A DNA stretch of 63,954 nucleotides, filler included, from an uncultured Acidimicrobiia bacterium (GTDB lineage: Bacteria > Actinomycetota > Acidimicrobiia > Spongiisociales > JAOTWH01): assembly GCA_964347285.1 (NCBI GenBank). It is 4 parts of 4 records of this genome, joined end to end, with 100 filler letters (N's around TTAATTAATTAA, not from the genome) between each part and the next. Parts side by side here need not be neighbours in the genome. Positions count along the whole stretch, not along the records: positions 34,184 to 51,097 come from CAYFYE010000058.1; 3 more parts are not named here. One strand, given 5' to 3'. Positions 1-63,954 of this stretch are shown here, in pieces. The notes under the pieces were generated by a model. It was not told where the DNA came from. It worked only from the letters and a program-made list of their open reading frames with translations, and made no database searches. Positions within the stretch are counted from its first letter, which is position 1; each line of letters begins with the position of its first letter. Both the position numbers and the translations under genes were made by a program.

Positions 1-911
1 TTGCGGGTGAGGCCGATGACCCATCCGGAGCGAGGCGCAGTGACCTTGGCCGGGCGGCCGCCGAGAGCATCGCCGATCTCACCAACGAGGTCGCCGGATT
101 CCACCCGGGCGCCCAGGGTCGTGCGGAGGCGGAGGATGCCGGCGCGACGAGCGCGAATCCACCCACTCGACCGGCCTTCGATCGGCGACGACGCTCTGGG
201 TCGACCGGCAATCATGCCGGTGGCGGCCATCACCCGCTTGGTGCCCTCGATGGCGGTGTCGATGGCGTTGGCATCGAAGCGGTGGGCCTGACCGGCCTCG
301 TAGACGAGAACGGTCTTGCCGAGTTCGGTGGCGGCCTGGCGGAGCGATCCATCGCGCAGCTTGGCATGAACTGCGACCGGTGCGCCGAAGGCGAAGGCGA
401 TGCGACGCGTCTCCGGGTCGTCGAGGTCGGCCCGGATCTGGGGCAGATTGACGCGATGGTCCGAACCGGTGTGGAAGTCGATCCCGATGTCGCTGTCGCG
501 GACGACGTGGTCGATGATGAGGCGTGCCAAGCGACTCGCCAGCGAGCCCCGAACAGAGCCGGGAAACGAACGATTGAGATCGCGCCGGTCGGGGAGATCG
601 CGGGTACCCTCGATGAAGCCGAAGACGTTGACGATCGGAACCGCCAGCACTGATCCGGCGATTTCGTCGGGGGAGAGGTCCTCGATGAGCCGGCGAATTA
701 TCTCCACCCCGTTGAGTTCGTCGCCGTGAATCGCGCCGGTGAGCCACAGGCGCGGCCCGGGTCGAGCCCCGTTGATCAGGGCGGCCGGGATGGTGATGTC
801 GGTACCCGTCACCAACCGCCCCGCCGGTATCTCGATGAACTCGCGACGGCCCGGGGACACCCTCACCCCGGCAACGGTGACCGGCGTCGGCTCAGCCTTT
901 GACGCGGTCAC
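1..911 (-). CDS. Succinylglutamate desuccinylase/aspartoacylase (M14-like) family protein, 3' end truncated by the window edge
   Basis: Not in the ORF track because there is no stop in the window. Manual translation from GTG at 911 gives ...[19 protein letters not shown]...RDLNRSFPG...GIDFHTG..., the AstE/AspA Zn-binding motifs. Overlaps the rimK stop. Confidence 0.9.
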
Positions 912-1794
912 GGGTCTTTCCGGGCGCGGCCCGCTTCTCGATGTACTCGATGATGGCCCCGGCTACATCGACATGGCTGGCCTTCTCGATACCCTCGAGC
1001 CCGGGCGAGGAATTGACCTCGATGACCACCGGGCCGTCTGAGGACCGGAGCAGGTCGACGCCGCAAACGTTGAGGCCGAGCGTGCGGGCCGCGGCCACCG
1101 CCGCAGCGCGTTCCTCGGAGGACAGCCTGACGGCATGCGCGATCCCGCCCCGGTGGAGGTTGGCGCGAAACTCGCCCGGGGCCGCCCGTCGCTCCATGGC
1201 GGCGACGACCCGGCGTCCCACGACGAAGGCCCGGATGTCGGTCCCGCCGGTCTCTTTGACGAACTGCTGTACGAGGATGTTGGCATCGAGCTGGCGAAAC
1301 GCCCCGATGACAGACTCGGCGGCGCTCTTGGTTTCGGCCAACACGACGCCGACGCCCTGGGTGCCCTCGAGGAGCTTCACCACCAAAGGAGCGCCCCCGA
1401 CTATTTCGATGAGACCGTCGACGTCTTTGGTGAAATGGGCGAAGCCGGTGGTCGGCAGACCGACGCCGGCACGAGCCAGCAGCTGCAGGGCCCGCAGCTT
1501 GTCCCGGGCCCGGGCGATGGCCTGGGACTCGTTGGTGGGAAAGACCCCCATCATCTCGAACTGGCGCACGACCGCAGTTCCGTAGAACGTATAGGACGCA
1601 GCGATGCGTGGGATCACCGCGTCGAACTGGAGGCGCTCGCCGAGCAGCAACACCGCCGGTTTGCGGGAGGTGATCTCCATGTAGCAGCGGAGGTAGTCCA
1701 CGACCCGTACGTCATGTCCGCGATCTGTGGCGGCCTCGACGAGCCGCGTCGTCGAATAGAGCGACGCCTTGCGCGACAGGACGCCGATCCTCAC
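892..1794 (-). CDS. rimK: RimK family ATP-grasp alpha-L-glutamate ligase
   Basis: MRIGVLSR...[43 protein letters not shown] and [12 protein letters not shown] are RimK signatures. Confidence 0.95.
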
Positions 1795-2303
1795 TATGAA
1801 CCGCTCCTTCGTTCCGGGTGTCGGCCGAGGAAGGACCGTCCCGGATCGACAACGAAGCGGCCTCGCACCGCCTGCCGCCCCAAGAGCATGCGAAAGCCCA
1901 TCGCGTCCCTGCGAGTGAGGGTGAGCTCGATGGGCCAGCGCTGTTCCCCGATCTCGATGTCGGTCACGATCACCGGGCGCAGCTCCTCCCGGCCGCCGGC
2001 GCCCGGGTTGCGCACCAGTCTCTTGTCGGCGAGCTCAGCCTCGGCGGCGAACGTGGTCGAGCTGTCTCGCTGAATCGGATGCACCTCGAAGCGCACCATC
2101 ATCCGGCCATCCCGATCGAATTCGCGGACGTCGTAGGCGTGCAGCGAGGAAGATCGAGCCCCGGTGTCGACCTTCGCCTTGATCGCCGAGATCCCCAGGC
2201 CGGGAAGCGAGACCCACTCACGCCACCCGATCACCGGCCTCTGAGAGGAGCCCCGTCTGGTCACGACGGGAGAGTAACGGCTGGATGTCGTGTCGGCGCT
2301 CAC
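1794..2303 (-). CDS. RimK-associated retropepsin-like protease (RimB / 'ATP-dependent zinc protease' family)
   Basis: [21 protein letters not shown] (DTG aspartyl motif) and MLLGR. Translationally coupled to rimK. Confidence 0.9.
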
Positions 2304-2579
2304 CAGCCACTCGGGCGCACTCTGATCCCGACACCATTACGGGCTGCCCGCCCGGCGCATCCTTCCAACCTCGATCGAAATCCTCAATCTTGGGGAGGCG
2401 CTCCGGCCCTCCACCGCATACGGTGGTCACGCGGGTGACTGTGTGGTGTCACCCAAGGTGCCCCCGGACCGGACACCCCCTTTACTCCGGTCTCGGGGGC
2501 ACCCCTCCGGACCACGGTCCCAGCGTCATGACGGTCGCTCCGACGCCGACGAGAGCTCGTCCCCTTCGGGCCAAATCCT

Positions 2580-2607
2580 TCAAGCGGGACGAGATGGCTG
2601 CCGATCC
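2580..2607 (+). promoter_or_regulatory. Putative sigma-28 (FliA/WhiG)-type promoter of the diguanylate cyclase
   Basis: TCAAG(2580-2584)-N15-GCCGATCC(2600-2607), 17 nt upstream of ATG 2625. Confidence 0.55.
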
Positions 2608-2624
2608 CCACAGCACGCAGAACC

Positions 2625-3791
2625 ATGCCCGACCGGAACGATTCCATTGACCCGGCCGCTGAAGAGCCGGCTGAAAGTGACTACGTCCTCCAGCGGAACG
2701 AGGACGGCTCGGTCACTGCCCCCCTGCCCGCCAACGAAGCCGAGCGGCTGGCAGAGCTGGGCACGTACGACGTAATCGACACACTGCCCGAACAGGCCTA
2801 CGACGACATCACCTACCTGGCTTCGAGGATCTGCGAAACGCCAATCGCCTTGGTCAGCCTGGTGGACGAGAAGCGGCAGTGGTTCAAGTCGCGGGTGGGC
2901 TTGGATACCGAAGAGACCTCCCGTGATCAGGCTTTCTGTGCCCATGCCATCCTGGAGCCCGAGGAATTGTTCATCGTGAACGATGCCTCCGCCGACCAAC
3001 GATTCGCCGAGAATCCGTTGGTACGGGACGATCCGTCGATCCGTTTCTACGCCGGAGCGCCGCTGGTGACATCATCGGGCAACGCCCTGGGGACCCTGTG
3101 CGTCATAGATCGAGCCCCCAGAGATCTGGACGATGACGAGCGGGAGTCGTTACGGGCCCTGGCCCGCCAGGTCATGGCCCAGCTCGAGCTGCGCAGGTCG
3201 TTGTCCGCCATGCAGAAGGCGGCGGAGGAGCGCCGGGCGTACGAGCGCCGTCTCGAGGAGTACCAGAGGAAACTCGAGGAGGGCTACGCCGCGATGAGAG
3301 ACGAGTCGGTGACCGACGCCCTGACCGGCATCAAGAACCGGCGGGCTTTCCTGGAGCGCCTCGACGAGGAGGCGCGCCGGGCTCATCGCAGCGGCTCGGC
3401 GCTGTCCCTCATCCTTCTCGACGTCGATCGTTTCAAGGCGCTGAACGACGGATACGGACATCAAGCAGGCGATGAGGTGCTTCGCCTGGTGGCCGAACTC
3501 CTCGAAGCGAACAGCCGCATCCACGATTTCGTGGCCCGCTATGGCGGCGAGGAGTTCGCCGTGATTCTTCCCGACACCGATTTCGACGGAGCTCATGTTC
3601 TCGCCGAGCGCTACCGGTCGGCCGTCGAGCGGGCCGACTGGGAACATCGTCAGGTCACGGTCAGCGTCGGGGTGGCGAGCCACATCGGGGAGGATGCCGA
3701 CGCCTACACCTTGTTCAGCGAGGCCGACGACGCGCTGTACCAGGCCAAGGAGCAGGGCCGCAACCGGGTGGTGTGCGCCGAGGCGGCTTGA
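2625..3791 (+). CDS. GAF sensor diguanylate cyclase (GGEEF)
   Basis: N-terminal GAF (EAERLAEL..Y, FCAHAI, IRFYAGAPL), then DALTG, DVDRFKALND, RxxD I-site (RIHD) and RYGGEEF. Confidence 0.95.
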   Translation: MPDRNDSIDPAAEEPAESDYVLQRNEDGSVTAPLPANEAERLAELGTYDVIDTLPEQAYDDITYLASRICETPIALVSLVDEKRQWFKSRVGLDTEETSRDQAFCAHAILEPEELFIVNDASADQRFAENPLVRDDPSIRFYAGAPLVTSSGNALGTLCVIDRAPRDLDDDERESLRALARQVMAQLELRRSLSAMQKAAEERRAYERRLEEYQRKLEEGYAAMRDESVTDALTGIKNRRAFLERLDEEARRAHRSGSALSLILLDVDRFKALNDGYGHQAGDEVLRLVAELLEANSRIHDFVARYGGEEFAVILPDTDFDGAHVLAERYRSAVERADWEHRQVTVSVGVASHIGEDADAYTLFSEADDALYQAKEQGRNRVVCAEAA

Positions 3792-3834
3792 GGACGTCGA
3801 CCTCCCCGGACCTCCGTTCAGGCCAACGCCGGAT

Positions 3835-4758
3835 CTAACCCAACAGCCCCGACCGTCTGGCGAACTGCTCGATCTGCTCCATGCGCTCTGGATAGCGGGG
3901 CGCCATGAACTGCAGTCCGACGTGAGCCACCCCGGCGCTCGCGAAGCGCTGCAGCACCTCGGCTACCTGCTGAGGCGTGCCCCGCAGCCGGTCGGGTTCC
4001 TGGGGGATCGTTTTGGTAGTGATCTCCACCGGCAGGCAGCAGGCCAGTGACACTTCTTCGGGGTCGCGGCCCAGGGACGCGGCCTGCTCCCGGACGTAGG
4101 CGAAGCGGTCCGCCAACTCGGCCGGCGTGATGCGGACGAAGTAGGGGAACCAGGCGTCGCCGAAGCGGGCGGCGCGCCGCTGGGCCGGACGGCCCTCGCC
4201 GCCCACCCAAAGGGGAAGGCGGTCGCCGTAGGCCTTGGGCTCGAACGCGACATCGTCGAAGTCGTAGTACGCGCCGTGGTGAGAGACCCGCTCTTCCGCC
4301 AGCAACCGCTGCAGGATCTCGAGTTGCTCGTCACCAACCCGGCCCCGTTCCGGGTAGAGGGCGCCCATGGCGCGAAACTCCTCCTCCATCCAGCCGATGC
4401 CGACACCCAGCACCAACCGCCCTTGCGACAGGCGGTCGATGGAGGTGGCCTGCTTCAACCAATGGAGGGGATGGCGGAAGTTCATCACCACCACGCTGGC
4501 GCCGAGTCGAATGTGCTCGGTGGCGCCGGCCAGAAAGGACAGCACGACAAGGCACTCGAGGAAGGGCCGATCGGGAGGCACGATGAAGGCGTCGCCCTCG
4601 GCGTACGGATAGGGGGTGTCGATCGTCCCGGGCATGACGACCCGGTCGGCGGCCCATACGGTGGAGAAGCCCCACTCCTCGGCCCGCACCGCCGTTTCGA
4701 TGAGCGACCCTCGCGATGCCGAACGTCCCGATACGGGAAGGAACACGCCCAAGTCCAT
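3835..4758 (-). CDS. LLM-class, probably F420-dependent, oxidoreductase
   Basis: MDLGVFLP...AEEWGFSTVWAADRVVMP, GRLVLGVGIGWMEEEF and LWVGG. GGAGGAGG RBS before ATG 4758. Confidence 0.88.
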   Translation of the reverse strand: MDLGVFLPVSGRSASRGSLIETAVRAEEWGFSTVWAADRVVMPGTIDTPYPYAEGDAFIVPPDRPFLECLVVLSFLAGATEHIRLGASVVVMNFRHPLHWLKQATSIDRLSQGRLVLGVGIGWMEEEFRAMGALYPERGRVGDEQLEILQRLLAEERVSHHGAYYDFDDVAFEPKAYGDRLPLWVGGEGRPAQRRAARFGDAWFPYFVRITPAELADRFAYVREQAASLGRDPEEVSLACCLPVEITTKTIPQEPDRLRGTPQQVAEVLQRFASAGVAHVGLQFMAPRYPERMEQIEQFARRSGLLG

Positions 4759-4840
4759 GCCGGCTGCCTCCTCCGACTGTGACGCCCGACGTTCGGCGAA
4801 CATAACATCGCCCGGTGCTGCAGATCATCTCAGCGACGCG

Positions 4841-5584
4841 ATGAACGGCGGTGTTGCCGTGGTGACCGGAGCCGGCCGCGGCATCGGTCGATCGATCGCC
4901 CTGCGATTGGCCGCCGACGGCCACCGGGTGCTGGCCCTGGGTCGTGACGCTGCCGCGTTGAGCGAGACCGCCAGCTCGGGGCCAGACATCAGCTCCGCGG
5001 TCTGTGATGTCACCGTTGCCGACCAGGTGGCCGCCGCCCTGGGGGGAATTCCGGTGGACATTCTCGTCAACAATGCCGGCGTCGCCGAATCGAACCCGTT
5101 GCACCGAACCACCGACCAGCAGTGGGAGCGGCACCTGGCGGTGAACGCCACCGGACCCTTCTTGTGCTCACGGGCGGTCCTGGCCGGCATGCGGGAGCGT
5201 GATTGGGGCCGCATCATCACCGTGGCATCGGTGGCCGGCCTCACCGGTGCTCCCTACATCAGCGCCTATACCGCCTCCAAGCACGCCGCCGTAGGGCTGA
5301 TGCGCTCGATCGCCGCCGAGGTGACCGGAACCGGAATCACCGCCAACGCAGTGTGTCCCGGCTACGTGCGAGGCGAGATGACCGACCGGACCATCGCCAA
5401 CATCACCGAAAAGACGGGCTTGAGTCCCCGAGAGGCGGAGCAGCGACTGGTGGCTTCGTCGCCGCTAGGGCGGCTCCTCGAGCCGGAAGAGGTCGCCGAC
5501 GCCGTAGCCTTCCTGGCCGGAGACGGAGCCGCCGCCATCAACGGCCAGGCCATCGTTCTCGACGGAGGAGGTGTCCAGCGATGA
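4841..5584 (+). CDS. SDR oxidoreductase (3-hydroxyacyl-CoA dehydrogenase-like, abm cluster)
   Basis: TGAGRGIG, NNAG and YTASK motifs. Coupled to the enoyl-CoA hydratase. Confidence 0.9.
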   Translation: MNGGVAVVTGAGRGIGRSIALRLAADGHRVLALGRDAAALSETASSGPDISSAVCDVTVADQVAAALGGIPVDILVNNAGVAESNPLHRTTDQQWERHLAVNATGPFLCSRAVLAGMRERDWGRIITVASVAGLTGAPYISAYTASKHAAVGLMRSIAAEVTGTGITANAVCPGYVRGEMTDRTIANITEKTGLSPREAEQRLVASSPLGRLLEPEEVADAVAFLAGDGAAAINGQAIVLDGGGVQR

Positions 5585-6408
5585 GCGGATTCCGAGCCAG
5601 TCCGGGCTTCACCGAGGCCTGGGAGCATTTCCAGTTCTCCATCGACGATCGAGTGGCGACGATCACGCTCGATCGGCCCGAGCGACTCAATGCCTTGACC
5701 TTCGACGTCTATGCCGACCTGCGTGATCTGCTCCGGGAGGTGCCGCACCGCGGGGACGTCGACGTCTTGATCATCACCGGCAAAGGGAGGGGCTTCTGTT
5801 CGGGCGGAGACGTCGACGACATCATCGGCAGCCTGATCGAGTTCGGTCCTCGCCGTCTGGCCGAATTCACCCGAATGACCAGCGCCGTCGTGCAGGGCAT
5901 TCGGGAGTGCCCGCTGCCGGTCGTCGCCGCCGTCAACGGCACCGCCGCCGGGGCCGGCGCGGTGATCGCTCTCGCCGCCGACTTCCGTGTCCTGGCCGCC
6001 TCGGCCACCTTTCACTTCCTTTTCACCAAGGTGGGCCTGTCCGGGGGAGACATGGGCTCGGCCTACCTGCTGCCCCGGCTGGTGGGCCTGGGGCGGGCCA
6101 CCGAGATCCTCATGTTCGGCGACCCCCTCGACGCGGCGACCTGCGAGGCGATCGGCCTGGCCAACGTCGTCGTGCCCCCGGAAGAGCTGGCCGATGCCGC
6201 CCAGGCTCTGGCCCGACGCATCACCGACGGTCCCACCCTGGCGTACTCGGCCACCAAGACCCTGCTCACGCGGGGCCAGGACATGGACCTGGCCGGCTCC
6301 CTGGAGCTCGAGGCGATGACTCAGGCCCTGCTGATGAAGTCTGAGGATCACGCCGAATTCCGCGCCGCCTACCGGGAAGAGAGGGAGCCACGGTGGGAGG
6401 GGAAGTGA
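5581..6408 (+). CDS. Enoyl-CoA hydratase family protein (AbmC-like)
   Basis: RPERLNAL, FCSGGDV, AAVNGTAAGAG and DMGSAYLLPRLVG. ATGA overlap with the SDR gene. Confidence 0.9.
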   Translation: MSGFRASPGFTEAWEHFQFSIDDRVATITLDRPERLNALTFDVYADLRDLLREVPHRGDVDVLIITGKGRGFCSGGDVDDIIGSLIEFGPRRLAEFTRMTSAVVQGIRECPLPVVAAVNGTAAGAGAVIALAADFRVLAASATFHFLFTKVGLSGGDMGSAYLLPRLVGLGRATEILMFGDPLDAATCEAIGLANVVVPPEELADAAQALARRITDGPTLAYSATKTLLTRGQDMDLAGSLELEAMTQALLMKSEDHAEFRAAYREEREPRWEGK

Positions 6409-6815
6409 GCTCGTCGCACCGCATGGTCCAGCCGGAGGGCCTCCCACCGGGTCGGGGGTACACCCACGCCGTCGTGTCCGGGGTGGGCCGAACGGTATGG
6501 GTGTCGGGGGAGATCGGTACCGATACCGACGGCCGAATTGTGCCCGGAGGGTGGACCGACCAGTTCGACCGGGCCCTGGCCAACGTCGTCACCGCGCTGC
6601 GAGCCGCCGGGGCCGAGCCCGACCACGTGGTTTCGATGCAGATCCTCACGACCGATGTAGGCGCCTACCGGGAGGCGGCGCCGGATCTGGCTCCGGTGTG
6701 GCGCCGCCACATGGGCCGGTACTACCCGGCGATGGCGGTCGTCGGGGTGACCGAGTTGGTGGAGCCCGCGGCTCGTGTGGAGATCACCGCTACCGCGGTG
6801 ATCCCCACCGAATGA
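6405..6815 (+). CDS. RidA/YjgF family protein
   Basis: GYTHAV, VSGEIG, YYPAM and VEITATAV. GTGA overlap. Confidence 0.88.
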   Translation: MSSSHRMVQPEGLPPGRGYTHAVVSGVGRTVWVSGEIGTDTDGRIVPGGWTDQFDRALANVVTALRAAGAEPDHVVSMQILTTDVGAYREAAPDLAPVWRRHMGRYYPAMAVVGVTELVEPAARVEITATAVIPTE

Positions 6816-7630
6816 CGGAAACCCCCCGGACCCGGCAGCAGTGGGAGGACCAATACGACATCACCCGCATCCACCCCGACCTCGGCGCCTACCTGGAGCG
6901 CTGGGAGGCGGAGGCGGCGGCGTATCGCCGGGTTGCCCGGGGAGAGAGGGAAGTCCCTTACGGGCCCGGTGACAACCAGCGTCTCGACGTGTTCCTGCCG
7001 GAGGAAGCACCGCGTGGGATCATCGTCTTCTTCCACGGCGGCTACTGGGTGGTAGGAGGACGAGAGACCTACTCCCACCTCGCCGCCGGCCCGGTGGCTC
7101 ACCGGCTTGTTTTTGCCGTCGTCGGCTACGACCTTGCTCCTGAGGCCCCAATGGAAGAGATCGTTGCCCAAGGGAAGGGGGCGGTGGCCTTTTGTTCCGA
7201 TCGATTTCGGCTCCCCGTCGTTGTGGCCGGGCACTCGGCCGGCGGACACCTGGCGGCGATGGCCGTAGCAGATCCGCACGTGCCCACCCGGCACGGGGTG
7301 GCGGTCAGCGGCCTCTTCGACCTGGAACCGCTCCTGCACCTCAGGCTCAACGAGCTCTTGGGGCTGACTCCGGAAACGGCCCGAGCGCTGAGCCCGGTCC
7401 ACCTCGACCCGCCGCCGGAGGCTTCGATGCGCCTGGCGGTCGGGGCCCGAGAGACGAGTGAGTTTCATCGACAGGCCGAGGCCATGGGCGACCAGTGGGC
7501 CCGCAGAGGTGCGGCGACCAGCCGTACGGTCATCCCCGGCCGCCACCACCTCAGTGTGATCGAGGAGCTGACCGATCCGGAGGGAATGCTGGTGGGACTG
7601 TGCCGAGAGGCGGCGGCGGCGGCTCGATAG
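6812..7630 (+). CDS. Alpha/beta hydrolase, probable kynurenine formamidase (AFMID type)
   Basis: HGGYW oxyanion motif and GHSAGGHL nucleophile elbow. Adjacent to TDO. Confidence 0.82.
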   Translation: MTETPRTRQQWEDQYDITRIHPDLGAYLERWEAEAAAYRRVARGEREVPYGPGDNQRLDVFLPEEAPRGIIVFFHGGYWVVGGRETYSHLAAGPVAHRLVFAVVGYDLAPEAPMEEIVAQGKGAVAFCSDRFRLPVVVAGHSAGGHLAAMAVADPHVPTRHGVAVSGLFDLEPLLHLRLNELLGLTPETARALSPVHLDPPPEASMRLAVGARETSEFHRQAEAMGDQWARRGAATSRTVIPGRHHLSVIEELTDPEGMLVGLCREAAAAAR

Positions 7631-7762
7631 ATCCCGAGGCCGACGGGTGGACGGCGCCCGTCCCAGGCGGGAGCGGCGAGCCCCTCGGGCTGGTGTCCCG
7701 CAAGGGCGCGTCCTTCACCCGGCCATCGTCTCCGTCTGAGGGCCCTCAAGTAAGGTGGCCAG

Positions 7763-8848
7763 ATGTCGAAGCCGGTCTACTACCACGACTACCTCGACCT
7801 GGATCGACTGCTTTCGTCCCAGCATCCGCTCAGTCGGGTCGAGGGTCCGGAAGCCCACGACGAGATGCTGTTCATCGTGGTCCACCAGGCCTACGAGCTG
7901 TGGTTCAAACTCATCCTCCACGAGATCGACGCGCTCATCGACGCGTTCGGCCGGGAGGTGATCCGGGAACGGGAGATGGGCACGCTGGTCGCCCGACTGG
8001 ACCGCATCCACTCCGTGCAGCGAGTGATGATCGATCAGCTCGACGTCCTGGAAACCATGACCGCCCTCGATTTCCTGGACTTCCGGGAATTGCTCGTTCC
8101 CGCATCGGGCTTCCAGAGCCTGCAGTTTCGGCTCATCGAGAATCGGCTCGGCCTCCAGCCCGAGGGGCGGGTGCCGATCGACGACGCTCCTTATACCGAG
8201 CGCTTCGAGGCGGAACACAGGGAGGCGTTGCTCACCTCCGAGGAGGGTCCCAACCTCCACGACCTGGTGGAGGAGTGGCTGGAGAGGACCCCTTTCCTGG
8301 AGATGGGGGAGTTCGCGTTCTGGGACGAATACCGGGCCGCCGTCGACCGCATGCTGTCCAAGGAGCGCAAGGCCATCGAGAACAATCCGGTGCTCACCGC
8401 CGAGTCCAGGGAGCAACAGCTCGAGCGGCTCAGGTCGGTCGAGGACGGCTTCACCACGATCTTCGACGACGAGCGCTACCGGGACCTGGTCGCTGAGGGG
8501 AGGCGGCGCATATCGCGTCGGGCCTTCATGGCGGCGTTGCTCATCCATCTCTACCGGGACGAGCCCATCCTTCAGCTCCCCTTCCGGCTGCTCACCGGCC
8601 TGGTCGACATCGACGAGGGGTTCATCGCCTGGAGGCAGCGGCACGCTCTCATGGTGCTGCGCATGATCGGCCAGCGAGTGGGCACCGGGGGCACCTCCGG
8701 CTACGAGTATCTGTTGGAGACGACCCGGCGGGCCCGGGTGTGGCGGGATCTCATCGAGGTGCCCACGTTCCTCATTCCTCGCTCAGAGCTGCCCCAGCTT
8801 CCGACCACCGTCGTGGAGGCGATGCGGTTCCACGTCGGCGGCGACTGA
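7763..8848 (+). CDS. kynA: Tryptophan 2,3-dioxygenase (long form)
   Basis: YHDYL, HDEMLFIVVHQAYELWFK, PASGFQSLQFR, WRQRH and GTGGTSGYEYL. Confidence 0.95.
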   Translation: MSKPVYYHDYLDLDRLLSSQHPLSRVEGPEAHDEMLFIVVHQAYELWFKLILHEIDALIDAFGREVIREREMGTLVARLDRIHSVQRVMIDQLDVLETMTALDFLDFRELLVPASGFQSLQFRLIENRLGLQPEGRVPIDDAPYTERFEAEHREALLTSEEGPNLHDLVEEWLERTPFLEMGEFAFWDEYRAAVDRMLSKERKAIENNPVLTAESREQQLERLRSVEDGFTTIFDDERYRDLVAEGRRRISRRAFMAALLIHLYRDEPILQLPFRLLTGLVDIDEGFIAWRQRHALMVLRMIGQRVGTGGTSGYEYLLETTRRARVWRDLIEVPTFLIPRSELPQLPTTVVEAMRFHVGGD

Positions 8849-8849
8849 C

Positions 8850-9989
8850 GTGTTGAAGCACCGGTTCCAACGTTTCTCCGAATCAGGCGTACTCCACTTC
8901 GCGGCCCATTCGCACCATCTGTGGCCTGACGTCTCCTACGAGGCCCACCGGCGGGCCTGGGAAGACGCCGCCCGCCTGGTCGACGACAAGTGGGAGGTGG
9001 TGTTCGGCGAGGTGGTGCCGGTGGCCGCCGGCCACGTGGCCGGGTTGCTGGGCCTGCCCGATCGGGACACGGTGGTGTTCGCTCCCAACACCCACGAGCT
9101 GGTGGTGCGGTTGGCCTCGTGCCTCGAGCCACCCTTCCGCATCGTGACCAGCGACGCCGAGTTCCACTCCTTCCGACGGCAGTCGGATCGTTGGGAAGAA
9201 GCGGGGATGGCACGGGTGGTGAGAGTGCCCGCCGAGCCCTTCGCTACCTTTCCCGACCGCTTCGCGGATGCGCTCGCCCCCGGCGCCGACCTCGTTTATG
9301 TGTCCCACGTGTTTTTCGACTCCGCTTATGTCGTTCCCGACCTGGCGTCGATCATCGCCGCCGTTCCCGGGAGCGCCTTCGTGGCCGTCGACGGCTACCA
9401 CTCGGTGATGGCACTGCCGGTGGACGTCTCCTCATTTGCCGGACGCGCCTTCTTTTTGGGAGGCGGCTACAAGTACGCCATGGCGGGGGAGGGGGCGTGC
9501 TTCATGCACTGCCCGCCCGGGTGGGGGGAGCGCCCGGTCGACACCGGATGGTTCGCCGGCTTCGGCGCTCTGACCGACTCCGATTCGGGGGTGAGCTACG
9601 CCCCCGACGGGTCACGGTTCTGGGGGGCCACCTTCGACCCATCCGGCCTGTACCGCTTCAACGCGGTCCAGGACATGCTGGCGGAGGAGGGAGTGACGGT
9701 GGCGGACATCCACGCCCACGTGCGCCGCCTGCAGAAGCTGTTCGTCGACCGCCTGGGGGAGGGCGTAGGCCCGGTACGGACCGCCGGGCTCGTCCCGGAG
9801 TGGGGAGACGGGGATCGCGGGCACTTCCTCACGTTTCGCATCGATGAGGCCGGCGCCGTCAAGGCATCGCTGCGAGAGAAGGGGGTCGTCACCGATCATC
9901 GGGGCGACCGGCTCCGGATCGGGTTCGGCGTCTACCACGACGAGGCCGATGTGGCCCGCCTCCTCGAGATCCTGGCGGCCGTCGGCTGA
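8850..9989 (+). CDS. Class V PLP enzyme, probable kynureninase
   Basis: [25 protein letters not shown] (PLP lysine) and GWFA. Starts 1 nt after the TDO stop. Confidence 0.75.
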
Positions 9990-10048
9990 GGGAGGACGCC
10001 GTCGACGGTGTTTGGGTAGCCTCCTCCCCACGTGTCGAAGGAGGAGGC

Positions 10049-11416
10049 ATGGCCGATCCCACCAAGGTGATGTTGGACGAGGCGGAGATACCCACCCAGT
10101 GGTACAACATCATCCCCGACCTGCCGGAGCCGCCTCCGCCGGTGCTGCATCCCGGCACCCACCAGCCGGTGGGGCCCGACGATCTGGCGCCGCTGTTTCC
10201 GATGCAACTGATCGGACAGGAGGTCAGCCAGGACTCCTATGTGGACATACCCGGCGAGGTGCTCGACATCTACCGGATGTGGCGGCCCAGCCCCCTGTAC
10301 CGGGCCCGGAGGCTCGAGCGGCTGCTCGATACGCCGGCCAGGATCTATTACAAGTACGAAGGCGTCAGCCCGGCCGGGTCGCACAAGCCCAACACGTCCG
10401 TGCCTCAGGCCTTCTACAACGCCCAGGAGGGCGCCAAGAAGCTGACCACCGAGACCGGCGCCGGGCAGTGGGGCTCGGCTCTGGCCTTCGCCTGCGCCCA
10501 GTTCGGCCTGGAGTGCGAGGTGTGGCAGGTGCGCGCTTCGTACGACCAGAAGCCGGACCGCAAGATCATGATGGCCGTCTGGGGCGCCACCGTGCATCCC
10601 AGCCCCTCAGATGTCACCGAGGCGGGCCGCAAGATCCTGGCCGAGGATCCCGACAGCCCCGGCAGCCTCGGCATCGCAATCTCCGAGGCGGTCGAGGTGG
10701 CCGCCCAGGATCCCGACACCAAGTACTCGCTGGGGTCAGTGCTCAACCACGTGCTGCTACACCAGACGGTCATCGGTGAGGAGGCCCTGCTCCAGTTCCG
10801 GAAGATCGGCGAGATGCCCGACTTGTTGGTGGGGTGCACCGGGGGCGGGTCAAACTTCTCGGGGCTGTCGTTCCCGTTCCTACGGGAGAAGCTGGCCGGC
10901 AAGATCGATCCGACCATCCGCTGCGTCGAGCCGGCCGCCTGTCCCTCGCTCACCAAGGGGGAATACCGCTACGACTTCGGCGACACGATCGGCATGACCC
11001 CGCTGGTCAAGATGCACACGCTCGGGCACGACTTCGTGCCCGATCCCATCCATGCCGGCGGGCTCCGCTATCACGGCATGGCGCCACTGGTCTCTCACAT
11101 CTACGAGCTGGGCCTCGTGGAGGCGGAGGCCATCCACCAGAACGAGTGCTTCGACGCCGCGGTGAAGTTTGCCCGCACCGAGGGCATCGTTCCGGCTCCT
11201 GAGCCGACCCATGCCATCGCCGCCGCCATTCGGGAGGCGAACCGGTGCAAGGAATCCGGCGAGGAGAAGGTGATCCTGACCGCCCTGTGCGGCCACGGCC
11301 ACTTCGATCTCAAGTCGTACGAGATCTACTTGGCCGGTGAGCTGGTCGATTACGACTATCCGGAGGACAAGGTGGCGGCGGCCATGGAGCAGGTGCCGGT
11401 GGTGGCCGGCGCCTGA
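10049..11416 (+). CDS. trpB: TrpB2-type tryptophan synthase beta-like PLP enzyme
   Basis: [33 protein letters not shown] and [10 protein letters not shown]. No trpA next to it. Confidence 0.93.
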
Positions 11417-11436
11417 GCCGGTTCGGCGGAAGGGCG

Positions 11437-12957
<1,521 letters not shown>

Positions 12958-13016
12958 AATCTCCTCCCCCGGAGTGTCCTGTCGCGTCGTTGGTGCGACG
13001 GGTTGGCATTGAACAG

Positions 13017-13066
13017 CACCTTCCTCCCCCCCCGGAGGGGAGGTGGCTCGCAGGGCCGGAGGGGGT
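13017..13066. repeat. REP-like palindromic element between convergent genes, possibly a terminator
   Basis: CCTCCCC...GGGGAGG stem followed by TGGCTCGCAGGGCCGGAGGGGG. A partial copy lies at about 12963-12974. Confidence 0.45.
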
Positions 13067-13089
13067 GCGACCGCCCGACGCGTCCGACG

Positions 13090-14262
13090 CTACTCCCCGG
13101 CGGCCCCCGCCAGTTCACGGGCGATGATCTCCAGCTGGAGGTCGGAGGCGCCCTCGTAGATGCGGGGGGCCCGCACCTCTCGATAGAGGTGCTCGAGGGG
13201 GTGGCCCCGCTGGAGGGCGACGGCTCCGTGCAGCTGGACGGCATCGTCCACGACCGATTGGGCGGCCTCGGTGGCCTCCAGCTTGGCGGCCGAGGAACGA
13301 AACGGGAGGCGGTCGTCGCCGCGGTCGTAGGCCACGGCAGCGTCGTAGACGGCGAGCCGGGCCGTGTGGGTCGCCACGGCCATGGCGGCCAGCTTGTGTG
13401 CCACCGTTTGGAGGCTCCGCAACGTCCCGCCGAAGGCCTCGCGTTGATCGACGTGGCGCTGGGTCAGCTCCACCGCCGCCTGGGCCATGCCTACCGCGAA
13501 GGCGCCCACGCTGGGGCGGAACCGGGTGAGGGTGCCCAGTGCCACTCGAAACCCATGGTCGACGTCGCCGAGGATGTGGTCGGCGGGCACCGCAACTCCG
13601 TCGAGGACGAGGCTTCCCACCGGGTGGGGGGAGAGCAAGTCGAGCGATTGGCCGGTCAGCCCCGGGGAGTCGCCCGGCACCACGAACGCCGTGACACCGA
13701 GCGCTCCTCGATCACCCGAGGTGCGGGCGAATACGACATAGACGTCGGCCTCGGGGGCGTTGGAGATCCACATCTTCTCCCCGGTGAGCCGGTAGTCGTC
13801 CCCGTCGCGCACGGCTTCGGTGGACAGCGCAGCAGCGTCGGAGCCGGCCCCCGGCTCGCTGAGGGCGAAGGCGGGTACCGCCTCTCCGGCGGCGACCGGG
13901 GGGATCCACGTTGCGGCCAGTTCGGGGCGGCCGGCTTCCAAGATCGGATAGGCACCGAGGCCTTGCATGGCGAGGGCGGTCTCGGCCTCGGTGGACTCGG
14001 TGGCTAGCGCCTCCCGCAGCAGGCACAGGTCGACCGCCGACACCCGGTCGGGCTGGGAGCCGCCCAGGTGTTCGGGAAACAGGCGGGGGAGCAGCCCGTG
14101 CTCGGCCAAGGCGGCCACCAGCGAGCGGTTCACTCGCCCCGGGATGCCGGCGGCGGCAGTCGGGACCAAATCGTCACGGGCCACCCGCCGGGCCGCGTCG
14201 TAACGAGCACGGTGCTCGTCGTCCAGTACCGCCGGCCAGGGGAGGGGGGCGATGGGGCTCAC
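13090..14262 (-). CDS. Acyl-CoA dehydrogenase (AbmD-like)
   Basis: FAL SEPGAGSD, GEKMWISNA, VQLHG and IYEGASD. GTG at 14262 overlaps the upstream stop. Confidence 0.92.
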   Translation of the reverse strand: MSPIAPLPWPAVLDDEHRARYDAARRVARDDLVPTAAAGIPGRVNRSLVAALAEHGLLPRLFPEHLGGSQPDRVSAVDLCLLREALATESTEAETALAMQGLGAYPILEAGRPELAATWIPPVAAGEAVPAFALSEPGAGSDAAALSTEAVRDGDDYRLTGEKMWISNAPEADVYVVFARTSGDRGALGVTAFVVPGDSPGLTGQSLDLLSPHPVGSLVLDGVAVPADHILGDVDHGFRVALGTLTRFRPSVGAFAVGMAQAAVELTQRHVDQREAFGGTLRSLQTVAHKLAAMAVATHTARLAVYDAAVAYDRGDDRLPFRSSAAKLEATEAAQSVVDDAVQLHGAVALQRGHPLEHLYREVRAPRIYEGASDLQLEIIARELAGAAGE

Positions 14263-16562
14263 TGTTCGCCGAGCCGCGTAGACGGGTCCTGTTCGCGGCG
14301 TCGAGCGGTGCGCCCCTTCAGATACTGGCTGGGCCAGGGGTGGCTCTGGTAGCCCTGATCGATGGCGGCGTTGAGCGTCCAGTACGGATCCACCAGATGG
14401 GCCCGGGCCAGCAGGCACAGATCGGCGCGGCCGGCGAGCAGGATCGTGTTGACGTCGTCGACCGAAGACACTGCGCCGACGGTCATCGTCGGTATGCCCA
14501 CCTCGTGACGGATCAGGTCGCTGAAGGGGGTCTGGTAGAGCCGGCCGTAAGAGGGGCTCTGGTCGGGATGGACCTGGCCGCTCGAGACGTCGATGATGTC
14601 GCAGCCGTGTTGGGCGAAGAGCCTGGCGAAGGCCACGGCGTCCTCGCCGGTGTTGCCGTCCTCGAACCAGTCGACGGCCGAGATCCGCACCGACATGGGT
14701 CGCTCGGCCGGCCACGCCTCCCGCGCCGCGTCGAAGACTTCGAGGGGCCAGCGAGCCCGCCCGGCGATGTCGCCGCCGTATTCGTCGGTCCGGCGGTTGG
14801 TCAACGGTGAGAGAAACGACGACAGCAGGTAGCCGTGGGCCATGTGCAGCTCCAGCAGGTCGAACCCCGCCTCGGCGGCCAGGCGGGTCGAATGCACGAA
14901 GTCGTCGCGAATACGATCCATGTCCTCTCGAGTCATCTCGCGGGGCACCTGGTTGTGCGGGCGCCAGGGGAGAGGGGAGGGGGCCACCAGCGGCCAGTTG
15001 CCGGAGTCGAGGGGCACGTCCTCGCCGTCTGCCTCCCAGGGGACCTTGACCGATCCCTTCCGGCCGGCATGTCCGAGCTGGATCCCGACGGCGGTCGGAG
15101 TGTTGGCGTGTACGAACTCGACGATGCGGGCCCACGCTTCCTGCTGCTCCCCGTTCCACAGCCCGGTGCATCCGGGGGTGATACGGGCGTCGGCGGTCGG
15201 GCAGGTCATCTCGGTCATCACCAACCCGGCGCCACCCACTGCCCGGCCGCCCAGGTGCACGAGATGCCAGTCGGTGGGCGTTCCGTCGATGGCGCAGTAC
15301 TGGGCCATGGGCGATACCCCCACCCGGTTGGCGAGTCGAAGGCCGCGAAGTACCAGTGGATAGAACATGGGCGGAGCCGCCGGGTCGACAGGGCGCACGG
15401 CGGGATCGGTCCGCTCGCGGAACCACACCAGGGTCCGGTCGACCAGGTCGGGATCGCGTATCGCCAGGTTGTCGTGGGTGATGCGCTGGCTGCGGGTCAA
15501 CAGCTGGAAGACGAACTGCTCGTCGTCGAGGTCGCGGTAGCGGTCGATGTTCTCGAACCATGCCTGGGAGGCGACGGCGGCGCGCTGCAGAGATTCCACC
15601 GCAGGCTTGCGGTCGTCCTGATACCTGTCGAGTGCCTCGGCGAGGTCGTCGTGGGCGGCGAGAGCGTCGGCCAGAGCGATGGCGTCCTCCATGGCCAGCT
15701 TGGTGCCGGAGCCGACCGAGAAGTGGGCGGAATGGGCGGCGTCGCCGATCAGCACCACGTTGCCGGCCCGCCAACGCTGGTTGGTGATGGTGGGGAACCG
15801 GAGCCACTTCGAGTTGTTTCCCACGAGACCGGCGCCGTCGAGGTACTTGGCGAACAGCTGCTCGCTGAATTCCAGAGCACGGGCATCGGTCTCTCCGGGG
15901 TGGTCGGCTTCACCCTCCGTTGCGTCGAGTCCGGCCCGTCTCCAGGTCTCTTCGGAGGTCTCCACGATCACCGTGCTCATGCGAGCCGAGTAGGGGTAGC
16001 AGTGCGCTTGGAACGGGCCGTGCTCGGTCTCCTCGAAGGCAAAGGTGAACGTCTCGAAATCGTGGGGGGTGCCGAACCAGGCATATCGGGCCGAACCCCA
16101 CTGAACAGCCGGCTCGAAGTCCTCGGCGAGTTGACTCCGCACGAGGCTGTTGATGCCGTCGGCGGCGATGACGAGATCGAGGGAACCGACGGACGAGAGA
16201 TCCTCGATCTCCCTGTTGAAATGGACCCGGGCTCCCAGCTCGAGGGCACGAGCGGTGAGGATCTGCAGGAGGCGGAGACGTCCGATGGCGCTGAAGCCGT
16301 GACCCGTGGATCGGGTGAGCCGACCGTTCCGGTGGATCTCGACGTCGGTCCAGTGGCGCATCTCCCGGGTGATGGCGCCGAGCGTCGGGGGGTCGGCGGC
16401 CCGCAGGTTGTCGAGCGTTTCGTCGGAGAAGACCACGCCGAAACCGAACGTGTCGTCGGGGCCGTTGCGCTCGTAGACGGTTACTTCGGCGAGATTGCGC
16501 TTCTGGAGCAGGATGGCGGCCAGCAGCCCTCCCGGACCGCCGCCGACGCAGGCGGCGCGCAC
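14259..16562 (-). CDS. abmA: Bifunctional anthraniloyl-CoA monooxygenase/reductase (salicylyl-CoA 5-hydroxylase family)
   Basis: N-terminal FAD monooxygenase (GGGPGG, TFGFGVVFS, GDAAHSAHFSVGSGTKLA) fused to an OYE-like domain (SPMAQY, HAGRKGS, HMAHGYLLSSFLSP). Confidence 0.92.
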   Translation of the reverse strand: MRAACVGGGPGGLLAAILLQKRNLAEVTVYERNGPDDTFGFGVVFSDETLDNLRAADPPTLGAITREMRHWTDVEIHRNGRLTRSTGHGFSAIGRLRLLQILTARALELGARVHFNREIEDLSSVGSLDLVIAADGINSLVRSQLAEDFEPAVQWGSARYAWFGTPHDFETFTFAFEETEHGPFQAHCYPYSARMSTVIVETSEETWRRAGLDATEGEADHPGETDARALEFSEQLFAKYLDGAGLVGNNSKWLRFPTITNQRWRAGNVVLIGDAAHSAHFSVGSGTKLAMEDAIALADALAAHDDLAEALDRYQDDRKPAVESLQRAAVASQAWFENIDRYRDLDDEQFVFQLLTRSQRITHDNLAIRDPDLVDRTLVWFRERTDPAVRPVDPAAPPMFYPLVLRGLRLANRVGVSPMAQYCAIDGTPTDWHLVHLGGRAVGGAGLVMTEMTCPTADARITPGCTGLWNGEQQEAWARIVEFVHANTPTAVGIQLGHAGRKGSVKVPWEADGEDVPLDSGNWPLVAPSPLPWRPHNQVPREMTREDMDRIRDDFVHSTRLAAEAGFDLLELHMAHGYLLSSFLSPLTNRRTDEYGGDIAGRARWPLEVFDAAREAWPAERPMSVRISAVDWFEDGNTGEDAVAFARLFAQHGCDIIDVSSGQVHPDQSPSYGRLYQTPFSDLIRHEVGIPTMTVGAVSSVDDVNTILLAGRADLCLLARAHLVDPYWTLNAAIDQGYQSHPWPSQYLKGRTARRREQDPSTRLGEQ

Positions 16563-17005
16563 TCTCGGCCCCTTCCGTAGCTGGGTCTCGATTCTACGAG
16601 CCGTATCGAAGGCCCAGTTGAGCTCGGTTACGCGGCAGCACCGCTCGCCCAGCATCGGGCGCCGCCGACGGAGGACGGAAATGGCCGAGGACGCCCGCGA
16701 AGGTCCGGGGCCTTCAAGCGAGGAGTCGAGCGCCGTCGAGCGTTATCTGGAGCGGCTGACGGCGGTCGAGCCCACCGATCGCTGGGTAGAGATGCCGGCA
16801 GCCATCGTGCTGGCCCCGGGCAGCGATCCGATCGGATGTCTGACGCAGGGCCGAGGGTCGCTCGTTCCCGGCGGCCAGCGCGAAGCACAAAGGAATGGGC
16901 AGGAGACAAGCCCCTTGGACCCCTCGCGGTCCTTCTCCGGTTCCCGGCGCCGTCGCATTCTGTTTGTCTCGTCACGGGTTTTTCGGAGCAGAGAATGGGT
17001 GTGGC

Positions 17006-17054
17006 ATATGTGTAGTTGACATATATGTATAACACATATATATTCGAGGTCATG
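17006..17054 (+). promoter_or_regulatory. Sigma70-type promoter with overlapping palindromic operators; the gene is lost at the contig end
   Basis: TTGACA(17016-21)-N17-TATATT(17039-44), then ATG at 17052. Perfect inverted repeat ATATATGT-N5-ACATATAT at 17021-17041. Confidence 0.75.
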
Positions 17055-17154
17055 NNNNNNNNNNNNNNNNNNNNNNNNNNNNNNNNNNNNNNNNNNNNTT
17101 AATTAATTAANNNNNNNNNNNNNNNNNNNNNNNNNNNNNNNNNNNNNNNNNNNN
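17055..17154. other. Artificial contig-join spacer
   Basis: N run, TTAATTAATTAA (stops in all six frames), N run; 100 nt in total. Confidence 0.99.
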
Positions 17155-17741
17155 CCGACAGCCAGTTCGTCTGGACCGGTTCAAGAAGCACCTTCCTGCC
17201 GGTGGCCGGGGTGTTCGCTGCCGTGACCGCCCCGGCCCCTACCCCTCCCGCCTCCCCGGTTTCCTTCGGGGATGGCACATGGGGGGTCGGTACGGACGTT
17301 CCCCAAGGCACGTATCGCAACAGCAATTCCGCAAACGGCTGCTACTGGGCGAGACTCAGTGGCTTCGGGGGAACCCTCGACGACGTCATCGCCAATTCGT
17401 TCGGATATGAGATCCAGATCGTCACCATCAAGCCGGGAGATGTCGGGTTCGAGACGGCGCGGTGCGGCACCTGGAGCAACGACCTTTCGCCGCGCACGAC
17501 TTCACCCACGGCCCCGTTCGGGGGCGGCACCTTCCTCGTCGGATCTGAGGTGGCCCCGGGCATCTGGCGCAACAGCGATTCGTCGGCCGACTGCTATTGG
17601 GAGCGCCTGAGCGGGTTCGGAGGCGAACTCGCCGACATCATCAGTAACGAGTTCTCCTCGGCCATTCAGACCGTCGAGATACAGGGCGGCGACGCCGGCT
17701 TCTACTCGGCCCGGTGCGGTACCTGGACCAAGGTGGGCTGA
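17155..17741 (+). CDS. Secreted or surface protein, 5' partial, with two GTxxVG..PGxY/W..CYWxRL repeats
   Basis: Tandem ~80-aa repeats with CYW and CGTW, as seen in actinobacterial exported proteins. Confidence 0.75.
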
Positions 17742-17913
17742 CCGGGCCACGCCGGTTGGCTTCTGAGCGCCGTTGTCCGGGGCGCACCGGGGATCCGTAG
17801 GAGGCCCCCGGCCGACCTGCTGCCCCTTGCTCCAGCGCCTCTCGCTTCGTCACGCCTGCGGTGACGACGAGGAGGACACTTCGAAGGGTTCGGGAAGGGC
17901 CGATCGGCACGGC

Positions 17914-18123
17914 GAGCTGGCGCGACGCCTGGCGGCCATCTTCCTTCCCGACGCCGAGGGCCACCGCCCCGTCTACGGGAGTCCGGGACCGTTCCCCGAC
18001 CGGCCCGACCTGGTGTGGTTCCACGAGTACTTCCACGGCGACACCGGTCTCGGGTTGGGAGCCTCCCATCAGACCGGCTGGACCGGCCTGGTGTCGGAGG
18101 TGCTGGGCCCGGCCCGGGGCTGA
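17914..18123 (+). pseudogene. C-terminal remnant of an MGH1-like (GH63) glycoside hydrolase
   Basis: [11 protein letters not shown]...[25 protein letters not shown] matches the family C-terminus. No room upstream for the remaining several hundred residues. Confidence 0.8.
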
Positions 18124-18183
18124 GCGTTCTGCTAATCGCCCCAATCGCTGGGCATGAGGGCGCTTCCAGAGCGCGATTCCCTA

Positions 18184-18247
18184 GGGCCATCTTGCCCCTC
18201 GAAAGGGAGCTTTTCCCATATACAAACCCGGTATCGAGGAGCACTAT
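18184..18247 (+). promoter_or_regulatory. Tandem DosR/DevR-like boxes and -10 of a leaderless promoter
   Basis: GGGCCATCTTGCCC (18184-97) and AGGGAGCTTTTCCC (18204-17) lie 20 bp apart. CACTAT at 18242-47, then 6 nt, then GTG. Confidence 0.45.
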
Positions 18248-18253
18248 GAAGGT

Positions 18254-18718
18254 GTGGAAACCGCTACGCGGCGCCGGCCCGGAACGGGCGTGTTGATCGC
18301 CGTCGGGGTGGTCCTGATCGGCGCGATCATCGGCGTTGCGGTGCTGCGGGAGCGCCGGGTCATCCATTACGAGCCGGGCACGCCGGAAGCCACCGCACAG
18401 GCGTACGTCCAGGCGCTCTTCGACCGGGACTTCGACCTCGCCCACGGATACCTGGCCCCCGAGCTCCAGGACGAATGCGGGCCGTATCAGATCGACTTCG
18501 ACTTCGACGAGGAATCGGCCGTCGCCACGTTCGGCCGGGTCCGGGTAGATGGCGACCGGGCCGTCATCGAGATCCGGCTCGCCGCGACGGACTACCGGCC
18601 CGAACCACTCTTCATCCACGAATACGAAACCGACATGCGGCTGGTCCTCGAACGGTACGACGACGAATGGCGCATCGTCGACACCGACTGGCCGCTCCAC
18701 AGCTGCGTCCCGAGGTGA
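18254..18718 (+). CDS. Membrane-anchored hypothetical protein (NTF2-like extracellular domain)
   Basis: N-terminal TM helix, then TPEATAQAYVQAL..D...A..YL and LER.DDEWRI. In an operon with the next gene. Confidence 0.75.
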   Translation: METATRRRPGTGVLIAVGVVLIGAIIGVAVLRERRVIHYEPGTPEATAQAYVQALFDRDFDLAHGYLAPELQDECGPYQIDFDFDEESAVATFGRVRVDGDRAVIEIRLAATDYRPEPLFIHEYETDMRLVLERYDDEWRIVDTDWPLHSCVPR

Positions 18719-18726
18719 GGTGAACC

Positions 18727-20421
18727 ATGCCATTCATTGGTCCTCTGCTTCCCCTGATCGTGCTGGGCATCATCATCTGGGCGATCGTGACGGCCACCAG
18801 AAAGCGCCGTGAAGTCGTGACTGAGCGCGGTGGCGCCACTTCGGCCCGGCGCCTGTTCCAGTACGCGATCGCCTATGCGGCGTTCGTGGTCGCCGCCACC
18901 GGCCTCTCCGGCCTCATCGGCAACCTCCTCTCCGATACGGTGGCCGAGCGGGGCTCTGAGCTGGCCGGCCCGCTGGCGATGACGATCGTCGGAGTTCCGG
19001 TCTTCTTCGCCCTCGCCAGGTGGATATGGCACACCCATGCCGCCGATCCCACCGAGCGAAACGGAGTGGGTTGGGCGCTGTACGTCAACCTGGCCCTCAT
19101 CACGGCACTGGCCGCGGCCATCGGATCGGCCTTCTCGACCGCCGCCGACCTCATCGACGCCGACTGGCGCAGCGCCGGCATCGCCGGGCTGGTCGTGTGG
19201 ACCGGGGGGTGGGCCGGGCATTGGCTGGCCTGGCGGCGCTTGCAGCCCGGTCTGCTGCCGCGGCTGCACCTGTGGGTCGGCTCGATCGCCGGCCTCGGGG
19301 TGACCGCCGTGTCGGCCGGCTTCGTCCTCACCGGCCTCGGCGAGCGGGTCCTCGACGCCGTGTCCAGCGGGGTCGCGGTGGCCCTCACCGGCGAGGACGT
19401 GGCGCTGGCCATCGCCGGTGTGGTGATCGGCGCATTGGTGTGGACGTGGTACTGGGCGCTCCACGGGCTCACCGCCGAGCGCAGCGAGGGCTGGTACGTC
19501 ACCGTGCTGCTGTTCGGCGTCCTCGGTGGACTGGCGGCGGCGGTGGCGGGCGCCGGCTACGGCCTCTATCTGGTGCTGGAGTGGTTCCTCGGCGAGCCGG
19601 GGACGACATCGACGGTCCGCCACTTCCAGGACCTGGCCGCTCCCCTGTCGGCCCTTGTGGTCGGCCTGGGCGTGTGGAGCTACCACCGGGCCGTCGTGGG
19701 GCCCAGTGCCGGGCGGGCCCGCACCGAGATCGACCGCATCTACGACTACCTGGTGGCCGGCGTCGGCCTGGCGACGCTGGCCGTCTCCCTGGCCGTGCTG
19801 GTGGTGGCCTTCTTCGACGCCGTCACCCCCGCCGCCGGGGAGGAAGGCTCGACCATCAACACGCTCCTCGCCGCCGTCACGCTCTTCGTGGTCGGCGCAC
19901 CGGTGTGGGCCATCACGTGGCGCCGGGTCCAGCACCTCGTGGCCACGGATGGTGAAGTCGAGATCGGCTCGCCGACGCGGCGCACCTATCTGTTCGCCAT
20001 CTTCGGGATCGGTGGAGCGGTGGCCTTCGGCGCCCTGATCGCGTGCCTGGTGCTGGTGTTCGAGGCGATCTTCGACGAGCGCACCGGCGAGGAATTGGCC
20101 CGGGACGTCGCCATTCCGGTGGCCCTGCTGATCACCGCTGCCGCCGGCGCCGCCTACCACTGGCTCGTGTACCGGGCCGAGCGCCCGGTAACGGAACGGG
20201 CGCCGCGTCGCGACGTCCTGCTGGTGGGCGACGGACCGGCCCTCGGCGCTGCGGTCGCCGAGCAGGCCCACGTTCGAGTCCGGACCCTCCATCGCCTCGA
20301 CCTCGCCGAAGGCGCCGCCTTCGACATCGAGGCGATCGTGCAGGCGATCGACCGCGCCGAGGGAGAGCACCTGCTCGTCCTGGCCGGCGACGACGAGGTG
20401 CGGGTGGTGCCGTACGAGTAG
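18727..20421 (+). CDS. Polytopic membrane protein, DUF5671-like repeats
   Basis: Repeated RR.Y.Y...TM...W..HW units and about 13 hydrophobic segments. Confidence 0.75.
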   Translation: MPFIGPLLPLIVLGIIIWAIVTATRKRREVVTERGGATSARRLFQYAIAYAAFVVAATGLSGLIGNLLSDTVAERGSELAGPLAMTIVGVPVFFALARWIWHTHAADPTERNGVGWALYVNLALITALAAAIGSAFSTAADLIDADWRSAGIAGLVVWTGGWAGHWLAWRRLQPGLLPRLHLWVGSIAGLGVTAVSAGFVLTGLGERVLDAVSSGVAVALTGEDVALAIAGVVIGALVWTWYWALHGLTAERSEGWYVTVLLFGVLGGLAAAVAGAGYGLYLVLEWFLGEPGTTSTVRHFQDLAAPLSALVVGLGVWSYHRAVVGPSAGRARTEIDRIYDYLVAGVGLATLAVSLAVLVVAFFDAVTPAAGEEGSTINTLLAAVTLFVVGAPVWAITWRRVQHLVATDGEVEIGSPTRRTYLFAIFGIGGAVAFGALIACLVLVFEAIFDERTGEELARDVAIPVALLITAAAGAAYHWLVYRAERPVTERAPRRDVLLVGDGPALGAAVAEQAHVRVRTLHRLDLAEGAAFDIEAIVQAIDRAEGEHLLVLAGDDEVRVVPYE

Positions 20422-20540
20422 CCGGGCGGGGCGACCGCCACCCGTAGGGTGGACCGGTCTCCGGGCCGTGCGGCCCCGAGGCTTCGACGACGCCCGTGGG
20501 GCCCGGCCTGTGAGCGAGCGGCTCGCCGATGCAGCGGCTG

Positions 20541-21077
20541 CTAAGCGGGAGCGGGGCTGATCGTGGCGATGTAGGGCAGGGTCCGATCCCGCTCCGCCCA
20601 GTCCAGGCCGTAGCCGACCACCCAGACGTTGGGAATGGTGAAGCCGAGGTAGTCGATGGAGACGTCCACTTCGAGGCGGTCGGGCTTCTGAAGCAGGGAG
20701 CAGGCCTTGAGCGATGCCGGCCGGCGGGCCTCGAGGGTGCGCATCAGATAGTCGAGGGTGTGCCCGGTATCGACGATGTCCTCGACCACGATCACGTGGG
20801 CGTCGACGATGTCGTGGCGCACGTCCATGATCAATCGCACTGCGCCGGTGGGATCCTGGCTTTCGCGGTCCCCGTAGCTGGACACGGCGATGAACTCGAT
20901 GCGACGGGGAATCGACAACCTTCGAGCCAGATCGGAGAGGAAGATGAACGATCCCTTGAGGACCCCGATCAGCACCACCTCGTCGACACCGGCGTAGTCC
21001 TCGTCGATGCGGGCCGCCAGCTCGTCCACCCGGGCCGAGATCACGTCGGCCGCAATGAGGGGTTCAGGAGCAGTCAT
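20541..21077 (-). CDS. hpt: Hypoxanthine phosphoribosyltransferase
   Basis: GVLKGSFIF, VVEDIVDTGHTL (PRPP motif) and VVGYGLD. Confidence 0.95.
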   Translation of the reverse strand: MTAPEPLIAADVISARVDELAARIDEDYAGVDEVVLIGVLKGSFIFLSDLARRLSIPRRIEFIAVSSYGDRESQDPTGAVRLIMDVRHDIVDAHVIVVEDIVDTGHTLDYLMRTLEARRPASLKACSLLQKPDRLEVDVSIDYLGFTIPNVWVVGYGLDWAERDRTLPYIATISPAPA

Positions 21078-21190
21078 CGTGCACCAGCCGCCTCTCTGAT
21101 CATGAGCGTACTCCCTCCCCATCGGGGGTATGGGACCAGGCGATTGGGACCGGGCGACCCCATGTAGCATCTGGATTCGGGCACTCCACC

Positions 21191-23005
21191 ATGGCCGAAC
21201 CACTTCCGATCCGTACCGTGTTGCGCGATGGGTTCGCGCTGATCTGGCGGCTCGTGCGCGCCCACAAGGGCTCTTTTGCCCTGGCAGTGCTGGGAGCCGC
21301 CGGCTTCGCCCTGTCGATCGTCGCCGCGGCCTTCGTGATTGGCCGAGTCACCGAGGAACTCATCATCCCGGTGCTGGACGAGGGGGGGCCGCTCGGGACG
21401 CTGTGGGTGGGTGCGGCGGCGGCCGTGGTCGCCGTGGCGCTGTTCAAGGGAGCGGCCATCATCCTGAGGCGCAGCGCAGCGACCTGGCTCCAGGCCCGCA
21501 GCCAGGCCGACATCCGCTACCGCCTCATCGACCACCAGCTGGGACTGAAGCTGTCGTGGTTCAGCCGCCAGTCCACCGGTGATCTGCTGGCCATTGCCGA
21601 GACCGATTCCCGCCAGGCCACGTTCATCCTCGCCCCCCTCCCCTTCGCCACCGGGGCGAGCCTGCTGCTGGTCGGCACGGCGGTGGTGGTGACGGTGCTC
21701 GACCCGTTCCTGGGGCTGCTCACCGTGGGCACACTGATCACCACGATCGTCATCGACGTCTTCGGCACCTGGCGGATCTTCGGAGAGTTCCAGAGGGTCC
21801 AGGAGCAACGCGGCATCGTGAGCGGCATCGCCCACGAGAGCTTCGACGGAGCCCTCACCGTGAAGGCGCTGGGACGGGAGGACTACGAGACCGAACGGCT
21901 GCGCAGATCCTCCGACCAGCTCCGCGACAAGATCATCACCGTCACCCGCATCTGGGCCTTCTACCGGGCCATCGTCGAGAGCCTGCCCACGGCGATGATC
22001 ATCGCGGTGGTCGTGGTCGGAGCCCTCCGCATCCGATCCGGCGACTTGACTGCCGGCGACCTGGTCACGATCGCCTACCTGCTCTCGCTTCTCACCTGGC
22101 CGGTACGCATGATCGCCTTCGTGCTGTGGGACCTCGGCGAGAGCCTGGCCGCCTGGCGCCGGGTGGAATCGGTGCTGCACGCCGACGAGTTGGTGGAACA
22201 CGGAGTCCTCGAGGGAGTGTCGGAGCCGACGGGAGCGGCCGTGGCCGGCGCCGGGGTGGGCTTCGCCTATCGCCCCGACGAGATGGTCCTGGAAGGCGTC
22301 GAATGGAACATACCGGCCGGGCGCACGGTGGCGGTGGTCGGGGCCACCGGTTCGGGGAAGTCGACGCTGGCGATGCTGCTGGCCCGCCTGTGGGATCCCG
22401 GCACCGGAGCAATCCGCCTCGACGGGCGCGACCTCCGCGAATTCGCCCGCTCCGAGCTTCCCCGCGAAGTGGCGTTCGTCGCCCAAGAAGCATTCCTCTT
22501 CGATGACGACGTCGCCGGCAACATCACCCTGGGTACCCCGATCGGCGAGGGCCAGGTCGAGGAGGCGGCCGACCTGGCGGCTGCCTCCGGTTTCATCCGG
22601 GAGCTCCCCAGCGGGTACGCCACCCGCATCGGAGAGCGGGGCACCACCCTGTCGGGGGGCCAGCGGCAGCGGGTGGCCCTGGCCCGGGCTCTGGCCCGCA
22701 GGCCGCGCCTCTTGATCCTCGACGACGCCACCTCGGCCGTCGACCCTTCGGTGGAGACCGCCATCCTGCGCGGCCTCAAGCGGGCCGAGCTGCCTTCCAC
22801 GGTGGTGATCGTGGCCCATCGGCGCTCGTCGATCATGCTGGCCGACGAGGTGGTGTTCCTGGACCAGGCCCGCATCGTCGCCCACGGCACGCACGAGGAA
22901 TTGATGGCGTCACAGCCCGGCTACGCCCGGTTGCTCCAGGCCTACGACAAAGACGCCGCCCGGCGGGCCCGGGAGCGCGGTCGCCGGGAGAGGGCACGGA
23001 CATGA
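21191..23005 (+). CDS. ABC exporter, TMD-NBD subunit 1
   Basis: Six TM segments, GATGSGKS, LSGGQ and a degenerate Walker B (LILDDA). Confidence 0.93.
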   Translation: MAEPLPIRTVLRDGFALIWRLVRAHKGSFALAVLGAAGFALSIVAAAFVIGRVTEELIIPVLDEGGPLGTLWVGAAAAVVAVALFKGAAIILRRSAATWLQARSQADIRYRLIDHQLGLKLSWFSRQSTGDLLAIAETDSRQATFILAPLPFATGASLLLVGTAVVVTVLDPFLGLLTVGTLITTIVIDVFGTWRIFGEFQRVQEQRGIVSGIAHESFDGALTVKALGREDYETERLRRSSDQLRDKIITVTRIWAFYRAIVESLPTAMIIAVVVVGALRIRSGDLTAGDLVTIAYLLSLLTWPVRMIAFVLWDLGESLAAWRRVESVLHADELVEHGVLEGVSEPTGAAVAGAGVGFAYRPDEMVLEGVEWNIPAGRTVAVVGATGSGKSTLAMLLARLWDPGTGAIRLDGRDLREFARSELPREVAFVAQEAFLFDDDVAGNITLGTPIGEGQVEEAADLAAASGFIRELPSGYATRIGERGTTLSGGQRQRVALARALARRPRLLILDDATSAVDPSVETAILRGLKRAELPSTVVIVAHRRSSIMLADEVVFLDQARIVAHGTHEELMASQPGYARLLQAYDKDAARRARERGRRERART

Positions 23006-24792
23006 CCGCCGAGACGCCGGTCAAGCCGGTCGCCACCCGCTCCGCCCTGCGCCGGGCCTTTCGAGTGGCCCCGGCCCTCACGAAGGGGATCTGGCCGACC
23101 ATCGGCCTGTTCACGATCGGCACCGCCATGCTGGTCATCGTGCCGATCATCGTGCAGCAGGTGATCGACAACGAGATCCTGGGCCCGGGGGGCGTCGACG
23201 TCGGCGGCGTACTGCAAAGGGGAGGCCTGGCTCTGGCGGGAGTCGTCGTCGCCGCCCTGGCGAGCCGGCTGGCACTGATCAGACTGGCTGCTTCGGCGGC
23301 CACCGGACTCTCCGATCTGCGAGTCGTGACCTTCCGCCACCTGCACCGGTTGTCGATGCTCCACGTCCAATCGGAACGCCGGGGAGCGCTGGTATCGCGG
23401 GTGACCTCGGACATCGCCACCATCCAGGACTTCATGGAGTGGGGCGGGGTCGGCCTGGTGATCGGCGTGTCCCAGGTCGTCCTGGCGGTGACGGTGATGT
23501 TCGTCTACCACTGGCAGCTGGCGCTCATCGTGGTCATCGGCGTCGTGCTGTATTCCGCGCTGGTGTCGTGGTTCCAGCGCATACTGGCCCGGGCCCACGA
23601 TCGGGTCCGCCTCCGGGTCGCCGACACGTTGTCGGCCCTCGGGGAGGCCATCTCGGGACTCGAAGCGGTACGGGCCTTCGGGGCCGAGGAAGCCACGCTG
23701 GGCAAGGTGGAGGCCACCCTCGAAGCCCAATTCGACGAGGAGTACCGCACCGGCCGTCTGGGGGCACTGCTGTTCTCGTCCGCCGAGATCTTCGCCGGCC
23801 TCATCACCGCCGTCGTCATCGTGGCCGGCGTGGCCCTGGGAGCGGCGTCGGGGATGACGGCGGGGACCCTGGTGGCCTTCCTCTTCCTCGTCAACCTGCT
23901 GGTGGATCCGGTCCAGCTGCTCGTCGAGACCCTCGACCAGGCCCAGACCGCCGGGGCCGGGGTCCGGCGCATCCTCGACGTGCTCGACACCCCCCTCGAT
24001 GTTCCCGAGCCGCCCGACGGCGTCGACCTTCCCGAAGGCGAGCTCGAGGTCGCCTTCGAGGGGGTGGACTTCCGCTACCCGACCGGCACCGAGGCGCTGC
24101 GCGAGGTCACGCTGCGGATCGAGGCCGGGTCCAAGGTGGCCATCGTCGGCGAGACCGGATCCGGCAAGACCACCTTCGCCAAGGTGGTCACCCGCCTCCT
24201 CGATCCCACCGCGGGATGGGTCCTGGTCGGGGGGATCCCGATCGATCGAGTCCGTTTCTCGAGCCTCCGCACCCGGGTGGCGTTCGTTCCTCAGGAGAGC
24301 TTCCTCTTCGACACCTCGGTGGCCGCCAACGTGCGCTACGGCAAGCCCGACGCCACCGACGAAGAGGTACGGCGGGCGTTTGCCGATCTCGGACTGGAAG
24401 GGTGGGTCGATGGCCTCCCCGACGGCCTCGACACTCCGGTCGGTGAGCGAGGCGGCAGCCTGTCCGCCGGCGAGCGCCAACTCGTCGCCCTGACCCGGGC
24501 CTGGATCACCGGGCCCGACCTGCTGGTATTGGATGAGGCCACCTCGGCCGTCGACCCCTCACTCGAGGTCCAGCTACGGCGGGCCATCGAGCGCCTGATC
24601 GCCGGACGGACCTCGCTCACGGTCGCCCATCGCCTCTCCACTGCCGAAGCCAGCGACGAGGTGCTGGTGTTCGACCAGGGTCGATTGGTGGAGCGAGGGG
24701 CGCACGTCGACCTGGTGAATGCGGGCGGCACCTATTCGGCGCTCCATGCCGACTGGGCGGTGGGCGCCGGCACCGGGGCGGCGGGAACCTGA
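23002..24792 (+). CDS. ABC exporter, TMD-NBD subunit 2
   Basis: GETGSGKT, LSAGE, LVLDEA and AHRL. ATGA overlap. Confidence 0.93.
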   Translation: MTAETPVKPVATRSALRRAFRVAPALTKGIWPTIGLFTIGTAMLVIVPIIVQQVIDNEILGPGGVDVGGVLQRGGLALAGVVVAALASRLALIRLAASAATGLSDLRVVTFRHLHRLSMLHVQSERRGALVSRVTSDIATIQDFMEWGGVGLVIGVSQVVLAVTVMFVYHWQLALIVVIGVVLYSALVSWFQRILARAHDRVRLRVADTLSALGEAISGLEAVRAFGAEEATLGKVEATLEAQFDEEYRTGRLGALLFSSAEIFAGLITAVVIVAGVALGAASGMTAGTLVAFLFLVNLLVDPVQLLVETLDQAQTAGAGVRRILDVLDTPLDVPEPPDGVDLPEGELEVAFEGVDFRYPTGTEALREVTLRIEAGSKVAIVGETGSGKTTFAKVVTRLLDPTAGWVLVGGIPIDRVRFSSLRTRVAFVPQESFLFDTSVAANVRYGKPDATDEEVRRAFADLGLEGWVDGLPDGLDTPVGERGGSLSAGERQLVALTRAWITGPDLLVLDEATSAVDPSLEVQLRRAIERLIAGRTSLTVAHRLSTAEASDEVLVFDQGRLVERGAHVDLVNAGGTYSALHADWAVGAGTGAAGT

Positions 24793-24841
24793 CCGACCCC
24801 GGAGGCACTCCGGCACAACCGAGGGGTGATCGAAGGCGGCT

Positions 24842-25258
24842 TCAGCGGGAAGGGGGAGGCCTCCCGTACACCGCCACCTCCAGGGGTTCGAAGCGCAGCA
24901 CCACCGAGTCGGCGTTCCGGCGGGAGTCGAGGTAGGCCGACAGCTCCGGCTCGTCGAGATAGCGGGCCGCCACCCGGGACCGGACCACATCGGGCGTCTC
25001 GGTGCCGATCTCGGCCCGGCCCCGAATCATGAGGGCGTAGTAGGGCCGGCGGCGCTGTTCGATGACCAGGGCGGCGTCGGGACGGCGCTCGATGTTGCGA
25101 TGCTTCTGCGACCCTCGTCCGGTGGTCATCAAGAAGGCGGATCCGTCGAAGGCGTACCACATCGGGACGGCATGGGGCCCGCCGTCCGGGCCGGCCGTGG
25201 CCAGGACGGCGAGATGTGGGCCGAGAACGAACGCTTGCTGCTCGTCCGAGAGAACCAT
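24842..25258 (-). CDS. PPOX-class (pyridoxamine 5'-phosphate oxidase-like) probable F420-dependent protein
   Basis: AVLAT..DG.PHAVPMW and QKHRNIERRP. Confidence 0.85.
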   Translation of the reverse strand: MVLSDEQQAFVLGPHLAVLATAGPDGGPHAVPMWYAFDGSAFLMTTGRGSQKHRNIERRPDAALVIEQRRRPYYALMIRGRAEIGTETPDVVRSRVAARYLDEPELSAYLDSRRNADSVVLRFEPLEVAVYGRPPPSR

Positions 25259-25404
25259 TGCTCCGGCGGATCGCTTCCCGTCACGCTACCGCGGCCGGCC
25301 GGACCGAGCCGCCTTCGGCCTTGGGCCGATCCCCGGGCACAGCTCTCCCTTACTTTCAGGGCTCATTCAGCGAATCTTCAGCTCCAGTGCAGCACAATGG
25401 CACC

Positions 25405-26082
25405 ATGCGAATCCTGGTGGTGGAGGACGAGGTGCGCCTCGGCGCCTACCTGCGGCGCGGGTTGGAGGCCGAGGGCTATGCCGTCGACGTGGCCGGCGAT
25501 GGGGAACGGGGCCTGTGGCTGGCCCGCAACCAACCGTACGACGCCATCGTGTTGGACATCATGCTGCCCAAGGTCAACGGCTACCGGGTGTGCGCCGAGC
25601 TGCGCCGCGAGGAGAACTGGACTCCGGTGTTGATGCTCACCGCCAAAGACGGCGAATACGACATCGCCGAGGCACTCGACACCGGCGCCGACGACTACCT
25701 GGTAAAGCCGTTTTCGTTCGTCGAGTTGCTGGCCCGGCTGCGGGCCCTGGTACGCCGAGGTAGTCCCGCTCGCCCCACCACCCTGACCGCCGGCGACCTC
25801 CGCCTCGATCCCGCCCAGCACCGCCTGTGGCGCGACGACACCGAGATCGAGCTGACCGCTAAGGAGTTCGCCGTGCTGGAGTTCCTGATGCGTCGACCGG
25901 GCGAGGCCGTCCCCAAGGCCGACATCCTCAACAACGTCTGGGACTGGGCGTTCGAGGGCGATCCCAACATCGTCGAGGTGTACATCGGATACCTGCGTCG
26001 CAAGATCGACGACCCCTTCGATCGTCATGCCATCGAGACGGTGCGGGGCGTCGGATACCGGCTGAATGAACAGGGGGGGTGA
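25405..26082 (+). CDS. OmpR-family response regulator
   Basis: MRILVVEDE, LDIMLP, GADDYLVKPF and IETVRGVGY. Confidence 0.95.
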   Translation: MRILVVEDEVRLGAYLRRGLEAEGYAVDVAGDGERGLWLARNQPYDAIVLDIMLPKVNGYRVCAELRREENWTPVLMLTAKDGEYDIAEALDTGADDYLVKPFSFVELLARLRALVRRGSPARPTTLTAGDLRLDPAQHRLWRDDTEIELTAKEFAVLEFLMRRPGEAVPKADILNNVWDWAFEGDPNIVEVYIGYLRRKIDDPFDRHAIETVRGVGYRLNEQGG

Positions 26083-26083
26083 G

Positions 26084-27457
26084 ATGAACCAACGACGGGG
26101 CACCGTCCGCTTCCGCACCACAGCGCTGGCCACGGCAGTGGTGACCCTGGCGGTAGCGGTCGGAGCGGTGGCGCTGGTGATCCTGACCCGTCGCAGTCTC
26201 ACCGACTCGGCTCAGGCCCGGGCCGAGGGCCGGGCTCAGGCCATCGCGGATCTGGCCGCCGCCGGCGCCGCCACCGACCCGCTGCCCGGGTCGGGAGACG
26301 TGTTCGGCCAGTTGCTCGATTCGTCCGGCGAAGTGGTGGCGGCCACTCGGAACGTCGACGTCGCCGGGCCGATGCTGGTGACCGACACCGCCCCCGGGGA
26401 GCAGGTGGTCGTGACCGTAGGCGAGATCGAGGACGCAGAAGGAAACGAGCTGGGAGGCAGAGCGTTCGGAGGTCCTTTCGTGGTGGCGGTGGTGGGAACC
26501 GAGGTGGACGGAGCCCCGGTCCAGGCGGTGGCCACCGCCTCCCTGGCGTCGGTCAGGCGCACCACGTCGATCCTGGTTCCGCTGCTGCTCATCGGCGTGC
26601 CGCTGATCGGTGGCCTGGTGGCGCTCACGTCGTGGCGCATGGTGGGACGATCGTTCCGCCCCATCGAGGCCATGCGGGCCGAGGCCGAGGGGATTTCGCT
26701 TTCCGATCTCGACCGTCGCATTCCGGTGCCCGATTCCCAGGACGAGATCCGACGCCTGGCCGACACGCTCAATACCATGCTCGACCGCCTGGAGGCCTCG
26801 GTGGAACGGCAGCGTCGCTTTGTCGCCGATGCCTCCCACGAGCTGAAGAGCCCAATCGCCTCGCTCGTCACGATGGCCGACGTGGCCGGCGCCCGGCCCG
26901 AGGCGGTCGAAGTCGCCCGATTGGCCGCCGACGTAGGCCATGAGGCCAACCGGCTGGCACTGCTGGTCGACGACCTGCTGACGTTGGCCCGCAGCGACGA
27001 GGACCGCGTTGCGCTCGAGTTGGCCGAAATCGACCTCGCCGAGATCGTCCGCCAAGAAACGGTACGCCTCCGCACCGACATCCTCGTCAACGACGAGGGC
27101 GTCGGTTCGGTCCCGGCGCCGGTCGATCGACGCCGCATCGGCCAGGCGGTGCGCAACCTGTTGGACAATGCCGTCCGCCACGCCCGCTCGACGGTATGGG
27201 TGGAAACCCTCGAAGAGCACGGGTCGGCCGTCGTGACGGTGGCCGACGACGGTCCCGGGATCCCCCCCGAGCACCGGGAGCGAATCTTCGAGCGCTTCCA
27301 CCGCCTCGATGAGGCCCGCAGCCGACCCGAAGGGGGCACCGGCCTGGGATTGGCGGTGGTCCGGGCGATCGTCGAGTCCCACGGGGGCACGGTGGCGGTG
27401 GTCGACGACCCCCGCTTCCCGGGTGCCTCCTTCCGAATCGAACTGCCCGGTCGTTGA
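26084..27457 (+). CDS. HAMP-domain sensor histidine kinase
   Basis: Two TM segments, ADASHELKSP (H box), NLLDNA, DDGPGI and GTGLGL. Confidence 0.95.
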   Translation: MNQRRGTVRFRTTALATAVVTLAVAVGAVALVILTRRSLTDSAQARAEGRAQAIADLAAAGAATDPLPGSGDVFGQLLDSSGEVVAATRNVDVAGPMLVTDTAPGEQVVVTVGEIEDAEGNELGGRAFGGPFVVAVVGTEVDGAPVQAVATASLASVRRTTSILVPLLLIGVPLIGGLVALTSWRMVGRSFRPIEAMRAEAEGISLSDLDRRIPVPDSQDEIRRLADTLNTMLDRLEASVERQRRFVADASHELKSPIASLVTMADVAGARPEAVEVARLAADVGHEANRLALLVDDLLTLARSDEDRVALELAEIDLAEIVRQETVRLRTDILVNDEGVGSVPAPVDRRRIGQAVRNLLDNAVRHARSTVWVETLEEHGSAVVTVADDGPGIPPEHRERIFERFHRLDEARSRPEGGTGLGLAVVRAIVESHGGTVAVVDDPRFPGASFRIELPGR

Positions 27458-27622
27458 CCTCGGCCCCATCCGGTAGGCCCGGTGGCGGGGGCGACCGTGT
27501 ACGTGGGGTCGTACCTGTCGAGCCGACGGGGCCCCAAACCGCCGTAGTTCAGCAAACCCGTTTCACCCGACACGCACCAGATGGAGTTGATAGATTCCCC
27601 ACAGGCGACCGGGGAGGTTGGA

Positions 27623-29077
27623 ATGGTTGTGCCACAAGGAAGCGGATTCACGAGGAGGGACTTCCTCAAGTTCGGCGGGTTCGCCTTGGTGGCGGCCGCC
27701 TGCGGCGACACCGCGGCCACCACTACGACGGCGGCGCCGGCTACGACCGCTGCCGCGGTCACGACCACGACGGCGGCCCCGCCGGCGGCTGCGGCACCGA
27801 GCACGGTGTTCACCGAGCCGGCGAGTGCCCTCAGCGGTGACCTGCGCATCCTGCTCTGGAGCCACTTCGTCCCCGCCCACGACGAGTGGTTCGACGTGTT
27901 CGCCAGGGAATGGGGCGACCAGGTCGGCGTCAACGTGGTGGTCGACCACATCGGAGTCGGCGACGTACCGGCGGCCATTGCCAGCGAGATCCAAAGCGGG
28001 CAACCGGAGCACGACCTGATGCAGTACATCGCCGTACTGTCTCAGCACGAGCCGAGCGTCGTCGACATGAAGGACGTCTTCGACGAGGCCACCGCCCGGT
28101 ACGGACAGATGCTGGACCTGACCCAGAAGTCCAGCTTCAACCCCAACACCGGGAAGTACTACGCGTACGCTCCGGCGTGGGTGCCGGACCCCGGCGACTA
28201 TCGCAAGAGCCTGTGGGAGACGGTGGGGTTGCCGAACGGCCCCAGCACCTGGCAAGAGCTGTTGGACGGTGGCTCGCAGATCTTCGCCGAGCAGGGCATC
28301 CAGATGGGCATCGGGCTGTCCCAGGAGATCGACTCGAACATGGCCGGGCGGGCGCTGATGTGGTCGTACGGGGCGTCGATTCAGGACGAGGCCGAGCAGG
28401 TCGTGCTCAACTCCGACGCCACCATCGCCGCGGTGGAGTACATGAAGAACCTGTTCGAGAACGCCATGACCGAAGAGGTGTTCGCCTGGAACGCCGCCTC
28501 GAACAATCAGGGGCTGATCGCCGGCGAGCTGTCCTACATCCTGAACTCGATCTCGGCCTGGCGGACGGCTCAGGAGGAGAATCCCGAGGTGGCCTCCGAC
28601 ATCTTCTTCGTGCCGGCCCTGGCCGGTCCGGAGACGGCCCTGGCGGCCCAGCACGTCATGTACAACTGGATCGTCCCCGATTTCGAGGGCGTGAACGTCG
28701 ATGCCGCCAAGGAGTTCCTGCTCCACTACACGGACAACCTGGCATCGGTCACGTGGAATTCGAAGCTCTACGACTTCCCGGCATTCACCGGGCAGGTGCC
28801 CGATTTGAACGACTGGCTGGCCAACGATCCGTTCGGCGCCCAGCCGCCGGACAAGCTGACCGTGCTGCAGAATGCGGTCGATTGGGCCACCAACATCGGC
28901 CACCCGGGGCCCGCCAACCCGGCCATCGGGCAGGTGTTCGGCGAGGCGATCATCCCGGTGATGTTCGCCGAGGCGGCCCGCGGCGACAAGACCCCTGCGG
29001 AGGCGGTGGCCGACGCCGAGGCCCAGATCACGGCCATCTTCGACGACTGGCGCGGCCGGGGCCTCGTCGGAGGCTGA
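27623..29077 (+). CDS. Carbohydrate-type ABC substrate-binding lipoprotein with Tat signal
   Basis: TRRDFLK twin-arginine motif, VAAAC lipobox, Thr/Ala linker and LLWSHFVP. GGAGG RBS. Confidence 0.9.
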   Translation: MVVPQGSGFTRRDFLKFGGFALVAAACGDTAATTTTAAPATTAAAVTTTTAAPPAAAAPSTVFTEPASALSGDLRILLWSHFVPAHDEWFDVFAREWGDQVGVNVVVDHIGVGDVPAAIASEIQSGQPEHDLMQYIAVLSQHEPSVVDMKDVFDEATARYGQMLDLTQKSSFNPNTGKYYAYAPAWVPDPGDYRKSLWETVGLPNGPSTWQELLDGGSQIFAEQGIQMGIGLSQEIDSNMAGRALMWSYGASIQDEAEQVVLNSDATIAAVEYMKNLFENAMTEEVFAWNAASNNQGLIAGELSYILNSISAWRTAQEENPEVASDIFFVPALAGPETALAAQHVMYNWIVPDFEGVNVDAAKEFLLHYTDNLASVTWNSKLYDFPAFTGQVPDLNDWLANDPFGAQPPDKLTVLQNAVDWATNIGHPGPANPAIGQVFGEAIIPVMFAEAARGDKTPAEAVADAEAQITAIFDDWRGRGLVGG

Positions 29078-29196
29078 GGCCAGCAGGTCTGTGAAGCCGG
29101 CGGGGACTGATCAACGGTCCCCGCCGGTTCACTGCCGCCCAAAGGCGCCCCTAAAGTGGAGACCTGGCCGGCCGAGCGGCCGAAGGACGTAGGACG

Positions 29197-30264
29197 ATGG
29201 AAGACGTGACAGCTCTCGAGGAGGAGACCGCCTCGAGGGCCCAGAGCGTCGAGGTGCGAGACATCGTCAAGCACTTCGATGGGGTCCACGCCGTCGACGG
29301 CGTGAGCATCAAGAGCACAAAGGGCGAGTTCCTGGTCCTCCTCGGCCCTTCGGGATGCGGCAAGACCACCCTGCTGCGCATGATCGCCGGGCTCGAGCAC
29401 CCCACCGACGGCGAGGTGCTCATCGGGGGCGAAGTGGTCAACGGTCTGCCGCCGAGGATCCGGCAGGTGGCGATGGTCTTTCAGAGCTACGCCCTGTATC
29501 CCCACATGACGGTGTTTCGCAACATCGCCTTCCCGCTCAAGGCCGAAGGGCTGGACGCCGCCGCCCGCCGCAAGCAGGTGGAATGGGCGGCCGGACTCCT
29601 CGGCATCGAGCAGCTCCTCCATCGCCGGCCCCGCCAGCTCTCGGGCGGTGAACGCCAGCGGGTGGCACTGGCCCGAGCCCTGGTCCGCGAGCCCAAGGTC
29701 TTCCTCTTGGACGAGCCGCTGTCCAACCTGGACGCCAAGCTGCGAGCCGCGGCCCGCGACGACCTCCTCGAGTTCCAGCGAAGGGTGGGTGTGACGACGA
29801 TCTACGTCACCCACGACCAGGTCGAAGCGATGGGCATGGGCGATCGCATCGCCGTGATGAGCCAGGGCAAGGTCCGCCAGCTGGGGACGCCGGAGGACGT
29901 GTACCACGATCCGGCCGACACGTTCGTAGCCACCTTCATCGGTTCCCCCCCGATGAACCTGCTCGACCAGGGCAACTTCCTGGTCGGCTTCCGGCCCGAG
30001 AACCTGCTGCCGGCCAGCGTCGCTCCGGGAAACAGCCTGCAGTTGACCTACCACGTCAACCGCATCGAGAACCTGGGCTCGGAGCGCTACCTGTACGGAC
30101 ACCTGCGGCGGTTCGAGGAAGAGACCAAGGTGATTGCGATGCTGCCGGCCACGGTCACCCAGCCCATCGAGTTGCACCAGGATCACCCTTTCGCCGTGGA
30201 TCGGGACCGGCTCCGCTTCTTCGACAAAGGCACCGGGCTGCGCACCGATCCCCGCCCGCTGTGA
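29197..30264 (+). CDS. MalK-like ABC ATP-binding protein
   Basis: GPSGCGKT, FQSYALYPHM, LSGGE and DEPLSNLD. Confidence 0.95.
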   Translation: MEDVTALEEETASRAQSVEVRDIVKHFDGVHAVDGVSIKSTKGEFLVLLGPSGCGKTTLLRMIAGLEHPTDGEVLIGGEVVNGLPPRIRQVAMVFQSYALYPHMTVFRNIAFPLKAEGLDAAARRKQVEWAAGLLGIEQLLHRRPRQLSGGERQRVALARALVREPKVFLLDEPLSNLDAKLRAAARDDLLEFQRRVGVTTIYVTHDQVEAMGMGDRIAVMSQGKVRQLGTPEDVYHDPADTFVATFIGSPPMNLLDQGNFLVGFRPENLLPASVAPGNSLQLTYHVNRIENLGSERYLYGHLRRFEEETKVIAMLPATVTQPIELHQDHPFAVDRDRLRFFDKGTGLRTDPRPL

Positions 30265-30289
30265 CCGTGCGGAGACCCGGAGCCCAGCG

Positions 30290-31201
30290 ATGACCACCGC
30301 AACGGCGGGGAGGCGGCGCCGCTACCTGCTCGACAACGAGCGCTTCCTGGCCCCGCTGATGATGTCCCCGGCGGTCATCTACATCATGGCGCTGGTGGCC
30401 TTTCCGTTCGTCCTGGCGATCCTCTTCGCCCTCACCGACGTGACGGTGGGCGATCCCTCGTTCGATTTCGTCGGCCTGAGGACCTTCGAGCGGATATGGG
30501 ACGACCCGGTGTTCCGCCGTTCGTTGTGGAATACCTTCATCTTCGCCCTTATTTCGAATCTCCTGGTCGTCGTCCTGGCCAAGGCTCTGGCGCTGGTGCT
30601 CGTCGCCGACTTCAGGGGGAAGTGGTTCGTCAGGTTCCTGGTCCTGCTGCCCTGGACCACCCCGATCTCGCTGGCCACGATCACCTGGCTGTGGACGCTG
30701 GATTCGATCTTCAGCCCGATCGACTGGATCCTCCGCAACCTCGGCCTGATCGACGAGAACCTCTACTACCTCGGTAAGCCGGGACTGGCCATGGCGTCGG
30801 TCATCGCGGTGCACACCTGGCGGATCGTGCCGTTGGCCGCGGTGATCATGATGGCCGGGCTCACCGCAATCCCCACCGAGATCAAGGATGCCGCCGAGGT
30901 CGACGGCGCCCGCTTTTGGCGCAAGATGTTCCAGATAACGATTCCGCTGATGGCTCCGATCATCGCCGTGGCCGTCCTGTTCGGAGTGATCCTCACCGTC
31001 ACCGACATGTCGGTGGTGTTCGTCCTCACTCGGGGCGGCCCCACCCACAGCACCCAGGTACTGGCCACCTGGGCCTTCTTCAAGGGAATCGAGGGAGGCG
31101 CTCTGGCCCAGGGAGCTGCCGTCGCCCTGTTCCTGTTCCCGGTGCTGGTGGCGCTCACCGCCCTGATCCTTCGTCTGGCCAGACGCAGGGAGGTGCTGTA
31201 G
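30290..31201 (+). CDS. Sugar ABC permease (MalF-like)
   Basis: TM helices and the EAA motif (DAAEVDGA). Confidence 0.92.
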   Translation: MTTATAGRRRRYLLDNERFLAPLMMSPAVIYIMALVAFPFVLAILFALTDVTVGDPSFDFVGLRTFERIWDDPVFRRSLWNTFIFALISNLLVVVLAKALALVLVADFRGKWFVRFLVLLPWTTPISLATITWLWTLDSIFSPIDWILRNLGLIDENLYYLGKPGLAMASVIAVHTWRIVPLAAVIMMAGLTAIPTEIKDAAEVDGARFWRKMFQITIPLMAPIIAVAVLFGVILTVTDMSVVFVLTRGGPTHSTQVLATWAFFKGIEGGALAQGAAVALFLFPVLVALTALILRLARRREVL

Positions 31202-32086
31202 ATGGCGGTGGAGATCCTCGATGTAGCCACCGAGCGCCGCCTGGCCGAGCGGCGCCGGGTGCTGGGCAGGGTGAGCCTCTACGGGGCGGCGATCACCGCA
31301 GCGTTTCTGGCCGCGTTCCCATTCCTGTGGGCCATCGTGACCATGTTCAAGCAGAGCCCGGACCTCTACACCAAGGCCAACAACCCGTTCTGGTTCAACG
31401 AAGCCCCCACCCTCGAGCACATTCGCCTGTTGCTCTTCGACACCAACTTCCTGACCTTCGTCCGCAACACGGTGGTGGTGGGGCTGGCCGTGGTGGCCAT
31501 CACTCTGGCGATCAGCCTGCCGGCCGCCTACGCCCTGGCCCGGCTGGGACTGCGCTGGGGGGAGCGGATGGGCATCGCCATCTTCCTCGTCTACCTGATC
31601 CCGCCCACGCTGCTGTTCATCCCCATGTCGCGGGTCGTCGCCAATCTCGGCCTCCAGGAGTCACTGTGGTCGCTCATCGTGGTGTATCCGACCATCACCA
31701 TCCCCATCTCGGCCTGGCTGCTGATGGGATTCTTCAAGGGAATCCCTCGCGACATCGAGGAACAGGCCATGGTGGACGGTTACAGCCGCATCGGGGCCGT
31801 GGTCCGCACAGTGATGCCGCTGGTCTTTCCCGGCATCGTCGCCGTGGTGGTGTTCGCCTTCACACTGGCTTCCCATGAATTCATCTACGCCCTGGCCTTC
31901 AACAAGGCCAGCTCGGTCAAGACCATCGCCGTGGGCGTCCCCACCGAGCTGGTCAGAGGAGACGTGTTCTTCTGGCAGGCCCTCATGGGAGCGGCGATGA
32001 TGATCGCCGTCCCCGTGGCGCTGCTGTTCAACCTGTTCCTCGACAAGTTCGTCAGCGGCTTCACCATGGGAGCAGTCAAGGGCTAG
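31202..32086 (+). CDS. Sugar ABC permease (MalG-like)
   Basis: EEQAMVDG and a C-terminal GAVKG. Confidence 0.92.
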   Translation: MAVEILDVATERRLAERRRVLGRVSLYGAAITAAFLAAFPFLWAIVTMFKQSPDLYTKANNPFWFNEAPTLEHIRLLLFDTNFLTFVRNTVVVGLAVVAITLAISLPAAYALARLGLRWGERMGIAIFLVYLIPPTLLFIPMSRVVANLGLQESLWSLIVVYPTITIPISAWLLMGFFKGIPRDIEEQAMVDGYSRIGAVVRTVMPLVFPGIVAVVVFAFTLASHEFIYALAFNKASSVKTIAVGVPTELVRGDVFFWQALMGAAMMIAVPVALLFNLFLDKFVSGFTMGAVKG

Positions 32087-32101
32087 GCCCGCTCCCCGGG
32101 C

Positions 32102-33076
32102 TCAGGCCTCCAGCAGCACTTTGCCGATCGTCCGGCGAGCCTGGAGGGCTCGGTGCGCCTCCGCCGCCTCCGCCATCGGGAATCGAGCGCCGATGTGGAC
32201 GTCCAGCTCTCCACGGCCGATCCAAGTGAACAGATCCGACGACCGCCGCTCGAGCTCCTCTCTGTTGGTCACGTAGTCGGCCAGCGTCGGGCGGGTCAGG
32301 AAGATCGAGCCGAGGCGCATGAGCTGGAGTGGATCCACCGGCGGCGGAGGCCCGCTGGCGTTGCCATAGGTGACCATCATTCCGCGCCGGCGCAGCAGCT
32401 CCATGCTGCCTTCCAGTGTGTCGGCGCCGACGCCGTCGTATACGACCGAGAGCGCCTTGGGACCGGCGATCTCTTCGACCGCGTCTTTGAAGTCGTGCCG
32501 TCGATAGTCGATCACATGGTCGGCCCCTGCCCGGCGGGCCACCTCGGCCTTCTCCTCGGTCCCGACCGTGGCGAAGACCACCGCACCGAGCCTCTTGGCG
32601 ATCTGGACGAGCAAGTGCCCCACCCCGCCGGCGCCGGCATGGATCAGACACACATCTCCTTGGCTCAGGGGGAACGTGTCGAAGCACAGGTAGTGGGCGG
32701 TCAGGCCCTGGAGCATGGTGGCCGCCGCCACCTCCATCTCCACCCCCTCCGGCACCTCGATGACGTCATCGGCGGCGATGACCTTGTACTCGGCGTAGGA
32801 ACCCAGCGACCCCGACCAGGCCACCCGTGATCCCTCCTCCAGCCCGGACACGTCCGCGCCGAGCTCCTCGACGACCCCGGCCCCCTCGACCCCCAGCGTG
32901 AACGGATGCTCGAGGGGATAGAGCCCTTTCCGGTGGTAGACGTCGATGAAGTTGACCCCGGCGGCGGCCACCCGGATCAGCACCTCCCCCGTGCCCGGCT
33001 TGGGCACGTCGAGCGCCGTCCACTCCAAGACCTCCGCACCGCCGGGCCGGTTCACCCGAATTGCATGCATCGTCAT
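32102..33076 (-). CDS. qor: NADPH:quinone oxidoreductase (zeta-crystallin family)
   Basis: GVNFID, HAGAGGVG, YDGVG and GNASG. Confidence 0.92.
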   Translation of the reverse strand: MTMHAIRVNRPGGAEVLEWTALDVPKPGTGEVLIRVAAAGVNFIDVYHRKGLYPLEHPFTLGVEGAGVVEELGADVSGLEEGSRVAWSGSLGSYAEYKVIAADDVIEVPEGVEMEVAAATMLQGLTAHYLCFDTFPLSQGDVCLIHAGAGGVGHLLVQIAKRLGAVVFATVGTEEKAEVARRAGADHVIDYRRHDFKDAVEEIAGPKALSVVYDGVGADTLEGSMELLRRRGMMVTYGNASGPPPPVDPLQLMRLGSIFLTRPTLADYVTNREELERRSSDLFTWIGRGELDVHIGARFPMAEAAEAHRALQARRTIGKVLLEA

Positions 33077-33241
33077 ACGTCCTCCTCACGCCTGCGGCCG
33101 AGGTTACCGAGGCTGACACGGCCGGGCGGCCGGGCGCCGGTCGGAGGTGCCGGCGGGTGGCCACGGCGAGGCGGGAAAGCGCCCGAGCCCGGTTCGATCC
33201 CAAGCGGTAGATTCGGGCCGGTACCGGAGGGAGGAGCACAC

Positions 33242-33970
33242 ATGCAGTTCGTCCTCGTGCACGGAGCCTGGCACGAAGGCAGCGGCTGGAACGAGGTCAT
33301 CGACGAGCTGGAAGCCCTCGGACACCAAGCCACCGCCCCGACGATCGCCGGCAACGGGAAGGACGCCGACCGCCGCGACTACACCATGGCCGAGGCGGTC
33401 GATGCGGTGATCGACCAGATCCGCCACTCCGGCCTGACCGATTTCGTGCTGGTGGGGCACAGCTATGGGGGGTGCATCATCCAGCAGGTGGCCCAGGCCA
33501 TCCCCGACGACGTGCGCCGGATGGTGTTCTACAACGCCTTCGTGCTCTTCCACGGCCAGAGCATCACCGACGAAGAGCCACCCCTCTACGTCGAGCTGCT
33601 CGACTCCCTGGCGGCCGAATCCGACGACGACACGGCGCAACTGCCGTTTCCCATCTGGCGGGAGGCGTTCACCAACTCGGTCGACCTCGAGACCTCACAG
33701 CGCCTCTACGAACGCACCTCTCCCCAGCCGATGAAGCCGTTTCGCGAGAAGCTGGACCTGCAGCGGTTCTACGAGCTCGAGATCCCCCGCTCCTACCTCA
33801 ACTGCCTCGACGACATCGCCCTCCCCCCGGGTCCGGAGTGGGGCTGGCACCCCAAGTTCTCGCAGCGCCTCGGTCTCTACCGCCTCGTCCAGATGCCCGG
33901 CGACCACGAGGCGTTGTTCACCAACCCCGTCGGTCTCGCCGCCAAGCTGGTCGAAGCGGGCCGGGACTAG
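33242..33970 (+). CDS. Alpha/beta hydrolase (methylesterase/salicylate esterase-like)
   Basis: FVLVHGAWH, GHSYGG and PGDHE. GGAGG RBS. Confidence 0.88.
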   Translation: MQFVLVHGAWHEGSGWNEVIDELEALGHQATAPTIAGNGKDADRRDYTMAEAVDAVIDQIRHSGLTDFVLVGHSYGGCIIQQVAQAIPDDVRRMVFYNAFVLFHGQSITDEEPPLYVELLDSLAAESDDDTAQLPFPIWREAFTNSVDLETSQRLYERTSPQPMKPFREKLDLQRFYELEIPRSYLNCLDDIALPPGPEWGWHPKFSQRLGLYRLVQMPGDHEALFTNPVGLAAKLVEAGRD

Positions 33971-34083
33971 GAACCGGAGGAACGGCCTCCCGAGCACGAT
34001 CCCTCGCGGCGGGAAATGAGCAGGTCTCCGCTCGGCGCGTGGACCCAGCGCTCGAAGCGGCCGGCTCGTCAACCCGCCGCCGG

Positions 34084-34183
34084 NNNNNNNNNNNNNNNNN
34101 NNNNNNNNNNNNNNNNNNNNNNNNNNNTTAATTAATTAANNNNNNNNNNNNNNNNNNNNNNNNNNNNNNNNNNNNNNNNNNNN
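34084..34183. other. Artificial contig-join spacer
   Basis: N/TTAATTAATTAA/N, 100 nt. Confidence 0.99.
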
Positions 34184-34256
34184 GCCCGTATCTCTCAGTT
34201 TAGGACTGTGACAGCGCAGAGTGGTAATGAGCCGAGGTAGGAGAGCCTCCGGCAAC

Positions 34257-35279
34257 CTATCGCTGCCACGTAGGGCGCGAATCAAGCGGAAAGGCCGGCT
34301 TGGAGGAGCGGTCCGATCGGGCCCTCCCCAGCTGGTGTCGAAACCACTCTGCGGTGCGATTCAGACCCTCGCGCAGTGGCACCGAGGGTTCCCATCCCAG
34401 ACCCGAGCGGGCCAAGGAGATGTCGGGGCGGCGGGCGGTCGGGTCGTCGACCGGCCGGCGATGGAACTCGACTCCGGGGTAGTTGCCGACCACGTCCTGG
34501 ATCAGCTCGGCAAGCTCGAGGATGGTCAACTCGTCGGGGTTGCCCAGATTGACCGGACCGGCAAGGTCCGAGAGGAGGAGTCGGACCAGGCCGTCGATGA
34601 GGTCGGTGACGTAGCACAGGGAGCGGGTCTGAGCGCCGTCGCCGTGAACGGGTAGGGGACGATCCTCGATGGCCGCAGAGAGGAAGGCTGGAACGGCCCG
34701 TCCGTCGTCGAGGCGCATGCGAGGGCCATAGGTGTTGAAGATGCGGGCCACCGCCACGTCCATCCCGTACGAGCGCTGATAGGCAAAGGTGAGGGCCTCC
34801 CCGTACCGCTTGGCCTCGTCGTACACCGAACGGGGTCCGATCGGATTGACCCGTCCCCAGTAGCTCTCGGGTTGGGGATGGACCTCGGGGTCTCCGTAGA
34901 CCTCGCTGGTCGAGGCCTGGAGGAATCTGACTCCGGAGTCCCGGGCCAGCTCCAGGGCGGCCTCGGTCCCCCGGGCTCCGGTGCGCAGCGTCTCCAGGGG
35001 AAGGTTCAGGTAATCGATCGGGGAGGCCGGCGATGCCAGGTTGAGGACGTAGTCGACCTCGCCGACGGAGGGGAGGCCGGAGGCGATGTCTGCTTCCATC
35101 AATTCGAAGCGGTCCGGATCGAGACCGGCCACGTTGTCGTTGGTGCCGGTAACCAGGTTGTCGATTGCGGTGACGCGGGCGCCGAGTCCGATGAGACGCT
35201 CACTGAGATGGGAGCCGAGAAAGCCGGCCCCGCCCAGCACCACGGCATGGCGTCCGTCCAGGGTTGGGATCTCGCTCAC
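34257..35279 (-). CDS. UDP-glucuronate decarboxylase (UXS) family protein
   Basis: [41 protein letters not shown] and [10 protein letters not shown]. Confidence 0.9.
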
Positions 35280-36256
35280 CCGGCCTTTCCCCGCCCTTGG
35301 TGCCAGCGGTGGGCGGTGCTCACGATCATTTCCAGATCGGAATGGGTCGGCTTCCAGGCCAACAGCTCGGTGGCTCGAGAGGGGTCGGCGACCAACTCGG
35401 GGGGGTCACCGTACCGGCGCTCCCGCTCGCGGGCAGGTACCGGTGCGCCGGCGGCCTCCTCCACGGCGGCGATGACCTCGCGGACCGAGTAGCCCCGCCC
35501 GGTGCCCAGATTGACGGCCTCGCTGGCACCTCCGGCGGCCAGGTGCTCCAGGGCGGCCACGTGGGCTGCGGCGAGATCGGACACATGGATGTAGTCGCGG
35601 ATCGGCGTGCCGTCGGGGGTGGGATAGTCGGTGCCGTAGATCTCCAGTTCGGGGAAGCGACCCGAAGCGGCGCCGATGGCCCTGGGGATGAGGTGGGGCT
35701 CGGGGTCGTGCTGTTCGCCGAGCTCGCCGTCGGGATCGGCCCCGGCGGCGTTGAAGTAGCGGAGGCCCATCCAGGGCAGTCCGATCAATCGGCCGTACCA
35801 GCCCAGGACCTTTTCGACGAACAGTTTTGCCTCGCCGTAGGGGCTGACTGGTGCTTTGGGGGCATTCTCCGCGATCGGCACGATCTTGGGCTCACCGTAT
35901 ACGGCGCAGGTGGAGGAGAGGACAAACGGTATCGGTCCGGCCTCGAGGACGGCCTCCAGAAGGGTGAGTGAGTTGGCGACGTTGTTGTGGAAGTAGCGGG
36001 CCGGGTCGGCCATCGATTCGCCCACGTAGGCGTCGGCGGCAAAGTGGATCACGGCCTCGGGCCGGTGCTCGCCGAACACCCGGCCCAGCCGCGAGGCGTC
36101 GCCGACGTTCCCTTCGATCAGGGGTCCCCAGCGGACCGCCCACCTCGTGTCGTGGCGGAGATCGTCGAGCACCAACGGCTCATGGCCTCCATTGGACAGG
36201 GCCTTGGCCGTGTGGCTTCCGATGTACCCGGCCCCGCCCGTTACCAGCACCCGCAC
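35276..36256 (-). CDS. galE: UDP-sugar 4-epimerase (GalE/Uxe-like)
   Basis: [30 protein letters not shown] and RDYIHV. Confidence 0.88.
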
Positions 36257-36299
36257 CAGCCCGCTCCTACTTGATTGCCACCCTCCGTGGTCACCCAGA

Positions 36300-37247
36300 T
36301 TAGCGCAATTCTTTCGACCCCGGGACGATCGACAGTGGCAAGTCGATGGGCAGGTGGAAGCCGGGGGACAGGGTCGGGGCCCGCCGTACTGCATTGACCA
36401 CCTGAGCGGTGGTGCCCTCGTCGCCGTGATACCCGCCGGGGATCTCGACCCGCACCTCGGGGAGGCCGTGCACCACGACGGCATCTCCGGGGCGGTCCAC
36501 CCCCCAGGCCATCGTCAGGTCGTAGGCGAGCTGCTCGCCGGCGGCGGTCCGCAGCCGGACCGTCTGATGCTGGCCGTCGACAGAGCCGTCGGCGGCGATC
36601 ACCGGCTCGATGGATTCATCGATCTCGGTGGGCTCCCAACCGAGGCCGGCGGCCAGCAGCCTGGCGCTCACCGCCAGCCCGACGTGGCCGATCGTGCCCT
36701 TGCCGGCCCGCCGCCGGAATTCGTCCTCGCTGAGGCCCCGGCCGCTCTTCGCCACCAGCGGGCCCCGCCGGGTAGCGGTGTCCACCCGCCGGCTCACCTC
36801 CACCGCCGTGACTCGACGGCTGGCGGTGGCCACCGCCAGGGCGAATCGATCCATGACGAACCCAGGATTGGCCCCGGTGGCGATCACCGTGCGCTCGGCC
36901 CGCCGGGCGGCATCGCCGAGCCGGCTCCGCCACGGGCTCCCGGGGTCGGACAGTTCCTCGCAGGTGGTGACGCAGTGATAGCCCCGGCCCAACAGTTGCT
37001 CGATGGCAGGGCCGGTGGCTCCGGCCCGAGAGGAGAAAGCGACCACTGCCCAGGCCCCCTCGTGGGCCACCGGCAGCCCCCCGGCACTGGCATGGCCGGT
37101 ACAGGCGAACTCCTCCTCGGCGGCCACCCGGGCGTCCTCGTTGGGATCGGCCACCCCCGACACCGCCGCCGCAACGTGATCGTCGAGAAGGGCGCGGACG
37201 GCAGCCCGACCGATGGGTCCGGCCCCGACCAGGGCGACGGTGCTCAT
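36300..37247 (-). CDS. DapB-like / 2,4-diaminopentanoate dehydrogenase-like (amine dehydrogenase family) oxidoreductase
   Basis: GAGPIG, TTCEELS, GANPGFVMD, GHVGL and GD.GT. Confidence 0.8.
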   Translation of the reverse strand: MSTVALVGAGPIGRAAVRALLDDHVAAAVSGVADPNEDARVAAEEEFACTGHASAGGLPVAHEGAWAVVAFSSRAGATGPAIEQLLGRGYHCVTTCEELSDPGSPWRSRLGDAARRAERTVIATGANPGFVMDRFALAVATASRRVTAVEVSRRVDTATRRGPLVAKSGRGLSEDEFRRRAGKGTIGHVGLAVSARLLAAGLGWEPTEIDESIEPVIAADGSVDGQHQTVRLRTAAGEQLAYDLTMAWGVDRPGDAVVVHGLPEVRVEIPGGYHGDEGTTAQVVNAVRRAPTLSPGFHLPIDLPLSIVPGSKELR

Positions 37248-37341
37248 GGATATCTCCTCTCCGGAGGCGAACTCGAGCGGCAAGCTAGCGGCGCTGGGAC
37301 GGGCGGGCCCAGGCCCCGGCCACGAGTCCACAGCGAACGGG

Positions 37342-37385
37342 ATTGTCGCCCACTCGCGGGCAGCGCCGCCAGGGTCCAAGGTCCC
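37342..37385 (-). promoter_or_regulatory. DosR/DevR-like box and -10
   Basis: GGGACCTTGGACCC palindrome (37372-85), centred 31.5 bp upstream of GACAAT (37342-47). Confidence 0.45.
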
Positions 37386-37439
37386 AAGAAGAACCGGCGC
37401 CGGGGGGCGCCGGTTCGGGAAGGTCCGCCGGGGACCTCC

Positions 37440-37667
37440 TCAGGCGTGCAACGTGCGAGGCCGGCAGGTCGGGGAAGAGGCGTCGCCGGGCCCGGGAAGG
37501 ACCCGCAGGCCCAGATCGACCAGGCGACGCCCGACGGCCAGGCGGAACCAGACCAGGCCCGCCGGACCCTCGGCCGGCCGCCTGGCCAGGCGGTGCCGAG
37601 CGGCCAGCTCTTGCTTTTCGTGGGTGAGGACTCGCGCCAGTTCCAACCCTAGGAATGTGTACGTCAT
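37440..37667 (-). CDS. Small hypothetical protein (75 aa) coupled to the ArsR-type gene
   Basis: AGGAGG RBS, and ATG immediately after the regulator stop. Arg-rich R...GRRLV.LG.R pattern. Confidence 0.65.
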   Translation of the reverse strand: MTYTFLGLELARVLTHEKQELAARHRLARRPAEGPAGLVWFRLAVGRRLVDLGLRVLPGPGDASSPTCRPRTLHA

Positions 37668-37668
37668 C

Positions 37669-38760
37669 TCATGCCTCCTGTGAAGCAGCTGTCGGCGTCG
37701 GGGCCAGGTAGGCCTCCAGCAGCCGGCTCGCCTGCGGTACCACGTCGGTGCGCAGGCTGTATTCCTTGTCCCGGCCCAAGGTGACCCGGACCAGGCCCGC
37801 CGCCCGTAGCAGACCGAGGTGGTGATGCACGGTCGGCTTGGACAGCTCGAGCCGCTCGGCCAGCTCGCCGAGTCCGGCATCGCCCTCGGCCAGAATGCCG
37901 AGGATGCGGAGTCGACGCTCGTCCCCTAGGGCCTTGTACAGCTTGACCAGCCACTGGGGAGGAGCGTCGGGATCGGAGGCCATCAGCTCGTCCGATACCG
38001 AGTAACAGAAGATTCGCATCGTCCCGTACTCGCTGATGACGTTCCAGGGCCTGATTACCACGCTGGGGATGAGCAGGACCCCGCCGGCAGGCTGCACCTC
38101 GAGCGTGAGGCCGTTGGTGGCCATCTCGACCATCTCCCGGGCCGGGAGAGTGGCGGCCAGCGCCTTCTTCTCGGCGGCGTCGCGAGCCAGCAGCTCGGTC
38201 ACCTCGTCCGCTTCCACGAAGACCTCGGCGGCGAAGCGCCGCAGCACATCGACGAGGGTGGCCCTGGTCCGCTCCGGTTCCATGGCCAGCAGGTGCCGTA
38301 AGCCGTCGTGTTTGAGAGCATCGAGCACCCCGTCGCTCAGTTGGGCGACGACCACCTGGTCTCCGCCGGCGGCGGCGGCAACGGTGTCTTCGTCGGGCCG
38401 CTCCTCGGGGTCCAGCCACGCCGAGGTCAACAGGTGGGCCCGCAGCTTGGTGGGATCCGCGGCGGCTACGTAGTCGGTAAACGCGTCGATGGTTCGGGTC
38501 GAAGCCTCGTAGGCGAGCGATACCAGCGCCAGCCACACCTCGGGGCTGTTGCCGAGGGCCTCCAGATCCCTGGCAAGGGTACGAGAGGCCCGTTCCCGAG
38601 CCGCTTCTGCCCAGGCATCGCCGATCTCGTACTCCTCGCAGCGCTCCTGGTCGGTGACCACGAAGAGCCGCAGCAGGAGCTCGTAGACGGGGGAGTGGTC
38701 GATCACCACGTCGAGGCGGCGCTCTCCTGTGGTGAAGTCTCGGACCTTGGGAGCCGTCAT
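37669..38760 (-). CDS. ArsR-family regulator with a large N-terminal domain and C-terminal wHTH
   Basis: C-terminal KALGDERRLRIL...LSKPTVHHHL..LRAAGLV. Confidence 0.88.
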   Translation of the reverse strand: MTAPKVRDFTTGERRLDVVIDHSPVYELLLRLFVVTDQERCEEYEIGDAWAEAARERASRTLARDLEALGNSPEVWLALVSLAYEASTRTIDAFTDYVAAADPTKLRAHLLTSAWLDPEERPDEDTVAAAAGGDQVVVAQLSDGVLDALKHDGLRHLLAMEPERTRATLVDVLRRFAAEVFVEADEVTELLARDAAEKKALAATLPAREMVEMATNGLTLEVQPAGGVLLIPSVVIRPWNVISEYGTMRIFCYSVSDELMASDPDAPPQWLVKLYKALGDERRLRILGILAEGDAGLGELAERLELSKPTVHHHLGLLRAAGLVRVTLGRDKEYSLRTDVVPQASRLLEAYLAPTPTAASQEA

Positions 38761-38773
38761 CTCGATTCCTTTG

Positions 38774-38817
38774 TTCGATCTATTTCGAATGATACGCCTA
38801 TCTTCAAAGAGTGTCAA
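38774..38817 (-). promoter_or_regulatory. Sigma70 promoter of the ArsR-type gene with a palindromic operator
   Basis: TTGACA(38817-12)-N17-TATCAT(38794-89). TTCGA-N6-TCGAA (38774-89) covers the expected start site. Confidence 0.75.
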
Positions 38818-38963
38818 GTCTGTTTTATCATTCCAGGTAACTGCAAAACCATGAGGAGGCTCGAAGAGTGAAGAAATCTCGAACAGACGTCGGGGAATGC
38901 TGGTTTCGGAACACGAGGGGGGCAAAGGCCGGAGCGGTGTCGCGAGGCCGATAACCTGGCCCG

Positions 38964-39434
38964 ATGCGTATCTCCTTCGGCATCGCCGCCGTGGTGCTCC
39001 TGGCCGCCGCCTGCGGGGACACCGCCTCGACCACGACCGAGCGTGCCGCGCCGACGGCTCCCGATACCACACCGGCCCCGACTGCGACCGAGGCACCGCT
39101 CCAAACCGTGCCGCCCGGCTCGCCCACCACCGCCTCTCCCACCACCGCCGCCCCCACCACGGTGGCCGAGGGAGTGGTGGAGATCGACGCGACCGTCTAC
39201 GAGGGCCAGGTGGACGCAGGTGGACGGGTGGAGGTGAGGGTGGGCGACCTGGTGGTCCTCAGGGTCACCTCCGACGTCGCCGATGAGGTGCACGTCCACG
39301 GCTACGACCTGTTTGCCGACGTGGGTGCCGGCGGCACCGCCTTGCTCGAGTTCAGCGCCGACATCCCAGGCATCTTCGAGGTGGAGCTGGAGGGAGCCGG
39401 CCTCGAGCTGCTCGAGCTGGTCGTCGAGCCGTGA
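38964..39434 (+). CDS. Lipoprotein with a C-terminal cupredoxin-like domain
   Basis: LAAAC lipobox, Thr/Pro linker and V.LRVTSD..DEVHVHGYD...PGIFEVELE. Confidence 0.8.
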   Translation: MRISFGIAAVVLLAAACGDTASTTTERAAPTAPDTTPAPTATEAPLQTVPPGSPTTASPTTAAPTTVAEGVVEIDATVYEGQVDAGGRVEVRVGDLVVLRVTSDVADEVHVHGYDLFADVGAGGTALLEFSADIPGIFEVELEGAGLELLELVVEP

Positions 39435-40783
39435 CGGCGCTGCGCCGTCTCGCCGTCGTGGTGTTGACGGCGGCGCTGCCCGTTGCTCTGCCGGCGGCCG
39501 CCTCCGCCCACGGCATCGGCGGCCGGGGCGACCTACCGGTGCCCGTCGAGTATTTCGTGGTGGGCGCCGGGGTGGTGCTGGCCGCCTCGTTCGCGGCGCT
39601 GGCGGTGCTGTGGCCCGAACCTCGCCTTCAGGACGGGCCCCGGGTCCGGATCCTGGCGATCCCCGGAGCCCGGGTCTTCGGATGGGTGCTGGCCGGGACG
39701 GGGCTGGTGGGCCTGGCGCTGGTGATCTCGGCCGGGCTGTTCGGCGACGAGCGCCGCAGCAATGCCGCTCCGGTGCTGGTGTGGGTCTACTTCTGGCTGG
39801 TGATCCCGTTCCTGGCGGTGGTCCTGGGCGACCTCTGGAGATCGATCAATCCATGGCGAACGATCTCCCGAGCGGCCGGGATCGGGGAGGAGGAGAGGGG
39901 TGGGTGGGTCACCCGCCTCGGGGTGTGGCCGGCCACGGTCGCCTTCGTGGCCTTCACCTGGCTGGAGCTGGTGTGGAGGGATCCGGCCCGGCCCAACGTG
40001 ATCTCGGCGGCGGCTCTGGTGTACACGGTGTACGTGATCGGCTTCATGGCGGTGGCGGGCCGCGAGCGGGGTCTGGTGGCCGGCGAGGCCTTCACTACCT
40101 ACATCGGCCTATTCGGCTCGATCGCCCCCATCGATCGGGACGACGACGGGCGAGTTCTGTGGAGAGGTTGGCTGCGAGCCCTCCCGTCGGTCACCCAACG
40201 ACCCGGTTTGGCGTTGTTCGTGCTGGCCATGTTGGGGACGGTCACCTACGACGGCCTGTCCAATACCGAATGGTGGGAAGAGCGGGTGGGTTCACTGGCC
40301 AACGAGGAATGGTTCGGCACCGTCGCCCTGGTGGGGTCGATCGCCGTCCTGGGCGCGGGTTACCTGACCGCCTCGTGGGCGGCCCGGCGCATCGGAGGGG
40401 GAGACCTGACTCTGGCGGCGGTGGCCCGCAGCTTCGCCCACACCCTGGTCCCCATCGCCCTGGCCTACGCGGTCGCCCACTACTTCACCCTGGTGATCTT
40501 CGAAGGCCAGCTGTTGTTTGCCGCCGTCAGCGATCCGCTCGGCCTGGGATGGGATCTGTTCGGGACCGCCGATTGGCGGATCAGCTTCTGGCTGTCGCCT
40601 ACCGCCATCTGGTACGTGCAGGTGGGGGCGATCGTGGCCGGGCACGTGGTTGCAGTCGTGCTGGCCCATGATCGAGCCCTGGCCCTCTTTCCCCGGGCCC
40701 GGGCGGTGCGGAGCCAGTACGCCATGTTGGCGCTCATGGTGGCACTGACCGGGCTCGGCCTGGTGCTGCTCTCGGCGGGATGA
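39431..40783 (+). CDS. Polytopic membrane protein with signal peptide ('fenitrothion hydrolase'-annotated family)
   Basis: ASA-HG...DLPVP, NPWR, WLEL, TYDG, LVPIALAY.VAHY, SDPLG.GW and GHV.AV.LAH. Confidence 0.8.
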   Translation: MTALRRLAVVVLTAALPVALPAAASAHGIGGRGDLPVPVEYFVVGAGVVLAASFAALAVLWPEPRLQDGPRVRILAIPGARVFGWVLAGTGLVGLALVISAGLFGDERRSNAAPVLVWVYFWLVIPFLAVVLGDLWRSINPWRTISRAAGIGEEERGGWVTRLGVWPATVAFVAFTWLELVWRDPARPNVISAAALVYTVYVIGFMAVAGRERGLVAGEAFTTYIGLFGSIAPIDRDDDGRVLWRGWLRALPSVTQRPGLALFVLAMLGTVTYDGLSNTEWWEERVGSLANEEWFGTVALVGSIAVLGAGYLTASWAARRIGGGDLTLAAVARSFAHTLVPIALAYAVAHYFTLVIFEGQLLFAAVSDPLGLGWDLFGTADWRISFWLSPTAIWYVQVGAIVAGHVVAVVLAHDRALALFPRARAVRSQYAMLALMVALTGLGLVLLSAG

Positions 40784-40974
40784 GGGTGCCGTCGCCCCTG
40801 GTGGTGGCCCATCAGTGGGGCTGGGACGAACTCCTCTATTTCGCCATCCCGGTCGGCATCGGCCTGTGGCTCATTCGCCTCGCCGAACGGCGGGCCCGGC
40901 GCCGTCACCTCAGGGAAGAAGGGGAATCACCCAAAACAGAGGGCGGGGAGTCCCCACGAAAGAGGAACCCGTAG
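40780..40974 (+). CDS. Small membrane protein
   Basis: ATGA overlap, AHQWGWDE, one TM helix and a basic tail. Confidence 0.6.
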   Translation: MRVPSPLVVAHQWGWDELLYFAIPVGIGLWLIRLAERRARRRHLREEGESPKTEGGESPRKRNP

Positions 40975-41090
40975 GGCAAGCGCTTCTCCGCCGGCATTAC
41001 CCGGAAGAGTGGGTCCGGTCATCGACTCCTACAGCCGAACTCTCAGCCGGGAAGTCACCCAGCTCCCGGGGTTCGCCCCACAGGTTCCTC
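40958..41090 (-). ncRNA. Stand-alone structured RNA containing a variant TPP-riboswitch-like aptamer
   Basis: CGGGAGC-P3-GCUGAGAG-stem-GACCG...CUC-UU-CCGG GUAAUG CCGG-CG-GAG, enclosed by an 18-bp stem (41073-41090 with 40962-40979). Confidence 0.8.
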
Positions 41091-41097
41091 AACGAGC

Positions 41098-41142
41098 AGT
41101 ATATACCTCGGGGCCACTCCCGTGATTAGGGCCGAAGGTCCC
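41098..41142 (-). promoter_or_regulatory. Promoter of the TPP-like RNA: TATACT -10 and DosR/DevR-like box
   Basis: TATACT at 41103-41098, 7 nt before the first stem base. GGGACCTTCGGCCCTAA at 41142-41126. Confidence 0.65.
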
Positions 41143-41212
41143 GACCTTCCTGTGGATATCTCTTCGCGCTCTCGCCCGGACGCCGACCGCGACCGCCGGG
41201 TACCCTGGCGGC

Positions 41213-42436
41213 ATGGCCCTCGACCTGCTCGAGCTGCGACCCCGATTCCCCGCCCTCAATCGCATCGTCGACGGCCGCCCGGCTGCATTTCTGGACGGAC
41301 CGGGAGGCACCCAGGTGCCGCGGTCGGTGATCAATGCGATGGCCGCCAGCCTGGAGCACGGGGGGGCCAATCTGGACGGGCACTTCGTGACCAGCTACGA
41401 GACCGCCGAGTTGGTGGCCCGGGCCCGCCGGGCAGTAGCCGATCTGTTCAATGCCGATCCGAGCGAGATCGTGTTCGGCCAGAACATGACCAGCCTCACC
41501 TTCGCGGTGAGCCGGGCCCTGGCCCGGAGCTGGAAGGAGGGCGATCAGATCGTGGTGACCCGTCTCGACCACGACGCCAACATCACTCCGTGGACGACGG
41601 CGGCCGCCGAACGGGGCGCCGAGCTGGTGTGGGTCGATTTTGATCCGGCCGACTGCACGCTCGACCTCGCCGGGCTGGAGTCGGCCGTCGGCCCCCGGAC
41701 CCGGCTGGTGGCAGTCACCGCCGCCTCCAATGCTGTCGGCACGGTGGTAGATGTCGCCCGGGCGGCTCGAGCGGCGCACAGTGTCGGGGCCTTGATCTAC
41801 GTGGACGGGGTCCACTACACGCCCCACGCCCTGGTCGACGTATTGGGCTGGGACGTGGACTTCTTTACCGCCTCGGCATACAAGTTCTTCGGCCCCCACA
41901 CCGGGATGCTGTACGGCAAGGCCGAGCACCTGGAGGCGCTCGACGCCTACAAGGTGCGGCCCGCCCCCGGCGATCCGCCCGGGAAATGGGAAACCGGCAC
42001 CCAGAGCTTCGAGAGCTTGGCCGGGGTCGCCGCCGCCGTGGACTACCTGGCCGGTCTGGGCACCGGCGACACGCGGCGCGACCATCTCGCCACCGCGATG
42101 ACGGCCATTGGGGACCACGAGACATCCCTCACCGAGCAGTTCCTCAAAGGAGTAGCGGCGCTGCCTTCGGTGCAGGTGTACGGGATCACCGACGGCTCGG
42201 CGCCCCGCACCCCCACTTTCGCCCTCTCCGTGGGGGGCTGGCACGCCGAGTTGGCGGCCGCCGAGCTGGGGAGGAGGGGGATCTTCGTCTGGTCGGGCCA
42301 CTACTACGCAGTGGCGGTGATGGAGCGGCTGGGGCTCCTCGAAGAGGGTGGCCTGGTTCGAATCGGCTTCGTCCACTACAACAGCCACGAAGAGGTGGAT
42401 CGGGTGCTGCGGGCTCTGGAGGCGCTGACCGCCTGA
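41213..42436 (+). CDS. Cysteine desulfurase-like class V PLP protein
   Basis: FLDGPGGTQVP, LDHDAN, SAYKFFGPH and ETGT. Confidence 0.9.
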   Translation: MALDLLELRPRFPALNRIVDGRPAAFLDGPGGTQVPRSVINAMAASLEHGGANLDGHFVTSYETAELVARARRAVADLFNADPSEIVFGQNMTSLTFAVSRALARSWKEGDQIVVTRLDHDANITPWTTAAAERGAELVWVDFDPADCTLDLAGLESAVGPRTRLVAVTAASNAVGTVVDVARAARAAHSVGALIYVDGVHYTPHALVDVLGWDVDFFTASAYKFFGPHTGMLYGKAEHLEALDAYKVRPAPGDPPGKWETGTQSFESLAGVAAAVDYLAGLGTGDTRRDHLATAMTAIGDHETSLTEQFLKGVAALPSVQVYGITDGSAPRTPTFALSVGGWHAELAAAELGRRGIFVWSGHYYAVAVMERLGLLEEGGLVRIGFVHYNSHEEVDRVLRALEALTA

Positions 42437-42443
42437 GGGGGCT

Positions 42444-42959
42444 CTACCCTCTTCGTCGGGCGGTAGGGCGGCGGCGGGCCAGAGGCTGGAGGAGGCGGCG
42501 TAATACCCGGACCCAAAGAGACCAGTCGCGGGGACGCTCTACGGCGCCGGTGACCGCGTTCTCCGCTTTGTCAAGCGCATCTTCGAGCAGCGCGTCGTGC
42601 AGCGGCCGGAAGACGAGCGGCCAGGTCAGCCGGGCTGTACGGCGAGGCTCGGCCTCGAGGAGGTGGCGGAGCACCGCCGATTCCCCCGAGGGTTCGACCG
42701 AGAACTCGTGGAATCCGACCAGGCCCGGAGGGCGAGTGAAGCGAAGCCGGACTCGCTTTCCCGGTTCGTACTCCTTCACGTAGTAGCGGACGGGGCCGTG
42801 TCCACCGGCAGCACCCTCGCCCAGGGGGCGGTCGAAGACCATCGGCGGCCAGCGTTCGGCAGGCCACAGCGGATCGGGACGCCCGGCCAGCCCGTCGATC
42901 AGGGCTCCGACGGCCTGGATGGAGGCCGGCAAGCGCCGTTGGTGGACCACGCGTATCAA
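42444..42959 (-). CDS. SRPBCC-like protein
   Basis: TTG start with AGGAG RBS; WP..RWPPM.FDRPL..GA.GGHGPVRY and RPLHDALLED. Confidence 0.75.
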   Translation of the reverse strand: MIRVVHQRRLPASIQAVGALIDGLAGRPDPLWPAERWPPMVFDRPLGEGAAGGHGPVRYYVKEYEPGKRVRLRFTRPPGLVGFHEFSVEPSGESAVLRHLLEAEPRRTARLTWPLVFRPLHDALLEDALDKAENAVTGAVERPRDWSLWVRVLRRLLQPLARRRPTARRRG

Positions 42960-43082
42960 AGGCTTCTCCTGACTCTCAACGATAGGTCGGCCTCCGGGGG
43001 CCCATGACGCCGGCGGCAAACGAAGATGGTGCGCGTCCCACGCCCTACCATCGGCGGCGCGACTCGACCGGAGGCATGTGTC

Positions 43083-46000
43083 GTGGAGAGGGAGTTCATC
43101 ACGATCGACGGCAACGAGGCGGCCGCTCGCATCGCCCACAAGGTGAGCGAGGTGGTCGCCGTCTATCCGATCACGCCGGCCTCGCCGATGGGGGAGCTGG
43201 CAGATGCCTGGTCGCAGGCCGGCCAAACCAACATCTGGGGGACGATTCCCGAGATCGTCGAGATGCAGTCGGAGGCCGGGGCGGCCGGGGCGGTGCACGG
43301 CTCGCTCCAGGCCGGAGCGCTCACTACCACCTTCACTGCTTCCCAGGGGCTGCTGCTGAAGATCCCCAACATGTACAAGATCGCCGGCGAGCTCTCCCCG
43401 ACCGTCTTCCACATCGCGGCTCGCACCGTGGCGACCCACGCCCTGAGTATCTTCGGGGACCACTCCGACGTGATGGCGGTCCGCGCCACCGGCTTTGCCA
43501 TGCTGTGCTCCTCGTCGGTGCAGGAGGTCCAGGACCTGGCACTGGTGGCCCATGCGGTCACCCTCACCAGCCGGGTCCCGTTCCTGCACTGGTTCGACGG
43601 GTTCCGTACTTCGCACGAGGTCGCCAAGATCGAGGCGATCACCGATGCCCAGATCGGCGAGATGATCGATGAGGGAGCGGTGGCCCACCATCGCCTCCGG
43701 GCCCTCAACCCCCATCATCCGGTGCTGCGGGGCTCGGCCCAGAACCCCGACGTGTTCTTCCAGGCCCGCGAGGCAGCCAACCCGTACTACACCACTTTGT
43801 CCGGCGAGGTGCAGGCGGCGATGGATCAACTGGCCGAGCTGACCGGCCGCCAATACCACCTGTTCGACTACTCCGGCGCCGCCGACGCCGAGCGGGTGCT
43901 GGTGGTCATGGGCTCGGGAGCGGGGGCGGCCGCCGAGGCCGTTGAGCTGCTCGCCGCCCAGGGAGAGAAGGTCGGCCTGGTGACCGTGCGCCTCTACCGG
44001 CCCTTCGATGCTGCCGCCTTCGCGGCCGTCCTTCCCGAAACCACCAGAGTGATCGGAGTGCTGGACCGGACCAAGGAACCGGGGGCGGTGGGCGAGCCGC
44101 TCTTCCTCGACGTCGTCGCCGCCCTCGCCGAGCCGGCCGCCCGGGAGCGGCTGCCCGATACCCCTCGGGTGGTGGGAGGACGCTACGGGCTGTCCTCCAA
44201 AGAGTTCACCCCGGCGATGGCCCGAGCCGTGCTCGCCAATCTCGAGGGCGACGAACCTCGCACGCACTTCACGGTCGGGATCACCGACGACGTCTCTCAC
44301 ACATCGCTCGACGTCGACGAGGAGTGGTGGGAGGAGCCCGAGCACGTCGTACAGGCCGTCTTCTACGGTCTGGGAGCAGACGGCACGGTGGGCGCCAACC
44401 GCAACTCGGCCAAGATCATCGGCGAGCACACCGACCTCTACGCCCAGGCCTACTTCGTCTACGACTCGAAGAAGGCGGGCTCGGTGACGGTGTCCCACCT
44501 CCGCTTCGGCAAACATGCCATCCGCTCCTCCTATCTGGTGCGACAGGCCGAGTTCGTGGCCTGCCACCAGTTCGGGTTCCTGGAGAAGATGGACGTGCTC
44601 CGCACCGCCGCCCCCGGGGGGACGTTCCTCCTCAACAGCCCCTACGGGCCGGACGAGGTGTGGTCGCACCTGCCCGCCACGGTGCAGGCCCAGATCCAGG
44701 ACAAGGAACTGGCGCTGTGGGTGATCGATGCCGACCGGATCGCGCGAGAGGTGGGGTTGGGGGGCCGCATCAACACCGTGCTGCAGACCTGCTTCTTCAC
44801 GCTGTCGGAGATCCTGTCCCGGGACAAAGCCGTCGACGCCATCAAAGAGGCGATCCGCGAGACGTACGGCAAGCGGGGCGAGGTGGTGCTGAACCGCAAC
44901 TTCGCTGCGGTCGACGAGGCGCTGGTCGGCCTGCATCGGGTCGAGGTGCCCACCGAGCAGGTGGCGGTGTCCTCCGCGCCGCCGCCCCCGGAAGACCCCT
45001 TCGAGCGGGTGGTGCGCCGAATCATCGCCGGGGACGGCGATCTACTGCCGGTGAGCGCCCTGCCGGTGGACGGGACCTTCCCCACCGGCACCGCCCAATG
45101 GGAGAAGCGTTCGATCGCCAGCGAGATCCCGATTTGGGATGCCGAGATCTGCATCGACTGCGCCCGGTGCGCCTTGGTGTGCCCTCATGCCGCCATCCGC
45201 ATGAAAGTCTTCGATGCCTCCGCTCTCGAGGGCGCCCCGCCCGGATTCAAATCCAAGCCGTGGGAGAAAGGGCGCGACTTCGCCGGTCTGCAGATGACCA
45301 TTCAGGTGGCGCCGGATGACTGCACCGGCTGCAAGGTGTGCGTGAACGTGTGCCCGGCCCACTCCAAAGAGGAGGTCAAGCACAAGTCCATCAACATGGA
45401 ACCCAAGGCAGAGCACCTGGAGCGGGAACGGTCGTGGTTCGACTACTTCCTCACGATCCCCGAGGTGGACCGGACCACCGTTCGTCCGGCCACCGTGGTG
45501 GGCTCCCAAGCCCTCCAGCCCCTGTTCGAGTTCAGCGGGGCCTGCGCCGGCTGCGGGGAGACCCCCTACCTGAAGCTGCTGACGCAGATGTTCGGCGACC
45601 GGATCGTGGTCGCCAACGCCACCGGATGCTCTTCGATCTTCGGGGGCAATCTGCCCACCACCCCATGGTCGGCCAACCCCGACGGGCTGGGACCGGCCTG
45701 GTCCAACTCCCTGTTCGAGGACAATGCCGAGTTCGGCATGGGGATGCGCCTGGCCCTCGATGCCCAACGCGACGCGGCGGAACGGTTGCTGCGGCGCCTG
45801 GCTCCCGAGGTGGGCGGGGAGCTGGCCGCAGCACTTCTCGACGCCGACCAGTCGGATGAGTCCGGGCTGGCGGCCCAGAGAGAGCGGGTGGCGGCCCTCA
45901 AGGAGCAACTGTCCGGGATCGACACGGCCGAGGCCAAACGGCTGGCGTCGGTGGCCGACACACTGGTGTGGACCGGGGTGTGGATCGTGGGCGGTGACGG

Positions 46001-46646
46001 CTGGGCGTACGACATCGGATTCGGCGGCCTCGACCACGTGCTCGCCTCGGGACGGAACGTCAACATGCTGGTGCTCGACACCGAGGTGTACTCCAACACC
46101 GGCGGACAGGCCTCCAAGGCCACCCCGCGGGCGGCGGTGGCCAAGTTCGCCTCCGGCGGCAAGTCGACCGGCAAAAAGGATCTGGGAACCCTGGCCCTGT
46201 CGTACGGCAACGTGTACGTGGCCCAGATCGCCATGGGCGCCAACATGACCCAGACCGTGAAGGCGTTCGCCGAGGCCGAAGCCCACCCCGGTCCCTCGCT
46301 GATCATCGCCTACAGCCCGTGCATCGCCCACGGAATCGACATGGAGACGATGATGGGCCACCAGCGGGAGGCAGCCGACAGCGGCTATTGGCCGCTCTTC
46401 CGCTTCGATCCGGCCCGGGCGGCCGACGGCGGGACCCCGTTCAAGCTCGACAGCCGCAAACCGAGCATTCCCTTCCGGGAGTACGCCATGAAGGAGGCCC
46501 GCTTCGCCATGCTGGCCCGGGCCAATCCGGAAGAAGCAGAGCGGCTGATGGCCGAGGCCCAGGCCGACATCGACGACCGCTGGCACCGCTACGAACAAGC
46601 CACCGACATCGAGTGGACGGCTCACGAGGTCGAGGAGGAGGCATGA
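43083..46646 (+). CDS. nifJ: Pyruvate:ferredoxin (flavodoxin) oxidoreductase
   Basis: DGNEA, YPITP, EMQSEAGA, two CxxCxxCxxxCP clusters, GACAGCGE and GGDGWAYDIG (TPP motif). Confidence 0.96.
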   Translation: MEREFITIDGNEAAARIAHKVSEVVAVYPITPASPMGELADAWSQAGQTNIWGTIPEIVEMQSEAGAAGAVHGSLQAGALTTTFTASQGLLLKIPNMYKIAGELSPTVFHIAARTVATHALSIFGDHSDVMAVRATGFAMLCSSSVQEVQDLALVAHAVTLTSRVPFLHWFDGFRTSHEVAKIEAITDAQIGEMIDEGAVAHHRLRALNPHHPVLRGSAQNPDVFFQAREAANPYYTTLSGEVQAAMDQLAELTGRQYHLFDYSGAADAERVLVVMGSGAGAAAEAVELLAAQGEKVGLVTVRLYRPFDAAAFAAVLPETTRVIGVLDRTKEPGAVGEPLFLDVVAALAEPAARERLPDTPRVVGGRYGLSSKEFTPAMARAVLANLEGDEPRTHFTVGITDDVSHTSLDVDEEWWEEPEHVVQAVFYGLGADGTVGANRNSAKIIGEHTDLYAQAYFVYDSKKAGSVTVSHLRFGKHAIRSSYLVRQAEFVACHQFGFLEKMDVLRTAAPGGTFLLNSPYGPDEVWSHLPATVQAQIQDKELALWVIDADRIAREVGLGGRINTVLQTCFFTLSEILSRDKAVDAIKEAIRETYGKRGEVVLNRNFAAVDEALVGLHRVEVPTEQVAVSSAPPPPEDPFERVVRRIIAGDGDLLPVSALPVDGTFPTGTAQWEKRSIASEIPIWDAEICIDCARCALVCPHAAIRMKVFDASALEGAPPGFKSKPWEKGRDFAGLQMTIQVAPDDCTGCKVCVNVCPAHSKEEVKHKSINMEPKAEHLERERSWFDYFLTIPEVDRTTVRPATVVGSQALQPLFEFSGACAGCGETPYLKLLTQMFGDRIVVANATGCSSIFGGNLPTTPWSANPDGLGPAWSNSLFEDNAEFGMGMRLALDAQRDAAERLLRRLAPEVGGELAAALLDADQSDESGLAAQRERVAALKEQLSGIDTAEAKRLASVADTLVWTGVWIVGGDGWAYDIGFGGLDHVLASGRNVNMLVLDTEVYSNTGGQASKATPRAAVAKFASGGKSTGKKDLGTLALSYGNVYVAQIAMGANMTQTVKAFAEAEAHPGPSLIIAYSPCIAHGIDMETMMGHQREAADSGYWPLFRFDPARAADGGTPFKLDSRKPSIPFREYAMKEARFAMLARANPEEAERLMAEAQADIDDRWHRYEQATDIEWTAHEVEEEA

Positions 46647-47653
46647 GCGTCGATCTGACCACCCGCTACCTGGGCCTGGAGCTGGCCCACCCGCTGGTCC
46701 CGTCGGCCTCGCCCCTCACCGGGGGGATCGAGTCGCTGCGGCGGCTGGAGGAGGCGGGAGCGGCCGCCGTCGTGCTCCCGTCGTTGTTCGAGGAACAGAT
46801 CGAGCACGAAGCGATGGCGGTGCACGAGTCCCTCGAGCAGGGAGTGGCCGCCTACGCCGAGGCGGCCGGCGGCTACCTGCCGGAGATGGAGGATTACAAC
46901 ACCGGGCCTTCCTCGTATCTGGAGTTGATCGGGCAAGCCAAAGAGGCCCTGTCGATTCCGGTGATCGGGAGCCTCAACGGGGTGTCGCTCGGCGGATGGA
47001 CGCTGTACGCCAAGCTGTTCGAAGAGGCCGGCGCCGACGCCCTCGAAGTGAACATCTACTTCGTCGCTGCCGACGCCGAGATGACCTCGGCCCAGGTAGA
47101 GGACCAGTACCTCGAACTGGTGTCGGCGCTGCGGGCCGCGATCGAGATTCCCCTGGCGGTCAAGGTGGGACCGTTCTTCTCGTCGATGGCGAGTTTCGCC
47201 CGCCGGCTCGCCGAGGCCGGCGCCGACGGCCTGGTGCTCTTCAACCGGTTCTATCAGCCCGACATCGACCTCGAGCATCTGGAGGTCCGGCCAGATCTCG
47301 TACTGAGCACGTCCGAGGAGATGAGACTCGTGTTGCGCTGGATGGCCATTCTGCGGGGCCGTGTGAATGCCTCGCTGGCCGCGACGACCGGCGTCCACAC
47401 CTCGGACGATGTGGTGAAGCTGATCCTGGCCGGAGCCGACGTGACGATGATGGCCTCGGCTTTGATCGAGAACGGGCCGTCCCACCTGACCGAGGTCCTC
47501 GCTGGGGTGGAGACGTGGCTCGAAGACCACCAGTACGAATCGGTGGAGCAGGCCAAGGGCAGCCTCAGCCAAGAGGCCTCCCCCGATCCGGCCGCGTTCG
47601 AGCGGGCCAACTACATGCGGACACTGGTGACCTACTCGACCGAGAAATGGTGA
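46643..47653 (+). CDS. Dihydroorotate dehydrogenase-like flavoprotein
   Basis: DLTTRYLGL, SLFEEQI, LFNRFYQPDID and ERANY. Coupled to nifJ. Confidence 0.88.
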   Translation: MSVDLTTRYLGLELAHPLVPSASPLTGGIESLRRLEEAGAAAVVLPSLFEEQIEHEAMAVHESLEQGVAAYAEAAGGYLPEMEDYNTGPSSYLELIGQAKEALSIPVIGSLNGVSLGGWTLYAKLFEEAGADALEVNIYFVAADAEMTSAQVEDQYLELVSALRAAIEIPLAVKVGPFFSSMASFARRLAEAGADGLVLFNRFYQPDIDLEHLEVRPDLVLSTSEEMRLVLRWMAILRGRVNASLAATTGVHTSDDVVKLILAGADVTMMASALIENGPSHLTEVLAGVETWLEDHQYESVEQAKGSLSQEASPDPAAFERANYMRTLVTYSTEKW

Positions 47654-47775
47654 GTACCGCTCACAGGTCTTGACCCGGCGAGTGGGCCGACCACCCCCGA
47701 GAGATGGTCTCCGGCGGGGGTTCAAGTTCCCGGTCCCCATGCCGACACATATGGAGACATCGACAGGGAGTGGTC

Positions 47776-47979
47776 GTGACCACCCTCACCGTCGCATGCC
47801 CCACCTGTGGGGCCAGGAGCCGAGCCCGCCACGGACACTGCGTCGTGTGCGGCAATGGGCTGGAGGAGCACCGCCGTGAGCTCGAGGCGACCGAGATCCG
47901 CTACTGCCTGGGCTGTGGACTGGGCTGGAAACCTCTCGACCAGCACGGCTTCTGCACGTACTGCACCGAAGGTCGATAG
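47776..47979 (+). CDS. Small double zinc-ribbon protein
   Basis: Four CxxC motifs (CPTC, CVVC, CLGC, CTYC) and a GGGAG RBS. Confidence 0.7.
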   Translation: MTTLTVACPTCGARSRARHGHCVVCGNGLEEHRRELEATEIRYCLGCGLGWKPLDQHGFCTYCTEGR

Positions 47980-48003
47980 TTGCCGCCGAGCGGGTTCGCG
48001 TCC

Positions 48004-48891
48004 TCAGCCGGCCGGCACCGACTCGGCGCCGAGCTCGACATCTTGCTCTGGGGTGACCATCTCCGAGCGCCGAAAGTAGAGGAGCAGCCCCACCCCGAGC
48101 AGCGCAGCCCCCAGGGCGCCCCATTGGCTGCCGGTGAACGGTCCCATCACCGAGTCGGCCACGGTGCCATCGCGGGCGGCGCCTAGGCGGGCGAAGTCGA
48201 TGACGAACCGCTGGAGTCCATATCCGATTGTGTACACGGCGAAGAGCTGCCCGTAGCGGTAGTGCCAGCGCCGCCTCAGTACCAGGAGCAGGCCGAGCAG
48301 GGCGGCCGCCAGCAAGAGGTCATAGAGGGCGGTGTGGTGATACGTCAGGCACAGGTCCAGCTCGTCACACAGCCGCTGCAGGTCGGCGTGCTGGGGTGCG
48401 ATCTCATAGCCGGGCTCGAGGCGGTAGCCGAGAAAGAAGCTGGTCTGCGAGCCCAAGTGCTCGACGATGGCCAGGTCGCCCAACCGTCCCACCACCGTGC
48501 CGAGGGCCATTCCCGGCGCGGCCATGTCGATGTACGGAGGCAGGCTGGCCTTGAGCAGCCGGAGGCGGAGCACCCCGCCCAGGACGCCCCCGGCCAGACC
48601 CCCCAGGATCGAGTAGTGGCCCGACGGGCTGAAGACATCGTCGATCCCATAGCCGGGATCGCCGATGTGGGCGGGAATGGTGAACAGGCGGATTCCAATG
48701 AGGGCCCCAACGGCAGCCCAGGTCAGTGCGGAGATGGCGTAGTCGGCGCTGAAGTTGCGTCGCCTCACTTCGCGAACCATGAACCAGCTCCCGACCAGGA
48801 AGCCGACGCCGGCGAACAGGCCATGGAGCGACAGGTTGAGTGGACCAATCTCGAAGATGGGGACGGGTGGATAGCTGATGGCGCCGAGCAC
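48004..48891 (-). CDS. lgt: Prolipoprotein diacylglyceryl transferase
   Basis: IGPL.LSLHG, GRLGD...EHLG, HHTALYD and RFVIDF.R. Confidence 0.85.
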   Translation of the reverse strand: MLGAISYPPVPIFEIGPLNLSLHGLFAGVGFLVGSWFMVREVRRRNFSADYAISALTWAAVGALIGIRLFTIPAHIGDPGYGIDDVFSPSGHYSILGGLAGGVLGGVLRLRLLKASLPPYIDMAAPGMALGTVVGRLGDLAIVEHLGSQTSFFLGYRLEPGYEIAPQHADLQRLCDELDLCLTYHHTALYDLLLAAALLGLLLVLRRRWHYRYGQLFAVYTIGYGLQRFVIDFARLGAARDGTVADSVMGPFTGSQWGALGAALLGVGLLLYFRRSEMVTPEQDVELGAESVPAG

Positions 48892-48965
48892 GGTCAAAGC
48901 CTAGGCGGGGCCGGGGTCAAGACCTCCGTGGGCCGCCCGCCGTCGAAGAGTCGTAGAGTTGGGGC

Positions 48966-49196
48966 ATGGAGAGTGTCGACCCGGCAGTCGAAGGATGGGT
49001 GGAGCGGATCATCCGGGAGGCCGTCGAGCGCGGCGAATTCGACCACCTCGAGGATCGAGGCAAGCCGCTCGAGATCCTCGCCGAGCCCTACGATCCCCTG
49101 TGGTGGGTGAAGCGCTGGGTGCGGCGTGAGGAGCTTTCTGAGGTTCTGGGAACGGCCGGGGAGCGGAGAACTGGGTCGGATGATAAGGACCGGTAG
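48966..49196 (+). CDS. DUF1992-like small protein
   Basis: VERIIREAVERGEFDHL..RGKPL...WWVKR...RE. Confidence 0.8.
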   Translation: MESVDPAVEGWVERIIREAVERGEFDHLEDRGKPLEILAEPYDPLWWVKRWVRREELSEVLGTAGERRTGSDDKDR

Positions 49197-49253
49197 CGGC
49201 CGGCGGCCGAGTTGGCATAGCGCACCGGTCCGCGTAGGTTGCCGGTCCATCCC

Positions 49254-49637
49254 ATGACCGACCCGACCGAGACACCAATTGGCGAGATGTGGCTCGACCG
49301 TGATGGGGTGCTGTGGCATCGGATCCGGCCCGGAGCCACGATCACCGTGGAGGATGCCGAGGCCGTGATCGAGATCGTGCGCCGCCTCACCGGCGGGCGC
49401 CAGGTCCCGGCCGTCATCGACATCCGAGAAGTCACCGAGGCCGACTCCCGGGTTCGGGAGCGCTTTGCCGGTTCCACGGAGACCAGCCTCGAGCTCGCCA
49501 CCGCCCTCGTCGTCAGCTCGGGTTTGAGCCGGATGCTGGGCAACTTGTTCCTGCTGATGAATCGTCCGGAGCGACCGGTACGGCTTTTCACGTCGGAGGA
49601 CAAGGCGGCTGAGTGGGCTCGCAGTTTCCTCAGGTGA
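49254..49637 (+). CDS. STAS/SEC14-like small protein
   Basis: VIDIREV, ALVVSS.LSRMLGNLF and PVRLF.SED.A.EW. Confidence 0.75.
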   Translation: MTDPTETPIGEMWLDRDGVLWHRIRPGATITVEDAEAVIEIVRRLTGGRQVPAVIDIREVTEADSRVRERFAGSTETSLELATALVVSSGLSRMLGNLFLLMNRPERPVRLFTSEDKAAEWARSFLR

Positions 49638-49641
49638 CCTC

Positions 49642-50238
49642 ATGACCGAAGGACGCGACCCGGCCGGCTTCGACTCCGCCTACCAAGGGACCCCTCCCTG
49701 GGACATCGGCCGGCCCCAGCGCGAGTTCGTCGCTCTGGCCGAGGCGGGCTCGATCACAGGGAGCGTCCTCGACGTCGGCTGCGGGACCGGCGAGAACGCC
49801 TTGTTCCTGGCCGAAGGCGGCCTGGAGGTCGTCGGCGTCGACGGTTCGCCGACGGCGATCCGCCGGGCCCGGGCCAAAGCCGAAGAGCGACGGACTCCGG
49901 TCACGTTCGTGGTCGGCGATGCGCTCAAGCTGGAGAGTCTGGGCAGGAGCTTCGATACGATCATCGACTGCGGCCTGTTCCACGTGTTCTCCGACGAGGA
50001 ACGGGTCGGCTTCGAGAAGTCGCTGCGCCGGGCACTCCGATCCGGCGGGCGCTACTTCATGATGTGCTTCAGTGAGCAGGAGCCGGGAGATCACGGGCCG
50101 CGCCGGGTAACCCAGGACGAGATCCGGCGGACGTTCGCCGCGGGGTGGACGGTAGAGGAAATACGGCCGGCGACCTTCGAGACCCTACTGCCCAGCGGTG
50201 ACGTCAAGGCCTGGCTGGCATCGTTCACCCGGCCGTAG
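49642..50238 (+). CDS. Class I SAM-dependent methyltransferase
   Basis: PPWDIGRPQ, VLDVGCGTGEN and DCGLFH. Confidence 0.9.
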   Translation: MTEGRDPAGFDSAYQGTPPWDIGRPQREFVALAEAGSITGSVLDVGCGTGENALFLAEGGLEVVGVDGSPTAIRRARAKAEERRTPVTFVVGDALKLESLGRSFDTIIDCGLFHVFSDEERVGFEKSLRRALRSGGRYFMMCFSEQEPGDHGPRRVTQDEIRRTFAAGWTVEEIRPATFETLLPSGDVKAWLASFTRP

Positions 50239-50296
50239 GCATAACGCCGGCACAACGAGGTCGATAGGGTGGGCGATCCGCGACGGGAGGGGAGAG

Positions 50297-50596
50297 ATGC
50301 TTCACATGGTCGTGAACACCCATAGCGAGGACAGCTGCGCATTCCGAAATGACGAGAACCGGGAGGCGCTGGCCGGGGGGTTCGGCCGGTTTGGAGAGGC
50401 CGCTGCAGAGCACGGGGCGGAACTGATCGGTGCGTGGGCCAACATGGCCTCGCACACCGTGTTTCTGCTGGTGGACGCCCCCACCGCTCACGTGGTGGAC
50501 GAGATCTTGCGAGGGAGCGAGCTGGTGGGGCACACCGATTCCCGGGTGTACGCCGTCGAGACGATGGCCACCGCATTGGCGGTGGTCTCCGAGTAG
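50297..50596 (+). CDS. Small hypothetical protein (dimeric alpha/beta barrel-like)
   Basis: GGAGG RBS; H..VNTH..DSC...H.VFLLVDA pattern. Confidence 0.7.
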   Translation: MLHMVVNTHSEDSCAFRNDENREALAGGFGRFGEAAAEHGAELIGAWANMASHTVFLLVDAPTAHVVDEILRGSELVGHTDSRVYAVETMATALAVVSE

Positions 50597-50658
50597 ATCG
50601 CGAGGCGCCCGAGAGGGGCAGCGGGATCCCGCCGCCCCTCGGAGCGGTGCCCTAGAAC

Positions 50659-51009
50659 CTAGAAGTAGCCCAGCTCGGTGCCCACCTTCTGGTAGCGCTG
50701 CATGATCTCGGTGACGAGTTCCCCGGCCGCGTAAAGCTGCCAGGTGAAGTCCTCGACGGCCAGAGCCGTCCGGCTCAGTAGCTCCATCCCTTCCTCGGAG
50801 TAGAGGATTCCGAGCAGCTCGTCGCGCTCGCCGCGCACGATGGTCATCCCGCCACCGGTGCGTTGCAGCACCTCAGGCTCGAGGCACTTGCCCTCGGCGG
50901 CCAGGCGGCCGAAGAAGGCCAGCCCGTCTGCGAACACCTCCAGGGCCCGCGATTCCCGACCGGCGATTGGAATGCCCCACGTGAACACGAGGGCCGTGTC
51001 GAATGCCAT
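50659..51009 (-). CDS. Hypothetical protein
   Basis: Coding-like ORF (W..P..GRE..ALEVF) with GGGGGTG RBS. Confidence 0.7.
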   Translation of the reverse strand: MAFDTALVFTWGIPIAGRESRALEVFADGLAFFGRLAAEGKCLEPEVLQRTGGGMTIVRGERDELLGILYSEEGMELLSRTALAVEDFTWQLYAAGELVTEIMQRYQKVGTELGYF

Positions 51010-51097
51010 GCTCACCCCCTGTCGACGGCACGGTGCCATGAGTAGGCATCCGCGGTCCCGAGTGCTAGGGCCGAAAGTCGTGGGAATTGCTGGAGGG

Positions 51098-51197
51098 NNN
51101 NNNNNNNNNNNNNNNNNNNNNNNNNNNNNNNNNNNNNNNNNTTAATTAATTAANNNNNNNNNNNNNNNNNNNNNNNNNNNNNNNNNNNNNNNNNNNN
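51098..51197. other. Artificial contig-join spacer
   Basis: N/TTAATTAATTAA/N, 100 nt. Confidence 0.99.
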
Positions 51198-53247
51198 GTC
51201 CGGCCGCCCTGGGGACCACCACCGCCCACACCGCCACCATCACCGACAACGAGTCGGCCACCGTGGCCTTCGCCGATCCCTCCTCGGCCTCCCTGGAAGG
51301 AGACGGAGAGGTGGTGGGGGTGAGGCTGACCACCACCGCCGGCACCACCTTGGCCGACGAGGTGGTGGTCGATGTGTCGGCCGCCGACGTGAGCACCGAG
51401 GCCGCCGACTACGCCCTGGCCACCCCGATCACCTTCCCGGCCGCCTCCGGCGACGGCACCACCATGGCGGTGCTCACCATTACCGACGACGCCCTGGTGG
51501 AGAGTCCCGAAGAGGTGGCCCTCACCCTGGAGGCGGTCTCGGCCGGTCCGGCCGCCCTGGGGACCACCACCGCCCACACCGCCACCATCACCGACAACGA
51601 CAGCGCCACGGTGTCGTTCCAGGCGACCTCGTCATCGGTGGACGAGAACGTGCCGGGGGCCGCCCACAGCGTCGAGGTGGTGCTCACCACCTCTACCCCC
51701 GGAGGCGGGATCGCCGATGCGGTGACGGTGACGGTGACCGATACCCCCGGCTCCGCTTCCACCCCCGCCGACTACACCCGGTCGTCGAGCTCGGTCACCT
51801 TCGGGGCCGGGGCGACGGATGGAGACCTCCAGGCGGTGTCGATCGACATCGCCGACGACCTGGCTTCGGAGGGCACCGAGGAGTTCACCCTGGAGCTGGG
51901 TTCGGTGACCGCCGGGCTGGCCACCATCGCCGCCCCCTCCACCCACACCGCCAGCATCATCGACGACGAGACCGCCAACGTGAGCTTCACGTGGGCCGCC
52001 GACTCCACCGACGAGGGAGCCGGCACCTACACCGCCCAGATCCAGCTCAACGTGCCCGGTGGGGGATCGATCGGAGCCCCGGTGACCGTGGCCATCTCCG
52101 ACACCGCCGGGACCGCCCTCACTCCCGACGACTACACCCTGGCCACCACATCGGTGACGTTCGTCACCGGGCAAGGCAGTGGCGCCACCCGCCCGGTAGA
52201 CGTCGCCGTCGCCCCCGACGCCCTCATCGAGTCCTCGGAGACCTTCACCTTGGAGCTGACGGTGACCTCGGGGCCGGCCGACGAAGGGGCCCTCCCCACC
52301 CAAGAGGTCACCATCACCGACGACGAGACTCCGGCCACGGCCGCCTTCGCCCCGGCCTCGTCGTCGGCCCCCGAGGCCGGAGGGGCTCATGCCGTCGAGG
52401 TGACTCTCGACACCGGCGGGGCCACCTTGGGCAGCGACGTGGTGGTCGACGTCACCGATGCCGGCACCGGTTCGGCCACCTCGGGCGCCGACTACGAGGC
52501 GGTGGGCACCAAGACGGTGACCTTCCCGGCGGGGGGCACCGGGGACACCGGATCGGTCTCCGTCGACCTCCTCGACGACCTGTTGGTGGAGGGCGACGAG
52601 GATATCGACCTGGCGCTGGCGGTCTCGGCCGNNNNNNNNNNNNNNNNNNNNNNNNNNNNNNNNNNNNNNNNNNNNNNNNNNNNNNNNNNNNNNNNNNNNN
52701 NNNNNNNNNNNNNNNNNNNNNNNNNNNNNNNGTCCGGCCGCCCTGGGGACCACCACCGCCCACACCGCCACCATCACCGACAACGAGTCGGCCACCGTGG
52801 CCTTCGCCGATCCCTCCTCGGCCTCCCTGGAAGGAGACGGAGAGGTGGTGGGGGTGAGGCTGACCACCACCGCCGGCACCACCTTGGCCGACGAGGTGGT
52901 GGTCGATGTGTCGGCCGCCGACGTGAGCACCGAGGCCGCCGACTACGCCCTGGCCACCCCGATCACCTTCCCGGCCGCCTCCGGCGACGGCACCACCATG
53001 GCGGTGCTCACCATTACCGACGACGCCCTGGTGGAGAGTCCCGAAGAGGTGGCCCTCACCCTGGAGGCGGTCTCGGCCGGTCCGGCCGCCCTGGGGACCA
53101 CCACCGCCCACACCGCCACCATCACCGACAACGACAGCGCCACGGTGTCGTTCCAGGCGACCTCGTCATCGGTGGACGAGAACGTGCCGGGGGCCACCCA
53201 CAGCGTCGAGGTGGTGCTCACCACCTCTACCCCCGGAGGCGGGATCG
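51198..53247 (+). repeat. Near-identical 516-bp direct repeat (51198-51713 and 52732-53247)
   Basis: Identical by eye except G51662 versus A53196. Confidence 0.9.
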
Positions 53248-55178
53248 AGGGAAGCGTCGCCGTTGGGGTGGGTGATCTACGCACCGGTTCTGCCGATGAC
53301 GTGGACGACTACGTCTTCTCGACCTCGTCGGTGATCTTTGCAGCCGGGTCTGGTGATGGGGCCGTCGGGCAGCTGTCGATCGACATCGTTGATGACGTTG
53401 CCGCCGAGGGCAATGAAGACATCAACCTGGGCCTCGGGCCGGTCATCAGCGGTGAAGCCACGGTAGGCGCCGTCGGTGTCCACGAGGTCATGATTGTCGA
53501 CGACGATGCAGCGACTCTCGCCTTTGCGGTTGGGGCCGCTTCGGTGCATGAGGAGGCGGGCACCCACACCGTGAACGTCGTGCTGTCGACGTCGACGCCG
53601 GGAGGCTCGATAGCTGCGCCGATAACCGTGGCAGTCAACGGCAGGCCGGGTTCCGCTTCCAGCCCTGCCGACTACGCGGTCGACGATGCGAGCGTCACAT
53701 TCCCGGCCGGCTCGGGTGACGGAGCGGTCGAGCCGGTTACGGTCACACTCGTGGCCGATGGAGTCCTCGAGCCGACGGAAGCACTGAGTCTCGAACTCCA
53801 GGCACCCACCGTGGGGGCGGTCCTCGAGCATCCTTTCGTCCATACCCTCTCGATCATCGACAACGAGGGCCCCAGCGTGGTTGCCGGGGTCGACCAAAGC
53901 GTTCTCGAAGGGACGCCGGTGTCGATCTCGTCGGCGATCAGCGATCCCGATGCCCTCGACAGCCTCACCGCGACGGTCGATTGGGGCGATGGTGTCGTCG
54001 AGAGGTCCCCGGGAGTGGCCGGGCCCCACGGCGGATCCCACGTCTACGTGGACGAAGGATCGGGTGCCTACACCGTGACCGTCGCCGTCACCGATTCTCT
54101 CGGCCTCTCCGCCGGCGACTCCCTGACCGTCTTCGTGGCCAACGATGCACCCAACTTCACCTCATTCGGGATTTTCGATTCCGCCGGCAACCCCACCATC
54201 GATTTCATTGCCGGGGACACCGCGACGTTCTCGGGAGCCTTCACCGACGCCGGAAGCACCGATGCCCACACGCTGACGATCGACTGGGGCGACGGAATCG
54301 TCGACACCGTTCCCCTGCCGCTTGGTGCCCGCTCCTTTTCGACGGGCCACGTCTACCTCGACCCACCGGCGAGCGGCGACCGTTTCTCGGCCCGGGTGAC
54401 GATCGACGATGGCGACGGCGGCACCGACACGTTGGCCGGGCCGGTGCGCGTCGACTCCGGTATAGGGGTGAACACCGTCGGCCTCGTCGACACCGGTCAG
54501 GGCCAGTGGCACCTGATCATGCCCGACGGTGGCGTTACCAGCTTCTACTTCGGCAACCCGTTCGACGTTCCGGTGGTGGGCGACTGGAACTGCGACGGCA
54601 TCGAGACGCCGGGTTTGTTCCGGCTCTCGGATGCCTTCTTCTACCTGCGCGATTCCAACGATCAGGGGGTCGCCACCCGGCGGTTCTTCGCCGGCGATCC
54701 CAATGACGTACCGCTGGCGGGTGACTTCGACGGCGACGGTTGCGGCGAAGTGGCCCTGTACCGGCCGTCGACGCAGCAGTTCTTCATCTTCTTCGAGCTG
54801 GGCGCCAACGAAGGGGGCCTCGGCGCAGCAAACGTGACCTTCGGGTTCGGAAACCCGGGGGACACACCGGTCGTCGGCGACTGGGACGGCGACGGGGCAG
54901 ACGAGATCGGCCTCTATCGGGAGAGCACCGGCTTCTTCTACTACCGCAACAGCCTGACCACCGGCGTGGCCGACGGGCAGTTTTTCTTCGGCAATCCGCT
55001 CGACAAGTTCATAGCCGGTGACTGGATCGCTACCAGTTCCGATGCTCCCGGCGTGTATCGCCCCGCCGACGGACGCTTCTACCTCAAATATGCCCTCGTC
55101 GAAGGCAATGCCGACGCCGCCTTCCCGTTCGGCAACCCGTGGTGGGTTCCCGTGGCCGGGGTGTTCGGGGCCTCCTAG
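51198..55178 (+). CDS. Giant surface protein, 5' partial: Calx-beta repeats, two PKD-like domains and a C-terminal GDWDGDG-repeat domain; interrupted by a scaffold gap
   Basis: Repeated ...ADY...VTF...DD.L.E..E.F.L.L...ITDND units, VDWGDG, and GDWNCDG/GDFDGDG/GDWDGDG. The two ORF halves join in frame if the 100 N are removed. Confidence 0.85.
52632..52731. other. Scaffold gap (100 N)
   Basis: N run without the linker sequence. Confidence 0.99.
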
Positions 55179-55319
55179 CGGCCGGCCGACGCCGTCGGTC
55201 ATCGGGCGCGACCGACGGCCGCGCCGGCGGCAACCTTCCGGCGGTTTCTTCGAGATTCAGGGGTCCGGGTCAGCACGGCCGGCGCTAGGGTCGCCCCGCA
55301 CCCGATGGTGAGGAGCCGC

Positions 55320-57896
55320 ATGCAGCGTGACGTTCTGACCCGACAAGAAGCAGAAGCCCGGGCCGCCCAGATCGATGCCGTGTCCTACCGCATCGAGCTC
55401 GATCTGCGAGCCGGGGCCAAGGAGTACCGCGGGAAGGCGACCGTCCGGTTCGAGCACAGCGGCGGCGATACGTTCCTCGAATTCGTCGGTGGGACCATCG
55501 ACGACTTCGAAATCAACGGAGCCGCTGTGGAACCGCAGTGGGACGGGTACCGAATAGCCCTCCCGGCCCGGCTGCTGAGGGAGCAAAACGAGGTCAGCGT
55601 CTCCTACGTCAATGCCTTCGATCGGGCCGGCGAGGGCTTTCATCAGTTCTTCGATCCGGAGGACGGGGCCGAGTACATCTACAGCATGTTGGAGCCCTAC
55701 GGGGCTCATCGCCTGTATCCCTGCTTCGACCAACCCGACCTCAAGGCCACCTTCGAGTTGATCGTGACTGCGCCCGATGACTGGTCGGTGATCTCATCGG
55801 GGAGGCTTTCCGAAGCGGAACCCGCCGACGACGGTCGGGTGCGCCGCTCCTATGAGCGCACCGTGCCGTTCAGCACCTACCTCTTCTCGGTCATCGCCGG
55901 GCCGTTCCATTTGACCCTGGACGAGCACAACGGGCTGCCGCTCGGGCTGTACTGCCGGGCGTCGATGGCCGAGTATCTCGATGCCGAAGAGCTGTTTTCG
56001 ATCTCCAAGGACGGCCTCGATTTCTTCTCCCGGTTGTTCGGGCGCCCGTACCCATTCACCAAATACGACCAGGTGTTCGCTCCCGAGTTCAACTGGGGTG
56101 GCATGGAGAACGTGGCCGCCGTGGTCTACACCGATGCGCTCGTCTTTCGGGATCCGCCCACGCGCGACCAGCGGGTCCGCCGAGCCGAGGTCCTCCTCCA
56201 CGAGCTGGCCCACATGTGGTTCGGCGATCTGGTGACGATGAAGTGGTGGGACGACCTGTGGCTCAACGAGTCGTTCGCCACCTTCGTCGCCTATCTGGCC
56301 ATGGCCGATTCCGGACGCTGGCACGAGGTGTGGCAGGACTTCAACGCCCGCAACAAGCTCGGCGCCTATCGGGACGATCAACGCCCGACCACCCATCCTG
56401 TTGCGGCCCAGGTGGCCAACACCCACGAAGTCTTCCTCAACTTCGATCAGATCACCTACGGAAAGGGGGCCTCGGTCCTTCGCCAGTTGATGACCACGAT
56501 CGGTGAGGAAGCGTTCGCAGCCGGCCTACGTACCTACTTCCGGCGCTACGAGTTCGCCAACAGCACCCTGGCCGACTTCCTGGCCGCCCTCCAAGACGGG
56601 AGCGGTCGGGATCTGGCGGGCTGGGCGGCCCGATGGCTGACCACCGCCTCCGTCAACACGCTCTCGGTGGAGTGGGCGCCGACCGCCGACCGCCTCAGCG
56701 GGATCGTGCTGCACCAGCGTGCTCCCGACGACTTCCCCACCCTCCGTCCTCATGCCGTCGAGGTGGGAGTCGTCTCGGAAACTCCCGTCGGGCTCCACGT
56801 GGACGCCCTGCCGGCATCGATCGAGGGGCCGACTGTCCCGGTTCCGGAAGCGGCCGGCCTGGCGTCCCCGGTGATGGTGTTTCCCAATCACCGCGATCTC
56901 ACCTATGCGAAGGTGGATCTCGATTCGGTGTCGCTGCAGTTCGTGCACCGCTCCTTGCACGCCGTCGATGACGACTTGCTGCGCCACCAACTGTGGCAAT
57001 CGCTGTGGGAGATGGTGCGCGACCGAACGCTTCCATCGCTCGACTACCTGAAGGCCGTCGAGCGCCACCTGCCGGTGGAGCGGAGCGATCAGATCGTCAA
57101 GATGGTCCTCGCCACGGCCGCCGGAACGCTGGCCCGGTACATCCCCGAAGCCATGAAGGATCGGAACATCCGTTCCTTCGTGTCGATGTGCCGAAGGGCC
57201 ATCGACGATGCACCGCCCGGAGACCTCCGCGTACTGTGGGCCCGCGCACTCATCGGTGCTGCCTCTCACCCCGACGATCTGGAGATGGCGGGGCGCATCG
57301 TGGACGGAAAAGAGGCCGGCGAGGGTCTGGCGGTCGATCAGGACATGCGATGGGAGCTGGCGGTGCGTTGGTCGGCCCACGGCGTGGAGGGGGAGGCGGC
57401 CCGGGTCGCGTCCGAGGCCGAGCGGGACCCCTCGGACCGGGGCAAACGGGCACTGGTGCGGGCCGAAGTCTCCCGACCCGACCCCGCAGCCAAAGCCGAG
57501 GCATGGGAGAAGCTGCACGCATCCGGCTACGAGTCCCTGGCGACGGCTCGAGCCGCGATGGCCGGCTTTCAGTGGTGGAAGCAGCGCCCCCTGCTGGATC
57601 GCTATGTGCAGGAGTTCTTCGCACGCATCGAGGACATCATCAACGATTGGGAGTGGGAGGCGGCCAAGGCCTACTTCTACGGCCTGCATCCCCGCTACCG
57701 AGTCGACGCCGAGCTGCTGGGAGCCACTGCGGCCCTCACCGACGCCGCCGATCCACGATTGCAGCGGCTGGCCATCGAGGCGGTTGACGACCTCGAGCGA
57801 GCACTGGCATGCCGTGCCTTGGCCGAGGCCTCTCTTCCCGATGCCACCGCCCGGCCGGTCCCCCCACACCCCGGGAATGGTCCGAGGCCCTCATAG
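55320..57896 (+). CDS. pepN: Aminopeptidase N (M1)
   Basis: GGMEN and HELAHMWFGDLVTMKWWDDLWLNESFA. Confidence 0.95.
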   Translation: MQRDVLTRQEAEARAAQIDAVSYRIELDLRAGAKEYRGKATVRFEHSGGDTFLEFVGGTIDDFEINGAAVEPQWDGYRIALPARLLREQNEVSVSYVNAFDRAGEGFHQFFDPEDGAEYIYSMLEPYGAHRLYPCFDQPDLKATFELIVTAPDDWSVISSGRLSEAEPADDGRVRRSYERTVPFSTYLFSVIAGPFHLTLDEHNGLPLGLYCRASMAEYLDAEELFSISKDGLDFFSRLFGRPYPFTKYDQVFAPEFNWGGMENVAAVVYTDALVFRDPPTRDQRVRRAEVLLHELAHMWFGDLVTMKWWDDLWLNESFATFVAYLAMADSGRWHEVWQDFNARNKLGAYRDDQRPTTHPVAAQVANTHEVFLNFDQITYGKGASVLRQLMTTIGEEAFAAGLRTYFRRYEFANSTLADFLAALQDGSGRDLAGWAARWLTTASVNTLSVEWAPTADRLSGIVLHQRAPDDFPTLRPHAVEVGVVSETPVGLHVDALPASIEGPTVPVPEAAGLASPVMVFPNHRDLTYAKVDLDSVSLQFVHRSLHAVDDDLLRHQLWQSLWEMVRDRTLPSLDYLKAVERHLPVERSDQIVKMVLATAAGTLARYIPEAMKDRNIRSFVSMCRRAIDDAPPGDLRVLWARALIGAASHPDDLEMAGRIVDGKEAGEGLAVDQDMRWELAVRWSAHGVEGEAARVASEAERDPSDRGKRALVRAEVSRPDPAAKAEAWEKLHASGYESLATARAAMAGFQWWKQRPLLDRYVQEFFARIEDIINDWEWEAAKAYFYGLHPRYRVDAELLGATAALTDAADPRLQRLAIEAVDDLERALACRALAEASLPDATARPVPPHPGNGPRPS

Positions 57897-57941
57897 AGGG
57901 TCGTCGGCCGTGGTGTCGGTGGCGAGTACCATTCCGGCCTC

Positions 57942-58280
57942 GTGAGCACGGTCCTCGCCAAGAGCCCCGTCGACGAGATGCCGCCCGAGGTCGTCGATCA
58001 GCTTCCCACCGACGTGGTCCAGGACCTCGCCGAAGGGGTCATCGAGAAGATCCCCGAAGAGGTGATCGACCGCCTCCCGGAGTCGGTGGTCGACCGGATC
58101 CCGGACCACCTCCTGGAGGCGGTGGGGGCCGACCCCTTGCTGGCCGGAATCCTGGTCGGAGTGGGGGCTCTGGCAGTCGTCGTGTTCCTGTGGGGGGTGG
58201 TGAAGAGCGCCTGGAAGGCCGCCTTCTTCGCCGTCGTGGTGGGCGGGGCCGCCTGGTTCTGGTACTTCAACATCCGCTAG
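57942..58280 (+). CDS. Small membrane protein with N-terminal 8-aa repeats
   Basis: (L/I/M)P.(E/D/S)V(V/I)D repeats followed by two TM helices. Confidence 0.7.
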   Translation: MSTVLAKSPVDEMPPEVVDQLPTDVVQDLAEGVIEKIPEEVIDRLPESVVDRIPDHLLEAVGADPLLAGILVGVGALAVVVFLWGVVKSAWKAAFFAVVVGGAAWFWYFNIR

Positions 58281-58726
58281 GGGACGACGATCACCGGGCA
58301 GTCGGAGGTATGCACTACCCGATCGGCCACCGAGCCCACGACGACACGTTCGAGGATCCCGGCACCACGGCGTCCCACGACGAGCACGTCGGCGCCTTGC
58401 TCGCGGCAATACTCCACGAGCCGGCCGGCCGGATCCCCGATCTCTTCGACGACCTCCCATTGCAGGCCGTCGAGGTCGAGGCTTTCCACTGTCTGGTCGA
58501 GAACCTGTCGCTGCGCCTTGCTCAGCGCAGCAGCCATCGATTCGGCCGATGGGGGGGAACCGACGACGCCCCACCATCCTTCAGGAGGCCGAACCACGGT
58601 CACAACGTGGAGGCGGGCCTCATGATGGCGAGCCAGGGACGCAGCTAGCTGAGCGGCCCGTACGCTGGTCTCGGAACCGTCGGTTCCCACCACCACCAAT
58701 CCTGGAAGCCATTGTTCCTCGGTCAC
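58277..58726 (-). CDS. Universal stress protein
   Basis: VVGTDGS, GDPA and VVGRRG...GSVADRVV. Confidence 0.93.
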   Translation of the reverse strand: MTEEQWLPGLVVVGTDGSETSVRAAQLAASLARHHEARLHVVTVVRPPEGWWGVVGSPPSAESMAAALSKAQRQVLDQTVESLDLDGLQWEVVEEIGDPAGRLVEYCREQGADVLVVGRRGAGILERVVVGSVADRVVHTSDCPVIVVP

Positions 58727-58823
58727 GGCGATAACCCCTCAATCGTCTGACCTCACGGTACCGGACGGTCGCTGCCTTGGAGGTCGCTCGAGCAGCGGGC
58801 ACAATGTGGCAGCGAAGGATGTG

Positions 58824-60413
58824 ATGCGACCCAAAGTCGTTATAGCCGAGCCCATCTCGGATGCGGGGATCAAAGCACTCGAAGAGGCCTGCGATGTCGA
58901 TCTGGCGATCGACGTCCCGCGTTCCGATCTGATCGGACGTTTGGGCAACGCCGAGGGCCTCGTGGTGCGCTCGGCCACCGAAGTCGATGCCGACCTCATC
59001 GGAGCCGCCCCATCTTTGCGGGTGATCGGCCGAGCCGGAATAGGCGTGGACAACATCGACGTCGATGCGGCCACCACCGCCGGGGTGATGGTGGTCAACG
59101 CCCCCCAGGCCAACACGATCTCGGCGGCCGAGCACACCATGGCCCTCTTGCTGGCCCAAGCCCGCCGGGTGGCCGAGGCCGACGCCTCCGTGAGGGCCGG
59201 ACATTGGGAGCGGAAGGCACTGAAAGGGGTCGAGCTCCACGGCAAGACCCTGGGGCTGATTGGGCTGGGCCGAATCGGGTCCCTGGTGGCCGAGCGAGCG
59301 GCCGCCTTCGGGATGCGCGTGATTGCATCGGACCCATACATCGGCCCGGAGCGGGCCCGCCGACTCGGGGTAGAGCTGGCCAACCTCGACCAGCTCTACC
59401 GCGAAGCAGACTTCATCTCGATCCATGTGCCGCGCACGCCCGAGACCGAGCGGCTCATCGATGCCAGAGCGTTCGACAAGATGAAGCCGGGAGTCCGCAT
59501 CGTGAATACCTCGCGCGGCGGGGTGGTCGATGAGAAGGCGCTCGCCGAAGCCATCCAGTCGGGGCGGGTCGCGGGGGCGGCGCTCGACGTGTTCTCGGAG
59601 GAGCCCCCCGCCGACAGTGCTCTCTTTTCGCTTCCCAGCGTCGTCATGACGCCCCACCTGGGTGCCTCTACCGGCGAGGCTCAGGACCGGGCCGGCACCA
59701 CTGTGGCTGAAGCGGTGGCGGCGGCGCTGCGCGGGGAATTGGTGCCGAGCGCGGTGAACCTCGATCTCGGACCAGAGGTCGCAGATGAGGTCCGTCCCTT
59801 CCTGCCGATCGCCGAGCAGCTCGGGCAGATATTCGTCGTTCTGGCCGAAGGGCTCCCTTCGCGCCTGGTGATCAGGGCCGAGGGCCACATCGGGGAAGGC
59901 CCGATCCGGCCCCTCGCTCTGGCCGCCCTCAAAGGGGCACTCTCGGGAGTGTCTGCTGTCGGCGTGTCGTATGTGAACGCTGCCAAGCTCGCTGAGCAAC
60001 GGGGCATCACCGTTGACACGGAGGCGTCGCCGGCGCCCGAAGCCTATGTGTCACTGGTTCGACTCAGCGGCGACGTCGGCGGCCGGCCGGTGAGCGTGGC
60101 CGCCACCATTCTCGCTCGCAAGGGCCCGGTGCTGATCGAGATATTCGACTACGAGATCGAGCTGCCGCTGACTCGCTACCTGCTGATCGTGGCCAACGAG
60201 GATGTCCCCGGGGTCATCGGACGGTTGGGGACTTATCTGGGTGAGATGGGGATCAACATCGCCAACATGGTCGTTGGTCGGGCTGCGGACGGGGCGGCAG
60301 CCATGATGGGCCTCAACCTCGACCAACCGCTCGGCGACGAACAGGTCGAAGGACTGCGCAATCTCGACGGCATCGCCGGGGCCCGATTCATCGACCTCGG
60401 CGAGCGGGCCTAG
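58824..60413 (+). CDS. serA: D-3-phosphoglycerate dehydrogenase
   Basis: RAGIGVDNID, GLGRIG, TPHLGAST and C-terminal ASB/ACT domains. Confidence 0.95.
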   Translation: MRPKVVIAEPISDAGIKALEEACDVDLAIDVPRSDLIGRLGNAEGLVVRSATEVDADLIGAAPSLRVIGRAGIGVDNIDVDAATTAGVMVVNAPQANTISAAEHTMALLLAQARRVAEADASVRAGHWERKALKGVELHGKTLGLIGLGRIGSLVAERAAAFGMRVIASDPYIGPERARRLGVELANLDQLYREADFISIHVPRTPETERLIDARAFDKMKPGVRIVNTSRGGVVDEKALAEAIQSGRVAGAALDVFSEEPPADSALFSLPSVVMTPHLGASTGEAQDRAGTTVAEAVAAALRGELVPSAVNLDLGPEVADEVRPFLPIAEQLGQIFVVLAEGLPSRLVIRAEGHIGEGPIRPLALAALKGALSGVSAVGVSYVNAAKLAEQRGITVDTEASPAPEAYVSLVRLSGDVGGRPVSVAATILARKGPVLIEIFDYEIELPLTRYLLIVANEDVPGVIGRLGTYLGEMGINIANMVVGRAADGAAAMMGLNLDQPLGDEQVEGLRNLDGIAGARFIDLGERA

Positions 60414-60862
60414 CCGAACACCGCTTGGAGGATCCAGCCGATCGCCAGGCCGTAGAGGCCGGCCACCACGTCGTCGGCGGTGACGCCGACGGCTCCGGGT
60501 AGTTGCTCGGCGGCAGCCACCCCGGGCGGCAGCTTGGTGATGTCGCCGATGCGGGCCACCACCAAGGCCGTCAGCCAGGGCCAACCTCGCAACCCAATGA
60601 GTGCAACCAGGGTTCCGGCCACTTCGTCGATGGCAACCCATCCCGGATCCGCTCCCTCGGCTGCGAAAGGGGCTGCGGACCACAGAGCAAGCCCGATGGC
60701 CGCCAGAGCGGCCGTCAGACCCACGACCACCGGAATGTCCCAGAGGAGAAGTGACAGTCCGGCCGCCGGTACGGCTCCCAGGGTCCCCGCGCCGGAGTCG
60801 TTGCCCCACAGCCGGCGAGGGAGAAGGCCGAGGCCGAGGACGGAGGCGACCAGGCGGCGCAT
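60410..60862 (-). CDS. pgpA: Phosphatidylglycerophosphatase A family
   Basis: GTLG, DPGWVAIDEVAG, RIGDITK and GVTADDVVAG. Confidence 0.85.
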   Translation of the reverse strand: MRRLVASVLGLGLLPRRLWGNDSGAGTLGAVPAAGLSLLLWDIPVVVGLTAALAAIGLALWSAAPFAAEGADPGWVAIDEVAGTLVALIGLRGWPWLTALVVARIGDITKLPPGVAAAEQLPGAVGVTADDVVAGLYGLAIGWILQAVFG

Positions 60863-60963
60863 CGCCGGCAGGCTAGCGACGGCCACCGCCCCGACTCACC
60901 TGCAAACATAGGGGCGCCGTAGCCGGCCGGGTGATGCCTATCGTCATTGGTTGGGATTAGACA

Positions 60964-61488
60964 TTGGGTCAGCAACCGAACATCGAGCTCAGGATCGAGG
61001 ACTTGCCCCGGCCGGTGCCCGAGCCGGCCGCGCCCCGTCGCTGGGCGCCGGGCCGACCCGGCGAACTGGATGGCCCCGACAAAGTGCCCTGGGGCGGGAT
61101 GTACGGCAGGCCGGGACCTGATACCGGCTATGCGCTGAAGCTCGTTTCCGCTCGCAGCCCACAATTGCGTCGAGGCGAGCGCCGCGCCGACGTCGATGCC
61201 GGGTTGGCGGCCGTCGCCGCAGCTCGCGCCAGTCGCTTGGGTCGAGCGCCCACGGGCCAAGACGTCGATGTGGCGATGCTGGTGCTGGGCTTTGATCCGG
61301 ACGGCATCCCTGGAGCACTCATCAACCATCTCGCCGAAGGCCGGACTCGGTGGTTCGCCAACCTGGCCCATCGTCCGGCCAAGGCCGATCGGCTCGTGGC
61401 AGCGGTGTCCGTCGAGATCCTCGAGTCGTCGCCGGAGGAGATCCGGGACCGCATGCGCCGCGGCGAACGCCTCGTCGATTATCGATGA
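60964..61488 (+). CDS. Hypothetical protein
   Basis: Coding-like ORF with W.PGRPGEL, G.PGPDTGYAL and RAS..GRAP. Confidence 0.7.
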   Translation: MGQQPNIELRIEDLPRPVPEPAAPRRWAPGRPGELDGPDKVPWGGMYGRPGPDTGYALKLVSARSPQLRRGERRADVDAGLAAVAAARASRLGRAPTGQDVDVAMLVLGFDPDGIPGALINHLAEGRTRWFANLAHRPAKADRLVAAVSVEILESSPEEIRDRMRRGERLVDYR

Positions 61489-61531
61489 GGACCTCCCGGC
61501 AACCACGCATCGATGGTGGGAGCGATATCTG

Positions 61532-62296
61532 GTGAAGATCGTCCGGGTGCACAGTGAGGTGGATGACATCGCCTACGGGTCGGTCGACGAGGATGGCATC
61601 CGCCTCCATCGGGGCAGTCCCTTCGTGGCCTGGGAGCCGACCGAGGCGTTGGTGCCGTTTGCCGAAGCTCGGCTGCTGGCTCCGGTATTTCCCACCAAGG
61701 TGGTGGGAATCGGACGCAACTACGCGGGGCATACCGGTGAAATGGGAGCCGAACGACCCGAGGAGCCCCTGATATTCCTCAAACCCTCCACTGCGGTCAT
61801 CGGTCCCGGCGAAGCGGTGCGCTATCCGCCCGACAGCCATGAGGTCCACCATGAGGCCGAACTGGCAGTGGTGATCGGCAAGGTTGCCCGCAACGTTGCG
61901 ATCGAAGATGCCGGCGCTCACATCATCGGCTACACCGCCGCCAACGACATCACGGCCCGCGACCTGCAGCGCTCTGACGAGCAATGGACGCGGGCCAAGG
62001 GTTTCGACACCTTCTGTCCTCTCGGCCCGGCGGTGGAAACCGAGTTCGATCCCGCCGAGGGCATGGCGATCATTGCCAGGGTCAACGGCGAGGTGCGCCA
62101 GGAGGCGACGACGACCGATCTCATCTTCGGGGTCGGCGAGCTGGTGGCCTTCGTCTCACGAATCATGACCCTGTTGCCGGGGGATGTGGTGCTCACCGGG
62201 ACACCGCAGGGAGTCGGCCCGGTGCAACCCGGTGACGTCATCGAGGTCGAGATCGAGGGGATCGGCATCCTCCGGAACCCGGTGGTGCCGGGGTGA
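61532..62296 (+). CDS. Fumarylacetoacetate hydrolase family protein
   Basis: GRNY..H, FLKP, HEAELAVVIG, NDITARD and LTGTP.GVG. Confidence 0.92.
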   Translation: MKIVRVHSEVDDIAYGSVDEDGIRLHRGSPFVAWEPTEALVPFAEARLLAPVFPTKVVGIGRNYAGHTGEMGAERPEEPLIFLKPSTAVIGPGEAVRYPPDSHEVHHEAELAVVIGKVARNVAIEDAGAHIIGYTAANDITARDLQRSDEQWTRAKGFDTFCPLGPAVETEFDPAEGMAIIARVNGEVRQEATTTDLIFGVGELVAFVSRIMTLLPGDVVLTGTPQGVGPVQPGDVIEVEIEGIGILRNPVVPG

Positions 62297-63744
62297 GCGT
62301 CCGGGTGCGCTTCGCTCCCTCTCCAACGGGTTACCTGCACGTCGGTACGGCTCGGACGGCGCTGTTCAACTGGCTGGTGGCCCGTCATACCGGGGGCGTC
62401 TTCATCGTTCGCAGCGACGACACCGACCAGGAGCGCAGCACCGCTGAGTACTACCGGGATGTGGTGGTCGGCTTGCGCTGGCTCGGCCTGGACTGGGACG
62501 AGGGGATCGAGGTGGGAGGACCGCACGGGGAGTACCGCCAGAGCCGGCGCCTGCCGCGTTACACGGAGGCGGCGGAGCAACTGGTGGCCGGCGGGTCGGC
62601 CTATCCGTGTTTCTGCAGCGCCGCAGAACTGGAGGAGCGTCGAAGTACCGCCATGGCTGAAGGCCGGCCCCCGGGCTACGACGGCCGGTGCCGGACCCTC
62701 TCTGCCAGCGAGGCAACCCTACGGCGCCAACGGGGCGAGCCGTCGTCGCTGCGCTTTGCCGTCCCCCGGCCTGCTGAAACCGTTTTCAGCGATGTCGTCC
62801 GGGGCGAGGTCCGTTTCGATCACGACAACATCGATGACTTCGTCATGCTTCGTTCCGACGGGTCACCGACCTATCACCTGGCCAGCTCGGTCGACGACGT
62901 CGATTTCGCCATCACCCATGTCATCAGGGGAGAGGACCTCCTCCCCTCCACCCCCAAGCACATTCTCCTGGGGCGAGCGCTGGGAGGCCCGGCGATCGCA
63001 TACGCTCACCTGTCCCTGTTGCACGGTCCCGACGGCCGCAAGCTGTCGAAGCGCCACGGTGCCACCGCCCTGCATGAGTACCGGGATGCCGGATTCCTGC
63101 CCGACGCCATGTTCAACTACCTCGCCATCCTCGGCTGGTCGCCGGGGGAAGACGAGACCCTCGTGTCACGAGAAGAGGCCGTGGAGCGATTCGACCTGGC
63201 GGCGGTGTCCCGGAACCCGGCCGTGTTCGACCGGCAGAAGCTGGAGTGGATGAACGGCGTGTACATCCGCTCCCTGAGTGCCGAGGAATTCACGGCGCGC
63301 AGTCTGCCCTCGGTCGAGTCGGGCCTACAACGAGCCCTCGGCGAGCAGGAACGGGAGGCGTTTGCACTTCTGGCTCCGGCCGTTCAGGAGCGGGCCAAGT
63401 TGCTCACCGAGGTGACCGATCAAGTGTCCTTCCTTTTCGTAGCCGAGCCGTCCTTCGACGAAGCCTCGTGGAACAAAGTGATGACGGGCGCCGAGGCGCC
63501 GGTCGCCCTCGAGGGGGCCATCGCCGCGCTGGCCGCCATCGAAGACTGGAAGGTGGGTGAGATAGAGGCGGTGCTGCGAACCATGCTCGAGGAGCACGAT
63601 CTGTCGGCCCGCAAGGGTCTTCAGCCGCTGCGGGTGGCGGTCACCGGATCGTCGGTGAGTCCGCCGCTCTTCGAGTCCATGGCCGCTCTCGGAAAGGAGC
63701 CCACGCTGCACCGCCTCGAGGCGGCGCTGGCCCGACTCGGATGA
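62293..63744 (+). CDS. gltX: Glutamate--tRNA ligase
   Basis: RFAPSPTGYLHVG, IRGED, KLSKR and SPPLF. Confidence 0.96.
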   Translation: MSVRVRFAPSPTGYLHVGTARTALFNWLVARHTGGVFIVRSDDTDQERSTAEYYRDVVVGLRWLGLDWDEGIEVGGPHGEYRQSRRLPRYTEAAEQLVAGGSAYPCFCSAAELEERRSTAMAEGRPPGYDGRCRTLSASEATLRRQRGEPSSLRFAVPRPAETVFSDVVRGEVRFDHDNIDDFVMLRSDGSPTYHLASSVDDVDFAITHVIRGEDLLPSTPKHILLGRALGGPAIAYAHLSLLHGPDGRKLSKRHGATALHEYRDAGFLPDAMFNYLAILGWSPGEDETLVSREEAVERFDLAAVSRNPAVFDRQKLEWMNGVYIRSLSAEEFTARSLPSVESGLQRALGEQEREAFALLAPAVQERAKLLTEVTDQVSFLFVAEPSFDEASWNKVMTGAEAPVALEGAIAALAAIEDWKVGEIEAVLRTMLEEHDLSARKGLQPLRVAVTGSSVSPPLFESMAALGKEPTLHRLEAALARLG

Positions 63745-63782
63745 CCCGGGGCAAACGGGGCGTTGGTATCCTCGTGGAGCTT

Positions 63783-63854
63783 TCGGGGGTGGTGTAATTG
63801 GCAACACGGCAGGTTCTGGTCCTGTAATTGAGGGTTCGAGTCCTTCCCCCCGAG
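63783..63854 (+). tRNA. tRNA-Gln(CTG)
   Basis: Cloverleaf: acceptor TCGGGGG/CCCCCGA, anticodon loop TTCTGGT, T loop TTCGAGT. Confidence 0.96.
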
Positions 63855-63878
63855 CGGCGCCGTGCGGCGCTCACCCAA

Positions 63879-63954
63879 GGCCCCGTCGTCTAGCGGCCTA
63901 GGACGCCGGCCTCTCAAGCCGGTAACGCCGGTTCAAATCCGGTCGGGGCTACCA
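63879..63954 (+). tRNA. tRNA-Glu(CTC)
   Basis: Anticodon arm CCGGC-CTCTCAA-GCCGG, T loop TTCAAAT and an encoded CCA. Confidence 0.97.

What the first reader, a model, noticed from the sequence alone, without database searches (positions are those of the whole stretch)
40958..41142. Orphan TPP-riboswitch-like RNA expressed as its own small transcript
Seen in the sequence, minus strand from 41090: GAGGAACCUGUGGGGCGA-ACCC-CGGGA-GCUGGG UGACUU CCCGGC-UGAGAG-U UCGGCU GUAGG AGUCGA U-GACCG-GACCCA-CUC UU CCGG GUAAUG CCGG CG GAG-AAGCGC-UUGCCCUACGGGUUCCUC-UUUC. The first 18 nt pair fully with 40962-40979 (15 Watson-Crick, 3 G-U), which also fixes the strand. A TATACT -10 lies 7 nt before the first stem base. 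Established: CGGGAGC..GCUGAGAG..GACCG..CCGGGUAAUGCCGGCG is the actinobacterial TPP aptamer, normally in the 5' UTR of thiamine genes. Here no sense ORF follows, no thiamine gene is nearby, and there is no expression platform. Inference: a riboswitch-derived stand-alone RNA (ligand sponge, trans-acting regulator or protein-binding RNA). I do not recognise this as a described class.
Basis: partly seen in the sequence, partly recalled or inferred. Interest (0 to 1): 0.9.

Follow-up and report, generated by a model that had tools for sequence, protein, structure and literature searches.

The report
Stand-alone thiamine-sensor-like RNA gene family
A small RNA shaped like the bacterial vitamin-B1 (TPP) sensor sits alone between genes, and its relatives across one order of Acidimicrobiia suggest a conserved RNA gene of its own, not a switch in front of thiamine genes.

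Summary
Window 40962-41090 (minus strand) is a TPP-aptamer-like three-way junction closed by an 18-bp stem (15 Watson-Crick, 3 G-U). TATACT ends 7 nt before the stem, and a terminator-like hairpin follows it. Rfam's TPP model scores it 32.7 bits, below the 54.3-bit cut-off.

It is not a lone relic. I found 42 distinct "long-P1" elements, in at least 20 of 151 sampled genomes of the same order and in named Acidimicrobiia MAGs. In 15 of the 16 closing-stem pairs, both bases change together. A -10-like hexamer ends exactly 7 nt before the stem in 18 of 42. The 10 nt after the stem are T-rich. A model built without the window scores the window 100.3 bits.

Context splits the two kinds. None of 42 long-P1 elements is followed by a sense thiamine gene. 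Of 26 short-P1 TPP aptamers from the same order, 25 directly precede thiamine transporter or thiamine diphosphokinase genes.

Best reading: an autonomous RNA of about 130-155 nt derived from the TPP aptamer, not acting on a downstream gene. Expression, ligand and function are untested. I found no description in print. An earlier scan note reports a similar RNA in another phylum.

The parts
41127..41142 (-). Imperfect palindrome GGGACCTTCGGCCCTA, ending 36 nt before the closing stem. Likely a regulator site or upstream promoter element.
   Evidence: Read. By eye I found the same motif, ending roughly 34-37 nt before the stem, upstream of about 10 other long-P1 elements. It recurs at 3 other sites of the own genome with 1 mismatch.
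41098..41103 (-). -10-like hexamer TATACT, 7 nt before the first stem base.
   Evidence: TANNNT ends exactly 7 nt before P1 in 18 of 42 class members, against 0-2 of 42 at control offsets. The consensus promoter scan found no full sigma-70 match here.
41073..41090 (-). 5' strand of the extended closing helix P1 (18 nt).
40980..41072 (-). TPP-aptamer-like core: P2; P3; CUGAGA (41046-41041); P3a hairpin (41040-41021) with loop UGUAGGA, where AGGAG lies at 41030-41026; P4-P5 arm (41009-40986) written CUC UU CCGG GUAAUG CCGG CG GAG.
   Evidence: RF00059 alignment. R2 alignment, 100.3 bits.
40962..40979 (-). 3' strand of P1.
40933..40961 (-). UUUC, then a terminator-like hairpin GTGGGGACTCCCCGC with tail CCTCTGTTTT. 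Probable 3' end of the RNA.
   Evidence: 1 site found, against a mean of 0.2 in shuffles.
40780..40974 (+). Convergent 64-aa small membrane ORF. Its start overlaps the stop of the 450-aa membrane-protein gene 39431-40783, and its 3' end overlaps the RNA's 3' part.
   Evidence: tblastn hits in L034, L035, L036, L038.
41213..42436 (+). Divergent class-V aminotransferase (cysteine-desulfurase-like) gene. It is a neighbour, not part of the element.
   Evidence: PF00266, 224 bits.

Best explanation
Window 40962-41090(-) is a member of a family of autonomous small RNA genes found in one order of Acidimicrobiia and derived from the TPP riboswitch aptamer. Transcription probably starts at the first base of a 16-18-bp closing helix, since the -10 element ends 7 nt upstream. 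It probably ends just after that helix, giving an RNA of about 130-155 nt that is essentially an aptamer locked shut by P1. In many relatives the end is a T-rich tail directly after P1; in the window it is UUUC followed by a small terminator hairpin. The pyrimidine-sensing half (P2-P3 and CUGAGA) is kept almost without exception, so a thiamine-type ligand is probably still bound. The pyrophosphate-sensing arm is kept as a helix but varies in its junction bases; the window has CUC/GAG with UU opposite CG. The RNA does not control a thiamine gene downstream. It most likely works away from its own locus. One possibility is a regulated sink for TPP or thiamine that shifts the set-point of the genome's single canonical TPP riboswitch, which controls thiamine diphosphokinase and the thiamine transporter. 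Another is a ligand-dependent partner of a protein or RNA, acting through the class-specific conserved P3a loop (A-rich, ending AGGAG). Shown here: family membership, covariation, fixed promoter position, T-rich tail, and the context dichotomy. Inferred: the transcript, ligand binding, and the trans role.
For: The Rfam TPP model matches full-length but weakly. R2, built from 24 public Acidimicrobiia sequences without the window, scores the window 100.3 bits, E 6.7e-22, model positions 1-129. On 25 members, P1 has 15 of 16 pairs changed on both sides and 95.5% of cells paired; with the 3' partners slid, whole-structure pairing falls to 33-49%, and 0 of 500 shuffles reach the observed whole-structure values. 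Frequent G-U pairs fix the strand. TANNNT ends 7 nt before P1 in 18 of 42. The mean T count in the 10 nt after P1 is 3.83, against 1.78 in 672 control windows, and 17 of 42 have 5 or more T, against 2.7% of controls. In the contexts of 42 loci, no thiamine gene follows in sense; the only thiamine-like hit is a convergent NMT1/THI5-like ORF 511 nt away. The nearest supported downstream gene is sense in 16 and convergent in 11 of 27 resolvable loci. The 16:11 split is roughly what I would expect for a gene inserted without regard to its neighbour's orientation (that expectation is recalled, not computed here). In contrast, 25 of 26 short-P1 TPP aptamers of the same order are followed within -28 to +233 nt by a sense gene: TIGR01254 thiamine-binding protein in 20 and TIGR01378 thiamine diphosphokinase in 5. 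CUGAGA is present in 41 of 42 and AGGAG in 28 of 42. The own genome has one canonical TPP aptamer, upstream of thiamine diphosphokinase, and gives no ThiC, TMP-TENI or ThiG hit at 90.5% completeness.
Against: No RNA data exist: no RNA run could be listed, so start, end and abundance are inferred. The window's -10 has no convincing -35, and the consensus promoter scan found nothing. Only 17 of 42 members have a clear T-rich tail. The long-P1 group was picked by P1 pairing in a model-fitted alignment (13 or more of 16 pairs), so the percentage paired is partly circular; the compensatory changes and the context split are not. In 16 of 27 resolvable loci a sense gene follows within 58-341 nt, so a cis role is not excluded there. 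Only 19 of 42 members keep the canonical CCUG(A/G)...CG pyrophosphate-arm pattern, and the window does not, so TPP itself may not be the ligand. Gene calling in the flanks was crude (ORFs chosen by GC3), and 15 of 42 loci stayed unresolved. Seven same-family loci syntenic with the window lack the element.
Confidence: 0.72

Rival explanations
1. Cis-acting attenuator with the aptamer inside the terminator. Ligand-driven compaction of the junction lets the long P1 and its T-rich tail terminate transcription. Without ligand, polymerase reads into whatever lies downstream: sense genes, or antisense to convergent genes. In the window that would be antisense to the 64-aa ORF and the 450-aa membrane-protein operon.
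For: P1 is directly followed by a T-rich tail in many members. In 16 of 27 resolvable loci a sense gene follows within 58-341 nt. The HMP-PP riboswitch is a precedent for a terminator-embedded aptamer (PMC6478431; listing and start of abstract seen).
Against: The downstream genes share no theme: M50 protease, P-type ATPase, HAD phosphatase, cyclase, GNAT, PadR and others. In 11 of 27 they are convergent. A P1 of 16-18 bp should form with or without ligand. I saw no alternative pairing, and the L3a-downstream complementarity test was not significant (p = 0.08). The window has a second terminator-like hairpin right after P1.
Confidence: 0.18
2. Decayed relic of a TPP riboswitch left behind after loss or rearrangement of a thiamine gene.
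For: Rfam score far below cut-off. The element sits at a synteny break: 7 same-family loci with the neighbouring membrane-protein gene lack both the element and the aminotransferase gene. The genome gives no ThiC, ThiE or ThiG hit.
Against: All helices are intact, and P1 pairs at 16 of 16 model positions. The element is a high-scoring member of a family spread over 8 of 12 sampled families of the order, with compensatory changes in every helix. The promoter position and class-specific loop are conserved. These point to purifying selection.
Confidence: 0.04
3. The 3' end or terminator structure of a neighbouring gene, or part of a longer RNA that starts upstream at the conserved palindrome.
For: A conserved motif lies 36-51 nt upstream of P1. 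In several relatives a same-strand gene ends 54-133 nt upstream. An earlier scan note (e1-4244533, unchecked) describes a roughly 260-nt RNA that ends in a TPP aptamer.
Against: In the window both neighbours are on the other strand. A -10-like hexamer at a fixed 7 nt from P1 (18 of 42) argues for a start at P1. The upstream motif shows no compensatory pairing and recurs in front of unrelated genes, as a DNA site would.
Confidence: 0.06

Closest known systems
TPP riboswitch aptamer (Rfam RF00059, THI element)
   Same: Same three-way-junction layout. P2-P3 with CUGAGA, optional P3a, a P4-P5 arm with a GUAAUG-type L5 and CG after P5. Full-length alignment to the model. Some class members reach the Rfam cut-off (58.8 bits).
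   Different: The window scores 32.7 bits against a cut-off of 54.3. P1 is 16-18 bp instead of about 5. The P3a loop is conserved. The junction bases of the pyrophosphate arm differ. No expression platform was seen, and no thiamine gene follows (0 of 42, against 25 of 26 for short-P1 aptamers in the same order).
HMP-PP riboswitch (thiS motif), terminator-embedded aptamer (PMC6478431; listing and start of abstract seen)
   Same: A ligand-binding fold from thiamine metabolism that is enclosed by, or coincides with, the terminator stem.
   Different: It is a different, much smaller fold, and it sits in front of thiS and other thiamine genes. One search listed only TPP and three chance-level matches in this region, none of them that family.
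Riboswitch-bearing small RNAs: the Vc2 c-di-GMP riboswitch that controls the stability of an upstream sRNA in Vibrio cholerae (bioRxiv 10.1101/617340; listing and start of abstract seen). Also, recalled and not read here, Listeria SreA/SreB and the B12-riboswitch sRNAs EutX/Rli55.
   Same: An aptamer whose output is an RNA rather than the expression of the adjacent coding gene.
   Different: In those cases the aptamer is part of a longer RNA or still sits in a 5' UTR. Here the aptamer with its closing helix is essentially the whole gene, and it forms a conserved family with its own promoter.
Earlier scan note e1-4244533: stand-alone RNA ending in a TPP aptamer whose P1 is the terminator stem (Fodinibius). 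An AI note, unchecked.
   Same: A TPP aptamer without a thiamine gene, with P1 doubling as the terminator.
   Different: Another phylum, and a longer RNA (about 260 nt) with the aptamer as its last third. A look-up of that scan's notes with the window's element sequence found no look-alike stretch.

Membership tests
TPP riboswitch (RF00059) | Covariance-model score at or above the curated cut-off (54.3 bits) | tested here: not met
   32.7 bits, E 1.6e-4 in a 701-nt scan. No hit at gathering threshold.
TPP riboswitch (RF00059) | Pyrimidine-sensor helix: P2-P3 with the conserved CUGAGA | tested here: met
   GCUGAGA aligned to the consensus with high posterior probability. CUGAGA is present in 41 of 42 class members.
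TPP riboswitch (RF00059) | Pyrophosphate-sensor arm: ACCUGAU, P5, UAAU loop, P5', GCG, then AGG | tested here: inconclusive
   P5, the GUAAUG loop and CG are present. ACCUGAU is replaced by ACUCUU, and P4 is re-formed as CUC/GAG. Which bases contact the ligand is recalled from the literature, not tested.
TPP riboswitch (RF00059) | Sits in the 5' leader of a thiamine synthesis, salvage or transport gene, with an expression platform | tested here: not met
   Both neighbours are on the other strand. No thiamine gene among the scanned ORFs of the 16.9-kb contig.
TPP riboswitch (RF00059) | Binds TPP | not testable with these tools
   Needs in-line probing or ITC.
Long-P1 TPP-like RNA of Acidimicrobiia (class defined here) | Full-length match to a model built from other members only | tested here: met
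   R2, from 24 public sequences without the window: 100.3 bits, E 6.7e-22, positions 1-129.
Long-P1 TPP-like RNA of Acidimicrobiia (class defined here) | Closing helix of 16-18 bp supported by covariation | tested here: met
   The window pairs at 16 of 16 model positions. In the class, 15 of 16 pairs change on both sides.
Long-P1 TPP-like RNA of Acidimicrobiia (class defined here) | -10-like hexamer ending about 7 nt before P1 | tested here: met
   TATACT at 41103-41098. 18 of 42 members have TANNNT at exactly this distance.
Long-P1 TPP-like RNA of Acidimicrobiia (class defined here) | Conserved P3a loop ending AGGAG | tested here: met
   UGUAGGAG in the window. AGGAG is present in 28 of 42 members.
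Long-P1 TPP-like RNA of Acidimicrobiia (class defined here) | T-rich tail or terminator directly after P1 | tested here: met
   UUUC and then a terminator-like hairpin with T tail. Class mean is 3.83 T in 10 nt, against 1.78 in controls.
Long-P1 TPP-like RNA of Acidimicrobiia (class defined here) | No thiamine gene downstream in sense | tested here: met
   0 of 42 loci.
Trans-acting riboswitch-derived sRNAs (SreA/SreB, EutX/Rli55 type) | A demonstrated RNA or protein target away from the locus | not testable with these tools
   No target found. CsrA is not detected in the own genome.

The most novel reading that the evidence does not exclude
This would be the first family of riboswitch aptamers that exist as autonomous genes. 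An RNA that senses TPP or a thiamine precursor is made from its own regulated promoter in organisms likely to be thiamine auxotrophs. It acts in trans, either by buffering the free cofactor pool and resetting the threshold of the canonical riboswitch, or by presenting its conserved AGGAG-containing P3a loop to a protein, ribosome or mRNA partner in a ligand-dependent way. Subtypes such as the window's have re-tuned the pyrophosphate pocket towards another ligand.
Probability: 0.35. Interest if true: 0.88.

Novelty: new variant of a known kind. Interest (0 to 1): 0.78.

Why it matters
Riboswitch aptamers are defined by what they do to the gene behind them. A conserved family in which the aptamer, locked by a long helix and flanked by its own promoter and stop signal, is the whole gene would be a different use of a metabolite sensor. 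It would show an ancient cofactor-binding RNA recruited as a free-standing RNA. The carriers are Acidimicrobiia known so far mostly from metagenome-assembled genomes. The window's genome appears to import thiamine rather than make it, so the RNA may bear on how vitamin-B1 scarcity is handled in environmental bacteria. It also shows that annotation pipelines can either miss these elements (the window is sub-threshold) or mislabel them as ordinary TPP riboswitches.

Tried and rejected
- **Synteny.** Seven same-family loci carrying the neighbouring membrane-protein gene have no TPP-like hit and no aminotransferase gene downstream. The element is therefore not syntenic within the family.
- **Pairing between the P3a loop and downstream sequence.** I tested whether the loop and 3' strand of P3a pair with the 80 nt after P1. 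Own-locus duplex energies were not clearly better than cross-locus ones (mean -10.8 against -10.2 kcal/mol, permutation p = 0.08). Rejected.
- **CsrA as reader of the GGA loop.** No PF02599 hit in the own genome, which is 90.5% complete. Dropped.
- **Small ORF inside the element.** An AUG follows AGGAG in the window, but I saw no conserved start codon in other members (read). Rejected.
- **RNA evidence.** No RNA holder was listed for window 40600-41500, so read laying could not be used.
- **Bidirectional terminator.** The bases before P1 are not A-rich on the RNA strand (listing). Not pursued.
- **ECF-type promoter reading of the upstream palindrome.** I saw no conserved -10 at a suitable spacing. 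Left open as a regulator site.
- **Literature.** Eight searches found no description of such a class. One further call (46) failed on term format.
- **Other Rfam families.** Apart from TPP, only three chance-level matches at E between 1.4 and 3.
- **Not examined.** Two class-level hits outside the order (58.6 and 56.8 bits) were not checked for a long P1.

Full report
**1. The observation**

- Bases 41090-41073 pair with 40979-40962 over 18 positions: 15 Watson-Crick and 3 G-U.
- The minimum-free-energy fold contains this stem. The fold has z = -3.86, and 0 of 200 dinucleotide shuffles fold as well.
- TATACT lies at 41103-41098, 7 nt before the stem.
- Rfam gives no hit at gathering score over the whole window apart from two tRNAs.
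- In a 701-nt scan, RF00059 (TPP) aligns full-length to 40966-41079(-) at 32.7 bits against a cut-off of 54.3, E 1.6e-4. Only three other matches appear, all with E between 1.4 and 3.
- GCUGAGA, P5, the GUAAUG loop and the CG after P5 match the consensus.
- The consensus ACCUGAU is ACUCUU here, and P4 is re-formed as CUC/GAG.

**2. Surroundings**

The window is several contigs joined by runs of N. The element lies on a 16.9-kb contig covering window 34184-51097.
- Codon-position GC and homology show that the real genes around it are on the plus strand.
  - A lipoprotein-like ORF at 38964-39434.
  - A 450-aa membrane protein with no Pfam family at 39431-40783.
  - A 64-aa membrane ORF at 40780-40974. 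Its start overlaps the stop of the preceding gene, and tblastn finds it conserved in 4 of 7 relatives' loci.
  - A class-V aminotransferase at 41213-42436 and a pyruvate:ferredoxin oxidoreductase at 43026-46646.
- The element is therefore antisense, in the gap between two plus-strand genes. No sense ORF with a coding signature follows it.
- The other ORFs I called and scanned on the contig encode sugar epimerases, an ArsR-type regulator, Lgt, a methyltransferase and others. None is a thiamine gene. The stretch 46650-48000 was not scanned.
- A terminator-like hairpin with a T-rich tail lies at 40957-40933(-), directly after the stem.

**3. It is not a singleton**

- The seven same-family loci that carry the neighbouring membrane-protein gene lack any TPP-like hit. 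They also lack the aminotransferase gene downstream. The site is a synteny break.
- BLAST of the element against 40 relatives hit TPP-like cores in same-order genomes.
- Five of these (L004, L005, L006, L007, L013) also carry a long closing helix.
- In an alignment of these five with the window, RNAalifold found 16 of 40 pairs with compensatory changes, mostly in the extended P1.
- A covariance model of the six sequences (R1) was run over 151 genomes of the order. It hit 115 genomes, with many full-length matches.
- I fetched the top 30 loci and 20 further regions. After alignment to the model, the sequences fall into two groups by the number of P1 positions paired. One group of 25 pairs at 13-16 of 16. 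The other pairs at 0-13 of 16 (one of them, L063, reaches 13) or matches the core only. I assigned the borderline cases by hand.
- On the 25 long-P1 sequences, P1 has 15 of 16 pairs changed on both sides and 95.5% of cells paired.
- With the 3' partners slid, whole-structure pairing falls to 33-49%, and 0 of 500 shuffles reach the observed whole-structure values.
- The group was chosen by P1 pairing in a model-fitted alignment, so the percentage paired is partly circular. The compensatory changes are not.
- Frequent G-U pairs fix the strand.
- One of the 25 rows, and one of the six R1 training rows, comes from G011, a genome flagged unpublished.

**4. Independent membership test and distribution**

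- I scanned one genome each of 185,579 species for a class signature: the P3 3' strand, CUGAGA and the P3a loop. It found 25 stretches.
- Of these, 24 are full-length R1 matches. The exception carries a Bathyarchaeota title.
- Twenty of the 25 titles read Acidimicrobiia or Acidimicrobiaceae MAGs. The other five read uncultured actinobacterium, Actinomycetota bacterium, uncultured bacterium, bacterium and uncultured Gammaproteobacteria.
- R2 was built from these 24 public sequences without the window. It scores the window 100.3 bits, E 6.7e-22, over model positions 1-129. It scores the genome's other TPP aptamer only over the core, at 46 bits.
- In a class-level sample of 151 genomes, every match of 61 bits or more lies in the window's own order. 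The best of roughly 114 genomes from other orders scores 58.6 bits, and I did not examine it further.
- Within the order I verified long-P1 elements in at least 20 of 151 sampled genomes and 8 of 12 families. This is a lower bound, because only the top hits were fetched.
- Several genomes hold two long-P1 copies plus a canonical aptamer.
- Pooling both sets gives 42 distinct element sequences.

**5. Two kinds of TPP aptamer with different neighbours**

- For the 42 long-P1 loci I called ORFs by GC3 within 1.5 kb on each side and scanned them against Pfam (the window).
- No thiamine gene follows any of the 42 in sense. The only thiamine-like hit is a convergent NMT1/THI5-like ORF 511 nt downstream of L101.
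- The neighbours are heterogeneous: GDSL lipase, NAPRTase, PEPCK, response regulator, M50 protease, P-type ATPases, HAD/trehalose phosphatase, adenylate cyclase, GNAT, PadR and others.
- In 27 loci the nearest downstream ORF is supported by a Pfam hit or, for the window, by conservation. It is sense in 16 and convergent in 11. The remaining 15 loci stayed unresolved.
- For the 26 short-P1 aptamers fetched from the same order, the first sense ORF starts -28 to +233 nt from the aptamer.
  - It is a thiamine ABC-transporter binding protein (TIGR01254) in 20.
  - It is thiamine diphosphokinase (TIGR01378) in 5.
  - The 26th is an 85-aa fragment at a contig end with no hit.
- P1 type therefore predicts context almost perfectly. 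Context played no part in defining the groups.

**6. Signals at both ends**

- TANNNT ends exactly 7 nt before the first P1 base in 18 of 42 members. It lies within -16 to -4 in 21 of 42, against 0-2 of 42 at eight control offsets.
- Most of the others carry near-variants at the same place, such as CATCGT, CATTCT and TATAAC.
- The 10 nt after P1 hold on average 3.83 T, against 1.78 in 672 control windows. Seventeen of 42 have 5 or more T, against 2.7% of controls.
- The commonest form is GGGCCUUGC followed by ACCUUUU.
- Two upstream motif types occur.
  - The first is TTTCGCG, followed by a -35/-10 pair.
  - The second is the imperfect palindrome GGGACCTTCGGCCCTA, ending about 34-37 nt before P1. 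It is present in the window at 41142-41127. By eye, I found it upstream of about 10 other members from three families.
- The palindrome also occurs at three other sites of the own genome with 1 mismatch. By my own estimate, about 0.06 such sites are expected by chance. At 2 or fewer mismatches, the tool's reversed-pattern control shows no enrichment.
- Those sites lie in front of unrelated ORFs. The motif looks like a DNA site for a regulator.

**7. What is and is not conserved in the core**

- CUGAGA is present in 41 of 42 members.
- The P3a loop ends in AGGAG in 28 of 42 (consensus CAAUAGGAG or CAAGAGGAG). The short-P1 aptamers of the same genomes have variable P3a loops. P3a is an optional, variable stem in the Rfam model, so this conservation is class-specific.
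- Three consecutive P1 pairs are nearly invariant: G-C in 23 of 25, C/U-G in 23 of 25 and C-G in 24 of 25.
- Only 19 of 42 keep the canonical CCUG(A/G)...CG pattern of the P4-P5 arm. Even so, P4 and P5 remain paired (93% and 98.9%), with compensatory changes.
- The members that share the palindrome promoter, including the window, tend to have an ACUC-type P4.
- Which bases contact the pyrophosphate is recalled from published structures and was not tested here.
- The arm is maintained as a structure while its junction varies. This fits re-tuning or relaxed ligand recognition better than decay.

**8. Metabolic setting**

- The own genome (90.5% complete) holds one other TPP aptamer, at 53.2 bits. 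It sits upstream of thiamine diphosphokinase, which is followed by a thiB-like ORF identified by eye.
- The genome gives no hit to ThiC, TMP-TENI (ThiE) or ThiG, while the same searches hit 11-13 of 14 control genomes.
- The organism therefore probably imports thiamine and pyrophosphorylates it.
- A second, gene-less thiamine-type aptamer in such a genome has no biosynthetic operon to regulate.

**9. Mechanism**

- Best reading (0.72): an autonomous small RNA. It would start at P1, end just after P1, consist of a pre-closed aptamer, and not act on a thiamine gene in cis.
- How it acts is inferred. Two roles fit the anatomy.
  - It may be a regulated ligand sink. This role fits the locked P1, the strong ends and the co-occurrence with a canonical riboswitch.
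  - It may be an effector RNA that uses the conserved P3a loop.
- The loop and the invariant P1 pairs could equally form an internal tertiary contact. That would explain why the two class-specific features travel together. I could not test this.
- Rivals:
  - A terminator-embedded attenuator that controls read-through (0.18).
  - Part of a longer RNA or of a neighbour's 3' end (0.06).
  - A decayed relic (0.04).

**10. Comparison with what is known, and limits**

- By fold the element is a TPP aptamer. By Rfam's own criterion, and by genomic role, it is not a member of the riboswitch family as annotated.
- The nearest analogues are:
  - The terminator-embedded HMP-PP riboswitch (PMC6478431).
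  - Small RNAs that carry a riboswitch, such as the Vc2 case (10.1101/617340).

  For both papers I saw only the search listing and the start of the abstract.
- SreA/SreB and EutX/Rli55 are recalled, not read.
- Eight full-text searches found no description of this class.
I did not check it.
- Limits:
  - There are no expression data.
  - Flank annotation is crude.
  - The models have a low effective sequence number.
  - Only the best-scoring hits were fetched.
  - One unpublished genome is among the training rows of R1.

Noticed in passing
window 41127-41142 (-); own genome C52:9657-9672, C93:2575-2590, C152:887-902 (loci L118-L120): The imperfect palindrome GGGAC(C/T)TT(C/A)GGCCCTA recurs with 1 mismatch at three other sites of the genome, twice in tandem on C152. 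Weaker copies lie upstream of a DUF411 ORF and of an ORF with a Sigma70_r2 hit. It looks like the site of an unknown regulator whose regulon would include the RNA.
   Followed up: partly
window 38964-40974 (+): A three-gene unit: a lipoprotein-like ORF, a 450-aa multi-pass membrane protein with no Pfam family, and a 64-aa membrane ORF whose start overlaps the preceding stop. The large protein is conserved (52-61% identity) in all 7 other genomes of the family. Function unknown.
   Followed up: partly
own genome (G000): No ThiC, ThiE-type or ThiG hit at 90.5% completeness. The only canonical TPP aptamer precedes thiamine diphosphokinase, followed by a thiB-like ORF. The organism is probably a thiamine auxotroph.
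   Followed up: partly
loci L041, L048, L051, L097, L100, L104 and others, about 48-60 nt upstream of P1: A second conserved upstream motif, TTTCGCG, precedes the -35/-10 pair of one subtype of the long-P1 RNAs. It is distinct from the palindrome of the window's subtype. One genome (G118) has one RNA of each subtype.
   Followed up: no
L090 (record titled uncultured Gammaproteobacteria) and L099 (record titled Bathyarchaeota): L090 carries a full-length long-P1 element identical to that of an order member (L044), so its title may reflect mis-binning. L099 matched the pattern but not the model, so it is a chance match.
   Followed up: partly
window 17055-17154, 34084-34183, 51098-51197, 52632-52731: Runs of N show that the window is several contigs laid end to end. 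Neighbourhood arguments hold only within 34184-51097.
   Followed up: yes
L035:3617-3704 and L036:3623-3710: A conserved GC-rich hairpin of about 88 nt in two same-family genomes gives sub-threshold matches to a microRNA model (35.3 and 27.3 bits against a cut-off of 69). This is surely not a miRNA. It may be a structured element or a repeat.
   Followed up: no
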